64,000 nucleotides of DNA, taken from contig JBGUNV010000002.1 of NCBI GenBank assembly GCA_045117595.1, positions 2,659 to 66,658 on the forward strand, given 5' to 3'. Of the stretch, positions 1-64,000 are shown piece by piece. Numbering within the stretch: position 1 is the stretch's first letter; every line of letters begins with the position of its first letter. The notes under the pieces are model-generated. The model searched no databases, had not been told where the DNA came from, and saw only the letters and a program-made list of their open reading frames with translations. Origin of the DNA: Lachnospiraceae bacterium (GTDB lineage: Bacteria; Bacillota; Clostridia; Lachnospirales; Lachnospiraceae). Both the position numbers and the translations under genes were made by a program.

Positions 1-18
1 ATATCTGCCAGCACGTTT

Positions 19-621
19 GTGACGATAATGGTCGATATGTGTGTTGCGCTTGTGATCGGATATATAATTTACAGGATATATAAACGGTTTTTTGCGGGAG
101 TGGTCTACAGCAGATACTTTGGAGTGACTCTGATCGGTATGACGGCGCTCACATGCATGGTGACGCTGGCTATCAGCACCAACATCGTGATCTCGCTCGG
201 TATGGTCGGTGCTCTCTCGATCGTAAGGTACAGGACTGCGATCAAGGAACCGCTTGATATCATGTATCTGTTCTGGGCAATAACAGAGGGTATTACGATA
301 GGGGCGAGCATGTACATACTTGCTGCCGTCGGTATGCTGGTGATGCTTGTCATAATAATCGGGATGAGCAGGATGAAGGAGAATTCCGGCGCATATGTCA
401 TGGTAGTTCATTTTGCGGGTGAAAAGGCTAAGGACGCAGTACTTGATGTGTTGAAGTCATATGTTTATTCGGAAAAAAGCTGCATCATGAGAGATGATGT
501 CACGGAAATGACGATCCAGATAGATATGAAAAAGGATGACGGTCTTGCCGAAAAGGTACGTGCCGTTGAGGGCGTAAATGATGTTGCACTGATAAGGTAT
601 AATGGTGAGTATCATGGATAA
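19..621 (+). CDS. Small polytopic membrane protein, DUF4956-like
   Basis: 200-aa ORF with a GTG at 19. The frame stays open back to the window edge, and ATG at 28 is also possible. Several hydrophobic helices (VALVIGYIIY, LIGMTALTCMVTLAI, ITIGASMYILAAVGMLVMLVIII) precede a soluble tail. The family call is from memory of DUF4956 proteins and was not searched. Confidence 0.5.
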   Translation: MTIMVDMCVALVIGYIIYRIYKRFFAGVVYSRYFGVTLIGMTALTCMVTLAISTNIVISLGMVGALSIVRYRTAIKEPLDIMYLFWAITEGITIGASMYILAAVGMLVMLVIIIGMSRMKENSGAYVMVVHFAGEKAKDAVLDVLKSYVYSEKSCIMRDDVTEMTIQIDMKKDDGLAEKVRAVEGVNDVALIRYNGEYHG

Positions 622-2362
622 AAAAACGTGGCAGTTGGTTACATTGGTATTACTGATAGTTTGCATTTCATACCCTGTATTATTTATGGATGTTGCAACG
701 GGACATGACCTGGATTTTCATTTGATGCGTATCGAGGGGTTATTTAGTGATCTGTCATTGACTAACTTTCCTGTAAGGATACAATCGAAATGGTTGGATG
801 GTTATGGATATCCGGTATCGATCCTTTATGGTGATATATTCTTATATATTGGGGCGTTGTTTCGGATAGCGGGCTTTTCCGTGATCAATGCTTATAGAGC
901 GTTTATTGTATTCGTTAATTCTGCAACCGTTATTATTTCTTACTATTCATTCAGAACAATATTTAAGAATAAGACCGTTGCATTTCTGTGTTCGGTATTG
1001 TATTCTACGGCGGCATATCGACTCGTAGATGAATATGTCAGAGCTGCGATTGGTGAGACGATAGCGATTGTTTTCTTTCCGGCAGTTGCGGCTACGGTGT
1101 ATCTTATCCTGACTGGTGAAGATCGTAATAAGAGATTTCGCGCAGCTGTGATCCTTGCATTTGTGGTTACTTCTGTAATATGTTCTCATACGTTGACAAC
1201 AAGTATGATGATATTTGTACTGATTCCGGTCTGCATTATTTGTCTTTTTCTGTTTTGTAAAAAGGGAGAGCGCTTTGCCAGATTTATAGATTTTTCGGCT
1301 GCGGGTATTATGGCGGCACTTATGGCAGCATTCTTTATTATTCCTTTCCTTGACTATTATCTGACGTCTGATATTGAGCTGGCTTCAAATGATGATATGA
1401 GTATCCAAAAAGTAGGTATTCATTTGTCGGATCTATTTGCTTTCTTTGCTGATCCGTTTCATCTTGACATAGGGGAGGTCAAAATCCAGAAAACACCAGG
1501 TATTGCTCTTATGGCAGTATTGATATGTGCGATCATATATTTTGTATTCTCCATTGTAAAGAAATCTTACTTCAGACATCACAGACGTATACTTTTTGAA
1601 ATGATATGTGCGACTGTGATGATATTCATGGCTATGCATGTATTTCCGTGGGATTTTATAGAATATAATGTTCCTTTCGGAAAGATCCTTACGGCCATAG
1701 AATATCCCATGAGATATCTGGCGTTTGCCATCCTGTTTATAACACTTCTTGCGGGTGACCTGTTTGTTGGTTTGTATGAAAAGTTAGGTACAACTGATAC
1801 AATAAAAGGTAACCGAATAATTGTGATAACTATGGCAGCTGTCTGTATCATGGGTGTGTTCAATGTTGCAAATCTAAGTGTTTATAATGAAAAGTATGAA
1901 TTTAAAACTGATTACAAGACTGAGGAAGATATAGGAAGATGGGAATACTATGCAATGGACTTTGTTCTGGAGCATGTAACAATAGATGATCTGCCGCTTG
2001 AAATCAGTACTGAGGGTATGGTTAGCATGGAGGTCTTATCGAGGGAGCATAATGACTTTTTGATCGCATGTGTAACCGGACCTGAGTATGGATGGATACA
2101 GCTTCCGGTGTTTAATTATAAGTATTTTTATGCTCATGATGTTGCGGATCCTTCAAAAGTGTTTGAGATACATGATGGTGCCAACAGAACTGTTGGCGTA
2201 TTGTTACCTGCTGATTATACCGGAATAATTCATGTTTACATGCGGGAACCCTTATGGTGGAAAATCGCTAAATATATATCCTTAGTCTCAGTTTTATTAG
2301 GACTGGTATATCTGGTTTTATCAAGTCCTTTGCATACGAGAAGATTGTCACGCAATAATTGA
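602..2362 (+). CDS. Polytopic membrane protein, GT-C-like glycosyltransferase candidate (tandem paralogue 1)
   Basis: 586-aa ORF with many TM segments and the N-terminal loop motif GHDLDFHLMRIEG. It is roughly 70% identical by eye to the next ORF. ATG at 614, overlapping the upstream stop, is an alternative start. Function is inferred from topology and context only. Confidence 0.55.
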   Translation: MVSIMDKKTWQLVTLVLLIVCISYPVLFMDVATGHDLDFHLMRIEGLFSDLSLTNFPVRIQSKWLDGYGYPVSILYGDIFLYIGALFRIAGFSVINAYRAFIVFVNSATVIISYYSFRTIFKNKTVAFLCSVLYSTAAYRLVDEYVRAAIGETIAIVFFPAVAATVYLILTGEDRNKRFRAAVILAFVVTSVICSHTLTTSMMIFVLIPVCIICLFLFCKKGERFARFIDFSAAGIMAALMAAFFIIPFLDYYLTSDIELASNDDMSIQKVGIHLSDLFAFFADPFHLDIGEVKIQKTPGIALMAVLICAIIYFVFSIVKKSYFRHHRRILFEMICATVMIFMAMHVFPWDFIEYNVPFGKILTAIEYPMRYLAFAILFITLLAGDLFVGLYEKLGTTDTIKGNRIIVITMAAVCIMGVFNVANLSVYNEKYEFKTDYKTEEDIGRWEYYAMDFVLEHVTIDDLPLEISTEGMVSMEVLSREHNDFLIACVTGPEYGWIQLPVFNYKYFYAHDVADPSKVFEIHDGANRTVGVLLPADYTGIIHVYMREPLWWKIAKYISLVSVLLGLVYLVLSSPLHTRRLSRNN

Positions 2363-2410
2363 AACATCTTTTGAATATTTGAAAAGACAGTATTCTTAAA
2401 TATATACAGT

Positions 2411-4183
2411 ATGGGTAATTTATCAAAGAATAAAGAAAAAATCAACAATGGTATATGTGCAGCAACGTTAGTGCTTATTATCGTCATGATATCCTGGCCT
2501 ATGTTATTTATGGATGTCGCCAAGGGGCATGACCTGGAGTTTCATCTGATGCGTATTGACGGGATATTAAGCGATGTATCCTTTTCCAATCTGCCGGTTC
2601 GGGTCCAGTCAAAATGGCTCGACGGCTACGGCTATCCCGTATCGATCCTCTACGGCGATCTGTTCCTGTATCCGGCGGCAGTGCTCCGCAAGATAGGTTT
2701 TTCAATCATAACCGCCTACCGTATATTTGTTGTATGCATTAATACCGCAACCGTACTTATCGCGTACTTTTCATTCAGAACGATATATAAGGAAAAAACG
2801 GTCAGTGTGCTGTCAACCGTGCTGTATTCTGCGGCGGCATACCGTCTTGTGGATGAATACGTCAGATCAGCCGTCGGCGAGACACTGACTATAGTCTTTT
2901 TGCCGGCTGTAGCGGTATCCGTATATACGATTCTGACCGGAAATGATACAAAACAGCGAATGCGGGGCGCGGTGCTGCTCGCTTTTGCATTTACTTCCGT
3001 AACATGTGCCCATACACTGACTACCAGTATGCTTATCGTTGTATTGCTCCCGGTATGTATTGCAGGACTTTTCCTTTTTTCGGGGAAGGGAGAAAGACTT
3101 GTACGGTTTGCATCCTTTGCCGTGGCGGCCGTGATATCGCTGCTCCTGTCGGGATTTTTTATCTTCCCGTTCCTTGATTACTATCTGACTGCGGATATAG
3201 CATTTGCATCTGCTGAGGACATGAGCATTCAGCAGTTTGGTGTCGGGATGCGGGATCTGTTCTCGTTTTTTGCGGATCCGTTCGGCACGGGAAAAGGTGG
3301 TATTCAAAAGACTCCGGGCATAGCTCTGATGCTGGCGCTCATCTGTGCGATCGTGTATATCATTGTATCCGTTATGAAAAAAAAGTATCTGAAACACCAT
3401 CTGAGGCTGGTTTTTGAGACGGTCTGCGCAGTCATGATGATCTTTATGGCGTCACATGTATTCCCGTGGGATTTTATTGAGCATAATATCCCGCTCGGAA
3501 ATATTCTTACAGCAATCGAGTTTCCCATGCGGTATCTTGCATTTGCCATACTGTTCATGGCGATGGTTGCTGCCGACCTGCTGAAAGGCATACCGGAGAT
3601 GCTGTCCGGATACGGCCCTGCGGTCGCAAAACGTGCGATGTATATCTCGGGTACAGTCATTTGTGTATTGTGCCTGTTCAATGTGATAAACCTTTGCATC
3701 GGAAATGCAAAATATGAGAAAAAAGCGCATTTTGTCACCGAAGAGGATCTGGGAAGGTGGGAATATTATGCGATGGATTTTCAGCTTAAGAACACGACCG
3801 TTAATGACCTGCCGCTCGGCCTTACATACGAAGGGCTTGAAAGCATGGAGGTTTTGTCGAGAAACAGCAATGATTTTCTGATAGCATGCGTTTCCGGACC
3901 CGAGTACGGGTGGATATCACTTCCGGTATTCAATTACAAGTATTATTATGCACATGATGTAGAGGATCCTTCTAAGGTTTTCGAGATACATGACGGTGCA
4001 AACAGGACTGTAGGCGTACTGCTTCCCGGTAACTACTCGGGGATAGTCCACGTATACTGGAGGGAGCCTGTGGCCTGGAAGATAGCCAAATACATATCGG
4101 TGCTGACATTCCTGGGCTGTGTCTGTTATCTGTTTGCGCCCGGCCTGCCCGGACATTTCAGAAGAGAGGCCAAAAACCCTTGA
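2411..4183 (+). CDS. Polytopic membrane protein, GT-C-like glycosyltransferase candidate (tandem paralogue 2)
   Basis: 590-aa ORF collinear with 602-2362. Shared blocks include GHDLEFHLMRIDG, QSKWLDGYGYPVSILYGD, AAYRLVDEYVR and PEYGWI.LPVFNYKY.YAHDV.DPSKVFEIHDGANRTVGVLLP. Confidence 0.55.
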   Translation: MGNLSKNKEKINNGICAATLVLIIVMISWPMLFMDVAKGHDLEFHLMRIDGILSDVSFSNLPVRVQSKWLDGYGYPVSILYGDLFLYPAAVLRKIGFSIITAYRIFVVCINTATVLIAYFSFRTIYKEKTVSVLSTVLYSAAAYRLVDEYVRSAVGETLTIVFLPAVAVSVYTILTGNDTKQRMRGAVLLAFAFTSVTCAHTLTTSMLIVVLLPVCIAGLFLFSGKGERLVRFASFAVAAVISLLLSGFFIFPFLDYYLTADIAFASAEDMSIQQFGVGMRDLFSFFADPFGTGKGGIQKTPGIALMLALICAIVYIIVSVMKKKYLKHHLRLVFETVCAVMMIFMASHVFPWDFIEHNIPLGNILTAIEFPMRYLAFAILFMAMVAADLLKGIPEMLSGYGPAVAKRAMYISGTVICVLCLFNVINLCIGNAKYEKKAHFVTEEDLGRWEYYAMDFQLKNTTVNDLPLGLTYEGLESMEVLSRNSNDFLIACVSGPEYGWISLPVFNYKYYYAHDVEDPSKVFEIHDGANRTVGVLLPGNYSGIVHVYWREPVAWKIAKYISVLTFLGCVCYLFAPGLPGHFRREAKNP

Positions 4184-4208
4184 CAACCTCGGTGGCTTCT
4201 TATATAAT
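4180..4208 (+). promoter_or_regulatory. Consensus sigma-A type promoter for the tRNA pair
   Basis: TTGACA (4180-4185), a 17-nt spacer, then TATAAT (4203-4208). It lies about 28 nt upstream of the tRNA-Val 5' end and overlaps the stop codon of the upstream CDS. Confidence 0.6.
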
Positions 4209-4236
4209 TTCAAATGTTCTGCGAAAAGCAGTACAG

Positions 4237-4309
4237 GGGATCTTAGCTCAGCTGGGAGAGCATCTGCCTTACAAGCAGAGGGTCATAGGTTCGAGCCCTA
4301 TAGGTCCCA
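4237..4309 (+). tRNA. tRNA-Val (anticodon TAC)
   Basis: Manual cloverleaf. Acceptor GGGATCT pairs with AGGTCCC. The anticodon loop is CTTACAA and the T-arm is ATAGG-TTCGAGC-CCTAT. Discriminator is A and no CCA is encoded. Confidence 0.9.
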
Positions 4310-4312
4310 TAT

Positions 4313-4386
4313 GGCGAGGTGGCTCAACTGGCTAGAGCGTCCGGTTCATACCCGGGAGGTTGAGAGTTCAAGTCTCTCCCTCGCTA
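4313..4386 (+). tRNA. tRNA with CAT anticodon (elongator Met, or Ile2 if lysidine-modified)
   Basis: Manual cloverleaf. Acceptor GGCGAGG pairs with CCTCGCT. The anticodon loop is TTCATAC and the T-arm is GAGAG-TTCAAGT-CTCTC. Position 1-72 is paired, so it is not an initiator type. Confidence 0.85.
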
Positions 4387-4396
4387 TTACCGAAAA

Positions 4397-4431
4397 CCCC
4401 GAAGACTCAACACTTTCGGGGCTTTTATTTT
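4397..4431 (+). terminator. Intrinsic terminator after the tRNA pair
   Basis: Hairpin CCCCGAAG...CTTTCGGGG followed by CTTTTATTTT. Confidence 0.7.
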
Positions 4432-4471
4432 ATCCGTTACCGTATTGATATGTATCGGGGGATATGATCTT

Positions 4472-6058
4472 ATGGAAGAAAAGAAATACAGGATTCTTAT
4501 GATTCTGACAGCCGCTGCGATCTTTGCGGCATTTCTCATAACACGTCTGTACAGACTTGATATCGTACCGTTTGGTGCGCACAGGATGCATATAGATGAG
4601 CTCGGGGCTGCGTATGATGCGTTCTGTATTTCCGATTACGGTGTTGATCAGTTCCTGTACCGCATGCCGGTATATTTCAAATGTTTCGGTGAGGGGCAGA
4701 ATGCTCTGTATACTTATCTGGCCGTTATTGCTTTCAGGATAGGCGGTATTTCCATTTTTACCTTCCGCCTTCCGGCTGTGATATGTGCGGCCGGTGCATT
4801 TGCGGCACTGTATTTTATGCTGAGGGATATGCTGGATCGCTGGTATGCCGTGGTAGGACTGGCACTTATGACAGTCATGCCCGTATTCATGATGAGTGAG
4901 CACTGGGGACTCGAGGCCTATCTGCTGATGAGTTTTGTTATCATCTCACTCTGTTTTCAGATCCGTGCCGTGACAAAGGACAGTTCACTGTGCTATTTTC
5001 TGGCAGGTATTTCATGGGGACTTTCGCTCTATACTTATTCCATGGCGTATGTAATTGTGCCGTTGTTCCTTTTTTTCTCATTTATAGCGCTTATCGTATA
5101 TAAAAAGCTCAGTCTGAAAAATGCTCTTCTGGCAGGGATTCCTCTGGTACTCCTTGGACTGCCTCTTTTTGTACAGCAACTGGTAATGATGGAAGCCATA
5201 CAGCCTTTTTCGTTTATGGGACTTGTTGATTTCTGGAGCACTTCCCACTACAGGGCAGATGAGATATCCATAGCAAATGTACCTGAAAACCTGATAATGT
5301 CGTTTAAATACACATATGTTGCAGACAGGTCAGCCTATGATGCCAATGCAAAATGGGGGACCATGTATTATATAACCATCCCGTTTATACTGGTCGGTAT
5401 CATAGCTTCCGCACGGGACGTTATAAAAAATGTCAGGGCAAAGGTACTTGATCCGTGGATGTTTGTCTGGATGTTTTTTATCGTATCGCGCATATTCCTG
5501 CTGTTTGTGAAATATCCAAACATCAACAGGATAAACGGGATTTTCCCGGCTTACCTTCTTTTTGCTGTCTACGGTATACGGACGGTTGCCGAAAAAATCA
5601 ATAAAAAAGTGTTGTTTTATTCTGTACTGTCTGTAATTTATCTTGTGTGTTTTCTGACTTTTTCAAGATATTTTTATTCACATGATGGGCTGCAGGCGGA
5701 TGCATATGACATAGGTGACAGCCTCGGATGCGATCTTGAGGCGGGAGAGGCTGCAGCGCTTGCCAAGCAGATCGCGATGGGAAGGCCGGTCTGCGCCATG
5801 CTCAATGACGGGTGGATGAGACATCTGTCGATAGCGATGTATACCGAAACGTCGCCGTATAAGTTCAACCGGGATCATGAACCGCAGGACCGCGATTTTA
5901 ACGGAGTTAAATGGTATATGCCGGAAGAACTCGATCTTTCGGGCAATACGGTATATCTGATAGATAATGAACTGAACCACATAATATCCTATCTTGTGTC
6001 TGAAGAGGGTTTTATGGTGGATGTATCGTATCCGGATTTTACGGTGGTATTCAAGTGA
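4472..6058 (+). CDS. ArnT/PMT-like (GT-C fold) membrane glycosyltransferase candidate
   Basis: The ORF is open from 4445 (TTG). ATG at 4472 follows a GGGGGA Shine-Dalgarno sequence. There are more than 10 TM helices, an acidic first-loop motif HIDELG, and a soluble C-terminal domain of about 130 aa. Confidence 0.55.
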   Translation: MEEKKYRILMILTAAAIFAAFLITRLYRLDIVPFGAHRMHIDELGAAYDAFCISDYGVDQFLYRMPVYFKCFGEGQNALYTYLAVIAFRIGGISIFTFRLPAVICAAGAFAALYFMLRDMLDRWYAVVGLALMTVMPVFMMSEHWGLEAYLLMSFVIISLCFQIRAVTKDSSLCYFLAGISWGLSLYTYSMAYVIVPLFLFFSFIALIVYKKLSLKNALLAGIPLVLLGLPLFVQQLVMMEAIQPFSFMGLVDFWSTSHYRADEISIANVPENLIMSFKYTYVADRSAYDANAKWGTMYYITIPFILVGIIASARDVIKNVRAKVLDPWMFVWMFFIVSRIFLLFVKYPNINRINGIFPAYLLFAVYGIRTVAEKINKKVLFYSVLSVIYLVCFLTFSRYFYSHDGLQADAYDIGDSLGCDLEAGEAAALAKQIAMGRPVCAMLNDGWMRHLSIAMYTETSPYKFNRDHEPQDRDFNGVKWYMPEELDLSGNTVYLIDNELNHIISYLVSEEGFMVDVSYPDFTVVFK

Positions 6059-6091
6059 CCCGGTCATTAACGCTTCTCTATTCGATTCCAT

Positions 6092-6120
6092 TTCACATTA
6101 TCCGGATTTCAATGTATAAT
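6092..6120 (+). promoter_or_regulatory. Putative promoter of cysE
   Basis: TTCACA (6092-6097), a 17-nt spacer, then TATAAT (6115-6120), with a TG at -14/-15. Confidence 0.4.
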
Positions 6121-6130
6121 TGAGTACGAT

Positions 6131-6814
6131 ATGGGTGTGATAAAAAGAATCCAAAACGAAATAGCCATAGTCAAGGAACGAGACCCCGCGATACATTCGT
6201 CGCTGGAGGTTTTTCTGTATCCGTCATTCAAGGTTATGATCAGTTACCGGCTGGCTCATAAACTATACCAGACGAAACATTATTTTCTCGCAAGATGGAT
6301 ATCCCAGCGTGCGGCACGCAAGACGGGCATTGAGATACATCCCGGTGCGACGATAGGAGAGGGATTCTTCATAGATCACGGAAACGGTGTGGTCATCGGC
6401 GAGACAACCGAGATCGGGAACAATGTCACGCTGTACCAGGGCGTGACGCTCGGCGGTACCGGTAAGGAGACCGGAAAGCGTCATCCCACGCTGTGCGATA
6501 ACGTAATGGTGTCTGTCGGAGCCAAGGTATTAGGTTCGTTCACGATAGGAGAGAACTCCAAAATCGGTGCCGGCTCAGTCGTGCTCGAGGAAGTGCCTCC
6601 TAACTGTACCGTAGTCGGTGTCCCAGGACGTGTCATAAAGAGAGACAATGTATCCATTCCCCGTGAAACACTCGACCAGACGGATCTTCCGGATCCTGTA
6701 CTTGAGGATATAAATGTACTCAAAAAAGAGAATTCAGAGCTTACAAGCAGGCTTCTGACCCTCGAGGACGAAGTCCGCCGCCTGTCAAAAAATGGCCCTG
6801 CGGGACGGGGTTAG
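6131..6814 (+). CDS. cysE: Serine O-acetyltransferase
   Basis: Hexapeptide-repeat core HPGATIGEGFFIDHGNGVVIGETTEIGNNVTLYQGVTLGGTG, and an N-terminal SATase helical region containing DPA. Confidence 0.9.
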   Translation: MGVIKRIQNEIAIVKERDPAIHSSLEVFLYPSFKVMISYRLAHKLYQTKHYFLARWISQRAARKTGIEIHPGATIGEGFFIDHGNGVVIGETTEIGNNVTLYQGVTLGGTGKETGKRHPTLCDNVMVSVGAKVLGSFTIGENSKIGAGSVVLEEVPPNCTVVGVPGRVIKRDNVSIPRETLDQTDLPDPVLEDINVLKKENSELTSRLLTLEDEVRRLSKNGPAGRG

Positions 6815-6824
6815 TGGTCCATTT
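6801..6824 (+). repeat. 24-nt element CGGGACGGGGTTAGTGGTCCATTT (copy 1)
   Basis: Identical 24-mer to 59801-59824. It spans the cysE stop codon and lies 30 nt upstream of the nadE ATG. Confidence 0.8.
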
Positions 6825-6854
6825 TTGTATGATCATCATGGAAGGAGTATTGAT

Positions 6855-7595
6855 ATGTTTGATGCCGAAAAAGCAGCAAAAGATTGTGCACAGTGGATAA
6901 GGCAGTTCTTTGAGGAGAACGGAAAAGGATGTAATGCGGTGCTTGGAATATCGGGCGGTAAGGATTCATCCGTTGCAGCTGCCGTATGTGTTGAAGCACT
7001 AGGTAGGGACCGTGTTATCGGCGTTCTGATGCCGAACGGTGAACAGGCGGATATAGATATGGCACATCTTCTGTGCGACCATCTCGGGATAAAAAGCTAT
7101 GTGGTAAATATCGCTGAAGCTGTGAACGGTGTTAAGAACGCGGTTCCGTTTGAACTGTCCGAGCAGAGCACGATCAATCTGCCGCCCAGGATCAGGATGG
7201 CTACATTGTACGCCGTATCGCAGAGCAATAATGGTAGAGTCGTAAATACGTGCAATCTTTCCGAGGACTGGGTTGGATACTCAACGAGATACGGTGATGC
7301 GGCAGGTGATTTTTCACCTCTGTCACAGTTTACGGTTCAGGAAGTCAAGGCTATAGGAAGAGCGCTGGGACTTCCGGACGTCCTTGTTGACAAGCCGCCG
7401 ATCGACGGGCTGTGTGGCAAGACAGATGAGGATAATCTCGGATTTACATATGCAGTGCTTGACCGCTATATTCGTACGGGTGAGATCGATGATCCAGAAA
7501 CAAAGGAACTAATTGACAGGAAGCACAAGGCAAATCTGTTCAAACTGAAGATGATGCCGAGCTTTGATTCGGGGATTCCTGTTCGGGCAGAATAA
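6855..7595 (+). CDS. nadE: NH3-dependent NAD+ synthetase
   Basis: PP-loop motif GISGGKDSSV. The start is set at ATG 6855 behind GGAAGGAG. The 6792 start in the ORF track would overlap cysE. Confidence 0.9.
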   Translation: MFDAEKAAKDCAQWIRQFFEENGKGCNAVLGISGGKDSSVAAAVCVEALGRDRVIGVLMPNGEQADIDMAHLLCDHLGIKSYVVNIAEAVNGVKNAVPFELSEQSTINLPPRIRMATLYAVSQSNNGRVVNTCNLSEDWVGYSTRYGDAAGDFSPLSQFTVQEVKAIGRALGLPDVLVDKPPIDGLCGKTDEDNLGFTYAVLDRYIRTGEIDDPETKELIDRKHKANLFKLKMMPSFDSGIPVRAE

Positions 7596-7745
7596 TGTAG
7601 AATTCCATTGACAGAACATATGTTCGAAATATGTAATATATAAAAGGTGTTACCATATACGGTAGGCGGTTGCCCGATCTTCGAAGTACTGTGAACTTCG
7701 TTTTCATAGAACCTCTTCGAGGAATCTTCGAAAGGAGGGATTGCC

Positions 7746-7817
7746 ATGTTGACCATAACTGATCTGATAGCTGTATTAGGCTACGCAGTTGGTCGTAGCA
7801 ATAAGGCAAATAAATAA
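7746..7817 (+). CDS. Hypothetical 23-aa peptide MLTITDLIAVLGYAVGRSNKANK
   Basis: Strong Shine-Dalgarno sequence AAGGAGGG 7 nt upstream of the ATG. The peptide has a hydrophobic N-terminal half and a basic tail. It sits alone in a 350-nt intergenic region with a structured leader. Too short for statistical support. Confidence 0.3.
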   Translation: MLTITDLIAVLGYAVGRSNKANK

Positions 7818-7945
7818 CCGCCCGGCCCACAACCAAACGGTTATTATCAACCAATATATGATGGGCGACCGTCTATCGGTAGCACCTTTTCTATGTTTGT
7901 AGTATAATCAATAAAGTTGCATTTGTCAATTGACGGGAGCATGAT

Positions 7946-8629
7946 ATGCGGATAGGAACAGGTTATGACGTACACCGGCTGGGACCGGAGCGAAGGCTTG
8001 TAATAGGAGGGATTGAGATCCCGTATGAACTGGGACTCGTCGGGCATTCTGATGCGGATGTCCTGCTTCATGCGATAATGGACGCACTTCTCGGAGCGGC
8101 AGCGCTTGGCGATATCGGAAAACTGTTTCCGGATACGGATGAGAGGTACAGAAACATTTCCTCGCTGCGCCTTCTGAAGCAGGTAGCGAAAATCCTTGAG
8201 GATGAGCATTATATCATCGAAAACATCGATGCCACGATAATTGCCCAGCAGCCCAAGATGAGACCTTATATAGACAGGATGCGCGCGGTGATCGCGGATG
8301 CGCTTGGTATCGAGATTTTCAGGGTAAGCGTTAAGGCAACCACGGAGGAGGGCCTGGGATTTACCGGGAGCGGAGAAGGCATCAGTTCACAGGCCATATG
8401 CCTGCTGTCGCATGCCGATGATCTGCGCGATAACGATGTACTAGTTGCAAATGGGGACGGGGACGGTAATATAGCCAGCCGTTCATGCGAAGGCTGCAGC
8501 GGTTGCGCGATGGTCGCGGATAAGGATAAGGACAGGACATCTTCGACTGAAAAGAAGAAAAAGGCCGGCAAAAAAGATAAGGCAGATAAGAAGAGTAAGA
8601 AGGATAAAAAAGGGAAAAAACAGCTATGA
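7946..8629 (+). CDS. ispF: 2-C-methyl-D-erythritol 2,4-cyclodiphosphate synthase with a C-terminal extension of about 65 aa
   Basis: [12 protein letters not shown] ... [31 protein letters not shown]. The core ends near ICLLSH. It is followed by a CEGCSGC motif and a Lys-rich tail. The stop overlaps the cysS ATG (ATGA). Confidence 0.9.
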
Positions 8630-10062
8630 GAATATATAATTCACTGACACAAAAAGTTGAGGAGTTCGTACCGAATACACCGGGGAAGGTCAGTATGTAT
8701 ACGTGCGGGCCTACCGTTTATCATTTTGCACATATCGGAAACCTGCGAAGCTATCTGATGGAGGATGTTCTCGAAAAGCTCCTGCGTTTTTCCGGATATG
8801 ATGTAAAGCGTGTCATGAATATTACCGATGTTGGTCATCTGTCATCTGATGCCGATACCGGAGAGGATAAGATGTTATCCGGTGCAAAGCGTGAGCACAA
8901 GAGTGTTATGGAGATCGCAAAGTTCTACACGGATGCCTTTTTTGCGGATTGTGAAAAACTCAACATCAAGACTCCGGATGTGGTGGAACCTGCCACAAAC
9001 TGTATCTCGGAGTTCATTCATATGATCGAGGTACTGCTTGAAAAAGGGTATGCCTACAAGGCCGGTGAGAACGTATATTTCGATACTTCAAAGCTTTCGG
9101 AATACTACGTATTCGGCAATCAGAACGAGGATGAACTCAAGGTTGCGGTAAGGGATGACGTGACCGAGGATGAGAACAAGCGGAATAAGAATGATTTTGT
9201 ACTCTGGTTCACGAAATCAAAGTTTGAGGATCAGGCGTTAAAATGGGACAGCCCCTGGGGCGTCGGCTATCCCGGATGGCATATAGAATGCTCGTGTATC
9301 AGCATGAAGCATCTCGGAGAATATATGGATATACACTGTGGCGGCGTTGACAATATTTTCCCACATCACACGAACGAGATCGCCCAGTCTGAATCATATA
9401 CGGGGCATAAATGGTGTAATTACTGGTTCCATGTGCATCACTTAAATGACGAGACGGGTAAGATGAGTAAGTCAAAAGGTGAATTCCTGACTCTGTCTCT
9501 TCTCCAGGAGAAGGGATATGATCCGCTCGTATACAGATTTTTCGCACTGCAGAGTCATTACCGCAAGCCGCTGGTTTTCAGTTATGATGCACTCGACCAG
9601 GCAACAAAGACATATAAAAAGCTTCTGGGAAGGATCGCATCCACAGATGGCAGCGGAGCAGTCGATGAGGCTGCCGTTAAAGAATGGCATGATAAATTTG
9701 CCGATACCGTCGGTAATGATGTCAATACCGCAATGGGTCTGACGCTTGTGTATGATGTGTTAAAAACTGACCTTTCGGGTGCGACCAAGCGTGCTGTCAT
9801 AGATGATTTCGATCAGGTACTCGGACTTGATCTTATAAAAAGGGCTTCGGAAATGCAGGGTTCGGGTGATGATACTGATTCTTCCGGAAACGGATGCGAT
9901 GATCCTGAATTTGCCGCAAAGGTTGAGGCACTTATCGCTGAGCGTGCCGCTGCCAAGAAGGAAAAGAACTTCGCCCGTGCAGACGAGATCAGGGTGCAGC
10001 TTCAGGCAGAGGGCGTAACACTCGTGGATACCCGCGAGGGAACGAAGTGGAATATGAATTAA
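8626..10062 (+). CDS. cysS: Cysteine--tRNA ligase
   Basis: Class I motifs HIGN ([10 protein letters not shown]) and KMSKS (GKMSKSKG), plus the Zn-site region GWHIEC. Confidence 0.95.
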
Positions 10063-10511
10063 AAAATATGCTCGACCAGATAAAACAACAATTCGCCCTT
10101 GATGGCGCAGATCCGAACCAGTATTCTCCGCTGTCTCTGGCATTTATAGGCGACAGCATATACGGTGCGGTCATAAAGACTATGGTAATCCTCGAGGGGA
10201 ACTGTTCTGCAAACAGTCTTGACGCCAAGGCCGTTACCCATATCAGGGCCACAAGCCAGGCAAAAGCCATCGATCATCTGATCGAAAATGATCTGCTGAC
10301 GGAGGAGGAGCTTGCCATATACAAGCGCGGCAGGAACGCCAAGTCGGCAACCACGGCAAAAAATGCCCCTGTGGGTGATTACCGCAAGGCCACGGGATTA
10401 GAAGCCGTCATCGGCTATGTGTATCTCAAAGGCGACATGGAGCGTGTGATAGCGATCATCCGTGAATGTGTGGATAGTGCCAAGGGTGTCAAAAGGGACG
10501 GTTCTTTTTGA
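10047..10511 (+). CDS. mrnC: Mini-ribonuclease 3
   Basis: RNase III-like signature LAFIGDSIYGAVI. The size and the position after cysS match the Bacillus cysS-mrnC-rlmB-sigH order. Confidence 0.85.
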   Translation: MEYELKNMLDQIKQQFALDGADPNQYSPLSLAFIGDSIYGAVIKTMVILEGNCSANSLDAKAVTHIRATSQAKAIDHLIENDLLTEEELAIYKRGRNAKSATTAKNAPVGDYRKATGLEAVIGYVYLKGDMERVIAIIRECVDSAKGVKRDGSF

Positions 10512-10558
10512 CAACTTTTTTGTTAGTTTAGTGAATAGATGGAATATGATGGGAAAAG

Positions 10559-11335
10559 TTGTCAAGAAGAACCGTCCCTTTTGACACTGTTGATGGTATG
10601 GATGAATTTACGATAGAAGGCCGCAATGCGGTTATAGAGGCGATAAGGTCGGGAAGGCCCATCGATAAGCTGTTTATACTCGACGGCTGTAACGACGGAC
10701 CGGTAAGTACCATAAAGCGCGAAGCCAAAAAGCACGATATCATGGTTAAGTATGTCGAAAAGGACAGACTTGATGCATTGTCTGATACAGGCCATCATCA
10801 AGGCGTTATCGCTAAGTGCGCGGCATATGAGTATGCGCAGGTTTCGGATATATTGGAGAAGGCGCGAGATAAGGGCGAGGATCCGTTTATCATCATTCTC
10901 GATAATATCGAGGATCCGCATAACCTCGGAGCGATCATAAGAAGTGCCAATCTTGCGGGGGCTCACGGTGTCATAATACCGAAAAACCGTGCCGTGGGGC
11001 TTACGGCGACTGTTGCCAGAACAAGTGCGGGTGCACTCAACTACACTCCCGTAGCAAGGGTTACCAACATTGCAAGGACTATAGAGGATCTGAAAAAAGA
11101 GGGTATCTGGTTTGCCTGTGCCGACATGGATGGAAATGAAATGTATTCATGCGACCTGCGTGGACCGATCGGCCTTGTGATCGGAAGCGAAGGTGAGGGC
11201 GTTGGCAGACTTGTGAAGGAAAAATGCGACCATATCTGCCGCATTCCCATGAAAGGTGATATAGATTCACTCAATGCGTCCGTTGCAGCGGGCGTCCTGA
11301 TGTACGAAGTTGTAAGACAGAGGCAGATAGGGTAG
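10559..11335 (+). CDS. rlmB: 23S rRNA 2'-O-methyltransferase, TrmH/SpoU family (RlmB/YacO-like)
   Basis: SpoU motifs IEDPHNLGAIIRSA, LVIGSEGEGV and SLNASVAAGVLMYE. The start is uncertain, either TTG at 10559 or ATG at 10598. Confidence 0.85.
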   Translation: MSRRTVPFDTVDGMDEFTIEGRNAVIEAIRSGRPIDKLFILDGCNDGPVSTIKREAKKHDIMVKYVEKDRLDALSDTGHHQGVIAKCAAYEYAQVSDILEKARDKGEDPFIIILDNIEDPHNLGAIIRSANLAGAHGVIIPKNRAVGLTATVARTSAGALNYTPVARVTNIARTIEDLKKEGIWFACADMDGNEMYSCDLRGPIGLVIGSEGEGVGRLVKEKCDHICRIPMKGDIDSLNASVAAGVLMYEVVRQRQIG

Positions 11336-11340
11336 GGAAT

Positions 11341-11967
11341 ATGATCAATTATGATACTGCATCTGATGAAGAGCTTATCATCGCTCTGCGCGACGGCGAC
11401 GGAAAGATCATAGATTTTATCATCGAGAAGTACAAGGAACTTGTCCGGATGAAGGCCGGGAGCATGTTCATTCTGGGCGCCGACAAGGAGGATCTGATCC
11501 AGGAGGGCATGATTGGGCTGTATAATGCCGTAAGGGATTATGATCCGGGCAGGGACGCGAGCTTTCATACCTTTGCGGATCTGTGTGTTTCCAGGCAGAT
11601 CTATAAGGCAGTAGAGGCGCAGAACCGTAAAAAACATGCCCCGCTCAATTCCTATGTTTCCATATATGAAGATGAGGCAGATAACGCTGATCATGAAGAA
11701 AACGCGAGCATAGCCGAGATGATCCTAGCCAGTGCCGGGATGAGTCCCGAGGATGTCGTTATAGATAACGAGCAGACGCAGCATCTCGAGCAGGAGATAT
11801 ATGACAGCCTCAGCGAATTCGAACGGAAAGTCCTCAATCTGCGCCTGACGGGACTTGATTATACTGATATAGCGAGGATCCTGGGCCGTGATGCCAAATC
11901 GACGGATAATGCCCTGTCGAGAATAAAGGTCAAGGTCAGGAAGATACTGGAAAAGAAAGCATTATGA
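11341..11967 (+). CDS. sigH: Sporulation/transition-state sigma factor SigH
   Basis: Region 2 DLIQEGMIGLYNAVRDYDP..SFHTFADLCVSRQI and RKKHAPLNSY closely resemble SigH. The synteny is conserved. Confidence 0.85.
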   Translation: MINYDTASDEELIIALRDGDGKIIDFIIEKYKELVRMKAGSMFILGADKEDLIQEGMIGLYNAVRDYDPGRDASFHTFADLCVSRQIYKAVEAQNRKKHAPLNSYVSIYEDEADNADHEENASIAEMILASAGMSPEDVVIDNEQTQHLEQEIYDSLSEFERKVLNLRLTGLDYTDIARILGRDAKSTDNALSRIKVKVRKILEKKAL

Positions 11968-12935
11968 AAAAGATCAGGGTAGCCTTTTCGGATTTCTGGG
12001 ATGTGTTTGATCCGAACGAAAACTTTCTGATGGATGCGCTTAAGAAGCATTTTGAAGTTGAGATCAGTGATGATCCCGACTTTGTTTTCTGTTCCATTTT
12101 CGGGAGAAGATATCTCAAATATGACTGCGCCAGGATATATTACACGGGTGAAAACATTGTGCCGGATTTTAACCTCGTGGATTACGGGATGGGATTTCCG
12201 GAGATGGACTTTTATGACAGATATTTAAGGCTCCCGCATTATGTGCTCTATCCGCGTGCAGTAAAACTTGCCACAACCGCTGCCGACATGACGGATCAGG
12301 AGCTGATCAGCAGAAAATTCTGTAATTATGTTATAAGCAATGCCCTTTCCGATCCCGCGCGCGGACAGATGATCGAAAAGCTCGGTCAATATAAGGAACT
12401 GGCCTCCGGCGGCCGCTATCATAACAATGTCGGAGGACCTGTTGCCGACAAGATCGAATTTGCCAGAGGATATAAGTTCTCGATCACATTTGAAAACAGC
12501 GGATCGAGGGGATATACCACTGAGAAGATAATGGAAAGCTTTGCTTCGCATTCGGTTCCCATCTACTGGGGCAATCCCGATATCGCAAGCGAGTTTAATC
12601 CCGACTGCTTCATCAACTGTCATGATTTTAAGGATTTTGATGAGGCGGTGGAGTATATTAAAAAGATCGATAATGATGATGAACTGTATCTGAAGATGGC
12701 AAAGGCACCGATAGTACGCGAAGACTCCGCGGCTGCAAAGTGCCTTGCAGAAGATTATCTGGCTGATTTTCTGTATAATATCTGCTCACAGGATCCTGCA
12801 TCTGCGATCAGACGTAATCGTATATATCAGGGTCAGTACTACGAAGATGAGGCGAGATTCCATGAAAGGACAGATGCAATTCTACGGCTTCCGAGGAGAG
12901 CTTTCAGGGGGATCCGTAACCGTTTGAGGAAATAA
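11964..12935 (+). CDS. Glycosyltransferase family 10 (alpha-1,3/4-fucosyltransferase-like)
   Basis: GT10 signatures FSDFWDVFDPNENF and KFSITFENSGSRGYTTEKIMESF. The ATG overlaps the sigH stop (ATGA). Confidence 0.75.
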   Translation: MKKIRVAFSDFWDVFDPNENFLMDALKKHFEVEISDDPDFVFCSIFGRRYLKYDCARIYYTGENIVPDFNLVDYGMGFPEMDFYDRYLRLPHYVLYPRAVKLATTAADMTDQELISRKFCNYVISNALSDPARGQMIEKLGQYKELASGGRYHNNVGGPVADKIEFARGYKFSITFENSGSRGYTTEKIMESFASHSVPIYWGNPDIASEFNPDCFINCHDFKDFDEAVEYIKKIDNDDELYLKMAKAPIVREDSAAAKCLAEDYLADFLYNICSQDPASAIRRNRIYQGQYYEDEARFHERTDAILRLPRRAFRGIRNRLRK

Positions 12936-14010
12936 ATAAAAGCGCGATCCGCCTGAGGCATTTATACATTCGCTGTCTGATATGCAGCCTGTCCTCGACC
13001 TTCCTTTGCAACATGTCATAGATAACCGATAATCCCAGAGATATTAAGAATATAATAAGCGTCAGTACCATGATGTTAAGCGCTGCCGGAAGGAGAGAAT
13101 ACAGCCGGTCCTCCGCCTTCATGATCGATGCAATCCTGGTGATAAGGTCAAGCACTCCGGCATGGAAAAGGTATATGTAAAAACAAAGTCCGGACAGTTT
13201 CTTCATATCCGAATCGATCTTAAAATGAGCCATGGATCCGAACATCAAGAGCGGACACAATATGACCATGATCCTCAAAACAGTGTTCAGTGTTACCGGA
13301 AGATCGTTGCCGGAATATGCCATGTATCTGGCGATCGAACCGATCATAAGGAATAAAAACGATGCCAGAAGCAATATGATCCCCCTGAGGTTGTTCTTGC
13401 GGCTTCTTTTGTATATAACATACCCCGCGAATACATAACCGACGTATCTGTATGCCGAACCCGGATCGTACTGGAGCATATGGGAGCTGGTCATATCGGA
13501 AACGGTCGATGATATGAATATCAGTATGGCGATCCGCTCAAATGCGGTCTCTCCGAGCATCTGACGCAGCCTGATGATCGCAGGGATGAACAGATGTATA
13601 CACAGGAGCGTGTACAGATACCACATGTGGAAAAATGGCCTCCCCTGCAGGGTTTCAAGGATCTCGTACCTGATGCCCGCACTGTCGTGCATCATAGCTG
13701 AAGGTATGATGGAGTATGCGATATAATATATGCTGAAGATTAACGTGGGGATTGCGATCGTTTGAGCCGAGTGTTTGTAGAACGTTTTGAAAGAGGCATA
13801 TCTGTCATTTGCAAGCAGAAACGCTCCGGTGATCACAAGAAAAATGCTGACACCGCAGTCAGTCATGTTCATCATGAACGAAAGCAGAAAAGACGGAGCC
13901 ATGGAACCGTCATGCATCATCAGATCATACGGTCCTGACACGTGTATGGCAATGACAAAAACAGATGCCACGATCCTGAGAAGATCTATGCTGTTATCCC
14001 TTTTATCCAT
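12904..14010 (-). CDS. Acyltransferase family 3 membrane O-acyltransferase
   Basis: Start chosen at MDKRDNSIDLLRIVASVFVIAIHV, the typical AT3 N-terminus. About 10 TM helices. The 3' end overlaps the convergent GT10 gene by 32 nt. Confidence 0.75.
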   Translation of the reverse strand: MDKRDNSIDLLRIVASVFVIAIHVSGPYDLMMHDGSMAPSFLLSFMMNMTDCGVSIFLVITGAFLLANDRYASFKTFYKHSAQTIAIPTLIFSIYYIAYSIIPSAMMHDSAGIRYEILETLQGRPFFHMWYLYTLLCIHLFIPAIIRLRQMLGETAFERIAILIFISSTVSDMTSSHMLQYDPGSAYRYVGYVFAGYVIYKRSRKNNLRGIILLLASFLFLMIGSIARYMAYSGNDLPVTLNTVLRIMVILCPLLMFGSMAHFKIDSDMKKLSGLCFYIYLFHAGVLDLITRIASIMKAEDRLYSLLPAALNIMVLTLIIFLISLGLSVIYDMLQRKVEDRLHIRQRMYKCLRRIALLFISSNGYGSP

Positions 14011-14102
14011 GTAAAAATCACCGATCCCGTAAGCTCCGGCCCTTTTGACCTTTGTGAGATTATAACTTTTTTTGGGGACGAGTTCAATAACAGTCATTTT
14101 AT

Positions 14103-14131
14103 TTGCTTTTTTTCATCTACTATGGTAGAAT
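14103..14131 (+). promoter_or_regulatory. Putative promoter of tRNA-Thr
   Basis: TTGCTT (14103-14108), a 17-nt spacer, then TAGAAT (14126-14131) with an upstream TG. It lies 12 nt before the tRNA 5' end. Confidence 0.5.
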
Positions 14132-14143
14132 CTTCTAGGTTTA

Positions 14144-14216
14144 GCTGACGTGGCACAGTAGGTAGCGCACCGCATTGGTAGTGCGGAGGTCTCGGGTCCG
14201 ATTCCCGACGTCAGCA
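14144..14216 (+). tRNA. tRNA-Thr (anticodon GGT)
   Basis: Manual cloverleaf. Acceptor GCTGACG pairs with CGTCAGC. The anticodon stem is CCGCA/TGCGG with loop TTGGTAG. The T-stem is TCGGG/CCCGA, and the T-loop is the unusual TCCGATT. Confidence 0.8.
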
Positions 14217-14226
14217 TTTGAAGACA

Positions 14227-14277
14227 GGGAGACACCGCAAACCCCTTTTGCAAAGCGGGACTCCCTTCTTTTTTTAT
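14227..14277 (+). terminator. Intrinsic terminator after tRNA-Thr
   Basis: Composite hairpin GGGAG..CCGC...GCGG..CTCCC followed by TTCTTTTTTTATT. Confidence 0.6.
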
Positions 14278-14278
14278 T

Positions 14279-15667
14279 ATGAGAAAACTTATAGGAAACA
14301 GACAATTTTATAAGACCCTGTTTTCCATCGCCCTGCCGATCATGATCCAGAACGGCATCTCAAATGTCGTCAACATGCTCGACAACCTTATGGTAGGACG
14401 TATTGGTACGGAGCAGCTGTCGGGCGTTTCCATCGTGAACGACCTTATGTTCGTGTACCAGCTTTGCCTGTTCGGAGCGATAAGCGGAGCCGGGATTTTT
14501 ACTGCGCAGTACTATGGCCAGAAAAATACCGAAGGCATCAGGAATACCTTTCGCATAAAGGTGGTCATCTGCGGTGTTATCATGCTCGCGGGACTCCTGC
14601 TATTCGGTTTCAGGGACAAAACGCTGATATCATATTATCTTCATGAAGGGTCTGAAAGCGGTGATCTTGCTGCAACACTCGGATATGCACATGTCTATAT
14701 GATGATAATGCTGGGCGGACTCCTTCCGCAGGCTGCCGAGTTCGTATATTCTTCGACCCTGCGTGAGACGGGAGAGACACTCGTTCCGATGAGGGCCAGC
14801 TTTGTTGCGGTATTCCTCAACCTTGTTCTGAACTATATACTGATATACGGAAAGCTCGGGTTCCCGGTAATGGGTGTTGCCGGGGCAGCTGTTGCCACGG
14901 TCATCTCCAGGATAGTTCAGGCGGGCATAGTTATGCTGTGGACACACAGACATGCAAATCTTATGCCTTATATAACGGGAGTTTATTCGACCTTTAAGGT
15001 CGGTTCGGGACTTATCAAAAAAGTATGTATCACCGGTCTTCCGCTTGTGATAAACGAGAGTCTCTGGTCTATCGGAATAGTGCTTCAGAAGCAGAGCTAT
15101 TCAACCAGGGGGCTTGCTGTTGTTGCCGGACTTAATATCAATTCGACGTTCTTTAACGTTTTTTCGATCTGTTTCGTAGCGTTTGGGGATGCCGTTGCCA
15201 TAATCGTCGGCCAGCTTCTCGGTGCCGGCAAAATGGATGAGGCCAAGGATACCGGAATTAAGATCAATGCGTTTGTGACGCTTTCGTGTACCGTTATGGG
15301 AGCGATACTTGTTGCGGTAGCACCGCTTCTTCCGCAGTTTTACAATACCACAGCCGAAGTAAAGGCGCTTGCCCGTGATTTTCTCCGTATAACGGGCATC
15401 ATGATGCCGCTGTTCGGACTGTGTCACAGCCTGTATTTCACGATACGGGCAGGAGGCAGGACGATTATAACGTTTTTGTTCGACAGTGCATTTCTGATGG
15501 TCATCGGCGTTCCGCTTGCCTTCGTACTTACAAGGTATACAGGCCTTAGCATAGTGACCGTTTACGCGATATGTGAAGGAACCGCGCTGATCAAGGTTAT
15601 CATCGGTTTTATCATTTCCGCGAGCGGAGTGTGGATGCAGAACATAGTGGCAACTGAAGAAACATGA
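14279..15667 (+). CDS. MATE family efflux transporter
   Basis: 462 aa with 12 TM segments. The N-terminus FYKTLFSIALPIMIQNGISNVVNMLDNLMVGRIG is typical of MatE. No obvious Shine-Dalgarno sequence precedes the ATG. Confidence 0.9.
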   Translation: MRKLIGNRQFYKTLFSIALPIMIQNGISNVVNMLDNLMVGRIGTEQLSGVSIVNDLMFVYQLCLFGAISGAGIFTAQYYGQKNTEGIRNTFRIKVVICGVIMLAGLLLFGFRDKTLISYYLHEGSESGDLAATLGYAHVYMMIMLGGLLPQAAEFVYSSTLRETGETLVPMRASFVAVFLNLVLNYILIYGKLGFPVMGVAGAAVATVISRIVQAGIVMLWTHRHANLMPYITGVYSTFKVGSGLIKKVCITGLPLVINESLWSIGIVLQKQSYSTRGLAVVAGLNINSTFFNVFSICFVAFGDAVAIIVGQLLGAGKMDEAKDTGIKINAFVTLSCTVMGAILVAVAPLLPQFYNTTAEVKALARDFLRITGIMMPLFGLCHSLYFTIRAGGRTIITFLFDSAFLMVIGVPLAFVLTRYTGLSIVTVYAICEGTALIKVIIGFIISASGVWMQNIVATEET

Positions 15668-15740
15668 ATATTCCCGGGATCGCGGGCTGTTTGCATAAAG
15701 AATCCTGTTGTGGTAGTATTTGATAAATGAATATTGAATG

Positions 15741-15935
15741 ACGGACGGTGCCGGCGCACAGACCAGGTGATCATGATATACAGGTCTTGGCAACGGTTAA
15801 AAGGGAAACAGGTGCAAAACCTGTGCGAACTCGTCACTGTAAGCGAGGAGTGTGAACATCGTAATATGTCACTGGGTATACCGGGAAGGCAGATGTTCAT
15901 TCGAGGATCCGCGAGCCAGGAGACCTGCCGCCCGT
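15741..15935 (+). promoter_or_regulatory. Cobalamin (B12) riboswitch aptamer
   Basis: Conserved core elements GGTGCC, AAAAGGGAAACAGGTGCAAAACCTGTGC, CACTGT, GTCACTGG, GGGAAGGC and the B12 box GAGCCAGGAGACCTGCCG. A P1-like pairing joins ACGGACGG (15741-15748) and CCGCCCGT (15928-15935). Confidence 0.85.
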
Positions 15936-16103
15936 AGCAGTACTGGATGCAGCATTTCCTGCATCCGTGTCACGAGTAATTGACTGTACTATATGTAGCA
16001 AGGAGGGGCCCGCGAAGCGGGAGGAGACCTTGCTACACCGCGAGGCCTATCGCGAAGCGATTTCTGATGGCCGAGCGACCTTGTATATCTGTGTCAATTT
16101 ACT

Positions 16104-16135
16104 CATCCGGCAAATGTCGGGTGATTTTTTATTTT
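16104..16135 (+). terminator. Intrinsic terminator, probable riboswitch expression platform
   Basis: Hairpin CATCCGGC-AAAT-GTCGGGTG followed by ATTTTTTATTTT. It lies 17 nt upstream of the cbiK-like ATG. Confidence 0.65.
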
Positions 16136-16151
16136 ATAATGTTATGGAGGT

Positions 16152-17810
16152 ATGATAATGAAAAAGAAGATTGTTGCTGTGATCATGGCTGTTGCCGTAT
16201 CTGCTGTGCTTAGTGCATGTGCAGGAGTAAATGTTAACGTTACTCCCAGAGCAGGTGAGGCAGAAGAATCTACAGGTGCGACAGAAAATCCCGTAAGGGG
16301 AGGAGATGATGGTCCGGATCTGGATCAGGTAAAGGCTGATGCCGTGGCTGAGCTTATTGATGCCATCTATGTTCAGGAGCGCAATGATGAGACCGATGCA
16401 CAGTGTGAGCTTGCAAAACAGGAATGGGATCTCCTTACCGATGAGCAGAAGGAACTTGTTGAAGGCGAATTTGCGGATCCCGATTATTTCGGAAGAGATA
16501 CAGGCGATGCCTCGGCAGATGATCCGTTAAATGCGGATGACATCGGACGTGATGAGATACTTGTCGTAAGTTTCGGCACATCATTCAATGATTCGAGGGT
16601 TGAGGACATAAGCGGAGTTGAAAAGGCCATCCAGGAAGCTTTTCCCGACTGGTCCGTAAGACGCGCATTTACCGCTCAGATCATAATCAATCATATCCAG
16701 GCCAGAGACGGAGAGAAGATCGATAACATGGATCAGGCTCTCGAGCGGGCTGTTGCAAACGGGGTGAAAAATCTCGTGATCCAGCCGACACACCTGATGC
16801 ACGGGGCTGAATATGACGAACTTGTTGCGGCAGTTGATGCATATTCGGACAAGTTTGAAACGATAGCAGTTGCGCAGCCGTTGCTTGGAGAAGTAGGAAA
16901 AGATGCTTCCGTTATCAATGACGACAAAAAGACGGTTGCCGAAGCCATCACGGCCGAGGCGGTTAAAACTGCGGGTTATGACAGCCTGGATGCAGCCGAA
17001 AAGGACGGGACCGCATTTGTATTTATGGGTCATGGTACAGCTCATACTGCCAAGGTAAGTTATGACCAGATGTCATCTCAGATGGAGGATCTCGGATATA
17101 AGAATGTTTTCATCGGAACGGTTGAAGGTGAACCTGAGGATACGGCCTGCGAAAATGTCATAGAGAAGGTTAAGGAGGCCGGTTATAAGAAGGTCATTCT
17201 CCGTCCGCTTATGGTAGTTGCAGGGGATCATGCAAACAACGACATGGCAGGCGATGAAGACGACAGCTGGAAGAGCATGTTTACCGCATCAGGAGCATTT
17301 GATCAGATTGACTGCCAGATAGCAGGCCTTGGAAGGATCGATGCAATAAAGAATCTGTATATAGAGCATACAAAGGCAGCTATAGATGGTATGGATCAGG
17401 CAGGTGCTGATAAGGAAGATGGTGCGGAGTCTGCAGGAGAGGCGGGCGAGCTTGCCGATGGTACTTATGAAGCAGAATTTACAACAGACAGCTCCATGTT
17501 CCATGTTAACGAGGCAAAGGACGGAAAGGGCGAGCTTACAGTAAAGGACGGAAAGATGACGATCCATGTAAGCCTTGCAACCAAGAATATAGTTAACCTC
17601 TACCCGGGACTGGCTTCGGATGCCGAAAAGGACGGAGCCGAGCTGCTCGAGCCTACTGTTGATACCGTGGAGTATTCGGATGGTACGACTGAGGAGGTAT
17701 ACGGATTTGATGTTCCCGTTCCCGCTCTTGACGAGGAGTTTGATCTTGCCATAATAGGAACCAAGAACAAATGGTATGACCACAAGGTGAGTGTATCTGT
17801 AGTAGAATAA
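16152..17810 (+). CDS. Lipoprotein with a CbiK-type (class II anaerobic) chelatase core and an extra C-terminal domain
   Basis: Signal peptide plus lipobox (AVSAVLSAC). CbiK-like blocks ILVVSFGTSFNDSR, LVIQPTHLMHGAEY and FVFMGHGTAH. The C-terminal region of about 115 aa is homologous by eye to the N-terminus of the next ORF. Confidence 0.7.
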   Translation: MIMKKKIVAVIMAVAVSAVLSACAGVNVNVTPRAGEAEESTGATENPVRGGDDGPDLDQVKADAVAELIDAIYVQERNDETDAQCELAKQEWDLLTDEQKELVEGEFADPDYFGRDTGDASADDPLNADDIGRDEILVVSFGTSFNDSRVEDISGVEKAIQEAFPDWSVRRAFTAQIIINHIQARDGEKIDNMDQALERAVANGVKNLVIQPTHLMHGAEYDELVAAVDAYSDKFETIAVAQPLLGEVGKDASVINDDKKTVAEAITAEAVKTAGYDSLDAAEKDGTAFVFMGHGTAHTAKVSYDQMSSQMEDLGYKNVFIGTVEGEPEDTACENVIEKVKEAGYKKVILRPLMVVAGDHANNDMAGDEDDSWKSMFTASGAFDQIDCQIAGLGRIDAIKNLYIEHTKAAIDGMDQAGADKEDGAESAGEAGELADGTYEAEFTTDSSMFHVNEAKDGKGELTVKDGKMTIHVSLATKNIVNLYPGLASDAEKDGAELLEPTVDTVEYSDGTTEEVYGFDVPVPALDEEFDLAIIGTKNKWYDHKVSVSVVE

Positions 17811-17842
17811 TCATAACAGGGTAACAAAGGATCGTATATTAT

Positions 17843-19411
17843 ATGAAATGTGTGATCGGGCGGCTAAAAGCTGCAGTTTTGATATTGATATGCGCCGTTT
17901 CTGTAACCTCCTGCAATATGCAGGGGGTTACTTCTGCCTCTGGCGCCGGAAAGGAGGGGCAGGCAGACGGCACGATAATGGTTGACATAACTATGGAAGG
18001 TGGTACGGGAAAGGCATTTGTCAGATCTCCCGTAAAGGTTACTTCCAAGGACGGTAAATATACGGCAACTCTCGTATGGAGCAGTAAAAACTACGATTAC
18101 GTGATCGTTGACGGTCAGAAGTACCAAAATGAAAACGATGGAGGGGATTCGACCTTTACCGTGCCGGTAGATACGCTTGATGAACCGTTTGTATTTATTG
18201 CGGATACTGTAGCCATGAGCAAGGCTCATGAGATAGAATATAAGATCATATGGCATACCGGTGATGACGGGAATGTCGGAGGCGAAGAGGAGGCAGACGA
18301 ATCTCCGGAATTTGAGTCTGAGACCGACGTCTCAGGATCCTTCGGCGGATTTTCGGATGCGGATTTTCCCGAAATCCCGGAGATAGCGGGTATACAGCAG
18401 ACCGGAGAAGTAAAGCTTGATCATGCCGAAGGATTCAGGATAAATAAATACGGTAACTACTGCCTTATCTCGATACGTGGTGTGGGAGATTATCTTATCG
18501 TGCCTGAAGGGGAGGATATCCCCGAGACGGATAACGGCATAAAGGTGCTCCAAAAGCCTTTTGATGCGACATATCTCGTGTCTACATCGGCAATGGACCT
18601 GGTACGCGAGCTGGAAAGCCTCGACAGCATACGATTTTCGCCCCTCAGGGCACAGGACTGGGATATCCCGGAGGTTGAAGATCTGATGAGTCGGGGAAAT
18701 ATGACGTATGCGGGCAAATACAGGATGCCCGATTATGAGCTTCTTGTTGCAAAAGGGTGTGATCTGGCTGTTGAGAACACGATGATCTACCATGATCCGG
18801 AGGTCATCGAAAAACTTGAGGAACTCGGTATCCCCGTGATCGTTGAGACTTCAAGCTATGAGGCTACTCCTCTTGGAAGGCTTGAGTGGATCAAACTGTA
18901 TGGCGTGCTTTTTGACAGGGAAAAGGAAGCCGGAGAGTATTTTGACAGCGTCAGCGAACGTATGGATGACCTTGGGAAGATACCGGATACCGGAAAAAAA
19001 GTTGCCTGCTTCTATGTATCGGCAACCGGAATGATAAACGTACGTGGCAGCGGTGATTATATGGCGAAAATGATAGGCCTGGCAGGTGGAGAATATGTTC
19101 CTGCTACAGGCGACGGCGGTACTTCTTCCGTGAACATGCAGATGGAGGATTTCTATGCTGCGGCAGCCGATGCGGATGTTCTGCTCTATAACGGCACGAT
19201 CGGGGGAGATATCGGATCTGTTGATGATCTTGTTGCCAAAAACAGCCTGTTTTCGGACTTTGAGGCGGTAAAGAGCGGGAATGTCTACTGCCTGCAGGCG
19301 GATCTGTTCCGTCATCCGACCGATACGGTGGAGTTTATGGAGGAACTAGGAGTGGTTCTTGCCGGAAACCCGGGAGAAAACGCCCAATATATACATAAAG
19401 TGGTGCAGTGA
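17843..19411 (+). CDS. ABC substrate-binding lipoprotein, BtuF/FhuD (cluster A-II) type, with an extra N-terminal domain
   Basis: Signal peptide plus lipobox (SVTSC). The C-terminal part, about 330 aa, resembles periplasmic binding protein family 2 (ATYLVSTSAMDLV, DLAVENTMIY). It sits beside FecCD-type permease and ATPase genes under the B12 riboswitch. Confidence 0.75.
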   Translation: MKCVIGRLKAAVLILICAVSVTSCNMQGVTSASGAGKEGQADGTIMVDITMEGGTGKAFVRSPVKVTSKDGKYTATLVWSSKNYDYVIVDGQKYQNENDGGDSTFTVPVDTLDEPFVFIADTVAMSKAHEIEYKIIWHTGDDGNVGGEEEADESPEFESETDVSGSFGGFSDADFPEIPEIAGIQQTGEVKLDHAEGFRINKYGNYCLISIRGVGDYLIVPEGEDIPETDNGIKVLQKPFDATYLVSTSAMDLVRELESLDSIRFSPLRAQDWDIPEVEDLMSRGNMTYAGKYRMPDYELLVAKGCDLAVENTMIYHDPEVIEKLEELGIPVIVETSSYEATPLGRLEWIKLYGVLFDREKEAGEYFDSVSERMDDLGKIPDTGKKVACFYVSATGMINVRGSGDYMAKMIGLAGGEYVPATGDGGTSSVNMQMEDFYAAAADADVLLYNGTIGGDIGSVDDLVAKNSLFSDFEAVKSGNVYCLQADLFRHPTDTVEFMEELGVVLAGNPGENAQYIHKVVQ

Positions 19412-19412
19412 T

Positions 19413-20423
19413 ATGGACAGAAAGAGGTGCATTGCGGCATTTGTTGTTATGGCAGTGCTGCTTGCGGCTGCGGTGATCATAAATCTGATAGTCGGGAGCG
19501 TATCCGTCGGTCTTGGAGAGGTTACGGATATACTTGTCGGAAGAGGCGCTGATGAAACCGCATCAAACATTATACTTTCCATAAGGCTTCCGAGGATCGC
19601 ATCCGCGGTAATCCTGGGGGGAGCACTTGCGCTGTCGGGATATATGCTGCAGACTTTTTTTGACAACCCGATAGTGGGACCTTATGTACTGGGTATATCA
19701 TCGGGTGCAAAGCTTATAGTTGCGCTCGTACTGATATCGGTTGCATCATCGGGCATCAGACTGTCATCTGTAACGCTCGTTGCTGCCGCATTTATCGGTG
19801 CCATGATGGCAATGGCATTTGTTATCCCCGTATCCATGAGGGTCAGGAGTATGGGAATTCTTGTGGTATGCGGTATAATGACGGGATATATCTGCTCGGC
19901 TGTCACAGACCTTGTTGTGACATTTGCAGATGATTCAAATATCGTGAACCTGCATAACTGGTCTATGGGGAGCCTTTCGGGAATGAATTCGGGCGATGTA
20001 AGGGTTATGGCCGTTATAGTCGGGCTGTGCTTTATCGCAGCGTTCCTTATGGCAAAACCCATAGGTGCTTACAGGCTCGGCGAGATATATGCAAGATCGG
20101 CAGGGGTTAACATAACTATACTGCGGGTGATGCTGATAATTGTTTCGGGGCTGCTGGCTGCTGTTGTTACGGCATTTGCAGGTCCGATATCATTTGTCGG
20201 GATCGCGGTCCCGCACCTTGTTAAGGGCATGACGAAGACAAGTTCGCCTTATGTGATGATACCGGGGTGTTTTCTGTTTGGGGCGGTGGTGACGCTCATC
20301 TGTGACGGTATCGCCAGATGTCTGTTTGCGCCTGTTGAAGTGTCGATAAGCTCTGTTACCGCAGCACTTCTTGTGCCTGTCGTTATAGTTGTGATGCTTG
20401 GAAGGAAGAAGATGTCGGACTGA
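19413..20423 (+). CDS. ABC permease, FecCD/BtuC family
   Basis: Start at ATG 19413, just after the upstream stop. Ten TM helices, with the typical LPRIASAVILGGALALSG and GPISFVGIAVPHL motifs. Confidence 0.85.
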   Translation: MDRKRCIAAFVVMAVLLAAAVIINLIVGSVSVGLGEVTDILVGRGADETASNIILSIRLPRIASAVILGGALALSGYMLQTFFDNPIVGPYVLGISSGAKLIVALVLISVASSGIRLSSVTLVAAAFIGAMMAMAFVIPVSMRVRSMGILVVCGIMTGYICSAVTDLVVTFADDSNIVNLHNWSMGSLSGMNSGDVRVMAVIVGLCFIAAFLMAKPIGAYRLGEIYARSAGVNITILRVMLIIVSGLLAAVVTAFAGPISFVGIAVPHLVKGMTKTSSPYVMIPGCFLFGAVVTLICDGIARCLFAPVEVSISSVTAALLVPVVIVVMLGRKKMSD

Positions 20424-20445
20424 TCTGACAAAGTATCAAAAGTAT

Positions 20446-22860
20446 ATGTCATCAGATGAAAAATCGGTTCTTTTGACCGAAAAACTTACAATCGGATATG
20501 ATGAGGATCTGATAAGGGATATATCGTTAAAAGTTACTCCCGGCAGGATCGTGACACTTATCGGGCCTAACGGATGCGGCAAATCAACGTTGCTTAGGAC
20601 TGTTTCGGGACACCTAAAAAGCCGTGGCGGTTTGGTATTTCTCGACGGCCGGGATTCATCCCTGATGTCATCAAATGACAGGGCCAGGATATTATCCCTT
20701 GTGATGACGCGAAAATCCCGTCCGGATCTTATGACCTGCCGCGAGGTGGTTGAGACCGGTCGATATCCGTATACCGGGATGATGGGAAGGCTGTCGGATG
20801 AAGATGAACAGGCGGTTGATGAAGCCATGGAGATGACGGGGATCGCGCAGCTGTCTGACAGGATGTTCACCAATATCAGCGACGGGCAGGCGCAGCGTGT
20901 CATGCTGGCCGCGGCCATAGCCAGGAAGCCCCGGATCCTCGTGCTTGACGAGCCTGTTTCATACCTGGATATCAGGTACAAGATAGATATCCTGAAAAAA
21001 ATACGCGATCTTGCTGCGACTGGGAATGTGGCTGTACTTATGTCGGTTCATGAGCCGGAGATCGCGATGAACCTGGCCGATACGGTTGTCGCCATGGGAG
21101 AAGGTCAGGTGCAAAGGATCGGAAGCCCTGCAGAAGTATTTGAGGAATCGTTCATAAGAAGACTTTATAGTCTTGGAGATGAGGATGTATCGCTGCTGGG
21201 AAGCCTTCCGTGGTATGAAGGTCCTGAAGGAGAGCGTGGGGCGGGAGGATCTGCGGATCTGCCGCATGCCAATTCAGAAAGATCTAAAAGATCAGAAAGC
21301 CCAGAAAGCGCAGAAGACTCACAAAGTAATTCGGATAGGACAACTGACCATGAAATCAAAAAAGGCGGTTCCATCATGGTCATGGGGACGATGTCGGGCG
21401 TGGGAAAGAGCGTTATTACTGCCGGACTTTGCCGCATATTCGCAAATGAAGGCCTGAAGGTGGCTCCCTTTAAGTCCCAGAACATGGCAAATAATTCATT
21501 TATTACCGATGAGGGGCTCGAGATGGGACGTGCCCAGGTGATGCAGGCACAGTGCGCCAAAACGCGCCCGAGGGCCTGCATGAATCCGGTTCTGTTAAAA
21601 CCGGTCAGTGACTGCGGATCACAGGTAGTTGTAAACGGTAAGTCCGTAGGCAACATGCGGGCAAAGGAATACCATGGCTATAAAAAAGAGCTCATACCTG
21701 TTATATGTGATGCCTTTTGTGAGCTTAAAAGCGAAAATGATGTGGTTATCGTGGAAGGTGCCGGCTCGCCCGCTGAGATCAATCTGCGGGAAAACGATAT
21801 CGTGAACATGGGACTGGCCGAAATGATCGATGCCCCGGTCATTCTTGTCGGGGATATCGACAGGGGCGGAGTATTCGCGCAGCTTATCGGAACGCTAGAT
21901 CTTCTGACAAAAGAGGAAAGAAGCAGGGTACGAGGACTTATTATCAACAAATTCAGGGGAGATAAGGAACTGCTGCTTCCGGGTATCAGACAGCTCGAGG
22001 AGAGGGCAAAGTGTCCCGTGATAGGTGTTGTTCCGTTAATGGATCTGGATCTTGAGGATGAGGACTCGCTTTCTGACAGATTCCGGAAAAAATCCCCCGG
22101 GGCATTTGATATTGTGGCGATCCGTTTTCCGCATATATCAAATTACACGGATCTGGATGTATTTGAGCAGGTAGAGGGTGTATCGGTAAGGTATATCACC
22201 GATCCTGCGGATATGCTCGATCCGGACCTTCTGGTACTCCCGGGGTCCAAGAATACGATAGGCGACATGAAGTGGATGGATGAAAAGGGTATATCCGGAG
22301 CGGTAAAAAGGCTTGCGGCAAAGGGTACTCCCGTTCTCGGGATATGCGGAGGCTTCCAGATGCTCGGAAGAGGCATAAGTGATCCTGAAAATGCTGAATC
22401 CGGCGGAAACATCGAAGGTCTAGCGCTTCTTCCGATCGATACCGTGATGAAACCCGAGAAGACGCAAAGACCGTTTGAGGGCTTTATAGACAGTGCTACG
22501 GGCATATTGCAGCAGCTAGCAGGATGTAAGGTGACGGGATATGAGATACATATGGGTATGAGCGTACCGTATGACGAAGTATCACATTTTACATCAGATG
22601 ACAGCGGATATTGCCGTGATAACATTTACGGGACATATGTACATGGCCTGTTTGACCGGAAGGAGATCGCATCTGCCATTATTACGGCTGTTGCCGCCAG
22701 AAACAAAAAGGATATAGATCCGGGCAGGATAAAGGATCTGGATGAGCTTCGCGACAGGCAATATGATATACTTGCCGAAACTCTTAAAAACAGCGTGGAT
22801 ATGGCAAAAATATACGAGATTGCCGGTATCTCGCCGGTAAGGGAAGCTGAACATGGGTAA
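20446..22860 (+). CDS. cobQ: Fusion protein: ABC ATPase (BtuD/FepC-like) + cobyric acid synthase CobQ/CbiP
   Basis: N-terminal part has Walker A GPNGCGKST, signature ISDGQAQR and Walker B ILVLDEP. A low-complexity linker of about 50 aa follows. The CobQ part has MVMGTMSGVGKSVITAGLCR, KSQNMANNS, VIVEGAGSPAEINL and a GATase end with ICGGFQMLG..YVHGLFD. It is one uninterrupted frame. Confidence 0.85.
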   Translation: MSSDEKSVLLTEKLTIGYDEDLIRDISLKVTPGRIVTLIGPNGCGKSTLLRTVSGHLKSRGGLVFLDGRDSSLMSSNDRARILSLVMTRKSRPDLMTCREVVETGRYPYTGMMGRLSDEDEQAVDEAMEMTGIAQLSDRMFTNISDGQAQRVMLAAAIARKPRILVLDEPVSYLDIRYKIDILKKIRDLAATGNVAVLMSVHEPEIAMNLADTVVAMGEGQVQRIGSPAEVFEESFIRRLYSLGDEDVSLLGSLPWYEGPEGERGAGGSADLPHANSERSKRSESPESAEDSQSNSDRTTDHEIKKGGSIMVMGTMSGVGKSVITAGLCRIFANEGLKVAPFKSQNMANNSFITDEGLEMGRAQVMQAQCAKTRPRACMNPVLLKPVSDCGSQVVVNGKSVGNMRAKEYHGYKKELIPVICDAFCELKSENDVVIVEGAGSPAEINLRENDIVNMGLAEMIDAPVILVGDIDRGGVFAQLIGTLDLLTKEERSRVRGLIINKFRGDKELLLPGIRQLEERAKCPVIGVVPLMDLDLEDEDSLSDRFRKKSPGAFDIVAIRFPHISNYTDLDVFEQVEGVSVRYITDPADMLDPDLLVLPGSKNTIGDMKWMDEKGISGAVKRLAAKGTPVLGICGGFQMLGRGISDPENAESGGNIEGLALLPIDTVMKPEKTQRPFEGFIDSATGILQQLAGCKVTGYEIHMGMSVPYDEVSHFTSDDSGYCRDNIYGTYVHGLFDRKEIASAIITAVAARNKKDIDPGRIKDLDELRDRQYDILAETLKNSVDMAKIYEIAGISPVREAEHG

Positions 22861-23941
22861 AGAGGAACTGTTCGGATTAAGAATAGATGAGCCTTCCGCT
22901 GATGTATACAAAAAGGCGAAACAGCATTTTGACGAGCTTGCCAAACCGATAGACGGGTTCGGCATGTTTGAGGATATGATATGCCGTATTGCCGCCATAC
23001 AGGGATCAGACAGACCATGTATTGACAAAAAGGCCCTTATCATTATGATCGCAGACACGAAGGTCGTAAATGAGGGCATATCCCAGACAGATCCGTCCGT
23101 GACGCTGCAGGTTGCCCGGCTTATGGGGAAGAATGAAAGCACGGTCGGAGCCATGACAAGGGGTTATGATGTTGACGTGATCCCGGTGGATGTAGGTATT
23201 GATTCTGATATTAAGATAAGCGGGATCATAGACAAAAAGATCGCAAAAGGAGCCGGGAACATAGCAACTGAGCCTGCGATGACTGCGGAGCAGTGTCTTG
23301 AGGCTATAGAGGCCGGTATAGATATGGTCAGGTACTGCCGCGAAAGAGGATACGATATCATATCCACAGGCGAGATGGGCATAGGAAATACTACGACTGC
23401 AACGACCCTGTTGTGTGCGTTGACGGGGGCGGAACCTGCTGAAGTTACAGGCAGGGGAGCTGGATTATCTGCGGAAGGTCTAAGAAGAAAAACGGATGTT
23501 ATTAAAAGAACACTGAATCTGCATAAATTAAATAACACACATAAAATAACGCCGACGAAACACTATGTATACAATGCCGTGACGAAGGTCGGAGGCCTTG
23601 ATATTGCGGCACTTTCCGGTGTATACATTGGAGCCGCACTCTATCATATCCCGGTTGTTATCGATGGTATGATAAGTGCCGTGGCGGCCCTTGCTGCTGA
23701 GTGTATGGTCGGGGGGTCACGTGCATATATGATCGCTTCACATACAGGCCGGGAAAAGGGATGCCGGATCGCTCTTGAAAGACTTGGATTAAAAGCCGTC
23801 TTGTCTGCGGACATGGCACTTGGCGAGGGTACCGGAGCCGTGATGATATTTCCGATCCTGGATATGGTAATGTCAGTGTATGATGACGGCACGCGATTTG
23901 ACGACACTCCGATAGACAGATACGAGAGATTTGATAAATGA
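22853..23941 (+). CDS. cobT: Nicotinate-nucleotide--dimethylbenzimidazole phosphoribosyltransferase
   Basis: GEMGIGNTTTAT motif, LAKPIDGFG, and typical length. Confidence 0.9.
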   Translation: MGKEELFGLRIDEPSADVYKKAKQHFDELAKPIDGFGMFEDMICRIAAIQGSDRPCIDKKALIIMIADTKVVNEGISQTDPSVTLQVARLMGKNESTVGAMTRGYDVDVIPVDVGIDSDIKISGIIDKKIAKGAGNIATEPAMTAEQCLEAIEAGIDMVRYCRERGYDIISTGEMGIGNTTTATTLLCALTGAEPAEVTGRGAGLSAEGLRRKTDVIKRTLNLHKLNNTHKITPTKHYVYNAVTKVGGLDIAALSGVYIGAALYHIPVVIDGMISAVAALAAECMVGGSRAYMIASHTGREKGCRIALERLGLKAVLSADMALGEGTGAVMIFPILDMVMSVYDDGTRFDDTPIDRYERFDK

Positions 23942-24477
23942 TCACACTGGTAAAGGGACCGCCGGACTGCGGGAAATCAAAGTTTGCGGAACAGCTGGCG
24001 GTAAACTGTAATATGAAACCGCTGTATTACCTGGCAACGATGAAGGTAATGGATGAAGTCGGGAGAGAACGCGTAAAAAAGCACCGCAGGCAGCGTGAGG
24101 GCGCGGGTTTTATAACTCTGGAGATACCGGTGGATATACAAAACTTTCCTGATACTGTGACAGATGCGGCAGGAAGCGCTGTTGTTCTGGAGTGTGTATC
24201 AAACCTTGTGGGCAATCTCATGTATGATGATCCTCATATGTCATATAAGTGCAGACAAGGAAGCGCCGGTGAAGGAGTTCTGATTGATGATGCGGTATCA
24301 CGTATCACTACTCTGGCCGGCAGGGTGGGTCATCTTATAGTTGTATCAACCGACTACGACCACAGTGAGGAAGAAGACAGTGATACGGCACTGTACATCC
24401 GATTGATAGATGCCGTAAATAATGAACTGTGCCGGATCGCAGATATGATTTATGATAAGAAAACAGGTAATTTCTGA
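23938..24477 (+). CDS. cobU: Adenosylcobinamide kinase / adenosylcobinamide-phosphate guanylyltransferase
   Basis: 179 aa with P-loop GPPDCGKSKFAE, located between cobT and cobS. Confidence 0.8.
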   Translation: MITLVKGPPDCGKSKFAEQLAVNCNMKPLYYLATMKVMDEVGRERVKKHRRQREGAGFITLEIPVDIQNFPDTVTDAAGSAVVLECVSNLVGNLMYDDPHMSYKCRQGSAGEGVLIDDAVSRITTLAGRVGHLIVVSTDYDHSEEEDSDTALYIRLIDAVNNELCRIADMIYDKKTGNF

Positions 24478-24494
24478 CCGACAGGTGGAACGGA

Positions 24495-25280
24495 TTGAAG
24501 ATATTAAGACGGATAGCTGCGGCTTTTATGCTGTATTCCATAGTGCCGATGCCGAAGAACAGCGCATCAGGTGAGGATATGGAGGGTGCGATAACTTTTC
24601 TGCCTCTGGTGGGCATAGTTATCGCCCTGGTCATGTATCCTCTTGTATGGCTGTTGTTTGTGGGAGATATTCCTGTATTTATAAGGGCGATAACAGTTAT
24701 ACTGGTTCCACTTGTCATTACAGGGAGATTTCATCTGGACGGGTTCATGGATACCGTGGATGCGATCCGTTCATATCAGCCGCGTGAGCGCAAACTTGCG
24801 ATAATGAAGGATCCGCACACGGGATCATTTGCCGTAACAGGACTGGTCATGACAGTACTGTTCATTATATCCGGCATGGGCGTGATATTGAATATACCGG
24901 CTTTTGATCCGGGCCTTACGATAAATATCTGTGGGATATTTGTGATATCGAGAGCCATGACGGCTGTGACTTCATTATGGATAAAAAAGGCAAAACAGGA
25001 CGGAATGCTTGTAAACGAGACGCTTGGGGCCGGAAGGATCCAAACGGCTGTGGTATTTACTCAAATGGCAGTTGCCCTTTTTATTATGATATGCGTAAGA
25101 TGGCAGGCGGCTTTACCGATAATCGCTGCTTTCGCAGTATTTACCAGATGGTACAGGCATATGGTAACGAAGGAATTCGGAGGTGTGACAGGGGATACGG
25201 CCGGATACTTTGTAACAGTAAGTGAAACGGTTGCGGTATGCGCTCTGGCTGTTTGCGAACTTGCCATAAGAAGTTTATAG
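24495..25280 (+). CDS. cobS: Adenosylcobinamide-GDP ribazoletransferase (cobalamin synthase)
   Basis: Polytopic protein of 261 aa with HLDGFMDTVDA and GGVTGD motifs. TTG start. Confidence 0.85.
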   Translation: MKILRRIAAAFMLYSIVPMPKNSASGEDMEGAITFLPLVGIVIALVMYPLVWLLFVGDIPVFIRAITVILVPLVITGRFHLDGFMDTVDAIRSYQPRERKLAIMKDPHTGSFAVTGLVMTVLFIISGMGVILNIPAFDPGLTINICGIFVISRAMTAVTSLWIKKAKQDGMLVNETLGAGRIQTAVVFTQMAVALFIMICVRWQAALPIIAAFAVFTRWYRHMVTKEFGGVTGDTAGYFVTVSETVAVCALAVCELAIRSL

Positions 25281-25358
25281 GAAGCTTGTGAGAGACTGAA
25301 ACCAGGTTGGTAAGAATCTGGTAGGAAGAAACAATGAGAGAAAGGAAAAACCCGACAG

Positions 25359-25979
25359 ATGGAACCGGAGACCAGAAAAACGGTAATACTGATCCGCCAC
25401 GGCAGGACCGAGTACAACACGCTTGGTAAATATATGGGAAGAGGTGTTGATATAGGCCTGTCGCCTGAAGGGATCAGGGAGATCGAGGAAAAAAGAGACC
25501 GGGTAAGGGACGTTTCCGAAGGCGCCGTGATATTTACGGGACCACTCCTTCGGGCGAAGGATACGGCAAAGCTAGTCTTTTTTGATCGGGATATAAATGT
25601 ATGCGACAGCCTGACTGAGATTGATTTCGGGGATTTTGAGGGAAAATCTGCTGCCGAATTGGGTGATGATCCGCGATACCAGCAGTGGATAGACTCTGAC
25701 GGTACACTTCAGTTCCCGAACGGGGAGAGCATAGAGGAATTCCGTGCACGTACGATGGATAGTTTACATAACATTATCCAAACGGCGGGTAATGAGCCGA
25801 AGATCGCGATAGTATGTCATGGCGGCTGCATTATGGCGATAATGAGCGGACTGTGCGGGGGAAAATACCATGATTACCTGATCCCCAATCTCGACGGTTA
25901 TATCCTGCAAATGACGGTGGAAGATGAGAGAATATCTGATATTACATATGATCGCATTGGGAGCGGGGATCATACTTGA
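25359..25979 (+). CDS. cobC: Alpha-ribazole phosphatase (histidine phosphatase family)
   Basis: LIRHGRTEYN catalytic motif and a second His in VCHGG. The context supports the call. Confidence 0.8.
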   Translation: MEPETRKTVILIRHGRTEYNTLGKYMGRGVDIGLSPEGIREIEEKRDRVRDVSEGAVIFTGPLLRAKDTAKLVFFDRDINVCDSLTEIDFGDFEGKSAAELGDDPRYQQWIDSDGTLQFPNGESIEEFRARTMDSLHNIIQTAGNEPKIAIVCHGGCIMAIMSGLCGGKYHDYLIPNLDGYILQMTVEDERISDITYDRIGSGDHT

Positions 25980-26955
25980 TATCCTGCTTGGTGATCCTCA
26001 CGGCCTTCCTCACCCGGTGCGGGCGATAGGTGCGCTTACAGCTGCGCTTGAAAGGCGTTTTAACCGGGAAGCTGACTGCGAAGATCGCAAAGATCCTGCG
26101 ATGAAGCATAAACAGCAGATAATTAGGGGATCACTACTCTGGCTGATCGTGGTGATACTTACAGCTGCGGCAGTTGTTGTTGTCATGGTAGTATCATATC
26201 GTGCCGGTAAAATAGCGGGCGTTATCGTTGAGGCGATACTTACATATTATGTACTGGCAGCAAAATCTCTTAGAGATGAGAGCATGAAGGTATATTCGTG
26301 CCTGACTGATGCTGATACGGATATAAATGAGACCAGAGCCGCGCTTTCAATGATAGTTGGAAGAGATACTGCAGCACTTGATGAGGCCGGAATTGAGCGG
26401 GCAGCGGTTGAGACCGTTGCGGAGAATACTTCCGACGGGGTGATCGCCCCGTTGATATATACTGCAATCGGAGGACCTGTGGCCGGCTTTATATATAAGG
26501 CGATCAACACCATGGATTCGATGATAGGCTATCATAATGAAAGGTATGAGTATTTTGGAAGATTTGCGGCACGCGCCGATGATGTAGCAAATTTTCTTCC
26601 CTCCAGGATAAGCGCAGTATTTATGATCGCAGCTGCGTCAATATGCGAACTATTTGATAAGGAAAAGATATACAATCACACACGTGCATTTTGCATCTGG
26701 AGACGTGACAGGAGGGCTCACAAGAGCCCTAACAGCGCCCAAACCGAGAGCGTTTGTGCGGGTTCGCTCGGCCTGAGGCTTGCCGGAGATGCGAGCTATG
26801 GCGGAGTGATCGTAAGAAAACCATACATCGGCGATGAGACTAGGTCTGTTGAGGCGGAAGATATAAAAAGGGCAATAAGATTGATGTTTGTTACGGAGGC
26901 GGTATGCACGGCGGCGATATATATAATAATATTGTTGATATTGATTTTTCCGTAA
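25924..26955 (+). CDS. cbiB: Adenosylcobinamide-phosphate synthase
   Basis: N-terminus LDILLGDPHGLPHPVRAIG, plus SPNSAQTES and a membrane topology. ATG at 25948 is an alternative start. Confidence 0.85.
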   Translation: MREYLILHMIALGAGIILDILLGDPHGLPHPVRAIGALTAALERRFNREADCEDRKDPAMKHKQQIIRGSLLWLIVVILTAAAVVVVMVVSYRAGKIAGVIVEAILTYYVLAAKSLRDESMKVYSCLTDADTDINETRAALSMIVGRDTAALDEAGIERAAVETVAENTSDGVIAPLIYTAIGGPVAGFIYKAINTMDSMIGYHNERYEYFGRFAARADDVANFLPSRISAVFMIAAASICELFDKEKIYNHTRAFCIWRRDRRAHKSPNSAQTESVCAGSLGLRLAGDASYGGVIVRKPYIGDETRSVEAEDIKRAIRLMFVTEAVCTAAIYIIILLILIFP

Positions 26956-27956
26956 ATCTGAATCCTTATGTCATACCCTCTGTCAGGGAAGCATTGGAAG
27001 AATCTGTCCGGGAAGGGACGAATATGGCCGGGTGTTACCCCGATCCTGACCAGACGGCTGTCAGGTCTGCGATCGCCAGATCGGAATATGTTGATCCAGA
27101 TTGTGTTTTTGCAGGGAACGGATCATCTGAGATCATAATGGCATTGGTAAATTATCTGTCTCCTTCAAGGGCGCTTCTGGCCAAACCGTGTTTTGACGGC
27201 TACGAATATGCCCTTGAATCTGCACGTGCTTGCAGAATTGAGAAATATGATCTGAAAGAAGAAGAGGGATTCGAGCTTGGAAATGACTTCACCGATATGC
27301 TGTCATGTGATGTAAACCTTCTGTTTCTGACAGATCCGAACAATCCAACCGGCAAAAATACGGATGAAGACCTGCTCGAGGAAATACTTAATACATCAGA
27401 TGAACTTGGAATCAGTGTGATTCTGGATCAGAGCTTTTTTACAATTTCCGACAAATATCTAAAATGCACAGATGAGTATATAGCGGATAAGATCAAACAT
27501 CATAAAAACCTGTTTATCGTCAGATCCTATACAAAAAGCTTTGCACTTCCCGGCATACGGATGGGATATGTCATAAGCTGCCCGGAGAACATATCCGGAC
27601 TCAGGAGATGCGTTCCCGAGTGGAATCTTTCGTCGATCTCAACAGCACTTATGAGAAGGTTATCTGTCATAGCGGCAGACGGGTCATTTTATAATGATTC
27701 GATCAAAATGATTGCAGAAGAGAGACAATATCTTGCCACCGGGTTATCGTGTCTCGGATATACCGTTTTTAGCAGTAATACTAACTTTATACTGCTTAAA
27801 AGTCAAAAAGACATATATGAGAAGCTACTCTCCCGCAGGATACTGATCAGAAGATATGATGATCAAACAGGGCCGGGTCAGAGGTACTTCAGGGTAGCTG
27901 TCAGGAGTCACGAAGATAACATGAAACTTATTGATACACTTTCTGATATAGGATGA
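26904..27956 (+). CDS. cobD: L-threonine-O-3-phosphate decarboxylase (class I/II aminotransferase fold)
   Basis: Starts MHGGDIY. PLP-lysine region SYTKSFALPGIRMGY. Located next to cbiB. Confidence 0.85.
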   Translation: MHGGDIYNNIVDIDFSVNLNPYVIPSVREALEESVREGTNMAGCYPDPDQTAVRSAIARSEYVDPDCVFAGNGSSEIIMALVNYLSPSRALLAKPCFDGYEYALESARACRIEKYDLKEEEGFELGNDFTDMLSCDVNLLFLTDPNNPTGKNTDEDLLEEILNTSDELGISVILDQSFFTISDKYLKCTDEYIADKIKHHKNLFIVRSYTKSFALPGIRMGYVISCPENISGLRRCVPEWNLSSISTALMRRLSVIAADGSFYNDSIKMIAEERQYLATGLSCLGYTVFSSNTNFILLKSQKDIYEKLLSRRILIRRYDDQTGPGQRYFRVAVRSHEDNMKLIDTLSDIG

Positions 27957-27960
27957 ATAA

Positions 27961-29907
27961 ATGGATACACAGCATTTGACGCCTTCCCAAATAGAAAAAA
28001 AGAGTTTTGAGATCATTAGCGAGACGCTATCGGGTATGGATATCATGATCAACGGGCAGGAATACATGCCCGGAAGATCTGATGATCCTTACGAAGAAGT
28101 AATGCTGAGCGTTATAAAACGCTGTATTCATACCACTGCGGACTTTGATTATGCGAAAAACATGTATTTTTCCGAAGGAAGCATAGAAAGGTTTTCGGAG
28201 TTGATCAGATCCGGTGCTACGATAGTTACCGATACAAATATGGCGCTTTCCGGAATAAACAGGAAGACTGCGACCCGGTTCGGATGCAAATTATACTGTT
28301 TTATGGCGGATGAGGATGTCGCCATTGAAGCAGGGGAGAGAAAAATAACACGCGCTACCGTTTCGATGGAGAGGGCAATGAAGCTGGGAGGTCCTGTGAT
28401 CTTCGTTATCGGGAATGCTCCTACAGCCCTTATGACTCTGAAGGAGTTTTATGACCGTAGGGATTATATACCTGCATTTGTCGTTGGGATGCCTGTAGGG
28501 TTCGTTAATGTTGTTTCGGCAAAAGAGATGATAATGCAGACGGACATACCGTATATCATAGGCAGCGGCCGTAAGGGCGGAAGCAATGTGGCGGCGGCTG
28601 TTGTAAATGCGATTCTGTACTCTATGTCTGATAAGGCGGAGAATGCCTGTATCTCATCCGGAGAGGGAAGGGAAAACCGTATTTTGTCTGAAGAGACGGG
28701 CGGGGCCTCAGTTAATAAGGGATTTACAACCGGTAGCTGCGCTGCTGCGGCTGCAAAGGCTGCTGCTTTTATGCTTCTGGATGGAAGGAAGACAGATAAG
28801 ATATCGATAGATACACCGTCGGGGGTCAGATATGAGACGGAGCTGATTGATGTTATGTTAACCTGCGATGACGGCACCGAGAATACCCCCCGGGCAGATC
28901 AGAAGGTTGTGTCGGCAAGCTGCGCTGTCAGAAAGCCCGAATGCGATGATCCTGATGTTACGGCGGGAATGCTCATATATGCAAAGGCTGAGTATGCAAA
29001 TGATGATTCCGGAAGAGAATGTCATGCTCTTAACAGGGAAAGACTATATAATGCAGGATCCGATGATCTGCGTGTGATCATCGAAGGTGGAAAGGGGATA
29101 GGCAAGCTTACAAAGCCGGGACTTGACCGGGAAGTAGGCGAATATGCCATAAATTCCGTGCCACGCAAAATGATCACGGCGGAAGTGCTGTCGGTAATGG
29201 AAGAATATGACTATCAGGGGCCGTTAAGGATTGAAATATCCGCGCCCGAAGGTGAAAAGATCGCGGAAAAGACGTTCAACCATTCATTCGGGATAGAAGG
29301 CGGAATATCCATTATAGGTACGAGCGGGCTTGTTGAGCCGATGAGCACGACGGCTCTGATCGATACGATCCATGTATCGCTTCGTCAGCAAAGAGCCATG
29401 GGATCTGACGTTGTGGTCGTATCCCCGGGTAACTACGGACTTGATTATCTGGTATCGGAGTACGGATATGATCCCGACAGGATCGTTAAATGCTCAAACT
29501 TTATCGGGGAAACCATAGATTTGGCTGTAAAATCAGGCTTTTCCGGGATGCTGCTAACGGGCCACATAGGAAAGCTTGTTAAGGTTTCCGGGGGCATCAT
29601 GAACACGCATTCTTCAGAAGCGGACTGCCGGATGGAACTTCTGGCCTCTGCAGCTGCAAAATGCGGAGCAGACACGGAACTTATCGGAAAAATACTTGAC
29701 TGTGCCTCCACGGAGGAAGCCTGCGGATATGTGATCGATGCCGGGATGAAGGAAGGCTGTTTTGACTATCTGATCCGAAAAATACAGTCAAACTTAATAA
29801 AGCGTTCAAAAGATATGGAGATCGGATGCATCATTTATTCAACCAGGTATGGACAACTCGGAATGACGGATAATGCGGCATCCTTAATGGAAAGAGCAGG
29901 GAAATGA
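27961..29907 (+). CDS. cbiC-cbiD: Fusion: precorrin-8X methylmutase (CbiC) + cobalt-precorrin-5B C1-methyltransferase (CbiD)
   Basis: The N-terminal half has the CbiC motifs HTTADFD and VIGNAPTAL. The C-terminal half has the CbiD motifs GFTTGSCAAAAAKAA and GIEGGISIIGTSG. Confidence 0.85.
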   Translation: MDTQHLTPSQIEKKSFEIISETLSGMDIMINGQEYMPGRSDDPYEEVMLSVIKRCIHTTADFDYAKNMYFSEGSIERFSELIRSGATIVTDTNMALSGINRKTATRFGCKLYCFMADEDVAIEAGERKITRATVSMERAMKLGGPVIFVIGNAPTALMTLKEFYDRRDYIPAFVVGMPVGFVNVVSAKEMIMQTDIPYIIGSGRKGGSNVAAAVVNAILYSMSDKAENACISSGEGRENRILSEETGGASVNKGFTTGSCAAAAAKAAAFMLLDGRKTDKISIDTPSGVRYETELIDVMLTCDDGTENTPRADQKVVSASCAVRKPECDDPDVTAGMLIYAKAEYANDDSGRECHALNRERLYNAGSDDLRVIIEGGKGIGKLTKPGLDREVGEYAINSVPRKMITAEVLSVMEEYDYQGPLRIEISAPEGEKIAEKTFNHSFGIEGGISIIGTSGLVEPMSTTALIDTIHVSLRQQRAMGSDVVVVSPGNYGLDYLVSEYGYDPDRIVKCSNFIGETIDLAVKSGFSGMLLTGHIGKLVKVSGGIMNTHSSEADCRMELLASAAAKCGADTELIGKILDCASTEEACGYVIDAGMKEGCFDYLIRKIQSNLIKRSKDMEIGCIIYSTRYGQLGMTDNAASLMERAGK

Positions 29908-29908
29908 T

Positions 29909-30667
29909 ATGATACACTTTGTAGGTGCAGGCCCCGGAGCCGTTGATCTTATAACAGTCAGGGGTATGAAACTCATAGAGGAAGCTGATGTGATAATCTA
30001 TGCCGGAAGCCTCGTAAATCCGGCTCTGCTTGATAGTGCCAGAAAGGATGCGAAAGTATATAACAGCGCTACGATGACCCTCGAGGAGGTCATCGAAGTT
30101 ATGTTAACCGCAGAAGAACAGGGGAAAACCACGGTAAGGCTTCATACGGGGGATGCGAGCATATACGGAGCCGTAAGGGAGCAGATGGATATCCTTGATG
30201 AGAAGGGTATAGCATATGATTCCTGTCCCGGAGTCAGTGCCTGTTTTGGTGCTGCGGCTTCTCTAAATATCGAATATACACTGCCTGATGTATCACAGAC
30301 CCTCATAATAACAAGGATGGAGGGCAGGACGCCGGTACCGGATGAGGAATCGATAGAAAAACTGGCAGGACACCATGCATCAATGGCGATATATTTAAGT
30401 GCGGGCGATCTGGATGAACTGTCGCGCCGTCTCATGGCCGGAGGAATACCGGAAGATACTCCCGCAGCGATTGTATACAAGGCCACCTGGCCTGAAGAAA
30501 AAAGCTTCATCTGCACGGTCGGAGAGCTGGGAAATACAGGTAGGAAAAATCACATTACAAAGACCGCGGTTGTATTGGTCGGAAAAGCCGTAACCCATGA
30601 TAAATACAGCAGATCAAGGCTTTACGCCCCTGATTTTTCTACCGGATTTCGAGAAGCAAAAGAATAA
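29909..30667 (+). CDS. cbiF: Cobalt-precorrin-4 C11-methyltransferase
   Basis: IHFVGAGPGAVDLITVRG and LHTGDASIYGA, typical of tetrapyrrole methylases. The length fits CbiF. Confidence 0.85.
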   Translation: MIHFVGAGPGAVDLITVRGMKLIEEADVIIYAGSLVNPALLDSARKDAKVYNSATMTLEEVIEVMLTAEEQGKTTVRLHTGDASIYGAVREQMDILDEKGIAYDSCPGVSACFGAAASLNIEYTLPDVSQTLIITRMEGRTPVPDEESIEKLAGHHASMAIYLSAGDLDELSRRLMAGGIPEDTPAAIVYKATWPEEKSFICTVGELGNTGRKNHITKTAVVLVGKAVTHDKYSRSRLYAPDFSTGFREAKE

Positions 30668-30719
30668 ATAACACCATAAAATAACACTAATGAATAACAT
30701 ATAGTATTTTATAAGCAAA

Positions 30720-31775
30720 ATGGAAAAACGGATCATATGCTTCAGCCAAAAGGGCAGGGAAGTAGCAGAAGGTTTAAATAGAAAATATAAGGACGCGGGT
30801 ATCGAACCTGCAACCGTTTTTTACGGCTTTGATTTTCCGGGCGAAAGTGCAGTAGAAGGTACAGTCGAAGGTACAGGCAAAGATCTCGTAGATGTAACAA
30901 AAGGCGAAGAGTATCCCCGTGTGACTATCGCGGATTTTGCAAAGGAAGGTTTTGCGGCAGGAGCAGCTCTTATTTTTACAGGTGCGGTCGGTATAGCAGT
31001 TCGTGCGATAAGCTCTTATGTAAAGGATAAGCTTACGGACAGTCCTGTGGTAGTTATCGACGATAACGGACGGTTCGTGATACCGTTACTGGCCGGACAT
31101 GCAGGCGGAGCCAACAAGATCGCCGCTACTATAGCCGGGCTTATCGGAGCGATACCGGTCATCACTACATCTACGGATGCGGGCGGTGCTTTTTCCGCAG
31201 ATGTGTTTGCTGCTGAAAATGCACTTACGATCAGGAACCGGGACGGTATCAAAAAGGTATCGGCCAAAGCGGTTGAGGGGAAACCGGTAACGTTGTCCAT
31301 AAAGGATTATCCACCGTCCGATCCGGTTGACATAATTATCGCAGATGAGACTGACAGGGAGTATTCACTCCTCCTGTCTCCGAAAGGATATACGATCGGG
31401 ATAGGCCTGAAAAAGGGCAAGGATCCTGCAGAACTGGAGGATTATGTCCTGTCTATGTTACGGGACAGGGATATAGATATCAATGACGTATATGCCGTAT
31501 GTACGATCGATGTCAAGGAAAATGAGAGAGCACTAAGGATGCTGTGCGATAAATACAGACTTCCTCTTATAACCTTTGAAGCGTCGCTGCTTCAAAAGGC
31601 ACAGGGGGATTTTACGGCTTCTGATTTTGTGAAGGAAACCGTCGGGACAGATAATGTGTGTGAAAGAGCCGCAGTTCTCGGGGGTGGTCCGGGTGCTGAA
31701 CTTATTATCCGCAAAATGGCGCATGAAGGCATGACAATAGCTGTGGCAAAGCGCCGGCTGAAAGGAAACGGATGA
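30720..31775 (+). CDS. cbiG: Cobalt-precorrin-5A hydrolase
   Basis: LLAGHAGGANKIA and GTDNVCERAA motifs, and the position between cbiF and cbiH. Confidence 0.8.
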   Translation: MEKRIICFSQKGREVAEGLNRKYKDAGIEPATVFYGFDFPGESAVEGTVEGTGKDLVDVTKGEEYPRVTIADFAKEGFAAGAALIFTGAVGIAVRAISSYVKDKLTDSPVVVIDDNGRFVIPLLAGHAGGANKIAATIAGLIGAIPVITTSTDAGGAFSADVFAAENALTIRNRDGIKKVSAKAVEGKPVTLSIKDYPPSDPVDIIIADETDREYSLLLSPKGYTIGIGLKKGKDPAELEDYVLSMLRDRDIDINDVYAVCTIDVKENERALRMLCDKYRLPLITFEASLLQKAQGDFTASDFVKETVGTDNVCERAAVLGGGPGAELIIRKMAHEGMTIAVAKRRLKGNG

Positions 31776-31779
31776 GTAT

Positions 31780-32511
31780 ATGGGCAGGATTTATGTGATA
31801 GGTATAGGCCCCGGGGATATTTCCTCAATGACCAAAAGAGCATTACAGGCGATTGAAGAATGTGATGTGATCGTCGGATACAGGGTATATATGGATCTGG
31901 TCAAGGAGATATGTACCGGAAAACAGGTTATAGAGTCTGGTATGCGGCAGGAAACAGAAAGATGCAGGACATGTATTGATCTTGCTAAAGAAGGCAGGAC
32001 GGTCGGACTTGTGTGCAGCGGAGATGCCGGAGTATACGGAATGGCCTCTCCCATGCTTGAGATTGCTGAAGAAGAGGGCTTTTCCGATGTGGTGATCGTT
32101 CCCGGAGTGACCAGTGCCCTGTCATCTGCGGCGCTCCTTGGAGCTCCGATAGGGCACGATTTTTGTGTTATAAGCTTAAGTGACCTGCTGACACCGTGGG
32201 ATGTCATTGAAAAGAGACTGAATGCTGCCGCAATGGCGGATTTTTGCATCGTTATATATAATCCCGCAAGCAATAAAAGACCGGATTATCTGAAAAGAGC
32301 ATGCCAAGTTATGTCAACCACAATACCACCCGAACGCCCGTGCGGATATGTCAGAAATGCCGGAAGAGACGGTGAGAATGTCACGGTCTGTACGTTTGAG
32401 GAACTGGATAATGCTGCGGCAGATATGTATACGACCGTTTTTATTGGAAATTCCGCAACAAAGGTAATTAACGGTAAGCTCATAACACCGAGAGGATATA
32501 CGATAGATTGA
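31780..32511 (+). CDS. cbiH: Cobalt-precorrin-3B C17-methyltransferase
   Basis: IYVIGIGPGD, VCSGDAGVYGMASP, and typical length. Confidence 0.85.
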   Translation: MGRIYVIGIGPGDISSMTKRALQAIEECDVIVGYRVYMDLVKEICTGKQVIESGMRQETERCRTCIDLAKEGRTVGLVCSGDAGVYGMASPMLEIAEEEGFSDVVIVPGVTSALSSAALLGAPIGHDFCVISLSDLLTPWDVIEKRLNAAAMADFCIVIYNPASNKRPDYLKRACQVMSTTIPPERPCGYVRNAGRDGENVTVCTFEELDNAAADMYTTVFIGNSATKVINGKLITPRGYTID

Positions 32512-34043
32512 AGATCATGATTTTTTCGGGTACAACAGAAGGAAGAAAACTGTCCCGGATGCTGTCAGAAAGCAGGATTGACCACTTTCTGTGCGTGGCG
32601 ACTTCCTATGGCAGCGATGTTATGGAGAAAAGCCCGTATGTCGTGATAAATGTCGGTCGTATGGATTCTGAAGGCATGACCCTGTATATGGATAAATGCG
32701 GATTCGGCGAAGAGGATATGGTAGTTGATGTAACACATCCGTATGCTGTCGAGGTAAGCCGCAATATCATACAGGCAGCAGAAAAAAAAGGCTGCAGGCT
32801 GCTCCGTGTTGAGAGGGATAAAACCGGTGAGAAAGAGGACGAAAAGGAAGATGGAAGTTATGTAAACTACATTGATTCGATAGAATCCTTTGCCCGGCTC
32901 ATCGGGGACAGACCCGGGAATATACTGCTCACCACCGGGAGCAGGGATCTTCCGGTATACTGCGGGAGCGTGTCGGATAAAACGCTCGAAAGGACGTATA
33001 TACGCGTACTTCCGGCCGAGGAAAGCATCAGGGCATGTTCTGACCTCGGGATAAAAAGTACGAACATTATAGCAATGCACGGCCCGTTTTCGTACGAACT
33101 TAATGCAGCTTTGTTCAGACAGTATGATATCAGGCATATTCTTACCAAGGACAGCGGGACGACGGGAGGATACCCGGAGAAGGTGATGGCAGCTTCGGAT
33201 CTCGGCATTTCGGTTTATGTTCTGAAGCGGCCGGAAAAAGAAGGAAATACCGAAGGCTTTAGCGTATATAAGGCGTTTGAAGAGATCACGGGTCGCAGAT
33301 ATGAGCCGAAGAGAACCATAGTCCTGGCAGGCGCCGGTCCGGGCGGATGGAATGCCCTGACCATAGCGGCAGCGGAGAGTTTATCAGCGGCCGATGCGGT
33401 ATTTGGTGCAAAAAGGGTTCTCGATCCGCTGTATCGTGATAGTGATTCAACTGTTTCGCCTTCGAGACATATAACCGGCAGAAGATATGATATGTACAGG
33501 GCCGGCGACATTATCGAAGTCCTTGATAATGAGCCCGATATCAGGAATGCAGTTATACTCTTTTCGGGAGATACGGGATTTTACAGTGGGGCAGGGGCCT
33601 GCCGAAAAGAACTCGAAAGCAGGTTCAAGGATGCGGATATTACCGTGATTCCCGGAATTTCTTCAGTGTCATACCTTGTTGCCGTGCTGCATGAAACTTA
33701 TGATGATGCTGTTGTAACGAGTATCCACGGAAGAAATAGTTTACATAACATAGAGAAACTGACATATCTTGTCAGAAATAACCGCAAGACCTTTGCTCTT
33801 ATGTCCGATGACAGCGATGTCAGAAAATGCGCAAAAATGCTGGGTGAAGCGGGGATAGACGCGACGGTTATCTGCGGGATTAACCTGAGCGGAGATATCA
33901 ACACGGGAAGTCACGTAAACCCGGATCAGAAAAATGATGAAAGTGTAATAAGACTGTCAATAAAAGAAGCTCAGACATTCGTCTCCGAAGGATTAATAAC
34001 GGTGTTATTTATAAACGATAACCATGAAAAAAGCCATGAGTGA
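32508..34043 (+). CDS. cbiJ-cbiE: Fusion: cobalt-precorrin-6A reductase (CbiJ) + cobalt-precorrin-7 C5-methyltransferase (CbiE)
   Basis: The N-terminus MIFSGTTEGRKLS...THPYA...LTKDSG matches CbiJ/CobK. The C-terminal part, IVLAGAGPGG...FSGDTGFYSG, is a CbiE-type methylase. The remaining length is too short for a CbiT module. Confidence 0.75.
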   Translation: MKIMIFSGTTEGRKLSRMLSESRIDHFLCVATSYGSDVMEKSPYVVINVGRMDSEGMTLYMDKCGFGEEDMVVDVTHPYAVEVSRNIIQAAEKKGCRLLRVERDKTGEKEDEKEDGSYVNYIDSIESFARLIGDRPGNILLTTGSRDLPVYCGSVSDKTLERTYIRVLPAEESIRACSDLGIKSTNIIAMHGPFSYELNAALFRQYDIRHILTKDSGTTGGYPEKVMAASDLGISVYVLKRPEKEGNTEGFSVYKAFEEITGRRYEPKRTIVLAGAGPGGWNALTIAAAESLSAADAVFGAKRVLDPLYRDSDSTVSPSRHITGRRYDMYRAGDIIEVLDNEPDIRNAVILFSGDTGFYSGAGACRKELESRFKDADITVIPGISSVSYLVAVLHETYDDAVVTSIHGRNSLHNIEKLTYLVRNNRKTFALMSDDSDVRKCAKMLGEAGIDATVICGINLSGDINTGSHVNPDQKNDESVIRLSIKEAQTFVSEGLITVLFINDNHEKSHE

Positions 34044-35505
34044 AGACGCAAATAAAAATGATCGTGATATGACAGCAGGACTAATGGTGCCAAGAGTCAT
34101 GATAGCAGCTGATGCAAGCGGGGCGGGCAAGACCATTATGACATGCGCACTTCTTCACATACTGAAGGAGCGTGGGCCTGATCCGGCTCCGTTTAAATGC
34201 GGGCCCGATTATATAGATCCTATGTATCATCTGACACAATGCGATGTACCGTCAGTAAACCTCGACACGTTCCTGGCGGGCAGGAGTGCCATACCGGAGC
34301 TGGTCGCAACAGCTTTCGGCCGTTATGCCGTGATCGAAGGGGTGATGGGGATATATGACGGTATATCTCCGGATTCGTTTGAAGGATCGTGTTATGAGAT
34401 AGCACAGCTATCACACACTCCTATAATACTTACGGTTGACGCTGCAGGTGCCGGAAGAACGCTGATCTCGCGTATTAAGGGTATACTGGCCGATGACAGG
34501 GAGCATCTGATAAAGGGGATAATATTAAACCGTATGTCAGATGCATATTATTCAAGGTCGTATGCCGCATTTTCCGAGGAACTTGCCCGGTGCGGTTATG
34601 AGACAAAGATTCTGGGCAATATCCCGAAGCTCGAGGCGGCCGGTATGGACAGCAGGCACCTCGGACTTAAGATGCCGAATGAGATTGATGATATCAGGAA
34701 GCGTATCGGTGACGTCGCCGATGTGCTCGGTAAATGCTGTGATATTGATGGTATCATAAGGATCATGGAAGAGGCGCCGCCCGTATTTTCCGAAGATGAT
34801 GCGGCAACCGTTAACGAAGATAATACTGAAAGGACAGACTGCAAAAGCCTTGCAGGTGTGCATCTGGCCGTTGCAAGGGATGAGGCATTCTGTTTTTACT
34901 ACAGCGAAAACCTCCGTCTGCTTGAAAGGATGGGCGCAAAAACAGAGTATTTTTCACCCATACATGATAAGGCGATTCCAAAGAAGGCGAATGCACTCCT
35001 TATCGGAGGCGGATATCCCGAGCTGTATCTGGAGGAACTGTCAAAAAACACCTCAATGCTCGGATCGGTGCGAAGCGCGATAAATGCAGGTATGCCAAGC
35101 ATCGCAGAATGCGGCGGGTTCATGTATCTGCATAAAACGGTCTGTGACCGGGACGGAAGAGAGTATGACCTTGTTGGTGCGGTAGACGGAAAATGCACTT
35201 ATACCGGACATCTTGTAAACTTCGGATATACCATGGTGAAGGGTGGAAACCCTGATAGATCCGCTGACGATTCGAAACAAAAAGGTGTTGCGGAAGTTCT
35301 TGCAGGTATGAGAGGGCATGAATTCCATTACTATGACAGTACCTGCAATGGAGAGGATATTGAGTTATGTAAACCTTCGACAGGTAAAACATATCAGGGG
35401 ATGATAGCCGGGGCCGCCCGTCTATGGGGATGGCCGCATCTGTACTATCCGTCGGCACCGGATGCCGTCATAAAAATCCTTAAGCCCGCAGATGATATCA
35501 GATAA
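34024..35505 (+). CDS. cbiA: Cobyrinate a,c-diamide synthase
   Basis: AADASGAGKT P-loop, FKCGPDYIDP, and a GATase region with IAECGGFMYL and GHEFHY. Confidence 0.85.
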   Translation: MKKAMSEDANKNDRDMTAGLMVPRVMIAADASGAGKTIMTCALLHILKERGPDPAPFKCGPDYIDPMYHLTQCDVPSVNLDTFLAGRSAIPELVATAFGRYAVIEGVMGIYDGISPDSFEGSCYEIAQLSHTPIILTVDAAGAGRTLISRIKGILADDREHLIKGIILNRMSDAYYSRSYAAFSEELARCGYETKILGNIPKLEAAGMDSRHLGLKMPNEIDDIRKRIGDVADVLGKCCDIDGIIRIMEEAPPVFSEDDAATVNEDNTERTDCKSLAGVHLAVARDEAFCFYYSENLRLLERMGAKTEYFSPIHDKAIPKKANALLIGGGYPELYLEELSKNTSMLGSVRSAINAGMPSIAECGGFMYLHKTVCDRDGREYDLVGAVDGKCTYTGHLVNFGYTMVKGGNPDRSADDSKQKGVAEVLAGMRGHEFHYYDSTCNGEDIELCKPSTGKTYQGMIAGAARLWGWPHLYYPSAPDAVIKILKPADDIR

Positions 35506-35553
35506 CAGCGACCGAAGACGATAACGAAGGAATTCATAGAATATTGAGGTACC

Positions 35554-35790
35554 ATGGAAAATTCAACGACTTTTTTTGCAAACAAAGCATGTAAATACTA
35601 CCCATGTCATGAATGCAGCGAGGACATCAACTGCCTGTTCTGCTACTGTCCGTTGTATGGGATGGACTGTCCCGGCGATTATACGATGGTAAAAAAGGGC
35701 GATAAAGAAGTCAAAAGCTGTGTGAACTGCACATTTCCGCATATCGCGTCAAATTACCCCGATGTGATCAGACTGTTAAAACTCCGGTAA
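35554..35790 (+). CDS. Cysteine-rich small domain protein (zf-like family seen in cobalamin clusters)
   Basis: 78 aa with the motif CKYYPCH..C..INCLFCYCPLY..CPG...C.NC. The family call is from memory of the Pfam Cysteine-rich small domain. Confidence 0.6.
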   Translation: MENSTTFFANKACKYYPCHECSEDINCLFCYCPLYGMDCPGDYTMVKKGDKEVKSCVNCTFPHIASNYPDVIRLLKLR

Positions 35791-35868
35791 GTCAATCTTA
35801 TGGTCAGATTTGTCCGTTCAGTTAGGCTGTTTTTGGTAATATTACTATAAAAGAGACAACTGTCAGTA

Positions 35869-35897
35869 TTGTAAAAGTATGTGATTGACATTATAAT
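35869..35897 (+). promoter_or_regulatory. Putative promoter of the TIR/RyR operon
   Basis: TTGTAA (35869-35874), a 17-nt spacer, then TATAAT (35892-35897). It lies 48 nt upstream of the ATG, which has the Shine-Dalgarno sequence GAGGAGG. Confidence 0.5.
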
Positions 35898-35945
35898 TCA
35901 ATTCATGCGGATTAAGCAGAAATATATTATTGCGAGGAGGACGAA

Positions 35946-37844
35946 ATGGGACTATCTAAGGAAGATATCAGAAGGAGAAATGAAGCGACCGTAGGAATAA
36001 GGACATTTGAACCCAAGGATGATAAGGATTATGTGTTTATCAGCTATAAAAGTGATAACTGGGAAATCGTTCTGGATGAAATAGTCAGAAAACTGGTCGA
36101 TAAATACGGCCTTCGTGTATATTTTGATAAGAATTTCGATCGTGATAATGAATCCTGGGTAACTAATATGGAGGATGCTATCAGAACACAAAAGTGCAAG
36201 GCAATCCTTTCATTTGTCAGTAAAGAGTATATGGAAAGTTATGCATGCCTGATGGAACTGCTGACCGCAAGGTCCAAAAAAGCAAAATCCAAACATAAAA
36301 AAGACAGACTTACCATTTGTCCCATTATAATAAGTGAGGCAAAATCTATAAATGATCTTGCATCCACATCAAGTGACAGAGTGGAAATAAAAGAATGGGA
36401 TGATTACTCGGCTATCGTAGAAAATGCATTTGAAAATGATGAGTGGGTCAAGGGTGATGTCAAGGACTCGATTGGTGAACTGTTGGATAACGGGTCAAGG
36501 GCTACTATAGAAGATATTTCATCTGCGATGGAATCAATTCTTGATGATAAAACACATCTGCGGACATATGACGGGTCGGACCTGTTCTATGAGAATCTGG
36601 TTGATTCGCTGAAAAAGGAAAGTGACACCATTTTTGAGGAGATCAAACCCGTTAAAGTCGAAAAAGAAACTCCTATAGTCGAAAAGGAAACTCCTAAGAA
36701 AACAGAAACAAAGGTTGCTCCTATCGTTGAAGAAGCAAAGATTTATCATCTGTCCACCAGAACAGGGAATATTGATGTCACATTTCAGGTGGTTGAAAAT
36801 GGTTTTATTGTTAAACAGGGCAGTAAGATACATGAGGCTCAGTTCACTCCTAAGAAGATCATGAAGGCTAACATAGATAAGATATCCCATGGGGTTCTTA
36901 CAGGAGATATTTGTATAGATGGTGACGAGGGAGTATTGTCCCGATTTATTGCGGGAAGCGATAATTATAAGGCCCAGATCAGATCTATGGTGGCCGATAA
37001 TTCCGATAATACAAATGTTTCGAAGCCGGTTGAACAAGAGAAAGAGAGCAAAGAGACAATAGGGGAAACGAAAGTCGGTGATCATTCTGTGATTGATGAC
37101 AAGAGCGCTGCCAAGGAGTTTCTTGCTAAAAAAGGTGTAAGAATCAGCAATAAACTTACTTATGCAGCTTATAACGAAAGGACAGATGGTTTTTGGGCAA
37201 ATCCGAAACCGGATAATCTAAAGGAGGAATGGACATTGATTTTGAACAACAAGATAACAGGAAAACTTGTTGTTCTTATTGTGCCACCTAATAGCATAGG
37301 ACTCGAAAGTGAGAACGTAAATGGTTTGAAAATCAGACGGGACAGACCTGTGATTGACCTCGTCATAAGCGATGATGGTGAGTATACGGATAAAAGAAGT
37401 AAGGTAAGTTTTAAACCGTTTGTTGTTGCGCAGTATTCTTATTCCGGCGACGAAAAGCCGGAGGGAAGACAAGATGGAAGTATGCGTCGCGGTGAAATAG
37501 ATTATTATGTCTATGGAGAAAAGCATTCCGGGGATCAGTCTGATCTTATGTTTGATACCATAGAAGCAGTGCTGACAAGGCATCCGGATATATGCGACAG
37601 AGCAGTACAAAAGTGTACATGTCTTGCATATGGTGACGACATCTATTCGCCTGAGGGTACTCTTGTTCCGTACTTCAGAGGAAAAAGAGAGATTACCGTT
37701 AACGGGAAAAAGGTTTATATAGGTTCGAGTTACGGCCTGGATGCCAAGAAGACTCAGATGCGTTATGTGATAAATCTGGCTCAGGAAAAGATCACGGATG
37801 TAGTTCGGATAGACAGTGAAGACCCCAGATACAGATTTGGATGA
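35946..37844 (+). CDS. TIR-domain protein with a long uncharacterised C-terminal region
   Basis: The N-terminal 110 aa, DYVFISYKSDN...RVYFDKNF...AILSFVSKEYMESYACLMELL, carry the TIR beta-A and catalytic-Glu-helix signatures. A KE/P-rich linker with the tandem repeat VEKETPIVEKETP follows. The remaining region of about 380 aa has no motif I recognise. Confidence 0.7.
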   Translation: MGLSKEDIRRRNEATVGIRTFEPKDDKDYVFISYKSDNWEIVLDEIVRKLVDKYGLRVYFDKNFDRDNESWVTNMEDAIRTQKCKAILSFVSKEYMESYACLMELLTARSKKAKSKHKKDRLTICPIIISEAKSINDLASTSSDRVEIKEWDDYSAIVENAFENDEWVKGDVKDSIGELLDNGSRATIEDISSAMESILDDKTHLRTYDGSDLFYENLVDSLKKESDTIFEEIKPVKVEKETPIVEKETPKKTETKVAPIVEEAKIYHLSTRTGNIDVTFQVVENGFIVKQGSKIHEAQFTPKKIMKANIDKISHGVLTGDICIDGDEGVLSRFIAGSDNYKAQIRSMVADNSDNTNVSKPVEQEKESKETIGETKVGDHSVIDDKSAAKEFLAKKGVRISNKLTYAAYNERTDGFWANPKPDNLKEEWTLILNNKITGKLVVLIVPPNSIGLESENVNGLKIRRDRPVIDLVISDDGEYTDKRSKVSFKPFVVAQYSYSGDEKPEGRQDGSMRRGEIDYYVYGEKHSGDQSDLMFDTIEAVLTRHPDICDRAVQKCTCLAYGDDIYSPEGTLVPYFRGKREITVNGKKVYIGSSYGLDAKKTQMRYVINLAQEKITDVVRIDSEDPRYRFG

Positions 37845-37862
37845 TAAAGCAGGAGAAAAATA

Positions 37863-40301
37863 ATGGCTTATAATGCTCTCGACAGTATGAAAAGGATCAA
37901 TGAAGAATTACTGGGGGTTCAGATCGCCGGTGTTCCGAAGCTTGGAGAGGATATTTTTGATGACGGACCCAAATCAGATATACCGGCTTCGGCCTGCAGG
38001 TTTATCAGGGAATGTGAAGATCTGGGATTCAATCCCGGATCTGATGAGATTGCCTCATACAGGGAACTCCTTGAAAGATTAAATGATCAGAAGGATTTTT
38101 CGACAGATAATAAGTTTACCGGAAAAAGCGCCGGAAGAGGCCAGATACCCGAAAATGTAGAAAAGGATCTGGACAGACTTTCTTTTGAAAATGCGATAAG
38201 ACGATTCTGCAAGACAGGTTCAGGGGATGATGCATTTGATGTCTATTTCTGTTATCTGTCTATATTTTTCGGCGATTACAGAAATACACGGGATATCATC
38301 GAGATGCTCTGTGAATTTGAGAATAATGCGGGATCCCTGCTGATGAAACACAGGGATCACTATTCACATTCCGTTTATGTTTTTCTTATCGGACTTGCCA
38401 TATACGAGAACAACAGACTGTATCGTAACAGTTATTCTGAGTATTACAACCGGAAGATGAAGTCCGAGGGAAGGGAAGAGACATTAAATGAGATCGGAGC
38501 GAGAAGACATTTTCTGAAGTTCTGGGGTCTGACATCATTGTTCCATGATATCGGATATCCGTTTGAATTGCCTTTTGAGCAGATAAAAAGCTATTTTGCA
38601 AACAGTGTTTACAAGAGAACAGCCAGGAGCATCAAGGACAGTTTTATCCAGACAATGCCGTATGTGGCATATCAGAATATGAATGACTTCCTGTCGAATC
38701 TGAATATCAACTCCAGGACAATCACACAGACAGATCTTAATGAAAAGATCGATCAGTGGACAAATAATGAAAGAGTCTGTGATCTGTCGGATGTGTTCTC
38801 ATTGCAGTTATCCAAAATGTTAACGGGTTCGGAGAAGTATTACGATCCGAAGAATGATAAAAATCCGTTTACAGCTTATTGTAAGTCCCGCGGTATCAGA
38901 CTTCTGGAAGATAAAGCACCGGATAATTACCAACAGTTGTACAGACGGTATCTTCAGGATGTGCTTGGTAATAAACCGTCTCATCCGGAAGCATTCAACG
39001 GTTATATGGATCATGCCTATTTTTCTGCTGTTCTGATGCTCCATAAGATGAATGAAATGAAGGAACTACAGATTAACACGGACTATACGGATGCATTGTG
39101 TGCGATACTTTTGCACAACAGCATCTTTAAGCGGGCCATTGTAACAAATGGCAACAGGGATCATGCATTTTCCGTTGATGAGAGCCCGCTTGCATATCTG
39201 CTTATGTTATGTGATGAACTTCAATGTTGGGACAGGGCATCTTACGGACTTAACAACAGAAATGCCATTTATGCCATGGATTGTCATTTTTCGTTTGATG
39301 AATCCGATGATTCGGTGGAAGTAAGATATATTTTTGATGAGTATTTCAAAAAAAACAGACGTCTGGAGTTTTATGACTGGATAAAGGAAAAGGCAGCCGA
39401 GAAAAACAGCTCTCTCAAAGAATACTATAAGAGTTTCAGGGCGTTGGATGAAAATGATTATAAGAATCTGTATGACAGCGAAATATACAGGGATTCGGGG
39501 GAAACGGTTTATCATTACTTTTTGAACATTCTGGATAATCCTTCCGTTGATCTTCCTGAAAAGATGAATGATTATCTCCAGATGAGTACAACAGACAAAG
39601 AAAGCCCCAGTAAGTTCTTTTCCGATCTGGAAGAAATAGTAAAATTAGACGGAACAGAAGGTGTTCTTGTGAGAATACCTCCGGTAGACAGCAAAATTTC
39701 TACTGAGAAACACAAGGAAAAGAATACCTATCTCTCACGGTCAAGTTACATGCATTTATATGATTTTGCTGTAGCACTTAATTATCAATATAATTGCAGG
39801 AATAAGGAAAAAGTCTTTATCGGCGCATCTCCGGATATGATGGAGGAATCATTTGCAGATATATCACTTGAATATCAGCTGTCAAATATCAACCAGGCCA
39901 AGTCATTTGCCGGATATCTGGATGAAATAGGTGCATACTATACGGATCGCCCTGTAGGATACCCTCCTCTTGATCATTTTGAAGATGATGAACTTCGACG
40001 TCTTGGTATTATGGAGCATGACAGATGGTGGGAAGAAAAGAAATCCATGGGCTGGACAGCGGACAAATGGATCAGGGAGAAAGAGGGCGGACACGGAGAG
40101 ATAACAAGCCGGCTCGGTCTTAAGGACAGAGTATGGCTTCGGGAATGTATACATATTCATTGCGATATGAGGAAATTCTCGGAACTTGACCAGAAGGATA
40201 TCCGGAAGGATACCGACCCGATGAATGATATGGTCAGGCTGCTTGAGGAATACGACGGACTGAGGATATACAGAACGCAGAAAAACAAAAAGAATGGTTG
40301 A
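37863..40301 (+). CDS. HD-domain phosphohydrolase fused to a C-terminal RyR-like domain
   Basis: HD superfamily motifs in order: HRDHYSHS, LFHDIGYP, LLHNS, LCDELQCWD. The C-terminus has MEHDRWWEEKKSMGW ... FSELDQKDIRKDTD, which resembles the bacterial RyR repeat. Confidence 0.65.
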   Translation: MAYNALDSMKRINEELLGVQIAGVPKLGEDIFDDGPKSDIPASACRFIRECEDLGFNPGSDEIASYRELLERLNDQKDFSTDNKFTGKSAGRGQIPENVEKDLDRLSFENAIRRFCKTGSGDDAFDVYFCYLSIFFGDYRNTRDIIEMLCEFENNAGSLLMKHRDHYSHSVYVFLIGLAIYENNRLYRNSYSEYYNRKMKSEGREETLNEIGARRHFLKFWGLTSLFHDIGYPFELPFEQIKSYFANSVYKRTARSIKDSFIQTMPYVAYQNMNDFLSNLNINSRTITQTDLNEKIDQWTNNERVCDLSDVFSLQLSKMLTGSEKYYDPKNDKNPFTAYCKSRGIRLLEDKAPDNYQQLYRRYLQDVLGNKPSHPEAFNGYMDHAYFSAVLMLHKMNEMKELQINTDYTDALCAILLHNSIFKRAIVTNGNRDHAFSVDESPLAYLLMLCDELQCWDRASYGLNNRNAIYAMDCHFSFDESDDSVEVRYIFDEYFKKNRRLEFYDWIKEKAAEKNSSLKEYYKSFRALDENDYKNLYDSEIYRDSGETVYHYFLNILDNPSVDLPEKMNDYLQMSTTDKESPSKFFSDLEEIVKLDGTEGVLVRIPPVDSKISTEKHKEKNTYLSRSSYMHLYDFAVALNYQYNCRNKEKVFIGASPDMMEESFADISLEYQLSNINQAKSFAGYLDEIGAYYTDRPVGYPPLDHFEDDELRRLGIMEHDRWWEEKKSMGWTADKWIREKEGGHGEITSRLGLKDRVWLRECIHIHCDMRKFSELDQKDIRKDTDPMNDMVRLLEEYDGLRIYRTQKNKKNG

Positions 40302-41766
40302 TGAAAACAAGGAAAAAAAGAAGATAAAACTGTTCACATGGCCTCTTATCATAATATCTCTTGCGGGTGGTGTGATCAGTTATCTGTACGCAGGTTACAC
40401 GTTTGAAGATGCCTTATATTCGGCGGTTGACATGTTTGCGTTTAATATTGACGATATACCGTTAAATGCAGGCCTTCGGATATTTCGCTGGCTTGCCCCG
40501 CTGTCTGTTGCCACAACGCTTTTTATTGAGATAGCCCCGATATTCCGATGGTTTCGAGACAGGATCGTATTCTTTGCGCCGGGATCCGGCAGGACCATTA
40601 TCTACAGCGACTGTGAAGCCGGTAGCGCGTTATACGATAACATGGAAAAACATGCCGTATTAAGGAGGGAATGTACCCCTTTTGCCCTTTCGGATAATGC
40701 CAACAGATCAGTTATCCTTATGAAAAATGATAAGGATGCGCTCTCTCTTTTTCGAAAGCTCGGAAGACCTGATAACAGTTTTCTGTGTCTGAATTCGATG
40801 GAGCCGTCATTGATACCTTCATCGGGTAATACAGTTGTTTCCAATATCAATGATATAATAGCCGGTTATTTCTGGCATAAGGAGTTTATGGCCTTTGCGG
40901 GAAAGGATACGACCGGAGGACTTTTATCATGGCGCGGTCGTGATGGAATACCGGTTTTTCGAAAAGAAAACGACAGGTGTTTTCGGATCGTGATCTACGG
41001 ATTTACGGACCTCGGTAAAAGACTTCTGTACAAAGGACTGCTGTTCAACATTTTTTCACCGTCTCAACACATTATATATCACGTCTATGATCCGGATCAT
41101 AAAGTATATCTGTACCGCAAAGATATAAACAATGCTGTCTCTGTAAATGGTGATAAGGTTTTATTTCACGATAACCCGGATGATCTCGCGAAGATCCTGA
41201 ATGAAGCTGATGCGATAATAATACCCGGGTCTTCGAATCCACGTTTAATACAGGAACTGCTGTATTCAACCGCCAAACCCGAACTGTATTATTATGATCC
41301 GGAGGGAGTAGGACTTGAGACTGTATTCGCCTCAGACGATCGTGTGGTCCGGGAGGGGTTGTATGGCAGGTTACATGCGTTCGGATCGGATAAGAAGATA
41401 TTCATCGAAAAATATATTCTTCACAGCAGTCTTATAGAAAAAGCCCGGAAGATCAACGAAGACTACCTTATTTCCAATCCCGGAGAAGGACATGTGTGGG
41501 AGGAACTTTCGGGATTTGATAAAGGCTCAAACGTTAATGCAGCTGATTATATCGAGATAGGCTCAGAGGTAAGTTCGTGGGATATGTTCTCCCTTGATGA
41601 ACTTGCAAGTTTAGAACATGACAGATGGCGAAGATATAATTATTTAAATCATCAGGGTTCTAACAGCAATCCGGCGGGAAACTCCAGATATTTCGTTCCA
41701 TTTTCCGAACTTGATGAAGCTGATAAGGAAAAGAACAGAAGGATAGTAAGATTATGGACATTTTAG
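40294..41766 (+). CDS. 2-TM channel-like membrane protein with Rossmann/RCK-like segments and a C-terminal RyR-like domain
   Basis: TM1 WPLIIISLAGGVISYLYAGY, a pore-helix-like FEDALYSAVDMFAF, and TM2 FRWLAPLSVATTLFIEIAPIF. A TrkA-N-like segment is FRIVIYGFTDLGKRLL. The C-terminus has LEHDRWRRYNYL...FSELDEADKEKNRR. It overlaps the upstream gene by 8 nt. Confidence 0.55.
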   Translation: MVDENKEKKKIKLFTWPLIIISLAGGVISYLYAGYTFEDALYSAVDMFAFNIDDIPLNAGLRIFRWLAPLSVATTLFIEIAPIFRWFRDRIVFFAPGSGRTIIYSDCEAGSALYDNMEKHAVLRRECTPFALSDNANRSVILMKNDKDALSLFRKLGRPDNSFLCLNSMEPSLIPSSGNTVVSNINDIIAGYFWHKEFMAFAGKDTTGGLLSWRGRDGIPVFRKENDRCFRIVIYGFTDLGKRLLYKGLLFNIFSPSQHIIYHVYDPDHKVYLYRKDINNAVSVNGDKVLFHDNPDDLAKILNEADAIIIPGSSNPRLIQELLYSTAKPELYYYDPEGVGLETVFASDDRVVREGLYGRLHAFGSDKKIFIEKYILHSSLIEKARKINEDYLISNPGEGHVWEELSGFDKGSNVNAADYIEIGSEVSSWDMFSLDELASLEHDRWRRYNYLNHQGSNSNPAGNSRYFVPFSELDEADKEKNRRIVRLWTF

Positions 41767-41775
41767 GAGGAAAAG

Positions 41776-44625
41776 ATGAAACTTGTAATAAGGACGAGAG
41801 GCGATCTGACATCAAGAGATAAAGAAAAAGTGCTATTGGCGATTGCATCGGATGATATAGGATTATATGCCGATGTGATGATTGAGGATCTCCTTAAGGC
41901 TGCAAATGTAGCGGTATATTATCCTGCGTCAGCAAATGATACAAAAGACGGTGTGATAGAGATTGATGAGACGAAACCCGAAGAGTATTTGGAGGAATTT
42001 CGCCTGATCATATTTCCTGTAACGATGAACTTTCTGGAAAAGGATAATCCTGTCCGGGACCAGATCCTGCCGTATGTTATTCATCATAAAGCGTATATAC
42101 CCATAATACTGGAGAGGGATCTGTTGGAGAGTTTTGGTGATCATTTTGGAGACATTCAGTTCCTTGACCGGTACGGTCTATACAAAAAGGGCGAAAACGA
42201 AATCCCGTACGAGGAAAAACTGAAGCTGAGAATGAGCGAGGTCATAACCTCTGACAGCGAGCGTGACAGGATAGATGATGCATTCAGGGCTATGATATTT
42301 TTAAGTTACAGGAAGATTGACCGGGTTGAGGCGCAGAAACTGATGAATCTGGTTCATAGTGATCCGGACTGTGAGGATATAGCTATCTGGTATGATGAGT
42401 ATCTTGTACCTGGTGAGGATTTTAATGAAGCGATCAGGAGTGCCATGGATAGATCAGATGTTATCGCACTCAATGTAACGAATAATCTTCTTGAGATCAC
42501 GAACGGAAAACCCAATTATGTGATGGATCAGGAATATCCGAATGCGAGAAGGAGCCAAAAGCCCATAATCTCGGTAGAAATGGAGAAAACAGACAAAGAA
42601 GCGCTCAGGGAACATTACGAGAAAATAGATGACAGTCTGGTGACGGTTGATGAACATGATAAGGTCCCCGAAGAGCTGAAACGCGTACTGGACCGGATCC
42701 GGGATGAACTCAGGACCAAGAATGCTGACAAAAAGGCTCTTTCGGAAGAAGAGAAGGAATACTATCTGGGACTTGCATATCTGGGTGGTGTCAATACCGA
42801 GAAGGATCAGATGAGGTCGAAGGAATTACTCGAACGATCTGCAAACCAGGGCCTTGCCAGGGCAATGAAGAAACTATCCCATGCTTACAGAAACGGTGAC
42901 CTGGGAGATATCAGTATTGAAAAATCGGCGGAGTGGATGAAGGAAGCTGTTGAGAACGAGGCTGGTGAAGCTGTTGCATGTGCCGACAGAGAATCTTTTG
43001 AACTGTTCAGGGAAGACTGTCTGGACCTGTGGGATATGTATGATTCGATAGAAGATGATACCGGGAGAGACCATTGTAAAACGCTGATGGTTGATGCCTG
43101 GCGCAAACTCCGTCAGAGTATCAGAGAAGATATGGAGTTGTATGAGATCGTTACGGGATCTTGCGTCAGGGCATGCTGCAGAAGGGGCGATACAGTCACG
43201 TGCAGGGAGGTGCTTCAGGATATCGATTCACTCTTCAACAATCATCAGGGACTTGATGAATGTAAACTTGTCGTGTCACTTCGTTCGGATGCTGCATACA
43301 GAATGGGAGATTATTCTCTGGCTCAATATGTCGGGGGTGCTATGAGGATCATAGAAACAGAGTTTGGGGACAGTGTTTCCGATGATGAAATGTATGATCT
43401 GTATTATCTGATGACCAGGGGTTATTCCGGGAAGGACATAATAGACGGCCTTGCTTTATTCGGAACATCTTTGCGAGTGTCAGAGGAATATCTGCAAACA
43501 GAATATTTGTGGTGGGACAGCTCCGATAAGGCAATAGCTATCACGCAGAAGTGCCTGGCGGATGATCCGGAAGATACACTTTGGAAGAAAAGAAGAGCTG
43601 AAATACTCATGGAAAAAGGCAACCTGATCAGCCGATCCATCTGTGCAGTACAGTGTGATCTTGTTGATAAAGAAGTTGATGATGCGGCATTTTCATATAT
43701 GACTGAAGCAATAGGCCTGTATAAGGAGATCATTCATGATATCGGGGATAAAAATGAGATCAGGAGAGTAATAGAAGAGATTAAAAGATCCGGATTCTTC
43801 CTGATATCCAACTATCCCGAGAGGATGCCTGATATAACGGGAGTAGAGTTCTACAGGTATTCGGTAGAACTGGCAGAATCTTTGTATAAAGAGGAGAAAA
43901 GTCGTGAAAATCTGCTGTTTCTCTGGGAGACAGTAAGTTATTGCTGCGAGATAGGCTATATATATGATCTTCCGGATAAGGCCATCGCTATCGCAAAGGA
44001 ACTGTATGAGAGCGATCACACGCTATCGTCATACGAACACGTTGCCAAGGCATATGAACTGAAGGCTACACGAGGGTTTGGCAGGGCCGGCGAACTCGAA
44101 TATGAGATTGCCACCAATGAAGCCGGTGCACAGGCACAATCGGGTGACTATGATGATATCGATATGGAATCGTTTGCGCGACTGTTTGATGAGTATATTG
44201 CTTTTTTCAGCAACAGAAGAGATGCGGTTGAACCGGAGGAGACGGATTTTATACTGTTAAAAAGGGAAGGAACCGAAGCTCTGTCTTATGCAGTGGCTAT
44301 ATACAGGGAAGTGTATGATAAAGCGGGAATGATGTCTGAACGCTATCGGAAAAAGATTCTCGGTAATATCATCAGCTGTTACAGATCGTTTGAGGCATGT
44401 GCCGATGTGGAAGATGGTGATTTCGGTAAAAAGGCGCTCGATAAACTGGCAGAGGGAATGGATTTTATACTGAATGAAGCTTCCGCGAAGGATACCATAA
44501 TTTCGCCTGACTGGTTTAAAGAATGGAGAAGTATGTATAATACGGCCCTTGACGGCGGTTATGACAGCGAGGCACTCTCAGTCAGAAGATCCCGTGCCGA
44601 GAGTTTGGCGGGAGACAGGATCTGA
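41776..44625 (+). CDS. Tandem TIR-like domains + SEL1/TPR-like repeat protein
   Basis: Residues about 172-270 read IFLSYRKIDRVEAQKL...IAIWYDEYLVPGEDFNEAIRSAMDRSDVIAL...YVMDQEY, which is TIR-like. Residues 1-130 resemble a second, degenerate TIR. A SEL1-like segment reads YYLGLAYLGGVNTEKDQMRSKELLERSANQGLARAMKKLSHAY. A helical-repeat region of about 550 aa follows. Confidence 0.65.
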   Translation: MKLVIRTRGDLTSRDKEKVLLAIASDDIGLYADVMIEDLLKAANVAVYYPASANDTKDGVIEIDETKPEEYLEEFRLIIFPVTMNFLEKDNPVRDQILPYVIHHKAYIPIILERDLLESFGDHFGDIQFLDRYGLYKKGENEIPYEEKLKLRMSEVITSDSERDRIDDAFRAMIFLSYRKIDRVEAQKLMNLVHSDPDCEDIAIWYDEYLVPGEDFNEAIRSAMDRSDVIALNVTNNLLEITNGKPNYVMDQEYPNARRSQKPIISVEMEKTDKEALREHYEKIDDSLVTVDEHDKVPEELKRVLDRIRDELRTKNADKKALSEEEKEYYLGLAYLGGVNTEKDQMRSKELLERSANQGLARAMKKLSHAYRNGDLGDISIEKSAEWMKEAVENEAGEAVACADRESFELFREDCLDLWDMYDSIEDDTGRDHCKTLMVDAWRKLRQSIREDMELYEIVTGSCVRACCRRGDTVTCREVLQDIDSLFNNHQGLDECKLVVSLRSDAAYRMGDYSLAQYVGGAMRIIETEFGDSVSDDEMYDLYYLMTRGYSGKDIIDGLALFGTSLRVSEEYLQTEYLWWDSSDKAIAITQKCLADDPEDTLWKKRRAEILMEKGNLISRSICAVQCDLVDKEVDDAAFSYMTEAIGLYKEIIHDIGDKNEIRRVIEEIKRSGFFLISNYPERMPDITGVEFYRYSVELAESLYKEEKSRENLLFLWETVSYCCEIGYIYDLPDKAIAIAKELYESDHTLSSYEHVAKAYELKATRGFGRAGELEYEIATNEAGAQAQSGDYDDIDMESFARLFDEYIAFFSNRRDAVEPEETDFILLKREGTEALSYAVAIYREVYDKAGMMSERYRKKILGNIISCYRSFEACADVEDGDFGKKALDKLAEGMDFILNEASAKDTIISPDWFKEWRSMYNTALDGGYDSEALSVRRSRAESLAGDRI

Positions 44626-44630
44626 ATCGT

Positions 44631-45869
44631 ATGACTATGAAAACAACCGGTTCGGGAAAAAGTGAATATGAGAAGCTCATGTCGGCATATATGGAAGTCT
44701 GGATAGTTTATGTTCTCAGAACGTTTTCGACACGGGAACATCCCATGAGCCGGAAGGAGATCGCCGACAAGGTCAGTGAACTGATAAATATCGGTACTGT
44801 ATCTGAAACCAGACAATCGGATAATACCATCGCCAAAACCGTTTCCAGAAGACTCGATGAACTTGAAATGATGGGTAATCTCTACGAAGGAGAAGGTGGG
44901 AGCCATGTTCCTCCGGCGTTTTACAGAGTGATGGGAGGAGCGGTAAAAGTAATACAGGATCGCCCTGTCAGATACTATTTTGATCCGATACTTGCTCCCG
45001 GAGAAGTATCGATGATATGTGCCGCGATCGAGAGTAATCATTATCTGTCCCCCGAAGAGATCAATTACCTGATAAAGCGTGAGTGTGCCGTACTGGGGTA
45101 TCAGGAACAGGAATTGCATCTTCCTGTAACAAACTCTGCATCCGGAAGATCGCTCAGGCTTCCCAAACGTCCCAGGTCGGGAAACGATCTCACTCTCCCG
45201 CCGGCAAGGTCATCGGTAACTCTCAGAAAGATCGCAGTTATACAGTATGCCATAGCAAGAAAACTTATGATAAGAGTTATTCCGGGGACATATTCAAACC
45301 GCGACGGCAAGATCGTATTCGGACCCAAAAGGGACAGGGAGAGTATTCTCAATCCGTATGCCATGATCTCTCAGAACGGTCAGTATTATATTGTCGTTAC
45401 CCATGAAGGTTTTACAAATCCCACGCATTACAGGATCGACAGGCTGTTTTCGGTAAGTCTCTGTGAAGATGAGAATCCGAGGAGAAAGCAGATAGCCGGG
45501 TATAAAAAGCGGGAACCTATACCTGTAAGGCTTCAGAGATTTTTTACCGGAAACGGGAAGTTCAAGGCGGATGAGTATACGGCCATATATCCGCTGATGA
45601 TATATAATGAGGGCGAGGGAATAAAACAGTGCCGGTTCCTGTGTGCCAAAAGCGGTGTTACGGTAGCGATAGACCACTTCGGAGTCGGAGTAGGTGTGAA
45701 GATGGAAGAGACGGATGATGATTCAAAGGTTTTGTTTACAGTCATGGCTGATTACAATAATGTCAGATATTTCTGTATCCAACAAAACGCCATTGTAAGT
45801 CCCGTCGCTCCCGATGAACTGAAAGATGATGTGAAACAGGCACTGAAAAAAGCATATGACGCGATATAG
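44631..45869 (+). CDS. wHTH-WYL-WCX transcriptional regulator (BrxR/CapW-like class)
   Basis: The N-terminal wHTH reads MSRKEIADKVSE...TVSRRLDELE. The WYL core reads LNPYAMISQNGQYYIVVTHEGFTNPTHYRIDRLFSV. The C-terminus, FTVMADYNNVRYFCIQQNAIVSPVAPDEL, is WCX-like. Confidence 0.7.
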   Translation: MTMKTTGSGKSEYEKLMSAYMEVWIVYVLRTFSTREHPMSRKEIADKVSELINIGTVSETRQSDNTIAKTVSRRLDELEMMGNLYEGEGGSHVPPAFYRVMGGAVKVIQDRPVRYYFDPILAPGEVSMICAAIESNHYLSPEEINYLIKRECAVLGYQEQELHLPVTNSASGRSLRLPKRPRSGNDLTLPPARSSVTLRKIAVIQYAIARKLMIRVIPGTYSNRDGKIVFGPKRDRESILNPYAMISQNGQYYIVVTHEGFTNPTHYRIDRLFSVSLCEDENPRRKQIAGYKKREPIPVRLQRFFTGNGKFKADEYTAIYPLMIYNEGEGIKQCRFLCAKSGVTVAIDHFGVGVGVKMEETDDDSKVLFTVMADYNNVRYFCIQQNAIVSPVAPDELKDDVKQALKKAYDAI

Positions 45870-45874
45870 TTAAC

Positions 45875-45888
45875 GGACAGATCTGTCC
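45875..45888. repeat. Perfect 14-bp palindrome GGACAGATCTGTCC
   Basis: Read directly from the sequence, 6 nt after the WYL gene stop and upstream of the terminator. Confidence 0.9.
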
Positions 45889-45917
45889 AAACACATATTT
45901 GTAACGGAGATAATATA

Positions 45918-45952
45918 AGATCACAGAAATGGTTCTGTGGTCTTATTTTTTT
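45918..45952 (+). terminator. Intrinsic terminator closing the five-gene operon
   Basis: Hairpin AGATCACAGAA-ATGG-TTCTGTGGTCT followed by TATTTTTTT. Confidence 0.7.
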
Positions 45953-45973
45953 GAGTATGCAGGAGGGAAGATT

Positions 45974-47647
45974 ATGGGTAATGAGGTTTCGGTAAAGGAG
46001 CTGATATTAAATGAGGACGAGCTTACCGGAACGCGTGTAAAACGCCGGAAGGATAAGAGCGGATACACATATCGCGTCATCATGCAGAGCGGTTGTGATT
46101 TTGCGATAGAGCGTACCCGTAAGAACCAGAAGGGTTCAGTACGTCTTGTAATACTTGTCAGCCGGGAGCAGTACTATCTGGAGGAGAACGGAAAAGTCAG
46201 AAGACTGAACCGCAACATGTTCAAGAGTTTCTTCGGCTGTCTTGAGAAGGGCAGCACGATCCCCCTTCCGGATGTAAACTGGCTTGATCATATAGAATAT
46301 GACGGACCCCGGGGAATGGTACAGAAGATAGCGGATATCCTGTTTGTCAGAGAGTATATCCGGTTCCACGATATGATCCGGCATGGGAGTTTTGCCTGTC
46401 AGAACGAACATGATTTCGGATTCTGTTCAAATATCTGTGAGGTACGCTATACGGGGGATAACAGGAAACTGATCGGTGATTTTGCTCCGTATGCCGAACC
46501 GGATGTTCAGATGGATGAGGTGTTTGGGAATCCCTTTTTACCGAATGATCCGTTTCGGGACAATGAAGGGATTGAAGGTGATTGTCTGTTTGACCCTGTG
46601 TTTATCGTCAGATATTATGCCGGATACAATCCTGCAAAGGAGTGCGGCATCAGATTGGTGGAAAATGCGGGATTCTGGATGCTTAGGCCATCTTATGAGG
46701 AATTGCAGTGCAGCCTTTGTAATCTCTCTCCCAGGTTATATGAGTATATGCTGAGCATGTTATCCGAGCGGGCACAGGTTTCCAAAAAGGAGCTGCTTAC
46801 AGGGATATTATGTGACTGGAAGCGGGTTGAATCCATGTTATTCCAGAGCTTTCCGGCCTTTGTGATGATAGAATGCTCATTTGGAACGAATACGGCCCGT
46901 AAGGCGATGAACATGTATCTGGATAGCGGGATAGCGGATATCATACCGGCAACGCAGATGTCCATATTCCTGTTCGGATCCCGGATAATCCTGCCTTTGT
47001 CTGATCAAAATACAGGAAACATATATCATCTTAAAAGTGAGTCTTTTTTAAGGTACATGTTCAACGAATCCGTCAGACAGGGTTATATGCATAATATGAA
47101 TCTTTTTCTTTACCAGTGGGGACAGTTTCTGTTCCTGCAGCGGGCGATGGAATGTAAGAGGGTGGATAAGTATCCGAAATATCTGGCATCCCGTGTTGTG
47201 GAACTGATGTCGATGATACCGGATTACAGCGAGCACGTAGAAAAGATGCTGTGGGAAGAGGCCGTGAGGTATGCCGAACCTCTGGAATACAGGGGAGAAA
47301 AATACAGTATCATCATCCCCAGACGAACCAGAGATATAGTCGAAGAGGCCGAAAGGCAGGGTAATTGCCTGAGGTCATACGAGTCTGCAATTTTGCGGCG
47401 ACAGACAAGGATATGTTTTCTCAGATACACCGACCCGGCCAGGGCGGACATATCACTTGTGACCCTGGAGGTATCGGGAGATGCGGTCATACAGTGCAAG
47501 GCGCGTTACAACGCCGTTCCATCAATCGAACAACTGGAATTCATCAGGGAGTGGGAGGCGGCCCGCTCACTTCACGGGGAATATTATCCAAATTATTACA
47601 CTTATCAGGAATTTCAGGGCATAGATACAGATGATGAAACTGCATAA
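45974..47647 (+). CDS. PcfJ-like domain protein
   Basis: Start at ATG 45974 behind AGGAGGGA. The C-terminal block EAERQGNCLRSYESAILRRQTRICFLRY...SLVTLEV...VIQCKARYN resembles the PcfJ-like family signature (E..GN/HC...Y...I..G......R). The N-terminal region of about 420 aa is unassigned. Confidence 0.55.
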   Translation: MGNEVSVKELILNEDELTGTRVKRRKDKSGYTYRVIMQSGCDFAIERTRKNQKGSVRLVILVSREQYYLEENGKVRRLNRNMFKSFFGCLEKGSTIPLPDVNWLDHIEYDGPRGMVQKIADILFVREYIRFHDMIRHGSFACQNEHDFGFCSNICEVRYTGDNRKLIGDFAPYAEPDVQMDEVFGNPFLPNDPFRDNEGIEGDCLFDPVFIVRYYAGYNPAKECGIRLVENAGFWMLRPSYEELQCSLCNLSPRLYEYMLSMLSERAQVSKKELLTGILCDWKRVESMLFQSFPAFVMIECSFGTNTARKAMNMYLDSGIADIIPATQMSIFLFGSRIILPLSDQNTGNIYHLKSESFLRYMFNESVRQGYMHNMNLFLYQWGQFLFLQRAMECKRVDKYPKYLASRVVELMSMIPDYSEHVEKMLWEEAVRYAEPLEYRGEKYSIIIPRRTRDIVEEAERQGNCLRSYESAILRRQTRICFLRYTDPARADISLVTLEVSGDAVIQCKARYNAVPSIEQLEFIREWEAARSLHGEYYPNYYTYQEFQGIDTDDETA

Positions 47648-47668
47648 GAATTCACAGGAGGGACAGGT

Positions 47669-49639
47669 ATGTCAAAAAACATGAACCTTTTAAAACCGGA
47701 TATACGAGATGGACATTTTAAGGGTACAAATGATAATGAACGGTACAGAATCCTTCATATACCGGCGGATGACTGGGATGACCGCCTGGAAGAGGATATC
47801 AGGGCCGGAGCGGTGCAATACGGTGCATGCAGGGAATGTGCCGGGGATAACCATTTCAGATTTGTTATCATTCAGTGCGACACGGAAGAAGAGGGACTGA
47901 ATGCGATAACTTATATCAGGGGAGCCCGGGGATTTGGCGGGGATGCGGATGATGAAGACGATCCCGTCGAAGATGACGGGGATTACGGATGGTTTGAATT
48001 CGATAATAATCTGCCTGTGATCAGCATGAATGAGATAGCAGCATATGAAAAGGAGACATCTGAAGATGTTAATAATCAGTTTTTGTTTCAGGAGGCGAAG
48101 AAGAAGGAAAAAAGCAATCCTTACTGGCTGAGTTACAACGGAGATGTGATCATAACCGACGTGTGTATGACGGATGATTTCGGAAACATTGCGCTTCGTA
48201 ATTATGATCTGAATGCTTTTTCCAATCCTTTCATGGATTCAACCGGCAGTAAATGGAAATGGCATGAATATTTTGATAGATTTATGGAGGATCCGGATGC
48301 AACAGTGTTCTATGTTCTGGTACGGGACAGAGGATTGAAGGAGTTGTTTGAAGAACATAAACAGGATGATACGGATGATGAGTTTGATGATTTCGGTATG
48401 TACAGATGCAATTTTGATGAGGACTATTCTCTGTGTTCGCTCGTGCTGAAATATACGGCGGAAACAGTTGTGATCGATGCTAAAAAGGAGCAGAAGGAGA
48501 AGTATTACACAGGCCTGTTTAAAAACTGGCTGGAAGAATACGGATACACTCTTGAAAAAAGATTCCCGGTCAGGAAGCTGCTTAAGGGCATTTGTATGAT
48601 GGACCCGGCCCCGTCACAGACAATGGACAGGATCTTAAGGTTTATCCGCCACAAGTATCCGGATGTCAAGGTTCTTGAGAGGTCATTGTTCACCCAGACC
48701 GGAGTGCTCAAAAATGTATTTGATTACAAGAACGAAGAGAAGAAGCGCCAGAACCATGAACTTACCATGGATGATCTTGTCGGGATGAAGGATATCAAAA
48801 AGCAGTTCAATGACATCATCAGATCGATCAAGTTCAGTCGAAAGAGGCAGGAAAAAGGTCTTCCGATGCTCGATTACAGGAATATTTTTCTGCTCATAGG
48901 TGCCCCGGGTACAGCCAAGACAACCATGGCCAATATTCTCGGCAGGATGATGAGACAGGAAAAGCTCCTCGGCGGCACCAGATTCGGATCATTTTCCGGA
49001 GCGCAGCTTAAGGCTGAATACGTCGGACAGACGGCCCATAAGGTTCATAGTATATTTGAAAATCACGATATAATAATCATTGATGAGGCTTATTCACTTA
49101 CGGCATCGGATCACGGCGGCATGGATACCTACAGTCAGGAGGCTCTCGGACAGCTTGCCATCGAACTTGAGGAACATGGGACAGACAGGCTTGTATTCTT
49201 TGCGGGGTACGGCGGAAATGATGTAAGTGAGAAGAATAACAAGATGAGGGAGTTTCTTGATGCCAATCCGGGGATCAAGAGCAGGATCAACGGAACGATC
49301 GTTTTTCCTTCATACAGCGCTAAGCAGATGGTTGAGATAGTAAAGGGCATAGCCGGCAGATACGGGTATATATTTGAGGACGGAGCGCTTGACGGACTTG
49401 AAGGATACTATGCAAAGCGTATATGTGACGAGAGGTTCGGTAACGGCAGGGAGGCCAGGAGTTTTGTCGACAACTGTCAGATGACGCTTGCATCAAGAAT
49501 CATGAACATTCCGCCTAATAAGCAGACCAGAAAAATGATGCAGCTTATCACGAAGGAAGACGTGGATATGACCATAAAGCGGCTGTCCGAATCCGACGAT
49601 AATCAGACCGGGAAAAAAGTGATATACGGATTTGCCTGA
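47669..49639 (+). CDS. AAA+ ATPase, SpoVK/CbbX/EccA-like, with an unassigned N-terminal region of about 380 aa
   Basis: Walker A LLIGAPGTAKTT, Walker B IIIIDEAYSL, and a CbbX-type tail with GNGREARSFV. The N-terminus has acidic low-complexity stretches. Confidence 0.8.
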   Translation: MSKNMNLLKPDIRDGHFKGTNDNERYRILHIPADDWDDRLEEDIRAGAVQYGACRECAGDNHFRFVIIQCDTEEEGLNAITYIRGARGFGGDADDEDDPVEDDGDYGWFEFDNNLPVISMNEIAAYEKETSEDVNNQFLFQEAKKKEKSNPYWLSYNGDVIITDVCMTDDFGNIALRNYDLNAFSNPFMDSTGSKWKWHEYFDRFMEDPDATVFYVLVRDRGLKELFEEHKQDDTDDEFDDFGMYRCNFDEDYSLCSLVLKYTAETVVIDAKKEQKEKYYTGLFKNWLEEYGYTLEKRFPVRKLLKGICMMDPAPSQTMDRILRFIRHKYPDVKVLERSLFTQTGVLKNVFDYKNEEKKRQNHELTMDDLVGMKDIKKQFNDIIRSIKFSRKRQEKGLPMLDYRNIFLLIGAPGTAKTTMANILGRMMRQEKLLGGTRFGSFSGAQLKAEYVGQTAHKVHSIFENHDIIIIDEAYSLTASDHGGMDTYSQEALGQLAIELEEHGTDRLVFFAGYGGNDVSEKNNKMREFLDANPGIKSRINGTIVFPSYSAKQMVEIVKGIAGRYGYIFEDGALDGLEGYYAKRICDERFGNGREARSFVDNCQMTLASRIMNIPPNKQTRKMMQLITKEDVDMTIKRLSESDDNQTGKKVIYGFA

Positions 49640-49751
49640 TTTTGCTTTTATTTCCTATGTTTATATGTTATAATCACATTTCGGTTGTATTGCGCAAAAA
49701 TATACTGTGTATTGCAGCTTGATAATAGAGTTTGATTCGGAGGATTACGTA

Positions 49752-51047
49752 ATGAGTTTACAGGTTGAAAAACTGGAAAAGAACATGGCAAAGCTTACGA
49801 TTGAAGTAGATGCCGCAAAGCTTAATGATGCCATCAAGAAGGCCTATCAGAAAAATAAAGGCAAGATGAGCGTTCCCGGATTTCGAAAGGGTAAAGTGCC
49901 CCAGGCAATGATCGAAAAGATGTACGGACCTGAGGTTTTCTATGAGGATGCAGCCAATTATCTGATCCCGGAAGCATATGGGGAAGAGGTTGAAAACGCT
50001 AAGGATCTCGAGATCGTTTCACAGCCCAAGATCGATGTTGTTCAGATCGAAAAGGGCAAGAATTTTATATTTACCGCAGAGGTTGCATTAAAGCCTCCGG
50101 TAGAGCTCGGTAAGTACAAGGGTGTCAAGATCGACAAGATCGACAGGGAAGTTACCGACGAGGACATCGAAAAGGAGATAAAGCGTGAGCAGGAGGCTAA
50201 TGCCAGAACGATCACGGTAACTGACAGACCCATAAAGGACGGTGATACTGCAGTCATCGATTATGAAGGATTTGTAGGCGATGAAGCATTTGAAGGCGGT
50301 AAGGGAGAGAACTATCCGCTCGTTATCGGATCGGGTTCATTCATCCCCGGTTTTGAGGAACAGCTCATCGGAAAGAACTCAGGTGATGATGTTGATGTTA
50401 AGGTGACATTCCCCGAGGAATACCATGCTGATAACCTTGCCGGCAAGGAAGCCGTATTCAAGGTCAAGATAAACGAGATCAAGGAAAAGGAACTTCCCGA
50501 GCTTGATGATGAGTTCGCATCCGAGGTATCCGAGTTTGATACGATGGCCGAATACCGTGAGGATGTTAAGAAAAACCTTGCGGAAAAGAAGGAGAAGGAA
50601 GCCAAGGACAAGAAGGAAGATGCCGTTATCGAAGCTATCGTCAAGGATTCGAAGATGGAGATTCCCGAGGCGATGATCGATACGAACGTTCGTAACATGG
50701 TAAACGACTACGCCAGAAGGCTTCAGAGCCAGGGACTGTCGCTTGAACAGTACTTCATGTTCACGGGACTTGATATGGATAAGTTCCAGGAGCAGATGAG
50801 ACCCGGCGCCATAAAGCGTATCGAGTCAAGACTTATCCTGGAAGCCATCGTCAAGGCTGAGAATTTTGAAGTTACCGAAGAGGAATATGAGAAGGAACTC
50901 GAGCGTATCGCCGAAGAGTCCAAGATGGAACTTGATAAGCTCAAAGAGTATATCGGTGATGACGAGTATGGACGTGAGCAGATAGAAGAAGATCTGAAGA
51001 TCCAGAAGGCTATCGATCTGATAGTTGATAATGCCAAGGAAAAGTAA
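49752..51047 (+). CDS. tig: Trigger factor
   Basis: [19 protein letters not shown]...[10 protein letters not shown], an FKBP middle domain, and tig-clpP-clpX-lon synteny. The start is set at ATG 49752 behind GGAGG. Confidence 0.95.
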
Positions 51048-51061
51048 GAAGGGAGCAGACC

Positions 51062-51646
51062 ATGAGTTTAGTACCTTATGTCATTGAACAGACAAGCCGT
51101 GGAGAGAGAAGTTACGATATTTTTTCAAGACTTCTGAAGGAGAGGATCGTATTCTTAGGCGAAGAAGTAAACCCGACGACATCAAGTCTTATCGTTGCGC
51201 AGATGATGTTCCTCGAGGCTGAGGATCCCGAGAAGGATATCCATTTTTACATTAACAGCCCCGGCGGTTCCGTCACGGACGGCTTTGCCATCTATGATAC
51301 GATGAATTACGTAAAGTGCGATGTTGCAACATACTGTATCGGTATGGCTGCCTCCATGGGAGCTTTCCTGCTCGCCGGAGGAACAAAGGGCAAGAGATTT
51401 GCTCTTCCCAACGCCGAGATAATGATCCATCAGCCTTCGGGCGGCGCAAGGGGTCAGGCTACCGAGATCGAGATAGTTGCCAAGAACATACTCCGCACCA
51501 AGGAACGCCTCAACAGGATACTGGCAGAGAATACGGGACAGCCGATCGAGAAGATCGCAGAGGATACGGACCGCGATAATTACATGAGCGCCGAAGAGGC
51601 ACTTGAATACGGACTTATAGACAAGATAATCAGTAACAGGGCATAG
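51062..51646 (+). CDS. clpP: ATP-dependent Clp protease proteolytic subunit
   Basis: [18 protein letters not shown], the catalytic Ser region GMAASMG, and HQP. Confidence 0.95.
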
Positions 51647-51658
51647 ACGGGAGAATAA

Positions 51659-52930
51659 ATGGTTAAGAAAGATATCAGATGTTCATTTTGCGGAAAGGGC
51701 CAGGAGGAGGTCAAGAAACTGATCGCCGGCCCCGAAGGGGTGTTCATATGTGACGAGTGCATAGAAGTATGCATGGAGATAGTGGAAGATGAACTGTACG
51801 ATGCAGATGAACCGGAAGAGGCAGATAATGACCTTGACATCAATCTTGTTAAACCGAGAGAGATGAAGGAGTTCCTCGATGAGAATGTAATCGGACAGGA
51901 GCAGGCCAAGAGGGTATTATCGGTAGCTGTTTACAACCACTACAAGAGGATACTGTCACAGAAGGATACCGGAGATATCGAACTGCAGAAATCAAACGTC
52001 ATAATGTTAGGGCCCACGGGTTCCGGTAAGACGCTTCTCGCCCAGACGCTCGCGAAGATAATAAACGTGCCGTTTGCCATAGCCGATGCTACAGCCCTTA
52101 CTGAGGCCGGATACGTTGGAGAGGATGTTGAAAATATCCTCCTCAAGGTCATCCAGGCCGCTGATTACAATATTGAAAAAGCCCAGTACGGTATCATCTA
52201 CATAGATGAGATCGACAAGATCACGAGAAAGAGCGAGAATGTCTCGATTACAAGGGATGTATCGGGAGAAGGTGTGCAGCAGGCGCTCCTGAAGATCATA
52301 GAGGGTACCAATGCCTCCGTGCCTCCGCAGGGTGGCAGAAAGCATCCCCATCAGGAACTGATCCCGATCAATACGACAAACATTCTGTTCATCTGCGGCG
52401 GTGCATTTGACGGACTTGAGAAGATTGTCGAGAACAGGCTTGACCGCAAATCGATCGGATTCAATGCCGAGATAGCAACGAAGACAGAGCATGAGGTAGG
52501 GCAGCTCCTTGCGCAGGTCCAGCCCGAAGACCTCATCAAATACGGTCTTATCCCCGAGTTTGTCGGACGTGTGCCGATCTGCGTGAGTCTCGAAGGACTT
52601 GATGAGGAGGCACTTATCAAAGTGCTCAAAGAGCCGAAAAATGCGATCACCAAGCAGTATATCAAGCTGTTTGAGATTGACGGCGTCGAGCTTGAATTTG
52701 AAGAAGATGCTATCGCTGAGATAGCTCACAGAGCATATGAGAAAAAGACCGGAGCGAGAGGCCTGCGTTCTATCCTTGAGGCGATAATGAACGATCTGAT
52801 GTTTGAGATCCCGTCCGATGAGACCATCACGAAATGCGTTATAACAAAAGGTGCCGTGACGGGTGAGGGTGCTCCTCTTATCGTGCGCAAGACAGATAAC
52901 GTCAAGAAGAATCTTAAGAAAGCAGAGTAG
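51659..52930 (+). CDS. clpX: ATP-dependent Clp protease ATP-binding subunit ClpX
   Basis: Zinc finger CSFCGK...CDEC, Walker A GPTGSGKT, and Walker [10 protein letters not shown]. Confidence 0.95.
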
Positions 52931-52932
52931 AT

Positions 52933-55302
52933 TTGCGAAGGATCATAAAGAAGAAATATCCATGTGTTGTTGTAAAAATGATGGCGGTGCTTCCGGGCAT
53001 GGTCATTCATTTTGATGTAAACAACCCTTTTGCGGTCAAGGCAGTTGAAGCAGCCATGTTAAAGGACCGCAATATGTTCGTTGTGGCGGAACATGAAAAA
53101 GATGACAGGGAACGCACGGATAAGGTCGACCTGTACGATCACGGATGTGTCTGTTCGATAAAGCAGGTCGTAAAGCTTCCCGGCGGGGTTGTGCGTGTAC
53201 TTGTTGAAGGCATGATGCGAGCAAGGCTGTTAGGTATCGAAAAGAGCGAATATCTTACGGCAACTACGCGCGAAGTCGTACCGCCCGATGACTGGATAAT
53301 CGATAAACCCATAGGGCCTGTTAACAGTGAAGCCGTAGAGGATAATGAAGAAGCCAGACTAGAGATAATGGCCAGGATCAATATCCTCAAGGACCTTCTT
53401 ACGACCATGCTCGGTTACAATCCCCAGATAGGTAAATCACTTACCAAGCAGTTTGAAGATGCGCAGACTTTTGCGGAACTGCTTGATTATGTTGCCATAA
53501 ACGTCCCGATGCATTTTCTGGACAGACAGCGTCTTCTTGAGGCCGAGACCGTTGAGGACAGGTTCATGGCCCTGATGACGATACTCCAGCGGGAAGTAAA
53601 CGTTCTTGATATCAAGACGAATATCGCCAAGCAGATAAAGGAGCGTGTCGACAAGAACCAGAGGGAATATGTCCTGCGTGAACAGCTCCGTGTCATCAAG
53701 GAGGAACTCGGCGAGGGCAGTACGGCGACCGAAGAGGAAAAATACAAGGAAGCCGCCCTGAAACTGAAGGCCTCCAAAGAGATAAAGGACAAGATCTTAA
53801 AGGAAATTGACCGCTTCAGTCATCTGCATGACGGGTCTTCAGAAGCGGAGGTATCAAGGGGGTATATAGAAACGCTCCTTGCAATGCCGTGGAACAAAGC
53901 TTCGAAGGACAACACAGACATAAACAGGGCACAGCGCATACTCGACAGAGATCATTACGGACTCGACAAGGTCAAGGAGAGGATGCTTGAATTCCTGGCG
54001 GTAAGGAATCTGACCCGGAAGGGTAATTCGCCCATCATATGTCTGGTGGGGCCTCCCGGTACGGGAAAGACCAGTATTGCAAAATCCGTTGCCACGGCAC
54101 TTGACAAGCAGTACATACGCATAAGCCTCGGAGGTGTAAGGGATGAGGCTGAGATAAGGGGACACCGCAGGACCTATGTCGGTGCCATGCCGGGACGTAT
54201 CGCCGTGGGGCTCAAGAATGCGGGCACCAAGAACCCGCTGATACTACTCGACGAAGTCGATAAGATGAGCAATGATTTCAAGGGTGATCCGTCCGCAGCT
54301 CTTCTCGAAGTGCTCGACAGCGAACAGAATTCAAGATTTTCCGATCATTATATAGAACTGCCTGTGGATCTGTCCGAGGTGCTGTTTATCGCGACGGCCA
54401 ATTCACTTTCCGATATCCCCAGACCGCTTCTTGACAGGATGGAGATAATCGAGGTCAACAGTTATACTGAAAACGAGAAGGTTCATATAGCCAGGGAGCA
54501 TCTGTTCCCGAAACAGCTGAAAAAACACGGGCTGAAGAAGAACCAGCTGATATTGGCCGACACGGTATGGCCCGAGATCGTCAGCGGCTACACGAAGGAA
54601 GCCGGCGTCCGTTCGCTCGAACGTAAGATAGCCGCCATTTGCCGTAAGGCCGCAAGGCTCATTTACCAGGACGGCAAGACGACGGTCAGGGTAAACCGGG
54701 GAAATCTGGCCGATTTTCTCGGATCACGTAAATTTGAACAGGATAAAAAGAATGAAAAGGATGATGTCGGTATCGTCCGCGGGCTTGCGTGGACAAGTGT
54801 CGGCGGCGATACGCTTTCGATAGAAGTTAATGTTATGCCCGGAAAGGGCGAGATACTGCTGACCGGCCAGCTCGGTGACGTCATGAAGGAATCTGCGCAG
54901 GCAGGCATGAGCTATATACGTTCGATCGCCCCAAAGCACAGGATATCAGCTGATTATTTCAAAAAACATGATTTTCACCTGCATATCCCGGAAGGAAGCG
55001 TCCCGAAGGACGGACCGTCAGCCGGTATAACGATGGCGACCGCTTTGTTTTCCGCGATCACGGGCAAAAAAGTCCGCGCAGATGTTGCCATGACCGGAGA
55101 AATCACGCTGCGGGGGCGTGTGCTTCCGATAGGCGGCCTGAAGGAAAAGGTGCTTGCGGCGAAAAATGCGGGTATCAAAAAGGTGCTTGTTCCCGTTGCC
55201 AATACGAAGGATATAGAGGAGCTTGATGCTGAGATCACGCAGGGGCTTCGGATCGTGTTTGTGGAACATATGGATCAGGTACTGAAGGAAGCCCTGGTGT
55301 AA
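52933..55302 (+). CDS. lon: Lon protease (LonA)
   Basis: TTG start. LON N-domain, Walker [10 protein letters not shown], and the protease Ser site [15 protein letters not shown]. Confidence 0.95.
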
Positions 55303-55336
55303 TGTTACAGAGCGCGCTCATATCAAGGAATAAACT

Positions 55337-55927
55337 ATGGTTATCAAGAGTGTAGATCTGGAAATTGTATGCGGGGTCACGAGCAAGCTGCCTGAGACAG
55401 CGCTCTGCGAGGTCGCATTTGCAGGTAAGTCCAATGTTGGTAAATCATCGCTGATCAATGCCCTGATGAACCGCAAGAGCTATGCGAGAACGAGCCAGCA
55501 GCCGGGTAAGACGCAGACTATAAATTTTTACAATATAAATAAGGAGATATACTTTGTCGATCTTCCCGGATACGGGTATGCCAAAGCGTCAAAGACCGAG
55601 GTTGAAAAGTGGGGAAAGATGATAGAACGCTATCTGAAGACCTCAAAGCAGCTTAGGTGTGTTTTTCTCCTTATTGATATAAGGCATGAGCCCGGCTCGA
55701 ATGACCGGATGATGTACGACTGGATCGTATCAAACGGATTTACGCCGGTTATCATAGCTACCAAGCTTGACAAGATAAAAAGAAGCCAGATCGATAAACA
55801 GATAAAGCTTATACGCACGACACTCGGGGCGTCGGGTGTTGCGATAATACCTTTTTCCGCTGTAAGTAAGCAGGGAAGGGAGGAAATATATGAGATCATC
55901 GACAAAATACTTGAAGATACTGTTTAA
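55337..55927 (+). CDS. engB: Ribosome biogenesis GTP-binding protein EngB/YsxC
   Basis: G1 motif GKSNVGKSSLINAL, G3 motif DLPGYG, G4 motif TKLDK. It follows lon, as in Bacillus. Confidence 0.9.
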   Translation: MVIKSVDLEIVCGVTSKLPETALCEVAFAGKSNVGKSSLINALMNRKSYARTSQQPGKTQTINFYNINKEIYFVDLPGYGYAKASKTEVEKWGKMIERYLKTSKQLRCVFLLIDIRHEPGSNDRMMYDWIVSNGFTPVIIATKLDKIKRSQIDKQIKLIRTTLGASGVAIIPFSAVSKQGREEIYEIIDKILEDTV

Positions 55928-57089
55928 TTATCTGTTCGCGATCATACTCGTTGTATTCCTTGTGGTCGTACTTCCCAGGGCACTGGCGTATTTCTGGCCG
56001 TTTGTCGTTGCGGCGATCATCGCAGCCATAGCAAATCCGCTCGTAAGATTTCTCGAGAAGAAAATGAACATAAAGCGAAAAGCCGGATCCGTTGTGGTTG
56101 TCGTCCTGACGCTTGTCGTTGTCGGAGCGGCCTTTTATGGAGTTGTCTATGTGCTCGTTACCCAGGTTGTCGGGTTCATTACGAGTGCACCCAACATGTG
56201 GGCAAAGGTCAGCAATGCGATACAGAGCATGACGGATGAGGTCAGTTACAGGTTTGCGCTTCTTCCGAAGGGTACGAAGGATTTCTTCAGGAATCTGGGT
56301 GAGAATATATATGATACGCTTTCGGATATGGGATCCGCGATGGGAGAAAGAGCAGCCGAGTCAGCCGGAAACAGTGTCAAAAACGCGCCGAACGTGCTTG
56401 TCGGGATCGTGATGTGCATTCTTGCAAGTTACCTGTTTGTAGCGGAACGCGATAAGATCGGAAAATATTTTACGGCACTTATCCCGAAGCATATCAGGGA
56501 ACGTTATTATATCGTTGCAGAAACCATGAAGTCGGCAGTTGGCGGATATTTCAAAGCCCAGTTCAAGATCATGGGATTTGTATATATAGTCCTGTTTATC
56601 GGATTTCTGGTGCTGCGCATAGATTATGCATTTCTTATAGCGCTACTGATCGCATTCCTTGATTTTCTCCCGTTCTTCGGAACAGGGGCCGTGATGTGGC
56701 CGTGGGCTCTGTATGCATTTGTTCAGAAGGATTACAAGTTTGCGGTAGGGATGATGATAGTATGGGGACTCTCACAGCTTGTGAGACAGCTTATCCAACC
56801 GAAGCTTGTCGGGGATTCGATAGGAATGCCGGCTATACCGACGCTCCTGCTTCTGTATGTCGGATTTCGCGTAAAGGGCGCTCTGGGGCTGATTCTTGCG
56901 GTACCGGTCGGTATGATCGTTTACAATCTGTACCGGGCGGGGCTTTTTTCAAACTTTATCTACAGTACGAGAATGCTTCTTGATGATTTCAGGAAGATGA
57001 GGATATTTACGCCGGAGGAGCTTTCGGCCGAGGGTATCGAAGAGACCAAGACCGGGAGAAGTAACCCCAAAAACAAAGATGGAGCGTGA
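55890..57089 (+). CDS. AI-2E family transporter / YtvI-like membrane protein
   Basis: 399 aa with about 8 TM helices. FLDFLPFFGTGAVMWPWA is typical of the PerM/AI-2E family. Confidence 0.7.
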   Translation: MRSSTKYLKILFNYLFAIILVVFLVVVLPRALAYFWPFVVAAIIAAIANPLVRFLEKKMNIKRKAGSVVVVVLTLVVVGAAFYGVVYVLVTQVVGFITSAPNMWAKVSNAIQSMTDEVSYRFALLPKGTKDFFRNLGENIYDTLSDMGSAMGERAAESAGNSVKNAPNVLVGIVMCILASYLFVAERDKIGKYFTALIPKHIRERYYIVAETMKSAVGGYFKAQFKIMGFVYIVLFIGFLVLRIDYAFLIALLIAFLDFLPFFGTGAVMWPWALYAFVQKDYKFAVGMMIVWGLSQLVRQLIQPKLVGDSIGMPAIPTLLLLYVGFRVKGALGLILAVPVGMIVYNLYRAGLFSNFIYSTRMLLDDFRKMRIFTPEELSAEGIEETKTGRSNPKNKDGA

Positions 57090-58261
57090 TTTTTATGATC
57101 AGACTTCTTGCAAGGATATTTATCAAAAATCATAAGAACACGGAGGATGCTGCCGTCAGACACTCGTATGGCGTTTTAAGCGGTGCGGTCGGCATCTTTT
57201 TTAACATATGTCTGTTCGCAGTAAAGTTTTTTGCCGGTATGATATCGGGAAGCGTTGCGATCACTGCAGATGCTTTCAATAACCTGAGCGATGCGGGTTC
57301 GTCGGTCGTGACCATGGTCGGATTCAAGATGGCAGGCCAGAAGCCTGATCCCGAGCACCCGTTCGGACACGGAAGGATAGAGTATGTAACGGGTCTGGTC
57401 GTTTCCATGATCATAATCCTGATGGGTGTTGAACTTCTCAAATCATCATATGATAAGATACGTCACCCCGAACTCCCTGTGCTGACGCCACTCGTGGCGG
57501 GCATACTGATCATATCGATCGTCGTAAAGCTCTATATGTATCATTATAATACGTCTCTGGGTGAAAAGTTCGCATCATCGGCCATGAAGGCCACGGCAAT
57601 GGATTCATTTACGGATTCCGTAGCGACACTGACCGTTCTGGCATGTTCTCTGATCGGTTATTATACGGGGTTATGCATAGACGGATGGTGTGGTCTTGCC
57701 GTGTCGTTCTTTGTGCTGTATGCCGGCATATCATCCGCCAAGGACACCATAGATCCGCTCCTTGGCAGCAAGCCGTCCCGGGAATATGTCAAGGCCATTG
57801 AGAAGTTCGTGATGTCATATGATGAAGTTATAGGCATACATGATCTGGTAGTACATGATTACGGTCCGGGCAGGGTGATGATATCGCTTCATGCAGAGGT
57901 AAGTGCCGATCGTAATATCCTTGATGTTCATGATACGATCGACAATATTGAGCGCCGCATCAACGAGACCCTCGGCTGCCAGTGCGTGATCCATATGGAT
58001 CCCGTTGTTACCGGGGATGAGATGACCAACAGGATGAAGCGACTTGCCGAACTTATTGCCAAGAGCGTTGACGAGAGATTTACGATACATGATTTTCGCA
58101 TGGTCAAGGGACCGTCACATACAAATCTGATATTCGATGTGGTAGCGCCGTTTGACTGCCGCCTGTCGGAAGAAGAGATAAAAAACACGATAAAAAGTAA
58201 GGTCGAAAGTCTGCCCGGCAATCACTATGCGGTCATCGAAGTCGACCGCCCTTATGTATAA
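57086..58261 (+). CDS. Cation diffusion facilitator family transporter
   Basis: Six TM helices, metal-site motifs AITADAFNNLSD and MDSFTD, and a C-terminal cytoplasmic domain with HDL.VH. Confidence 0.85.
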   Translation: MIFMIRLLARIFIKNHKNTEDAAVRHSYGVLSGAVGIFFNICLFAVKFFAGMISGSVAITADAFNNLSDAGSSVVTMVGFKMAGQKPDPEHPFGHGRIEYVTGLVVSMIIILMGVELLKSSYDKIRHPELPVLTPLVAGILIISIVVKLYMYHYNTSLGEKFASSAMKATAMDSFTDSVATLTVLACSLIGYYTGLCIDGWCGLAVSFFVLYAGISSAKDTIDPLLGSKPSREYVKAIEKFVMSYDEVIGIHDLVVHDYGPGRVMISLHAEVSADRNILDVHDTIDNIERRINETLGCQCVIHMDPVVTGDEMTNRMKRLAELIAKSVDERFTIHDFRMVKGPSHTNLIFDVVAPFDCRLSEEEIKNTIKSKVESLPGNHYAVIEVDRPYV

Positions 58262-58301
58262 TGCAGACAGAAGGGGCCCACGAAGTGGGAAGAGAATTAA
58301 T

Positions 58302-59795
58302 ATGGATAAAACAAGAAAAAGCGGAGTTCTGATGCCCGTGGCATCACTTTCGGGGAAATACGGTATCGGTACTTTCGGAAAGGAAAGCTATGACTTTGTG
58401 GATATGCTTGCCGAGGCAGGACAGAGTTACTGGCAGATACTTCCGCTTGTGCCTACAAGCTACGGAGACAGTCCGTACCAGTCGTTTTCGACATTTGCCG
58501 GGAACCCGTATTTCATCGATCCGGAGATATTAATAGAGAAAGGCCTTCTGACCCGAAAGGAAGCGGATTCGTATGACTTCGGGAAAAAGGCGGATGAGAT
58601 TGATTACTGTAAGTTATATAACGCCCGTTTCAAAATGCTGAAAAAGGCGTACAAACGGTTTGATGCCAAAAATGACAAAGGTTATGAAAAGTTCTGCAGA
58701 ACGAACAGGTTTTGGCTTGACGATTACGCCCTTTATATGGCTGTCAAGAATTCGTTTGGCGCGAAGAGTTATATTGAATGGGATGAGCCTGTAAGGAAGC
58801 GTGAAAAAGAAGTACTTGAAGCATATAGGAATAAGTATGCCGATGAGATCGCATTTTACATGTTCCTGCAGTATGAATTCACGGTTCAGTGGAAAGCACT
58901 CAAGAAATATGCCAATAAGTCGGGCATTAAGATAATAGGTGATATTCCGATATATGTCGCATTTGACAGTGCGGATACATGGGCTAATCCGGAACTTTTC
59001 CGGCTCGATGAGGATGGATTTCCGACGGCTGTGGCAGGCTGCCCGCCCGATGCATTTTCAAAGACCGGCCAGTTGTGGGGCAATCCGCTGTATGACTGGG
59101 AATATCATGCCAGGACCGGATATAAATGGTGGATACGCCGTATAAAATATTGTTTCGAGCTCTATGATGTATTGAGAGTTGATCATTTCAGAGGGTTTGA
59201 CGAGTATTATGCGATCCCGTACAGGGATAAGACCGCGGAATTCGGCAAATGGGAAAAGGGCCCGGGCTATAACCTGTTTAAGGCTGTAAAGGCAAAACTC
59301 GGTGATGTGGATATGATAGCCGAGGACCTCGGATATATAACAGATTCCGTCAGGAGGCTTGTTAAAAGATGCGGCGCTCCCGGAATGAAAGTGCTGCAGT
59401 TCGCGTTTGATTCGAGAGAAGACTCCGATTATCTGCCTCATAATTATGACAGGAACTCGGTCGTATATACAGGCACACATGACAACGATACACTTGTCGG
59501 ATGGTTTGGCGTCATGAAGGCGGCAGATCGCAGGATGGCCCTTAAGTACATGAACAGGAATGGCTTTGAATCTGACCGCGATCTTGCATATTCATTCATA
59601 AAGCTTGCCATGAGCTCGGTATCGGATCTGTGCATCATTCCGATGCAGGACTGGCTCAGCCTTGATGGCAGGGCACGTATTAACACACCTTCAACACTTG
59701 GAGGAAACTGGGTGTGGAGGATGAAAAAGGGAGCATTTACCCCCAGAACGGCAAAGCAGATGTGCGAGATAACAAAACTGTACGCCAGACTGTGA
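58302..59795 (+). CDS. malQ: 4-alpha-glucanotransferase (amylomaltase, GH77)
   Basis: SGVLMPVASL..YGIGTFG, SPYQS, RVDHFRGF and YTGTHDNDT. The start is set at ATG 58302. Confidence 0.9.
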   Translation: MDKTRKSGVLMPVASLSGKYGIGTFGKESYDFVDMLAEAGQSYWQILPLVPTSYGDSPYQSFSTFAGNPYFIDPEILIEKGLLTRKEADSYDFGKKADEIDYCKLYNARFKMLKKAYKRFDAKNDKGYEKFCRTNRFWLDDYALYMAVKNSFGAKSYIEWDEPVRKREKEVLEAYRNKYADEIAFYMFLQYEFTVQWKALKKYANKSGIKIIGDIPIYVAFDSADTWANPELFRLDEDGFPTAVAGCPPDAFSKTGQLWGNPLYDWEYHARTGYKWWIRRIKYCFELYDVLRVDHFRGFDEYYAIPYRDKTAEFGKWEKGPGYNLFKAVKAKLGDVDMIAEDLGYITDSVRRLVKRCGAPGMKVLQFAFDSREDSDYLPHNYDRNSVVYTGTHDNDTLVGWFGVMKAADRRMALKYMNRNGFESDRDLAYSFIKLAMSSVSDLCIIPMQDWLSLDGRARINTPSTLGGNWVWRMKKGAFTPRTAKQMCEITKLYARL

Positions 59796-59800
59796 ACCCC

Positions 59801-59864
59801 CGGGACGGGGTTAGTGGTCCATTTGGTGGATGGATCCCCGGGACGGGGTTTATGGTACATCTGG
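59801..59864 (+). repeat. 24-nt element CGGGACGGGGTTAGTGGTCCATTT (copy 2) plus an adjacent degenerate copy
   Basis: 59801-59824 is identical to 6801-6824. 59839-59862 matches at 20 of 24 positions (CGGGACGGGGTTTATGGTACATCT). The element lies between the malQ stop and the argC start. Confidence 0.8.
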
Positions 59865-59910
59865 TACAAAAACCGCGCCGGAACCGGCAGATATACGGGA
59901 GATACGGATA

Positions 59911-60864
59911 ATGAGTAAAAAAGTTAAAGTATTTATAGACGGAAGCGAGGGTACGACAGGACTTCGCATAAATGAGAGATTCGAGAAGCGTGATGATATA
60001 GAGGTGCTTCGTATAGACAGTGATCTGCGTAAGGATCCCGCTGAGCGAAAAAGGCTCATAAATGAGTCGGATTATACGTTTCTGTGCCTGCCTGATGCGG
60101 CAGCGATCGAAGCGGCAGAGCTGTGTGACGATCCGGATACGGTAATAATCGATGCTTCTACCGCCCACAGGGTGAACAGTGAGTGGGCATACGGACTGCC
60201 CGAACTGTCCGCTGAGCATTTTGAGAAGATAAAAAGGTCAAAACGTATAGCGGTGCCCGGCTGTTATGCGTCGGGATTTATAATGATGGCATATCCGCTC
60301 GTGCATGAAGGGATACTTGGTGATGACTATCCGTTTACCGTTCCTGCACTTTCGGGATATTCAGGGGCCGGCAAGAAGGCGATCGCGCTGTATGAGGCTG
60401 ACGATAAGAGCGGGGATCTGTTCGCTCCGCGTGAATATGCCCTTACCCAGATGCATAAGCATCTTCCGGAGATGAAGGTGATAACGCACCTTAAGAACGA
60501 GCCGATATTCATGCCGGTCGTTGATGATTATTACTGCGGGATGATCGTGAATCTCCCGATACATGCCAATCTTATGAAAAAGAGGCTGACACCCATAGAG
60601 GTTCATGCTTTTTTGAGCGATTATTACAGTGGTCAGACATTTATCCGTGTGTGCGAATATGGCTCGGAAAGTGAAATGAACGGATTTCTGGCGGCAAACA
60701 GCATGGCGGGCGTAGATTATGCGAACATATACATTACCGGAAACGATGACCGTATAATGGTCATGGCAACATTTGACAATCTCGGTAAAGGTGCAAGCGG
60801 GGCAGCGATCGAATGCCTTAACATATCAATGGGAATTGATCCTGCTACCGGACTTGTTGTCTAG
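59911..60864 (+). CDS. argC: N-acetyl-gamma-glutamyl-phosphate reductase
   Basis: VKVFIDGSEGTTG NAD-binding start and the catalytic Cys in VPGCYASG. The start is set at ATG 59911. Confidence 0.9.
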   Translation: MSKKVKVFIDGSEGTTGLRINERFEKRDDIEVLRIDSDLRKDPAERKRLINESDYTFLCLPDAAAIEAAELCDDPDTVIIDASTAHRVNSEWAYGLPELSAEHFEKIKRSKRIAVPGCYASGFIMMAYPLVHEGILGDDYPFTVPALSGYSGAGKKAIALYEADDKSGDLFAPREYALTQMHKHLPEMKVITHLKNEPIFMPVVDDYYCGMIVNLPIHANLMKKRLTPIEVHAFLSDYYSGQTFIRVCEYGSESEMNGFLAANSMAGVDYANIYITGNDDRIMVMATFDNLGKGASGAAIECLNISMGIDPATGLVV

Positions 60865-61312
60865 AAAGATAGGCATTGCGGTATTCCTCCCGGTCTGTGA
60901 CATCCTCATCAAACCAGTCCGGAGGCGTAAAACCATCAGCCACATCTGTTGAATCAAATTCAACTTCGGCAATGATAAGCGGATCAAAGGGCTCGGCAAA
61001 TACGTCGAGCTCTATTGTATGTTCGCCGAAGGGGATCAGATAACGTTTTTTACGGATAAGATTCCCGTCCGCCTTGTCTTTTAACGTTTCATAGGCCTCA
61101 GCGGTCAGCGGCAGGTTATACTCTTCATGGGACAGTGAAGTGTTGTCGCCGCCGACTCCTTTATAGGTCATGTAGTATCTGTCGTCTTCGCGGCGGATCC
61201 TTATCACCGGTTCTGTTGTAAGGTACGCCTGTTCTATGATGTGACAGTCATAACCGTCAAGTCCGTCCGGCAGATGCTTTATCGTAAATTTTCTTTCTAT
61301 TTCTCTTCCCAT
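60845..61312 (-). CDS. CYTH domain protein (CyaB-like/triphosphatase family)
   Basis: Starts MGREIERKFTI, the EXEXK hallmark. About 155 aa. The 3' end overlaps argC by 20 nt. Confidence 0.8.
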   Translation of the reverse strand: MGREIERKFTIKHLPDGLDGYDCHIIEQAYLTTEPVIRIRREDDRYYMTYKGVGGDNTSLSHEEYNLPLTAEAYETLKDKADGNLIRKKRYLIPFGEHTIELDVFAEPFDPLIIAEVEFDSTDVADGFTPPDWFDEDVTDREEYRNAYLSRQQVR

Positions 61313-61486
61313 GTGCCTTGCTCCTCTGTAACAGCCTGAACACGATCTGTTTTGAATCAATATCATATACTATGAATTTACACCACATAGATGGGCGCGG
61401 CAAGAAAAAGATGGTGCTGAAATGCCGGAAGGGTATATGTTATAATGCCATGTAGGAAATGAACTGTACGGACAGGAGGTGCAAAA

Positions 61487-62038
61487 ATGGTTAATGTATA
61501 TTTGGCTGACGGATTTGAGGAGATAGAGGCGTTAACGCCTGTTGATCTGCTAAGGCGAGCCGGTGTAAAGGTGCAGACGGTTTCGATATATCCCGACAGG
61601 AAGAATGTTACGGGTGCACGTAATATAGAGGTTGTTGCTGATACTACGATCGGTAAGGAAGGTGATAGCGCCGATATAATCGTTCTGCCGGGAGGAATGC
61701 CGGGTACCGTTAACCTGCTTGAATGCAAGGCTCTTATGGATATAGTTGACAGACAGAATGAAAAGGGAGCACGTATCGCAGCAATATGTGCTGCTCCGGC
61801 GAGAATACTCGGAAGCCGCGGGCTTCTGAAGGGGAAAAATGCTACATGTTATCCCGGGCTGGAGGAGATGCTGGAAGGAGCAACACCTGTTATAAAACCG
61901 GTCGTTACCGATGGGAACATAACGACTTCCAGAGGCCTGGGAACCGCTGTGGACTTTGCCTGCGAGCTCATAACGCTTATATGCGGCAAGGAAAAATCCG
62001 ACGAAATAAGATCCTCGGTAGTAGCAGACCTAAACTAG
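61487..62038 (+). CDS. DJ-1/PfpI/ThiJ family protein
   Basis: 183 aa with a nucleophile elbow AAICAAP and LPGGMPG. Confidence 0.85.
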   Translation: MVNVYLADGFEEIEALTPVDLLRRAGVKVQTVSIYPDRKNVTGARNIEVVADTTIGKEGDSADIIVLPGGMPGTVNLLECKALMDIVDRQNEKGARIAAICAAPARILGSRGLLKGKNATCYPGLEEMLEGATPVIKPVVTDGNITTSRGLGTAVDFACELITLICGKEKSDEIRSSVVADLN

Positions 62039-62039
62039 C

Positions 62040-62077
62040 AATATTCATAAATATAACATCTGATATTTATGAATATT
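62040..62077. repeat. Perfect 15-bp inverted repeat AATATTCATAAATAT-N8-ATATTTATGAATATT
   Basis: Read directly from the sequence. It starts 2 nt after the DJ-1 family gene stop. Confidence 0.9.
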
Positions 62078-62092
62078 TCAGATATTGCGTGA

Positions 62093-62136
62093 GAAAATCT
62101 TGTATGATATCATCCGTCATACAAGATTTTCTGTTT
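62093..62136 (+). terminator. Strong hairpin, probable terminator
   Basis: Perfect 15-bp stem GAAAATCTTGTATGA / TCATACAAGATTTTC with a 9-nt loop, followed by TGTTTG, which is a weak U-tract. Confidence 0.6.
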
Positions 62137-62206
62137 GCGCATCTTTGCGAATGGACGCATCGCAATGATCCCAGATCAATAAATTTAACAGCAGTTGGAG
62201 TTGCCC

Positions 62207-64000
62207 ATGGGCGTTTTGTACGTTTCCGGAGAGGGTACGGCTTATAGTATCGGCAGAGACCCCGGGAATGATATGGTCCTTGATGGTACCTTTGTATCGA
62301 GGAGACATCTGAGACTTCTGTTTGTCACGGAAGATGTGGCAATAGCGGAAGTTCTCGGTATGAACGGGGCCGTTATCGGAGGAAGACAAGTGAATAAAGG
62401 GGACAGGTGCTTAACCGGAGCGGGAGAGCGGATCAGGATAGGCTCCTATGACATAGTCTGGACCGGTAAGCCGCTACGAAAATCTGCACGTTTCATACGA
62501 ACGCACAATGAATACGACATTCCGGGGACAGAGGCCGTAGAGATCGAAGGCCCTCCTGCAAGAAGGATACCGGAAAAACCGTCGGTCATGCTGGCGGCAG
62601 GTCCGGCACTTACAATGGCTGTCCCGATACTGCTTGGAGCGGGGAGGACAATAGCGATATTATCGTCGGTCTTTGCGGCTGCCTGGGCGGCATTTAATGT
62701 TATCGCCAGAATCAGGAGACAGAGATCCGAGGAAAGGAGGAGACGCAATGCTTATATTACATACCTGAGGTCGTGTGAGGATACCATAAGGGTGCGGATC
62801 GAAAAGGTCAGGGAGGCCCTCGCCGGTCTTTATCCTCCTGTCGGAGATTATTTCACAGATACAGGGGATACATGTGTACCCTGGAGCAGATCATGTAAGG
62901 ACAGGACGTTATCAGTGAGGATAGGTATCGGACAGGTCGAAAATCCCGTCAATATCGAGATACCGAAGGAGAGATTTGCGGCTGTGGATGACTCGTTGAA
63001 GGAAATGCCGCAGCTTCTTCGGAAAAAGTACGAAAGCATCCAGGCTGCTCCCGTGATAATGGAACTGACGGGAAAAAGTATTCCGGCTTTTGATGTCTCA
63101 GGTACCCGGGGGTATATGATCCTATCATCGGCGATCCTGCAGCTGGCGGTCACATATTCTCCGGATGAGATGGTGATATCCGTGAAAATGACTGACGAGA
63201 TGAAGCGCGGTTTTATATGGGTCACTTTTTTGCCTCACTATCGTGATCCGGTGGAGCAACTGCCGGAGGATGGCACACTGACCATTCTGGTCACCGACAA
63301 CAAAAACACCGCATATGAATCACTGTCCGAAAATGTCAGAGTTATCCTTGCCATTTCTTCCGGTCATGAGGTTTCGGGAGGAATATTCGATCTGATCAGC
63401 GGGAAGAGGCAGTGTAAATGTGCCAAACCTGACATGATCCCTGATAGACTGTGCGCATCCTATGCCAGAAGCCTGTCGCGAATGTGGGGGATGGGAGGAA
63501 AGAGTGAAGAGATACCTGTGACGGTGTCGTTTGGCGAGTTGCTATCGGGATCATGTTTTGAGGGATCTGTACCCGATCAGGAGAAGGTGGCGGAATGGAT
63601 ATGTGAGAATTACAGGCGTTCTGACATAACGTGCAGGTTTGATGCACCGATAGGCACGGGGGCCGGAGGCAGAAAGGTGTTTCTCGACCTTCATGAGAAG
63701 GCTCACGGACCCCACGGACTTATAGCCGGTACAACGGGGAGCGGTAAGAGTGAACTTCTGACTACGATGATCCTGTCGTTCGCGGTAAGGTTTTCCTCGG
63801 AAAGGCTCGGCTTTTTTCTCATCGATTACAAAGGCGGTGGAATGTCAAACCTTTTCGGCAGGCTTCCGCATCTGCTCGGGAGCATCTCCAACCTGTCCTC
63901 GTCCGAGTCACGAAGAGCGATGATAGCATTAAAGAGCGAGAACATAAGACGACAGGAACTGTTTGCCAGGGTCGGCGTAAACAACATAAATGATTACACG
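62207..64000 (+). CDS. essC: Type VII secretion FtsK/SpoIIIE-family ATPase EssC/YukB-like with N-terminal FHA domain (3' end outside window)
   Basis: My own translation of an open frame that is absent from the ORF track because no stop lies in the window. It reads MGVLYVSGEGTAYSIGRDPGNDMVLDGTFVSRRHLRL (FHA), then two TM helices (SVMLAAGPALTMAVPILLG, AILSSVFAAAWAAFNVI), then HGLIAGTTGSGKSELL (Walker A). Confidence 0.85.
   Translation, partial: MGVLYVSGEGTAYSIGRDPGNDMVLDGTFVSRRHLRLLFVTEDVAIAEVLGMNGAVIGGRQVNKGDRCLTGAGERIRIGSYDIVWTGKPLRKSARFIRTHNEYDIPGTEAVEIEGPPARRIPEKPSVMLAAGPALTMAVPILLGAGRTIAILSSVFAAAWAAFNVIARIRRQRSEERRRRNAYITYLRSCEDTIRVRIEKVREALAGLYPPVGDYFTDTGDTCVPWSRSCKDRTLSVRIGIGQVENPVNIEIPKERFAAVDDSLKEMPQLLRKKYESIQAAPVIMELTGKSIPAFDVSGTRGYMILSSAILQLAVTYSPDEMVISVKMTDEMKRGFIWVTFLPHYRDPVEQLPEDGTLTILVTDNKNTAYESLSENVRVILAISSGHEVSGGIFDLISGKRQCKCAKPDMIPDRLCASYARSLSRMWGMGGKSEEIPVTVSFGELLSGSCFEGSVPDQEKVAEWICENYRRSDITCRFDAPIGTGAGGRKVFLDLHEKAHGPHGLIAGTTGSGKSELLTTMILSFAVRFSSERLGFFLIDYKGGGMSNLFGRLPHLLGSISNLSSSESRRAMIALKSENIRRQELFARVGVNNINDYT

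Follow-up and report, generated by a model that had tools for sequence, protein, structure and literature searches.

A cobalamin-riboswitch cassette of an exported CbiK lipoprotein and NEAT-like domains is a candidate for tetrapyrrole precursor uptake in Lachnospiraceae

In a Lachnospiraceae bacterium, a cobalamin riboswitch is followed by a cassette encoding a predicted exported CbiK lipoprotein, two NEAT-like domains of different subtype (A and B), a class III substrate-binding protein and an ABC importer. The folds, the homology of A and B, their alternative fusions, the riboswitch, the kept catalytic residues and the correlations in gene content are directly supported. We suggest, with belief and doubt about evenly balanced, that a sirohydrochlorin-level ring precursor would be caught and loaded with cobalt at the cell surface and then imported. 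The sequence studied, here called the window, is a stretch of 64,000 nucleotides from the assembly GCA_045117595.1 (contig JBGUNV010000002.1, forward strand, positions 2,659-66,658).

The genes of the CbiK lipoprotein (P0001) and of the next lipoprotein (P0002) were confirmed at 16152-17810 and 17843-19411, and from the position of the riboswitch, see Table 1, cbiK is indeed the first gene downstream of it, as had been claimed. A cobalamin riboswitch is found directly upstream of the cassette in five of five loci, i.e., the window, L015, L016, L019 and L022, and in the latter four it lies immediately 5' of the exported cbiK. Four of these loci are inside or beside cob operons; in L019 a riboswitch of its own, located downstream of the cbi genes, serves the cassette, and the locus L015 is away from cob genes. 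In the window, the permease is the sole FecCD-type importer found in the genome (tblastn). The ATPase-CobQ fusion, also present in L022, consists of a FecE/BtuD-type ATPase (residues 25-259) and CobQ (residues 325-809, 613 bits; NCBIfam). The enzymes in the remainder of the operon would be the users of the imported product.

Table 1. Features of the cassette and its operon, in positions of the window
Feature	Position	Strand	Basis
Cobalamin riboswitch aptamer	15734-15946	+	Rfam RF00174, 98.5 bits, E 2.2e-23
Riboswitch expression platform, terminator-like hairpin and T-run	about 16104-16130	+	Sequence read
P0001 lipoprotein signal peptide and lipobox LSAC	16152-16220	+	Sequence read
Conserved region of about 80 aa (AELIDAIYVQER...DPDYFGRDTGDA...), no assigned family	16314-16556	+	Comparison with homologues
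Class II chelatase CbiK domain, catalytic His/Glu/His kept	16557-17384	+	Pfam PF06180
A-type NEAT-like domain, motifs TDSSMFHVNEA and WYDHKV	17439-17807	+	AF2, Foldseek, Pfam sub-threshold
P0002 lipoprotein signal peptide and lipobox VTSC	17843-17914	+	Sequence
B-type NEAT-like domain, motifs EGGxGKA, WSSxNYDY and DTVAMSxxHEIEY	17954-18262	+	AF2, Foldseek, Pfam
Class III (Peripla_BP_2) substrate-binding domain, after acidic linker	18410-19411	+	Pfam PF01497
FecCD/BtuC-type permease	19359-20423	+	NCBIfam BtuC, 177 bits, below its cut-off
ABC ATPase fused to cobyric acid synthase CobQ	20398-22860	+	NCBIfam
Operon remainder: cobT, cobU, cobS, cobC, cbiB, cobD, cbiC-cbiD, cbiF, cbiG, cbiH, cbiJ-cbiE, cbiA	22853-35505	+	NCBIfam

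The CbiK lipoprotein has 552 residues and an N-terminus of textbook lipoprotein type, MIMKKKIVAVIMAVAVSAVLSAC; its true start is probably the ATG at 16158, with a GGAGG 7 nucleotides upstream. Reading of the sequence bears out the signal peptide and the LSAC lipobox of the original prediction, and the lipobox is conserved in homologues. A strict lipobox pattern is passed by 43 of 50 sampled CbiK homologues, while the remaining seven, read by eye, are mostly truncated gene calls or variant lipoboxes. In seven further relatives a signal peptide is present in all and a lipobox in six. The N-terminal region of about 80 residues is conserved in the exported CbiK homologues P0115, P0169, P0171, P0072 and P0103 and gave no match in a Pfam search.

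The Pfam CbiK domain covers residues 136-411 (254 bits, E 1.5e-75, cut-off 26.2). The combination of a CbiK-like core and lipoprotein export on one protein is thereby upheld, as far as Pfam and predicted export can tell, and the protein is predicted to be an exported lipoprotein, which is not the usual cytoplasmic setting of CbiK. It scores 194 bits with the NCBIfam CbiK equivalog model NF047852, whose cut-off is 400, so by the rule of NCBI it is not a CbiK equivalog. The solved structures closest to the domain are FetB (9b86, E 5.5e-42), CbiK (1qgo) and CbiK(P) (2xvx). Its FMGHG, GTVEGE and AGDH motifs align with H145, E175 and H207 of 1qgo (S. enterica numbering), and all three catalytic motifs are kept in 55 of 56 exported CbiK homologues.

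The A-type domain is the extra C-terminal domain of P0001 (about residues 430-552), and the B-type domain is the extra N-terminal domain of P0002 (about residues 38-140 of 522). The two had been proposed to be one shared domain. Their homology is clear at the profile level, as hhalign of 19 A-type against 22 B-type sequences gives a probability of 96.9% (E 1.6e-10, 79 columns), and phmmer with one type retrieves some copies of the other. However, as a pair from this locus they are only weakly similar (BLASTP 30% identity, E 0.048), and they are not two copies of one domain. From these comparisons, A and B are paralogues, each a conserved subtype of its own within a diverged NEAT fold.

A NEAT-like beta-sandwich, one of the folds that the original prediction had proposed to look for, was found in models of both domains. 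The AF2 model of B (pLDDT 87.5) has eight strands, and its best 27 Foldseek matches in the PDB are all haem-binding NEAT-type structures (26 NEAT domains and Shp, TM 0.6-0.72), including IsdX2-N5 (E 1.2e-4), IsdX1, Hal, IsdH-N3, IsdA and IsdB-N2. The best matches of the A model (pLDDT 90.3) are also NEAT domains, Hbp2-N2 (4myp, E 2.4e-4) and then IsdH; this predicted match is weak, with a TM of 0.4-0.5. The eight-stranded Ig-like beta-sandwich that characterises NEAT domains is thus present in the B model and, at lower TM, in the A model.

NEAT (PF05031) is also the only recurrent Pfam match for the extra domains. It is matched by 13 of 22 B-type members and, below threshold, by 14 of 19 A-type members, and a PDB profile search with the A-type gives IsdX2-N5 (E 0.02). 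The window copies are below the gathering threshold of 32.8 bits (B 22.1, A 15.4-15.6). The B domain of the homologue P0192 exceeds this threshold with 55 bits, so the B subtype has members on both sides of the border of the NEAT family. The canonical YxxxY haem motif with a Ser-containing lip helix was found in neither window domain; YxxxY is replaced by HxxxY in B and by YxxxV in A. In B, the invariant H92 and Y96 (HEIEY) open the last predicted strand, and in A the invariant W112-Y113-D114 (YDHKV) and the SSMF lip segment are likewise placed from predicted strands.

The C-terminal part of P0002 matches PF01497 at residues 247-487 (111 bits, E 6.3e-32). It had been read as a BtuF/FhuD-type binding protein, of which the class III Peripla_BP_2 fold can be retained but not a specific likeness to BtuF. 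The solved relatives are only weak (4ovk, 5joq), a PDB search down to E 0.01 did not retrieve BtuF, and no BtuF model is among the NCBIfam matches, where the best is IsdE with 29.8 bits, far below its cut-off. No sortase signal (LPXTG or NPQTN) was found at the ends of P0001 and P0002, and both start with lipoboxes.

In relatives, A and B always occur in tandem; the pair can stand alone as a lipoprotein, be joined to CbiK or to the binding protein, or be divided between the two. L016 encodes CbiK, A-B and the binding protein separately, while L019 has CbiK-A-B followed by the binding protein. The window and L022 have CbiK-A followed by B fused to the binding protein, and P0189, P0211 and P0228 consist of A-B and the binding protein. 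These alternative fusions would link CbiK, A, B and the binding protein physically and fit a hand-off module. In the window, L015, L016, L019 and L022, the genes of several NEAT-like carriers precede those of a class III binding protein, a FecCD permease and an ATPase.

The exported CbiK is the only CbiK/CbiX match in the genome assembly (267 contigs, 93% complete). A search of this assembly for a separate cbiK or cbiX returned nothing else, CobN was not detected in it and CysG-N/Met8 gave no match. The claim that the window holds no cytoplasmic chelatase can therefore be extended to the whole 93%-complete assembly. Using tblastn with the hem cluster of a relative, hemA, sirC, hemC, hemB and cobA-hemD were not found in the genome, and judged by these genes the organism is unable to make sirohydrochlorin. 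The portion of the genome that is absent from the assembly could still contain a hem cluster or a small CbiX. The organism keeps cbiL, on another contig, and the later ring enzymes, inside the window. The genome yielded no cbiT, so its own ring pathway may have a gap.

We surveyed 151 Lachnospiraceae genera, with CbiK as the chelatase counted. Genomes with exported CbiK only differ from those with cytoplasmic CbiK in hemD (7/30 against 50/55, p 3e-10), hemB (6/30 against 38/55, p 3e-5) and short-frame CbiM (0/30 against 29/55, p 1e-7), the latter being an open frame under 300 amino acids, the size of those beside cbiK in several relatives. All 30 contain cbiD. Of the 84 cbiD-positive genomes, 42 carry the A-B module, against 1 of the 67 cbiD-negative ones (p 1e-12). 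The family is a large one, with 2453 clusters at 50% identity. Thirteen genomes carry a short cytoplasmic CbiK besides the exported form, so the two forms are not redundant. Six of the seven hemD-positive genomes with exported CbiK only also have hemB, and the CbiK of these genomes still has a signal peptide. Hence, simple precursor auxotrophy cannot explain every case.

We suggest that A and B could be tetrapyrrole carriers with a diverged NEAT fold, each of a fixed subtype, forming a surface relay from the exported, catalytically intact CbiK to the binding protein of a type II ABC importer, and that the whole system would be repressed by cobalamin via the riboswitch. In this path; (i) an isobacteriochlorin of neighbours (sirohydrochlorin or precorrin-2) would be bound by CbiK at the surface, (ii) CbiK would insert cobalt there without ATP, as class II chelatases use none, (iii) cobalt-sirohydrochlorin would be relayed by A and then B to the binding protein, which would deliver it to the permease, and (iv) it would join the cytoplasmic pathway at CbiL. 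We infer the identity of the cargo from gene content alone, and likewise propose that metalation occurs at the surface and that transfer runs in this direction and order. Extracellular metals are unbuffered, and Co(II) could face competition from Fe(II) or Ni(II) at CbiK. As the importer is the sole FecCD-type importer found, its cargo may include finished corrinoids or consist of them.

The main rival to precursor import is that the CbiK fold and the NEAT-like domains only bind a finished corrinoid (cobalamin, cobinamide or cobyric acid) and hand it to a BtuFCD-like importer, in the manner of the Bacteroides proteins BtuG, BtuH and BtuJ. We take this possibility seriously but think it probably wrong. 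The cobalamin riboswitch, the adjoining nucleotide-loop genes cobQ, cobT, cobU, cobS and cobC, which serve corrinoid salvage, and the presence of a single FecCD-type importer all agree with it, and surface B12-binding lipoproteins of Bacteroides provide a precedent (PMC6143338, PMC8941943). However, the ring-pathway-negative relatives, which should need corrinoid uptake most, have the module in just 1 of 67 cases. Pure binding would not require the catalytic residues that nearly all homologues (55/56) keep, and the retained pathway from cbiL to cbiA would be left without a substrate. Nor does the capture of finished corrinoids predict the link of exported CbiK only with hemD/hemB loss or with the absence of short-frame CbiM. 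The hand-off module for corrinoids or tetrapyrroles in the original prediction fits the homologous NEAT-like domains and the linking fusions, while a finished corrinoid is less likely as its cargo than an early cobalt tetrapyrrole, because the module is so rare in corrin-pathway-negative relatives and tracks with the loss of hemD and hemB.

A rather unlikely alternative is that sirohydrochlorin acts as a "cobaltophore", with cobalt inserted extracytoplasmically and the product re-imported via the NEAT-like relay, so that the cassette replaces both the cytoplasmic chelatase and CbiMNQO. The sirohydrochlorin would then be scavenged from neighbours, or self-exported where hemB and hemD accompany exported CbiK only.

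It is very doubtful that CbiK works in the cytoplasm, through an unused signal peptide or an internal start, as an ordinary pathway enzyme with accessory domains. It is the only chelatase in a genome with a ring pathway and its gene has the operon position usual for cbiK, but dozens of genera share the conserved lipobox, and the stretch from residue 65 to residue 145 contains no ATG, GTG or TTG in frame. Further, it is fused or adjacent to NEAT-type domains and next to a lipoprotein binding protein, both extracytoplasmic families, and the 13 genomes above hold a separate short cytoplasmic CbiK too.

Least probable, and hardly to be expected, is haem or iron acquisition like that of the Isd NEAT relays, D. 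vulgaris CbiK(P) or P. gingivalis Iht/FetB: the solved NEAT-fold matches are all haem binders, CbiK(P) and FetB bind metalloporphyrins (PMC13065792), some A-B proteins are named "iron transporter" by NCBI and the closest NCBIfam match of the binding protein is IsdE, if weak, but haem is unlikely as the cargo because a B12 riboswitch is present at every locus checked (5/5, four of them in or next to cob operons), the module goes together with cbiD, the canonical YxxxY is replaced in both domains, and where CbiK(P) has its haem ligand His96, P0001 has an Asp (by alignment count, with approximate numbering).

If precursor import is true, one step of B12 biosynthesis would occur outside the cell, and NEAT-fold carriers would gain a ligand other than haem. 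This gut or rumen bacterium is predicted to have its only detected cobalt-inserting enzyme on the cell surface. Predictions of B12 producers in gut and rumen metagenomes would need revision, as such genomes would make B12 only when neighbours supply the precursor. We found no publication describing such a system. To the best of our knowledge no precursor uptake route has been identified so far, and the cassette is a concrete candidate for this missing route. P. gingivalis is a long-known precursor-lacking case of a similar kind. By comparative genomics, many host-associated Firmicutes keep the corrin ring pathway without the early tetrapyrrole genes, and tetrapyrrole precursor salvagers, mostly host-associated Firmicutes, have been described with no uptake route named (Shelton et al. 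2019, PMC6461909).

Among known systems, FetB/IhtB of Porphyromonas gingivalis (PDB 9B86), the best solved match, is likewise an exported CbiK-family lipoprotein. Unlike the cassette here, it belongs to a Gram-negative system without NEAT-like domains. IhtB is encoded beside an ABC importer; the system has a TonB-dependent receptor and has been studied as a haem and iron system, and P. gingivalis reportedly keeps the later corrin pathway. FetB keeps the chelatase residues and chelatase activity is reported (PMC13065792), and P. gingivalis lacks the steps to precorrin-2 (PMC6461909).

The periplasmic CbiK homologue CbiK(P) of Desulfovibrio vulgaris (PDB 2XVX, 2XVY and 2XVZ) matches the CbiK domain of P0001 with E 3.5e-31 but, unlike P0001, has no NEAT-like partners. 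CbiK(P) retains cobaltochelatase activity, and its haem is held between subunits through His96. It is exported and binds metalated porphyrins (PMC13065792), and, going by the title of Lobo et al. 2008 as cited there, D. vulgaris also has a cytoplasmic CbiK for B12 synthesis.

In the Isd/IsdX/Hbp relays of Firmicutes (IsdB/H, IsdA and IsdC to IsdE-IsdF), the carriers share, going by the models, the fold of A and B. The logic is also the same, with a tetrapyrrole handed by surface carriers to an importer made up of a class III binding protein, a FecCD permease and an ATPase. However, the carriers here are lipoprotein-anchored or fused and lack an LPXTG sortase signal, control is by a B12 riboswitch and not by iron, YxxxY is altered, and a chelatase instead of a haemoglobin receptor heads the chain. 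The likely cargo here is a cobalt isobacteriochlorin or a corrinoid.

BtuG, BtuH and BtuJ of Bacteroides have folds unrelated to those of the cassette (beta-propeller, DUF4465). They are also riboswitch-controlled surface lipoproteins that feed a cobamide-family importer (PMC6143338, PMC8941943, PMC10404256). The ligands of these Gram-negative outer-membrane systems are finished cobamides, and the bacteria that have them are cobamide auxotrophs, whereas the A-B module is found almost only in ring-pathway genomes (42/84 against 1/67).

The first two genes after the cobalamin riboswitch encode the lipoproteins P0001 and P0002, each with an extra domain attached to a known one. In P0001, the CbiK domain covers residues 136-411 (Pfam, E 1.5e-75) and is followed at the C-terminus by an extra domain of ~120 aa, here called A. 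P0002 starts with its extra domain, B (~residues 38-140), followed by an acidic linker and a Peripla_BP_2 binding domain (Pfam, E 6.3e-32). The original prediction described the sequence correctly.

Features of the window in and around the exported CbiK cassette
Feature	Window position	Strand	Description
MATE efflux gene	14279-15667		directly 5' of the riboswitch
Cobalamin riboswitch	15734-15946	+	Rfam RF00174, 98.5 bits
First gene (P0001)	16152-17810		lipoprotein CbiK, 552 aa
More likely true start of P0001	16158		ATG, GGAGG 7 nt upstream
Conserved region of P0001	16314-16556		~80 aa, between lipobox linker and CbiK
Second gene (P0002)	17843-19411		lipoprotein, 522 aa, lipobox VTSC
Permease			FecCD/BtuC-type, 3' of P0002
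ATPase-CobQ fusion	20398-22860		in-frame fusion of the importer's ABC ATPase with cobyric acid synthase CobQ, after the permease
Rest of operon			cobT, cobU, cobS, cobC, cbiB, cobD, cbiC-cbiD, cbiF, cbiG, cbiH, cbiJ-cbiE, cbiA
CbiJ-CbiE fusion	32508-34043		511 aa

Read from the sequence, the N-terminus of P0001, MIMKKKIVAVIMAVAVSAVLSAC, is a textbook lipoprotein start, and lipoprotein N-termini are the rule across the exported CbiK family. A strict lipobox pattern undercounts them, as it misses variants (e.g. VGGC and SSGC) and truncated gene calls, which were judged by eye. An internal start as the source of a cytoplasmic isoform consisting of the CbiK domain alone was rejected, because residues 65 to 145 of P0001 include no in-frame start codon. 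The closest solved relative of the CbiK domain is FetB from P. gingivalis (9b86, E 5.5e-42), followed by CbiK of S. enterica (1qgo) and then CbiK(P) of D. vulgaris (2xvx). In the alignment to 1qgo, the catalytic positions His145, Glu175 and His207 are found as FMGHG, GTVEGE and AGDH in P0001, and all three motifs are kept in 55 of the 56 exported homologues sampled. The conserved region before the CbiK domain (AELIDAIYVQER...KEAWD.LTD.QKELV...DPDYFGRDTGDA) has no Pfam match. Most of the long exported CbiK homologues have it; from shorter ones, e.g. protein P0239 and that of genome G002, it is largely missing.

Both extra domains have many homologues, which belong to one of two conserved subtypes. 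The motifs of type A are TDSSMFHVNEA and WYDHKV, with M20, F21, W112, Y113 and D114 invariant, and those of type B are EGGxGKA, WSSxNYDY and DTVAMSxPHEIEY, with H92 and Y96 invariant. As a pair, A and B of the window reach only E 0.048 (30% identity) in BLASTP, and the homology emerged only with profiles: the profile-profile comparison aligns 79 columns with a probability of 96.9% and E 1.6e-10. In addition, a phmmer query of one subtype also retrieves some copies of the other. From these two lines of evidence A and B are homologous, and they are two paralogous kinds rather than one domain in two copies. The original prediction of an extra domain common to both lipoproteins thus stands as far as homology goes, not as a duplicate.

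The only recurring Pfam family for these domains is NEAT (PF05031). It matches 13/22 B members and 14/19 A members and is below threshold in the window (22.1 and 15.4 bits); the B domain of one homologue reaches 55 bits, above the Pfam cut-off. PDB sequence searches with single A or B domains gave nothing useful, and the B profile found no NEAT chain in the PDB. Structurally, the confident AF2 models (pLDDT 90.3 for A and 87.5 for B) point to the NEAT-like fold for which a Foldseek comparison had been proposed. For B, the best 27 matches in the PDB are all of the haem-binding NEAT type (26 NEAT domains and Shp, TM 0.6-0.72), including IsdX2-N5 (E 1.2e-4), IsdX1, Hal, IsdH-N3, IsdA and IsdB-N2. 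For A the top matches are NEAT domains too (Hbp2-N2, E 2.4e-4, then IsdH), yet with a TM of only 0.4-0.5. The canonical YxxxY motif is lost; where the last predicted strand begins, B has HxxxY and A has YxxxV. We class A and B as NEAT-fold relatives rather than certified PF05031 members.

Across relatives the two domains invariably occur together, A before B, and the surrounding fusions differ. The layout CbiK-A / B-SBP (SBP, the binding protein) of the window is shared by the locus L022; L015 and L016 have CbiK / A-B lipoprotein / SBP, L019 has CbiK-A-B / SBP, and the proteins P0189, P0211 and P0228 are A-B-SBP. A B-SBP homologue (P0139) belongs to the strain named Lachnospiraceae bacterium NE2001 at NCBI. 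The alternative fusions are Rosetta-stone evidence for a putative single physical chain that runs from CbiK through A and B to the SBP. Where the contig reaches far enough, the loci examined continue with a FecCD permease and an ABC ATPase. The family is large and comprises 2453 clusters at 50% identity (E <= 1e-3), or 893 at E <= 1e-30. Four homologues of 1300-1965 aa (P0204, P0209, P0210 and P0217) contain 5-8 stretches matching the A-B profile and may be multi-NEAT-like surface proteins. The 543-aa lipoprotein P0227 combines an FMN_bind domain with additional A- and B-like domains, which hints that the NEAT-like fold is reused with redox partners.

A terminator-like hairpin can be read in the sequence 3' of the riboswitch aptamer. 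In all five loci (window, L015, L016, L019 and L022) a cobalamin riboswitch lies directly 5' of the exported cbiK; in L015 this locus is remote from the cob genes, and in L019 the cassette has its own riboswitch 3' of the cbi genes. The ATPase-CobQ fusion is also found in L022 (753 aa). L016 and L019 have a separate ATPase with an MJ0874-type C-terminal domain. The L019 homologue of CbiJ-CbiE is 710 aa long and includes a CbiT part. The MATE gene has the same position in the close relative L022 and is not present 5' of the cassette in L015, L016 or L019. Its membership of the cassette is unsupported, as it lies 5' of the riboswitch, outside its control, and is conserved in L022 only.

The original prediction saw no cytoplasmic chelatase in the window, and the same holds for the whole assembly (267 contigs, 93% complete), where the single CbiK/CbiX match is P0001 and no further CbiX, no CobN and no CysG-N/Met8-type dehydrogenase-chelatase was detected. 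The hem cluster of the relative L024 (hemA, sirC, hemC, cobA-hemD, hemB, hemL) was used for tblastn queries, and hemA, sirC, hemC, hemB and cobA-hemD have no match in this assembly. The gene cbiL is present; it stands alone on contig C151, and a hem cluster adjoining it was therefore rejected. As the early hem genes were not found and cbiL is present, the first pathway enzyme of this organism is, judged by gene content, the exported CbiK, with CbiL next, in an incomplete assembly where the CbiT part of the L019 homologue has no tblastn match either.

To see the cassette in a wider context, 151 Lachnospiraceae genomes, one per genus, were searched for CbiK, HemB, CbiD, CbiM, HemD and the A-B module. 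A CbiK was counted as module-type, i.e., exported, when it was within 3 kb of an A-B match or had the characteristic insertion. Only the module type is present in 30 genomes, both types in 13 and only the cytoplasmic type in 42.

Gene content of the surveyed genomes by type of CbiK
Gene	Exported CbiK only	With cytoplasmic CbiK	Fisher p
HemD	7/30	50/55	3e-10
HemB	6/30	38/55	3e-5
CbiD	30/30	50/55	0.16
Short-frame CbiM (open frame <300 aa)	0/30	29/55	1e-7

Short-frame CbiM matches adjoin cbiK in several relatives, and from frame length and position we infer that they are the cobalt importer of the cob operon. The A-B module is found in 42/84 CbiD-positive genomes vs 1/67 CbiD-negative ones (p 1e-12). 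Together with the HemD, HemB and CbiM contrasts, this shows that the cassette travels with the ring-contraction pathway and is nearly absent in corrinoid auxotrophs. It takes the place of the cytoplasmic chelatase chiefly in genomes that have lost the early tetrapyrrole genes. Seven genomes break the pattern (G002, G034, G052, G059, G069, G081 and G140; loci L025-L031), with hemD, exported CbiK only and a signal peptide on that CbiK; six of them have hemB. Either these would use another chelatase (e.g. CbiX), or cobalt would be inserted extracellularly even in de novo producers. Genome G003 has an A-B lipoprotein, cbiD, hemB and hemD and no CbiK match.

We suggest that the cassette is a salvage route for a precursor at the level of sirohydrochlorin, which is the best-supported reading and to which we give an even chance. 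CbiK at the surface would bind the precursor and insert cobalt; being a class II chelatase, it would need no ATP for this. Through the carriers A and B the product would then reach the binding protein and the permease, and inside the cell CbiL would take over. The main rival, though an unlikely one, is that the cassette captures finished corrinoids. This would fit the cobalamin riboswitch, the adjoining nucleotide-loop genes and the only FecCD importer found in the genome (tblastn gave no second one; a second cobalamin riboswitch was not found with a narrow nhmmer profile from five related aptamers, of limited sensitivity). However, it leaves both the conserved catalytic residues of CbiK and the gene-content correlations across the 151 genera unexplained. 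A cytoplasmic role of the CbiK protein is very improbable, as both the lipobox, which is conserved, and the extracytoplasmic nature of its partners speak against it, and uptake of haem or iron, which conflicts with control by a cobalamin riboswitch, is slightly more so.

If true, precursor salvage through the cassette would be the uptake route so far lacking for the tetrapyrrole precursor salvagers described by Shelton et al. 2019 (PMC6461909). We found no paper linking NEAT-type domains to B12, cobalamin or corrinoids, and no description of a Gram-positive exported CbiK cassette, or of the cassette under sirohydrochlorin uptake. A review from 2021 on how cobalt is supplied for B12 (PMC7689651) mentions neither a signal peptide nor P. 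gingivalis, and periplasm passages in it deal with the transport and sensing of cobalt rather than with chelation. The proposed precursor route has a parallel in P. gingivalis, where the closest CbiK homologue reported in PMC13065792 is the outer-membrane protein FetB.

Follow-up and report, generated by a model that had tools for sequence, protein, structure and literature searches.

The five-gene cluster described here, found in a Lachnospiraceae bacterium (assembly GCA_045117595.1), probably encodes a Thoeris-like anti-phage signalling system in which a domain of the ryanodine receptor (RyR) Repeat12 type would serve as the signal receptor, a reading to which we assign a probability of roughly 60%. 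The genes, named P1 to P5 after their products, lie in a window of 64,000 nt, the whole stretch of DNA that was analysed (contig JBGUNV010000002.1, positions 2,659 to 66,658 of the forward strand). The original prediction, a TIR-based system for signalling or abortive infection that has no name yet and in which two effectors share one receiver-like module, is supported by our sequence comparisons. PADLOC assigns no named system to the cluster, and gives only weak matches to TIR, WYL and AAA families. The case is built on homologues, profiles and one structure model; P2 and P3 of the window themselves fall under the Pfam thresholds for HD and RyR.

Table 1. Genes, domains and candidate transcription signals of the locus (positions in the window)
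Feature	Position (nt)	Strand	Description
Sigma-70-like promoter (candidate)	35869..35897	+	TTGTAA-N17-TATAAT; 10/12 match, best on + strand; inside 156-nt gap 5' of P1
P1, 632 aa	35946..37844	+	N-terminal TIR aa 30-138 (nt 36033-36359), E104; middle part with no domain assigned; C-terminal domain aa 501-631
P2, 812 aa	37863..40301	+	HD aa ~100-470 (nt 38160-39272); tandem RyR Repeat12-like module aa ~620-805 (nt 39720-40277)
P3, 490 aa	40294..41766	+	Two N-terminal TM helices and pore-helix-like segment; two Rossmann-like domains; RyR module aa 380-483 (nt 41431-41742)
P4, 949 aa	41776..44625	+	Alpha/beta region aa 1-165; TIR aa 174-285 (nt 42295-42630); Sel1 aa 322-400 (nt 42739-42975); ~550-aa helical C-terminus
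P5, 412 aa	44631..45869	+	WYL-domain protein; PADLOC WYL 3.8e-10
Intrinsic-terminator-like hairpin	45915..45953	+	14-bp stem with T-run at 45915-45946, 3' of P5; best + strand match
PcfJ-like protein, 557 aa	45974..47647	+	Pfam PcfJ 1.4e-9; ATG after GGAGGG
AAA+ ATPase, 656 aa	47669..49639	+	CbbX/EccA/SpoVK-type AAA and AAA_lid_6 aa ~357-633; ~355-aa N-terminal domain

Gene organisation and boundaries of the locus

Recomputation of the ORFs from the sequence returned the coordinates, strand and spacing originally predicted for the five-gene operon, with intergenic gaps of 18, -8, 9 and 5 nt (Table 1). A promoter and a terminator had been proposed as well, and both sites are present and well placed, but statistical support is lacking: promoter-like sites number 27 against 25.8 in shuffled sequence and terminator-like sites 8 against 7.1, no excess in either case, and the candidate promoter is plausible by position only. 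Upstream of P1, a search for repeats resembling an operator gave only two weak AT-rich palindromes. The island has a GC content of 0.40-0.45, compared to about 0.48 in its flanks, and is placed between the cob operon and tig-clpP-clpX-lon. An origin as mobile element or prophage was rejected, given these housekeeping flanks, the absence of an integrase and the lack of an adjoining tRNA. No known defence genes were found beside the island within the 64-kb window, which counts against the Thoeris-like reading.

For P5, a wHTH-WYL-WCX architecture had been claimed, of which the WYL domain holds up. The Pfam WYL score of 18.1 bits is below the cut-off of 21.8, but six homologues pass it, and P5 shares 30% identity over its full length with the WYL protein of a related locus, L015. 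The wHTH and WCX parts were detected by no profile, nor did sequence comparison with the PDB give any match. The downstream AAA+ ATPase has matches in Pfam and NCBIfam, resembles CbbX in the PDB (1.5e-22), and is 34% identical over its full length to the AAA+ protein of L015. Besides L015, 9 of the 80 genome loci examined have a WYL-AAA+ pair no farther than 10 kb from the P2 homologue. P5 is a probable transcriptional regulator of the locus and the ATPase its probable accessory partner. Since this pair recurs at related loci, the functional unit probably extends beyond P5 to position 49639, farther than originally predicted, and probably includes the AAA+ gene.

Between P5 and the AAA+ gene lies a gene for a PcfJ-like protein. 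Its mechanical ORF start at 45929 falls within the terminator, and the ATG at 45974 was taken instead. A counterpart was not found at other P2 loci, and because the protein is known from this locus alone its membership of the system is uncertain.

The TIR proteins and the RyR module

The N-terminal TIR domain predicted for P1, with its conserved Glu, is confirmed by a Pfam TIR_2 score of 49.7 bits (cut-off 28; E 6.4e-13) and by alignment of E104, in the motif CLMELL, with the catalytic Glu of known ThsB-type TIRs. In P4, a single TIR domain scores 32 bits against the same cut-off and matches PADLOC ThsB at 1.7e-4; its E253, like E104 of P1, aligns with the Glu of Bacillus cereus ThsB and of other Thoeris TIRs. 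The Sel1 repeats of P4 are below the Pfam threshold, but Sel1/TPR proteins of the PDB match at E 2e-7. Thus one TIR and the Sel1 part of the original description of P4 stand, while a second, tandem TIR is not confirmed, as residues 1-165 match neither Pfam nor a custom TIR HMM. The C-terminal domain of P1, about 130 residues long, occurs in one to four copies in the TIR partners at related loci, and P1 has it in common with the L001, L009 and L011 TIR proteins. P4-like TIR proteins adjoin P2 homologues at six loci (L037, L039, L050, L072, L085 and L094). We propose that P1 may act as an infection sensor and signal generator, and P4 as a second one.

Direct scans of P2 against Pfam, NCBIfam and PADLOC gave nothing usable, and the Pfam HD and RyR profiles do not match the window protein even at E<=10; for P1, P2, P3 and P5, phmmer found nothing meaningful in the PDB. 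At the family level, however, the predicted HD and RyR parts of P2 are borne out. Among 50 homologues, 20 match Pfam RyR (best 9e-6) and seven match HD (best 3e-5), and the HD residues H169, H228-D229, D383-H384, H418 and D451 are invariant in the family alignment. A profile of the P2 family matches exclusively RyR Repeat12 chains in the PDB. The AlphaFold2 model of P2 (pLDDT 85.4, pTM 0.91) has as its best Foldseek match human RyR3 Repeat12 with bound ATP (6uhh, residues 848-1055; probability 0.98, TM 0.48 over 220 columns), with E-values that are weak (0.17) because the whole 812-residue model was the query. Similarity to an RyR protein of B. thetaiotaomicron reaches TM 0.57-0.60. HD-type Foldseek matches, to the HD-GYP protein Bd1817 and the dNTPase 2dqb, are weak, and phosphodiesterase folds are also among the matches. 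The HD motifs presumably resemble the dNTPase type more. P2 is proposed to be a signal-activated effector.

P3 likewise gave nothing usable in direct scans against Pfam, NCBIfam and PADLOC, and its own RyR match has a Pfam E-value of 0.17. Its C-terminal module nevertheless aligns with that of P2 (hhalign 94.8%, E 5e-8), and 74 of 75 homologues of the module match Pfam RyR (best 1e-40); three match TrkA_N. Together with the match of P2 to RyR3, this bears out the predicted receiver-like module shared by two different effectors, and by sequence comparison the module common to P2 and P3 is real and of the RyR Repeat12 type. The C-terminus of a further family, F660, is also RyR. As both P3 and F660 end in this domain, different effector bodies appear to carry one receiver, as is the case with CARF, SAVED and SLOG.

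The pore region of P3 aligns with that of two relatives (P0127 and P0128) that combine Ion_trans_2 with RyR and have a TTVGYGD selectivity filter. P3 itself reads FAFNIDD at this position and has no Pfam Ion_trans_2 match. Its AlphaFold2 model is poor (pLDDT 65.9, from nine sequences), and Foldseek retrieves generic double-Rossmann dehydrogenases only, which supports the designation Rossmann-like, but no more. We therefore regard P3, by alignment to its relatives, as an apparently degenerate relative of K+ channels, to be called channel-like. Of the architecture foreseen for it, the two TM helices, the Rossmann-like part and the RyR module stand, as does a relationship to channels. P3 would be a second, membrane effector.

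Support for a receptor role of this module comes from phage proteins with an RyR domain, which bind or cleave 2'cADPR, 3'cADPR and cADPR (PMC13232231; 10.64898/2026.06.04.730250). In RyDEP, a glycosidase with catalytic dyad H75/D117, the ligand is contacted by H75, W78, H100 and D117 (PMC13232231), and in RyR Tad, with a KD of 43 nM, by H129/W132, K147/H154 and K170/D171 (10.64898/2026.06.04.730250). The contact residues touch the terminal ribose and the phosphates of the cADPR isomers (PMC13232231). Both preprints of 2026 cover the viral side of the RyR story alone (PMC13232231; 10.64898/2026.06.04.730250). The corresponding residues of P2 (H719-x2-W722, H766 and K782-D783) are invariant or nearly so across the family, and the spacing of 17 from His to Asp is the same as in the phage proteins. 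The K+-channel-RyR relatives of P3 have the full H-x2-W/His/Lys-Asp pattern with identical spacing, as read directly from the alignment. In P3 the pattern is partial: H442, W445 and K480 are kept, with S464 and N481 replacing the His and the Asp, and this loss, together with the poor model, is a point against the Thoeris-like reading. Binding of TIR-made cADPR isomers by RyR domains gives the idea of a receiver a concrete biochemical basis.

The same residues raise the question whether P2 might clear the signal instead, its RyR module or HD domain, or both, degrading the TIR messenger in the manner of the ring nucleases of type III CRISPR, with P3, or nucleases or SLOG proteins elsewhere, as the true effectors. 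The constancy of P2 as a hub beside varied other effectors would fit such a self-limiting enzyme, and HD enzymes include phosphodiesterases, in line with the HD-GYP and phosphodiesterase folds among the Foldseek matches. On the other hand, the HD motifs presumably look more like the dNTPase type, and many loci have a TIR gene and P2 only (nine with a TIR, and four with a TIR carrying the P1 repeat), where this explanation would leave a generator and an off-switch with no effector. H719 and D783 of P2 match the RyDEP catalytic dyad, both being kept, but of the eight further phage RyR homologues that were assayed and have similar residues, seven bind without cleaving (PMC13232231), and we consider signal clearance distinctly unlikely as the main role of P2. 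A phage anti-defence role for P2 was rejected: among the 2.9 million viral contigs of IMG/VR a single relative was found, so that viral sequence contains next to nothing of the P2 family and the system is host-encoded. A Foldseek comparison of the whole P2 model with the viral BFVD returned noise only.

Distribution and conserved gene neighbourhood

The P2 family comprises more than 2000 proteins, with relatives in 525 species-representative genomes, mainly of gut and rumen Clostridia. Linkage was counted at 80 genome loci, 54 of which have at least 3 kb of sequence on both sides of the P2 homologue. Of these 54 loci, 23 have a TIR gene no more than 100 bp away, and the number rises to 37 at a limit of 3 kb and to 43 at 10 kb. 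Across all 80 loci, 53 of the 54 nearest TIR genes lie on the same strand as P2. TIR, P2 and other effectors are thereby seen to be co-localised in many other genomes. The order TIR-P2-P3 recurs at three loci (L001, L003 and L015) with 61-64% identity and without P4 or P5, and P3-like proteins are found near P2 homologues at 18 of the 80 loci. Other companions are a PD-(D/E)XK protein with a match to PDC-S26, a PADLOC candidate (1.7e-32), and a SLOG/DUF4231 protein, each at 20 of the 80 loci, as well as LRR-TIR and WYL proteins. Two observations count against the Thoeris-like reading: 11 of the 54 loci, among them one where the gene stands alone and which is common in mouse gut, have no TIR gene within 10 kb, and a K+-channel-RyR pair at L099 lies in a metabolic neighbourhood with no TIR nearby.

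Such TIR-less cases, both among the K+-channel-RyR proteins and among P2 homologues, would be expected if defence needed no messenger of its own: NAD+ would be depleted by P1 and P4, and bulk ATP, ADP, ADPR or NAD+ would be read by the RyR modules in P2 and P3, which would couple metabolic collapse to secondary effectors. NAD+-depleting TIR effectors occur in TIR-pAgo, AVAST and CBASS contexts. RyR Repeat12 binds ATP in 6uhh, the best Foldseek match, and hence the module could respond to ordinary adenine nucleotides, and many bacterial TIRs are NADases (10.64898/2025.12.03.692087). The tight same-strand linkage to TIR genes at about 80% of loci and the presence of a single receiver on several types of effector are nevertheless, taken together, the signature of a messenger system, and the residues by which the phage proteins contact the terminal ribose and the phosphates of cADPR isomers are kept in P2 (PMC13232231). 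We thus judge a messenger-free mechanism to be unlikely.

The setting of the island between housekeeping operons, with neither defence nor mobile-element genes at its flanks, and the RyR-tailed membrane proteins of L099 in their metabolic neighbourhood might also point to a housekeeping or stress module of gut Clostridia for ADPR or nucleotide signalling, acting for instance on ion flux or nucleotide pools and not in immunity. Against such a role, the P2 family is patchily distributed at varying genomic positions, and the GC content of the island is below that of its flanks. Moreover, TIR proteins with repeat sensor domains, and companions such as the PDC-S26-like nuclease, SLOG/DUF4231, LRR-TIR and WYL proteins, are typical of defence loci. 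A function outside immunity therefore seems very unlikely to us.

Proposed mechanism and comparison with known systems

In the Thoeris-like mechanism that we favour, P5, possibly with the CbbX-like AAA+ ATPase, would control expression of the locus, by analogy with BrxR and CapW. P1 and P4 would sense infection through their non-TIR parts, i.e. the repeated C-terminal domain of P1 and the Sel1 and helical repeats of P4. Their TIR domains, in which the Glu residues are present, would then make from NAD+ a messenger derived from ADP-ribose, a cyclic ADPR isomer being the likeliest form. Judging from the phage RyR proteins, this messenger may bind the tandem RyR module common to P2 and P3. Binding would activate the HD phosphohydrolase of P2, whose candidate substrates are nucleotides (its motifs being dNTPase-like), nucleic acid and the messenger itself, and would open or assemble the K+-channel-derived P3. 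As a result, the infected cell would stop growing or die.

Thoeris comprises types I-XI, in which a ThsB TIR is combined with the effectors ThsA and ThsC-ThsL; several TIRs or effectors may share an operon, and hydrolase, ion-channel and membrane effectors occur (10.64898/2025.12.03.692087). The present locus is similar in that TIR genes with the catalytic Glu lie beside effector genes bearing a dedicated ligand-sensing domain, and several TIRs and effectors share one operon. It differs in its receiver, which is of the RyR Repeat12 type and not SLOG, Macro, DUF2270, DUF6650, SLATT, TPR or others, in its effectors (an HD hydrolase and a degenerate K+-channel/Rossmann protein), in the large multidomain TIR proteins of 632 and 949 residues, and in the accompanying pair of WYL and CbbX-like AAA+ proteins. 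PADLOC finds no ThsA match and a weak one to ThsB, and P2 and P3 have no PADLOC, Pfam or NCBIfam match to the described effector families (ThsA SIR2-SLOG, Macro-TM, SLOG, caspase, DUF2270, DUF6650, SLATT, CMP-hydrolase-TPR, TIR-SLOG, ion channel and HIT). None of types I-XI fits the locus. In type X a TIR likewise stands beside an ion-channel-type effector, conceptually like P1 and P4 with P3, but its listed TIRs (cluster 2598792572, ThsB-like, about 140 residues) are unlike those of P1 and P4; when a type X TIR sequence was searched in a plasmid collection, all three inspected loci were type II (macro) systems. The terms RyR, HD domain and WYL are absent from the main text on the 29 classes of putative Thoeris effectors; as far as that main text goes, one of the 18 putative types of Yirmiya et al. 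could already include the P2 family, perhaps under another label.

RyDEP and RyR Tad belong to the same domain family as the module of P2 and P3 (PF02026) and share its H-x2-W ... H ... (K)D pattern. These anti-Thoeris proteins of phages are small and homodimeric, and turn defence off as sponges or glycosidases. In P2 and P3, by contrast, the domain forms the C-terminal part of large host proteins next to TIR genes, as a pseudo-dimer with its two units covalently in tandem, so it probably turns an effector on. Receiver domains such as CARF, SAVED, SLOG and Macro define messenger-based immunity. In type III CRISPR and CBASS, the CARF and SAVED effectors similarly place one receiver on many effector bodies (nuclease, hydrolase, membrane pore), but differ in fold, in messenger class and in the generator, which is Cas10 or a CD-NTase there and a TIR here. 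As to regulation, a WYL gene at the edge of a defence operon is reminiscent of BrxR and CapW, although P5 has no significant sequence match to their solved structures, and its type of WYL protein recurs with a CbbX-like AAA+ ATPase, a pairing that to our knowledge is not part of the described BrxR and CapW systems.

If the Thoeris-like reading is correct, the RyR Repeat12-type module would be a new receiver for widespread TIR systems, accompanied by two new effector types; it would also account for the RyR-domain sponges and glycosidases of phages, and supply the host side. The P2, P3 and F660 families are outside PADLOC 2.0 and hence missed by its defence annotation today. The likeness extends to the animal ryanodine receptor and the Ca2+ release evoked by cADPR, where a Repeat12-type domain is also attached to an ion-channel protein and, in RyR3, is the best structural match of P2. 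In the animal receptor, Repeat12 sits in the cytosolic shell of a 5000-residue channel; an ADPR messenger made by a TIR or a cyclase is its proposed modulator, and a cADPR-sensing role of Repeat12 is unproven. P3, in contrast, has 490 residues, two TM helices and no canonical selectivity filter. The combination of RyR domain, channel-like protein and NAD+-consuming TIR would offer a tractable bacterial model for direct action of cADPR on Repeat12. More tentatively, and with greater doubt than confidence, we suggest that RyR Repeat12 is a cellular receptor for TIR-made cyclic ADPR-type messengers that gates an HD enzyme and a K+-channel-derived protein, that phage RyDEP and RyR Tad are captured host copies, and that the much-debated cADPR-ryanodine-receptor link of animals descends from or at least mirrors this prokaryotic module. 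Among the systems compared here, the cluster from gut Clostridia looks, from its sequence, like an undescribed relative of Thoeris.

Anatomy and surroundings of the locus

The five same-strand ORFs of the original prediction (encoding P1 to P5, in that order) were recovered by the ORF calls with an exact match in position and spacing, the intergenic gaps being 18, -8, 9 and 5 nt. A promoter-like sequence, TTGTAA-N17-TATAAT, lies in the 156-nt gap upstream of P1, and a 14-bp hairpin with a T-run lies 3' of P5; both are the top plus-strand matches of the region. The predicted promoter and terminator are present and well placed, but the numbers of such sites are no higher than in shuffled controls (27 versus 25.8 promoter-like and 8 versus 7.1 terminator-like sites), and therefore they are plausible by position and not statistically proven.

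Upstream lies a cobalamin operon (CbiJ/methylase, a CbiA/CobQ-type amidase and a Cys-rich zf-like ORF), and downstream of 49707 follow tig, clpP, clpX, lon and engB, which delimits an island of seven genes, all on the plus strand, at 35.8-49.65 kb. The GC content is 0.40-0.45 over 35-45 kb versus about 0.48 in the flanks. The window also contains a cobalamin riboswitch and three tRNA genes (Val-tac, Met-cat and Thr-ggt, at 4237-4387 and from 14144); none of the tRNA genes adjoins the island. Identical copies of the proteins were found on three contigs, one in NCBI and two in ENA. No defence genes neighbour the island within the window, and PADLOC assigned no named system to the locus, in agreement with the earlier remark that the combination was not recognised as a named system.

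Features of the island and its upstream region
Feature	Position	Strand	Remarks
Cobalamin riboswitch	15734-15946		Rfam RF00174, 98.5 bits; heads the cobalamin operon
Cobalamin-biosynthesis operon	16152-35790	+	last ORF (78 aa, Cys-rich zf-like, 35554-35790) directly before the island
Promoter-like sequence	35869-35897	+	
P1 (TIR)	35946-37844	+	632 aa
P1 middle third	36450-37448	+	aa 169-501
P2 (HD, RyR)	37863-40301	+	812 aa
P3 (channel-derived, RyR)	40294-41766	+	490 aa
P4 (TIR, Sel1)	41776-44625	+	949 aa
P5 (WYL)	44631-45869	+	412 aa
Terminator-like hairpin	45915-45946	+	
PcfJ-like gene	45929-47647	+	mechanical ORF, start inside terminator hairpin; likely ATG 45974, preceded by GGAGGG
AAA+ gene	47669-49639	+	

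Domain composition of the encoded proteins

The N-terminal TIR domain of P1 was confirmed by Pfam (49.7 bits, cut-off 28), and the catalytic Glu is intact in both P1 (E104) and P4 (E253), as seen when they are aligned with the TIR domains of Thoeris. The tandem TIR arrangement proposed for P4 was borne out for one domain (aa 174-285; 32 bits, significant in Pfam) and for the Sel1 repeats, which match PDB Sel1 proteins at E 2e-7, but neither Pfam nor a purpose-built TIR HMM recognised a second TIR in residues 1-165. For the middle third of P1, with a Lys/Glu/Pro/Thr-rich linker at about aa 225-265, Pfam gave nothing and PADLOC showed only a faint similarity to PDC-S14 (E 0.004).

The P2 of the window alone has no Pfam match even at E<=10, but the proposed HD and ryanodine-receptor (RyR) domains emerge at the level of its family, whose more than 2000 members, some 650-700 residues long, are without exception annotated as hypothetical. 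Scanned singly, 20 of 50 members match Pfam RyR and 7 of 50 match HD. In an alignment of these 50 members the catalytic residues on the HD side (H169, H228-D229, D383-H384, H418 and D451) are invariant, as are E718, H719, R721, W722, D783 and P786 on the RyR side, and H766 and K782 are nearly so. In the PDB, the matches of the family profile are confined to ryanodine-receptor Repeat12 chains and a Bacteroides 'putative ryanodine receptor'. A confident AF2 model built from the same alignment (pLDDT 85.4, pTM 0.91) has as its best PDB match human RyR3 848-1055 with ATP (probability 0.98), with 220 aligned columns spanning both repeats; next comes the RyR domain from Bacteroides (TM 0.57-0.60), and structural matches to HD proteins (HD-GYP, dNTPase) are weak. 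Together, homologue scans, family profile and structural matches therefore describe P2 as an HD enzyme that ends in a tandem Repeat12-like module.

P3 carries the same module, as P2 632-785 and P3 380-483 align with an hhalign probability of 94.8% (E 5e-8). A word-indexed search gave only eight relatives of P3, two of them with Pfam RyR; among the eight are two 516-residue proteins that combine Ion_trans_2 and RyR and have a TTVGYGD selectivity filter. The two N-terminal helices of P3, and the short helix between them, align to TM1, TM2 and the pore helix of these channels. When the module (aa 375-490) served as query in an exhaustive search, 115 cluster representatives were recovered; among the 75 scanned, nearly all of those of at least 300 residues, Pfam RyR was matched by 74 (best 1e-40), TrkA_N by three and Ion_trans_2 by one. 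With a pLDDT of 65.9 the structure model of P3 is poor, and its matches are limited to generic double-Rossmann enzymes. Alignments, hhalign and module search thus point to a 2-TM protein derived from K+ channels, with Rossmann/RCK-like domains and the P2-type receiver. The original description stands in these parts, but FAFNIDD replaces the K+ filter; descent from K+ channels is what the sequences indicate, and a channel function is putative.

Related K+ channels of about 515 residues (P0127-P0235; TTVGYGD, Ion_trans_2) end in an RyR domain that shows the complete H/W/H/KD ligand pattern. Their genes each overlap an upstream gene for a multi-TM protein of about 625 residues that also ends in RyR (related loci L099, 5122-8560, and L102, 5133-13627). 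In L102 a ThsB_TIR-TPR gene lies 3 kb downstream, and no TIR was found within 7 kb in L099.

For P5, the WYL domain is supported by the PADLOC model (3.8e-10) and by six homologues above the Pfam cut-off, its own Pfam score lying below it, but the predicted wHTH and WCX parts were not detected.

Conservation of the gene set

P2 relatives occur in 525 genomes (one genome scanned per species), mostly Lachnospiraceae, Oscillospiraceae and other Clostridia of gut and rumen. Of these, 80 loci were kept and mapped with HMMs; 54 of them contain TIR, and the nearest TIR gene is on the strand of P2 in 53 of these 54. Among the loci whose flanks reach 3 kb or more on each side (also 54), 23 have a TIR gene no further than 100 bp from P2; the number rises to 37 for a distance of 3 kb and to 43 for 10 kb. 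The TIR linkage is conserved, and the expected co-occurrence was found for P2 and TIR homologues. The TIR partner can be P1-like or P4-like.

The nearest relatives (P2 61-64% identical) are of two kinds: L001 and L002 have TIR-P2-P3 without P4 or P5, and L003, L004 and L015 have TIR-126/127aa-P2-P3-GNAT-TIR-GNAT-1082aa. L003 and L015 represent the closest relative of the operon, and in L015 the last four genes (TIR of 359 aa) lie at 11479-16894. In the 1082-residue protein of L003 and L015 the C-terminal half forms another HD domain of the P2 type, with 37% identity to P2 aa 111-502. In L003 an IS21 element follows.

P3-like RyR proteins accompany P2 in 18 loci, a 660-residue RyR-ended family in 4, a SLOG/DUF4231 protein in 20, and a 405-residue PDDEXK_4 protein matching PADLOC candidate PDC-S26 (1.7e-32) likewise in 20. 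The latter gene lies between the TIR and P3-like genes in L026 (13892-15109), and 19 other loci carry it. The commonest cassette is P2 > TIR > PDDEXK_4 > P3-like, and from this position PDC-S26 may therefore belong to these TIR systems instead of being stand-alone. In L045 (3496-13637) a TIR protein (391 aa) and an LRR protein (about 1280 aa) precede P2, which is followed by a protein of 530-550 residues with weak YAcAr-SLOG and DUF4231 matches; L062, L064, L079, L088 and L093 are similar.

An adjoining pair of WYL and CbbX/EccA-like AAA+ genes recurs near P2/TIR cassettes. Nine of the 80 loci (L020, L023, L026, L041, L042, L048, L059, L066 and L075) have it no more than 10 kb away, and in L015 it lies directly upstream of the TIR/P2/P3 cassette. 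The AAA+ partner has AAA and AAA_lid_6 domains and an unassigned N-terminal domain of about 355 residues. The WYL and AAA+ proteins of the window are full-length homologues of the L015 pair (30% and 34% identity), and the pair may be a separate regulatory or accessory module. The PcfJ-like gene sits between the two in the window; no counterpart was seen at any related locus.

A 678-residue stand-alone P2 homologue (L005-L008 and L030; 8001-10037) is very common in mouse-gut metagenomes (293 collection blocks). The genes downstream of it are identical, but upstream four different settings occur, and no TIR lies nearby. Among 2.9 million viral contigs the P2 family was found at one locus, without TIR.

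The RyR module as candidate receiver

Two 2026 preprints describe phage RyR-domain proteins acting on TIR-made signals (PMC13232231; 10.64898/2026.06.04.730250), their RyR scope being viral proteins and the animal receptor only. RyDEP has the ligand residues H75, W78, H100 and D117 (PMC13232231); RyR Tad sponges 3'cADPR (KD 43 nM), 2'cADPR and cADPR through H129/W132, K147/H154 and K170/D171 (10.64898/2026.06.04.730250). P2 retains H719-x2-W722, H766 and K782-D783, with a His-to-Asp spacing of 17 equal to the phage pattern, and the K+-channel-RyR relatives have, as read from their sequences, the positions +3, +25 and +41/42 of the phage proteins. In P3 the pattern is partial: H442, W445 and K480 are kept, and S464 and N481 take the places of the second His and the Asp.

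The reading with the best support is that of a Thoeris-like system with the RyR module as receiver. We propose that the TIR proteins P1 and P4 would detect infection and produce a messenger derived from ADPR, which would be received by the module common to P2 and P3; the HD hydrolase and the channel-derived membrane protein would then execute arrest or death, and the WYL protein, probably together with the AAA+ ATPase, would regulate the locus. The case is weakened by the roughly 20% of P2 loci without TIR within 10 kb and by RyR-tailed channels that also occur without TIR. Repeat12 moreover binds ATP, and in a rival explanation the TIR proteins are NADases and RyR reads bulk adenine nucleotides. 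P2 might alternatively clear the messenger, as it retains the RyDEP catalytic dyad. The incomplete ligand pattern of P3 and the lack of defence neighbours in the window also weaken it. A non-immune signalling module is the third rival; a defence phenotype is what we infer for the locus. The original prediction was largely correct in its observations and is supported in its interpretation.

A Thoeris-like system of this kind would bear on phage RyR-domain counter-defence and on the cADPR-ryanodine-receptor question. In the literature that we searched, bacterial TIR-RyR systems are not described. A systematic Thoeris survey, with validated types V-XI and a list of 29 effector classes, has none of the terms RyR, HD domain and WYL in its main text (10.64898/2025.12.03.692087). 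The locus would be like Thoeris in its TIR-type signalling, whereas its receiver domain and effectors would be new.

Follow-up and report, generated by a model that had tools for sequence, protein, structure and literature searches.

A putative Thoeris-type signalling operon of a Lachnospiraceae bacterium with a ryanodine-receptor-type module on two candidate effectors

In the window, by which we mean the whole stretch of 64,000 nucleotides (64 kb) that was analysed, the region from base 35946 to base 45869, possibly extending to 49639, probably encodes a Thoeris-type anti-phage signalling system with a previously undescribed receiver domain (we estimate the probability of this reading at roughly 60%). 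No description of such a system was found in the searchable literature. According to the proposed mechanism, two TIR proteins, in both of which the catalytic Glu is intact and the C-terminal region is large and unrelated to that of the other, would sense the infection and turn NAD+ into a signal of the cyclic-ADPR type. The signal would be received by a four-helix module of the R12/RyR type, of which the fold and the conserved pocket were established, at the C-terminus of two effectors. In the HD protein, where the contact set is complete (H719, W722, H766 and K782-D783), signal binding would switch on the HD phosphohydrolase, probably together with dimerisation via the outer helices, as is the case for phage RyR proteins, and the activated putative phosphohydrolase would destroy nucleotides or nucleic acid. 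The second effector would act on the membrane by opening or disrupting it; it is a membrane protein derived from a K+ channel, in which two RCK-like Rossmann lobes are combined with the same module. The fold of the proposed receiver would be the one that serves phages as a sponge for TIR signals.

The operon and its proteins

The operon consists of seven tightly packed genes on the same strand, has a lower G+C content and is located between cobalamin genes and tig-clpPX-lon (Table 1). Both TIR proteins have a Glu at the catalytic position. In the first protein this residue (in CLMEL) aligns with the catalytic Glu of B. cereus ThsB, and the N-terminal TIR domain (around residues 30-140) is followed by a long C-terminal region; the protein is orthologous to the TIR protein of locus L001, including a C-terminal domain of around 130 residues. 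In the second (MDQEY) the TIR domain covers around residues 174-285 and is accompanied by Sel1/TPR-like repeats. The WYL-domain protein, of a kind that is found with defence systems, is likely a transcriptional regulator of the island, and its orthologue adjoins the related cassette in locus L003 (30% identity, E 1e-45). An orthologue of the AAA+ ATPase, possibly an accessory gene, lies beside that same cassette (34% identity over the full length, E 1e-111), and it is uncertain whether the PcfJ-like protein belongs to the system. Promoter-like sites are not found above chance in the region, so that the one listed is only a candidate.

Table 1. Position of the operon genes, protein domains and candidate signals in the window
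Feature	Coordinates	Strand	Evidence or remark
Promoter-like site TTGTAA-17-TATAAT	35869..35897	+	10/12 positions; in 156-bp gap before first TIR gene
TIR protein 1, 632 aa (presumed infection sensor and signal synthase)	35946..37844	+	Pfam TIR_2 E 6e-13
HD-RyR protein, 812 aa (putative effector)	37863..40301	+	Invariant HD-type motifs, homologues, AF2 model
Divergent HD phosphohydrolase core, ~aa 95-470	38145..39272	+	Motifs; weak Foldseek matches
R12/RyDEP-like module of HD protein, ~aa 632-805	39756..40277	+	Foldseek, hhalign, conservation
Membrane-Rossmann-RyR protein, 490 aa	40294..41766	+	AF2 model, family
Two transmembrane helices with pore-helix-like segment between	40336..40578	+	Alignment with P0127/P0128; Foldseek
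Two Rossmann-like (RCK/TrkA-N-like) lobes	40591..41388	+	AF2 secondary structure; Foldseek
RyDEP-like RyR module of membrane protein, ~aa 378-490	41425..41763	+	hhalign, Foldseek, residue statistics
TIR protein 2, 949 aa (second presumed sensor)	41776..44625	+	Pfam TIR_2 E 1.9e-7, Sel1 E 1.7e-5; PADLOC ThsB E 1.7e-4
WYL-domain protein, 412 aa	44631..45869	+	PADLOC WYL E 3.8e-10
Terminator-like hairpin, 14-bp stem and T run	45915..45946	+	Just past WYL gene; such sites not above chance in total
PcfJ-like protein, 572 aa	45929..47647	+	Pfam PcfJ E 1.5e-9; PHROG matches
AAA+ ATPase, SpoVK/CbbX/EccA type, 656 aa	47669..49639	+	Pfam AAA and AAA_lid_6; NCBIfam spore_V_K E 9e-38

The HD-RyR protein has more than 2000 homologues, and its AF2 model reached a pLDDT of 84 and a pTM of 0.90. 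The HD-type motif residues H163/H166/H169, H228-D229 and D451 are invariant, as are the core motifs KHRDHYSHS, LFHDIGYPFE and LCDELQCWDR. The Pfam threshold was reached by three of 37 members for HD and by 11 for RyR. HD-type structures were matched by the core only weakly (Foldseek probability at most 0.04; HD-GYP 3tmb, dNTPases 2dqb/3bg2), and the domain had no confident neighbour by structure (Foldseek) or by sequence profile. The killing activity is therefore a guess.

The gene of the membrane protein starts 8 bases before the end of the HD gene, an overlap that suggests co-translation of the two proteins. Its family comprises 388 clusters at E<=1e-30 (AF2 model of the window's member: pLDDT 76, pTM 0.72). 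The first-pass annotation had called the protein channel-like; this was right with respect to the fold, which is K+-channel-derived, but the K+ selectivity filter is missing. The pore region matched a phage K+-channel domain (Foldseek probability 1.00, 94 columns) and Slo1 (0.98), and the aligned relatives P0127 and P0128 have Ion_trans_2 and TTVGYGD. In the window's protein the TVGYG filter of K+ channels has become FNIDDIPLNAG, and GYG is absent from every TIR-linked relative. The Rossmann lobes matched NAD-dependent dehydrogenases with two lobes as well as the gating rings (RCK) of Slo channels; their GxGxxG motif is degenerate, and Pfam TrkA_N is present in distant relatives.

A shared RyR-type module

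The initial observation that the two adjacent proteins end in the same pattern was correct in both coordinates and sequence. In the 64 kb, on both strands, DNA that can encode EHDRW is present only at 40014 and 41614, exactly once per tail (two matches versus 0.02 expected; at least two matches in 0 of 100 shuffles). Base 40011 belongs to codon M717 of the HD protein, the last 96 residues of which open with MEHDRW, and the last 51 residues of the membrane protein open with LEHDRW, from L440. FSELDQKDIRK (residues 772-782) and FSELDEADKEK (470-480) are found at corresponding positions after EHDRW. Direct comparison of the tails by BLASTP yielded no more than two short matches, which were collinear (E 0.005 and 0.03); hhalign connected them with 94% probability (E 1.3e-7), and with 97% (E 1.2e-10, 116 columns) when they were lengthened upstream.

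In single-sequence Pfam searches the 490-aa protein scored 12.6 bits for RyR, under the cut-off of 27.4, and the 812-aa protein had no match. At the level of family profiles and fold, the identification of both tails as RyR was upheld. The profile of the 490-aa family matched solved RyR repeats (E 3e-13), B. thetaiotaomicron 3NRT (2.5e-6) and RyDEP 35TM (0.0025), and the HD-tail profile had 29 PDB matches, every one of them a RyR repeat (best 9e-6). The AlphaFold models of both proteins matched RyR Repeat12 or phage RyR proteins: the best Foldseek matches of the HD module were Repeat12 structures (6uhi, probability 0.99, 188 columns; 9l91, 0.96, 209 columns), and the module of the membrane protein matched phage RyR-domain proteins (0.99-1.00, rmsd 4.4-5.1 A, around 120 columns). 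The latter module was also aligned with RyDEP by hhalign (95%, E 1.7e-8, 81 columns), as was the HD module (76%), with H75/W78/H100/D117 mapped onto the HD protein.

A RyR-type tail module is thus present in both proteins, but its extent had been underestimated, as it starts around 85 residues (HD protein) and 60 residues (membrane protein) upstream of EHDRW. With a size of around 175 and 110 residues, respectively, the shared module is the equivalent of the entire phage RyDEP protomer. In the HD protein a degenerate first half is followed by a canonical RyR repeat with H719, W722, W731, H766, K782 and D783; the copy in the membrane protein is without the final helix-strand. Neither of the RyR proteins was assigned to a defence family by PADLOC, NCBIfam or PHROGs.

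The ligand pocket and the linkage to TIR genes

Phage proteins with a RyR/R12 domain bind or cleave 2'cADPR, 3'cADPR and cADPR, as described in two 2026 preprints (PMC13232231; 10.64898/2026.06.04.730250). RyDEP (PDB 35TM) cleaves or binds 2'/3'cADPR via H75, W78, H100 and D117 (PMC13232231), and RyR Tad binds 3'cADPR with a Kd of 43 nM, and also 2'cADPR and cADPR, through H129/W132, H154 and K170/D171 (10.64898/2026.06.04.730250). The parallel to cADPR, put forward as speculation in the first-pass annotation, now has a direct precedent in these proteins. The H, W, H and K-D contact positions map onto the HD protein with identical spacing, and none of the 83 HD-RyR relatives deviates from them; in the membrane family they are kept in 122-136 of the 137 representative clusters (around 90-99%). 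In the window's membrane protein H442 and W445 are kept, whereas S464 has taken the place of the phosphate-binding His, N481 that of the Asp and Q454 that of a Trp. As two contacts are lost (H to S and D to N), the earlier proposal of one shared receiver may here be fully valid only in the case of the HD protein. The loss, together with the translational coupling to the HD gene, implies that the membrane protein may be driven by pairing with the HD module or via its Rossmann lobes, and not by binding the signal itself.

The modules of the two proteins may indeed have a pairing role, possibly alongside ligand binding. That the module is mainly a protein-protein adaptor, by which the HD and membrane modules pair and the hydrolase is tethered to the membrane protein, with no small-molecule signal being read, appears unlikely to us. 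RyDEP and RyR Tad do form back-to-back dimers via helices alpha1 and alpha4 (PMC13232231; 10.64898/2026.06.04.730250), the B. thetaiotaomicron RyR structures were deposited as dimers according to the entry titles, and both the degraded pocket and the gene overlap would fit. However, the invariant contacts are not interface residues in RyDEP, their invariance includes 27 loci with a TIR but no membrane-RyR gene and 30 loci with neither, and the membrane family at large keeps them.

A very improbable alternative is that the HD-RyR protein is not a killer and clears the signal, by means of a RyDEP-like glycosidase module or by capturing it for hydrolysis by the HD domain, which would reset or dampen the TIR signalling and leave the membrane protein or the TIR as true effector. 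HD domains include cyclic-nucleotide phosphodiesterases, and the match to HD-GYP 3tmb (probability 0.04) constitutes the weakest support. The catalytic dyad of RyDEP, H75/D117 (here H719 and D783), is conserved in all HD-RyR proteins, but since the signals are bound without being cleaved by six of eight phage homologues that have these residues (PMC13232231), the dyad is no predictor of catalysis. Moreover, 27 of 80 loci have no non-TIR partner other than HD-RyR, which there takes the position of an effector.

Both computational tests suggested in the first-pass annotation, of the RyR identity of the tails and of a genomic association between RyR and TIR genes, had a positive outcome, and the linkage was strong. 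A TIR gene is present within 3 kb of the HD-RyR gene and on the same strand in 49 of 80 species genomes, and 22 of these loci also have a membrane-RyR gene. Neither gene is nearby in 30 of the 80 loci, where it should be considered that the flank is short in 15 of the 31 TIR-less loci; one HD-RyR gene, very common in the mouse gut, stands by itself among housekeeping genes. The complete cassette of TIR, HD-RyR and membrane-RyR recurs at L001, L003, L009 and L011. Of the 68 distinct TIR domains so linked, 62 have Glu at the catalytic position, and the TIR partners range from 250 to 934 residues while HD-RyR is constant in size, as is expected of diversifying sensors.

The linkage also bears on the nature of the ligand. 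Crystal structures of RyR3 R12 contain ATP or AMP-PCP (6uhh, 9l91), so that the module may in nature bind an ordinary adenine nucleotide. As has been suggested for animal R12, the modules would then act as a metabolic gauge of ATP, ADP, ADPR or NAD+; the TIR proteins would be NAD+-depleting effectors or sensors and not signal makers, and the HD and channel proteins would answer metabolic collapse. Many HD-RyR genes are solitary, and the plain K+ channels with a TVGYG filter among the membrane-family relatives (42 of 145) fit housekeeping ion regulation. Nevertheless, we give this possibility little weight, considering that the TIR adjacency of 61% is far above any background, that TIR partners with variable, sensor-like C-termini follow the Thoeris pattern, and that the same residues give phage RyR proteins a nanomolar affinity for cADPR isomers.

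Comparison with known systems

Like Thoeris (types I-XI; 10.64898/2025.12.03.692087), the proposed signalling system combines TIR proteins that have an intact catalytic Glu with nucleotide-sensor effector genes in one operon, more than one TIR gene may serve one cassette, the TIR C-termini vary, and an enzymatic effector is accompanied by one directed at the membrane. The putative receiver, however, is a RyR/R12 module and not SLOG, Macro, SLATT, DUF2270, DUF6650 or a domain associated with caspases. The two effectors, an HD hydrolase and a derivative of an RCK channel, differ as well, and one receiver is common to both within a single operon. The text and parts of the tables of the preprint of Yirmiya et al. 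2025 (10.64898/2025.12.03.692087) mention neither RyR nor an HD effector.

The membrane protein resembles RCK/TrkA-N-gated prokaryotic K+ channels and TrkA_N-RyR proteins in that a pore-type N-terminus with 2 TM helices precedes Rossmann (RCK-like) lobes, and has distant relatives with Pfam Ion_trans_2, TrkA_N and RyR, but differs in the lost filter and the degenerate GxGxxG. With animal Repeat12 the likeness extends to the last 190 or so residues of the HD protein, which superpose on the whole double repeat (Foldseek probability 0.96-0.99), to the binding of adenine nucleotides by R12 and to the presence of the module on an ion-channel-type protein. Here, however, the first half-repeat is degenerate, and a 2-TM derivative of a K+ channel takes the place of the 6-TM Ca2+-release channel.

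The HD protein shares the H...HD...D metal-site pattern with HD enzymes of the dNTP triphosphohydrolase type (dGTPase, SAMHD1), its HDIG-x-PF resembles the HDIGH-x-PF of dNTPases, and bacterial dGTPases are anti-phage effectors. No significant sequence or fold match to this group was obtained; membership is not supported, and the resemblance offers no more than a hint at the substrate.

Finally, phage RyDEP and RyR Tad, both anti-Thoeris proteins, have the same fold as both tail modules, about the same extent and the same spacing of ligand contacts. The two stand alone as small sponges or glycosidases and end the signalling, whereas the module described here is C-terminal on large host effectors beside TIR genes, and thus on the opposite side of the conflict.

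The RyR module of the HD and membrane proteins

The first-pass annotation had proposed that an 812-aa protein with an HD core (HD-RyR) and the 490-aa membrane protein encoded directly behind it (membrane-RyR) end in one and the same RyR-like module. The tail peptides and coordinates that it quoted proved exact when the sequence was read again. Direct comparison of the two tails by BLASTP gave weak similarity (E 0.005 and 0.03). The Pfam RyR model (PF02026) scored 12.6 bits (E 0.17) with the 490-aa protein alone, under the gathering cut-off of 27.4, and did not match the 812-aa protein alone. Searches with either protein singly against PDB sequences, Pfam, PADLOC, NCBIfam and PHROGs returned nothing significant for the RyR and HD parts. 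Because the BLASTP matches were weak and the single-sequence Pfam searches sub-threshold or silent, family alignments were built, and the RyR detection succeeded with these family profiles alone, where the single sequences had failed. More specifically, the profile of the 490-aa family (A1) matched solved RyR repeats with E 3e-13, the Bacteroides RyR protein 3NRT with E 2.5e-6 and the phage anti-Thoeris protein RyDEP (PDB 35TM) with E 0.0025, and all 29 matches of the profile of the HD-family tail (A4) were RyR repeats (best E 9e-6). The proposed search with the RyR model thus failed for the single sequences and was positive for the families. Moreover, the Pfam RyR model was reached at E<=0.01 by five of nine membrane-family members and 11 of 37 HD-family members.

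An hhalign comparison of the two tails gave 94% (E 1.3e-7), which rose to 97% (E 1.2e-10, 116 columns) when both alignments were lengthened upstream. Judged by these alignments, the module shared by both proteins starts at about residue 632 in the HD protein and residue 380 in the membrane protein. The common C-terminal module therefore stands, whereas its start lies well upstream of the one originally put forward. Chance motif matches can be ruled out as an explanation of the tails by the profile statistics and by the number of sites in the window that code for EHDRW (two, with 0.02 expected).

The predicted folds agree with the shared module, as the first-pass annotation had anticipated: Foldseek places both tails with RyR-domain structures (probability 0.96-0.99 for the HD protein and 0.99-1.00 for the membrane protein). 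Both AlphaFold2 models are of confident quality. For the whole AlphaFold2 model of the HD protein (pLDDT 84, pTM 0.90) the top PDB matches are Repeat12 (R12) domains of ryanodine receptors and not HD enzymes. They comprise the Bacteroides/human chimera 6uhi (0.99), 9l91, which is human RyR3 R12 with azumolene and AMP-PCP (0.96), and 6uhh, human RyR3 R12 with ATP. Since the R12 matches span about 190-210 columns, the last ~190 residues of the HD protein are predicted to fold as an entire R12-like unit, in which a degenerate half is followed by a canonical repeat. In the model of the membrane protein (pLDDT 76, pTM 0.72) the C-terminal four-helix module superimposes on phage RyR-domain proteins with an rmsd of 4.4-5.1 A.

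The HD core, the membrane part and the putative ligand pocket

More than 2000 homologues of the HD protein were found. In 37 family sequences the residues H163/H166/H169, H228-D229 and D451 are invariant, which correspond to H...HD...D metal-binding motifs and lie in KHRDHYSHS, LFHDIGYPFE and LCDELQCWDR. The Pfam HD model was reached by three of these 37 members (best 2.9e-5) and did not match the 812-aa protein of the window itself. Neither the family-profile search nor Foldseek of the full model gave the HD core a confident neighbour from which an HD subfamily or substrate could be assigned. The HD-family profile also matches a 1082-aa protein of the related locus L003, which has neither the RyR module nor a Pfam match and whose gene lies downstream of a second TIR gene and two GNAT genes. 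A very common HD-RyR of the mouse gut, P0096, which occurs in 293 blocks of the collection, is encoded on its own. On four contigs (L005-L008) its downstream neighbours are identical, whereas the genes immediately upstream are wholly different in each, which suggests that its 5' side is a recombination or insertion hotspot.

For the membrane protein a word-indexed search gave only 8-14 relatives, whereas an exhaustive search gave 388 clusters at E<=1e-30. The AlphaFold2 model starts with M1, a short helix and M2, a pore-loop architecture that Foldseek matches to a phage K+-channel domain (probability 1.00) and to Slo1 (0.98), and it continues with two Rossmann lobes similar to RCK/NAD-binding domains. 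Pfam Ion_trans_2 is matched by the relatives P0127-P0129, and distant relatives keep a true TTVGYGD filter. The window's own protein has FNIDDIPLNAG at this position and lacks the T(V/I)G(Y/F)G filter, which was also found in none of at least 23 TIR-linked relatives. The N-terminus described earlier as channel-like is therefore so in architecture and not in its selectivity filter. In the family as a whole, the K+-type T(V/I)G(Y/F)G filter is kept in 42 of 145 representatives (P0135-P0282), and the filterless members have another conserved loop, which reads LYF-NPVSD-YN in the TIR-linked ones. The change of the loop sequence points to a switch in what crosses the pore, or in whether anything crosses it.

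Ligand binding by RyR domains has been described for phage proteins. Binding of 2'cADPR/3'cADPR was seen with six of the eight phage homologues tested, at nanomolar affinity for the two studied in detail (Lopez Rivera et al., PMC13232231). In PDB 35TM the terminal ribose is contacted by H75 and D117, the adenine is stacked by W78 and the phosphates are contacted by H100 (PMC13232231). RyR Tad, a Pectobacterium phage protein, binds 3'cADPR with a Kd of 43 nM and also 2'cADPR and cADPR, through H129/W132, H154 and K170/D171 (10.64898/2026.06.04.730250). Both of these 2026 preprints are confined to phage proteins and animal receptors (PMC13232231; 10.64898/2026.06.04.730250).

We extracted the RyDEP sequence from its phage genome for alignment with the two families. 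By hhalign the membrane-family module matches RyDEP residues 39-119 (95%, E 1.7e-8) and the HD-family module residues 73-118 (76%, E 2e-5). With identical spacing, H75/W78/H100/K116/D117 of RyDEP correspond to H719/W722/H766/K782/D783 in the HD protein and to H442/W445/S464/K480/N481 in the membrane protein. All six pocket-lining positions (these five and W731 in the HD protein) are kept in 83 of 83 distinct HD-RyR tails of the collected loci. The contact residues are likewise kept in the membrane family, where among 137 representative clusters H is found in 136, W in 134, the second H in 135, K in 122 and D in 122. The membrane protein of the window is an exception within its family, having lost the phosphate-binding His (S464) and exchanged the Asp for Asn (N481), a loss that its closest relatives share in part. 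Given this degraded pocket and the translational coupling of its gene to the HD gene, it may be driven via pairing with the module of the HD protein, or via its own Rossmann lobes. A role of the RyR module as a pure protein-pairing adaptor for the HD and membrane proteins is nevertheless unlikely, since the pocket is conserved in loci without the partner.

Genomic association with TIR genes

The two RyR genes belong to a block of seven closely packed genes on one strand (see table), in which 18 and 9 bases separate the TIR genes from the RyR genes. The block has a G+C of 0.40-0.45, against 0.47-0.50, and looks like an inserted island because it sits between cobalamin-synthesis genes on one side and tig-clpP-clpX-lon-engB on the other.

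Features of the RyR-TIR block and of the related loci considered in the text
Feature	Sequence	Positions	Strand	Size	Remark
Seven-gene block	window	35946-49639	+		
TIR protein 1	window	35946-37844	+	632 aa	gene 1 of 7
HD-RyR protein	window	37863-40301	+	812 aa	gene 2 of 7
EHDRW-coding sites	window	40014 and 41614			
Membrane-RyR protein	window	40294-41766	+	490 aa	gene 3 of 7; start overlaps stop of gene 2 by 8 bases
TIR protein 2	window	41776-44625	+	949 aa	gene 4 of 7; with Sel1/TPR repeats
N-terminal part of TIR protein 2	window	41776-42250		~150 aa	upstream of Pfam TIR_2
WYL to AAA+ ATPase genes	window	44631-49639			
WYL protein	window		+		gene 5 of 7
PcfJ-like protein	window		+		gene 6 of 7
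SpoVK/CbbX-type AAA+ ATPase	window		+		gene 7 of 7
Hairpin and T run	window	45915-45946		14-bp stem	directly 3' of WYL stop
TIR, HD-RyR and membrane-RyR genes	L001	8316-13991			three-gene cassette
Orthologue of TIR protein 1	L001	8316-9977			
WYL and AAA+ ATPase orthologues	L003	2482-5988			
HD-family protein, RyR module absent	L003	13646-16894		1082 aa	
PDDEXK_4 nuclease	L025	11892-13109		~405 aa	
Membrane-RyR relative	L025	13158-14510			pocket intact
P0096 HD-RyR gene	L005-L008	8001-10037			

The nearest relatives of both RyR genes are adjacent again, with a TIR gene ahead, in the loci L001 and L003. L001 consists of the TIR gene and the two RyR genes only, flanked by housekeeping genes, and L003 has the same three genes together with the second TIR gene, the two GNAT genes and orthologues of the window's WYL and AAA genes. 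More distant HD-RyR genes (~38% identity) are accompanied by a TIR gene and by the gene of a membrane-Rossmann protein of 660 aa, which likewise has an RyR repeat at its C-terminus. The WYL and AAA+ ATPase orthologues beside the L003 cassette are full-length (30% and 34% identity) and are not found beside the L001 cassette, and the PcfJ-like gene lies between them only in the window; the pair may be an optional regulatory or accessory module. Scans for promoters and terminators gave totals not above chance. Because the hairpin behind the WYL gene covers the opening ATG of the PcfJ ORF, the true start of PcfJ may lie more 3', and the genes from TIR to WYL may be transcribed as a unit of their own.

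When each species was represented by one genome, a relative of HD-RyR was found in 517 of 185,579 genomes, almost all of gut or rumen Clostridia. The best 80 of these 517 loci were analysed with purpose-built HMMs, and Pfam spot checks agree with the TIR calls. The neighbourhood of RyR and TIR genes proposed in the first-pass annotation is clearly present, as 49 of the 80 loci have a TIR gene on the same strand within 3 kb of HD-RyR. A membrane-RyR gene is also carried by 22 of the 49, usually in the order HD-RyR, TIR, PDDEXK_4 nuclease, membrane-RyR. Neither a TIR nor a membrane-RyR gene is present in 30 of the 80 loci, and the flank is short in 15 of the 31 TIR-less ones. The strong linkage to TIR genes weakens the explanation that the RyR modules sense ordinary adenine nucleotides. 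Likewise, a signal-clearing role of HD-RyR is weakened by the 27 of 80 loci in which it is the sole non-TIR gene.

The linked TIR domains were scored by alignment to the Glu of VRYEI in B. cereus ThsB, which we take to be the catalytic one, and a Glu is found at this position in 62 of 68 distinct domains, both TIRs of the window included. The TIR partners vary from 250 to 934 aa, whereas the HD-RyR proteins of the 80 loci are steady in length (~650-720 aa), which is the pattern of diversifying sensors on a constant effector. In TIR protein 1 the Pfam matches are confined to N-terminal TIR families, and its C-terminal domain of ~130 aa (GEIDYYVYGEKHSGDQSDLMFDT...), which occurs twice in tandem in the L001 orthologue, is a candidate phage-sensing domain. 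The N-terminal part of TIR protein 2 has a beta-alpha pattern (KVLLAIASDD..., LIIFPVTMNF...) and, going by this sequence pattern, may represent a further TIR-like domain in degenerate form. A conserved PD-(D/E)XK nuclease of ~405 aa (Pfam PDDEXK_4, E 1e-16) is encoded between the TIR and membrane-RyR genes of many loci, among them L025, L040, L047, L065, L075 and L023. The window lacks this gene, whose product could serve the larger cassette as a third effector.

A Thoeris-type reading and the described systems

The simplest account of the fold, the conserved pocket, the TIR linkage and the operon structure is that TIR, HD-RyR and membrane-RyR constitute a Thoeris-type system. The TIR proteins would act as sensors and make an ADPR-derived signal, which would be received by the RyR modules on the HD hydrolase and on the channel-derived membrane protein. 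Once activated, these effectors would arrest or kill the cell. A more far-reaching proposal, to which we assign a probability of roughly 0.3, is that RyR/R12 is an ancient receiver of TIR-made cyclic ADPR signals that was already coupled to ion-channel-type proteins in bacteria. The membrane-RCK-RyR proteins would then be channels or pores gated by cADPR isomers, a prokaryotic forerunner of the long-disputed link between cADPR and the animal ryanodine receptor, and the HD-RyR proteins a new and widespread class of Thoeris effectors in gut Clostridia.

If true, TIR-based bacterial immunity would be extended by a receiver domain and two types of effector that are new to it, in a system present in hundreds of species of gut and rumen Clostridia. 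The phage RyR sponges and glycosidases would be explained as copies of the host receiver, like other sponges derived from host sensors. In addition, bacteria would offer a simple model in which a small module is attached to a channel-type protein and the enzyme making its ligand is encoded alongside, and such a model bears on whether R12 domains gate channels on cyclic ADPR, as debated for the animal ryanodine receptors.

The system is probably undescribed, as judged from the text and the compared supplement parts of the 2025 survey. Neither RyR protein is recognised by the PADLOC 2023 models, and a full-text literature search for RyR with Thoeris, TIR or PF02026 gave nothing on host RyR-domain effectors. 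Yirmiya et al. (10.64898/2025.12.03.692087) distinguish Thoeris types I-XI and 29 putative effector types, the effector of type X being an 'ion channel' and that of type XI a HIT hydrolase. In the text of this survey and the parts of its supplement compared, RyR, HD, TrkA and the TIR peptides of this family were not found. As to a possible identity of the membrane protein with the type X 'ion channel', plasmid matches to a type X TIR belong to type II (Macro) systems, and metagenome loci with such a TIR have Macro, SLATT or TPR-S neighbours and no RyR matches. The type X TIRs given in the survey are domain stretches of ~140 aa in a type II/VII/X cluster, whereas the TIRs of the RyR cassettes are multidomain proteins of 250-950 aa. 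The RyR cassette would have its logic in common with Thoeris, whereas its receiver, the RyR module, and its effectors are probably new.
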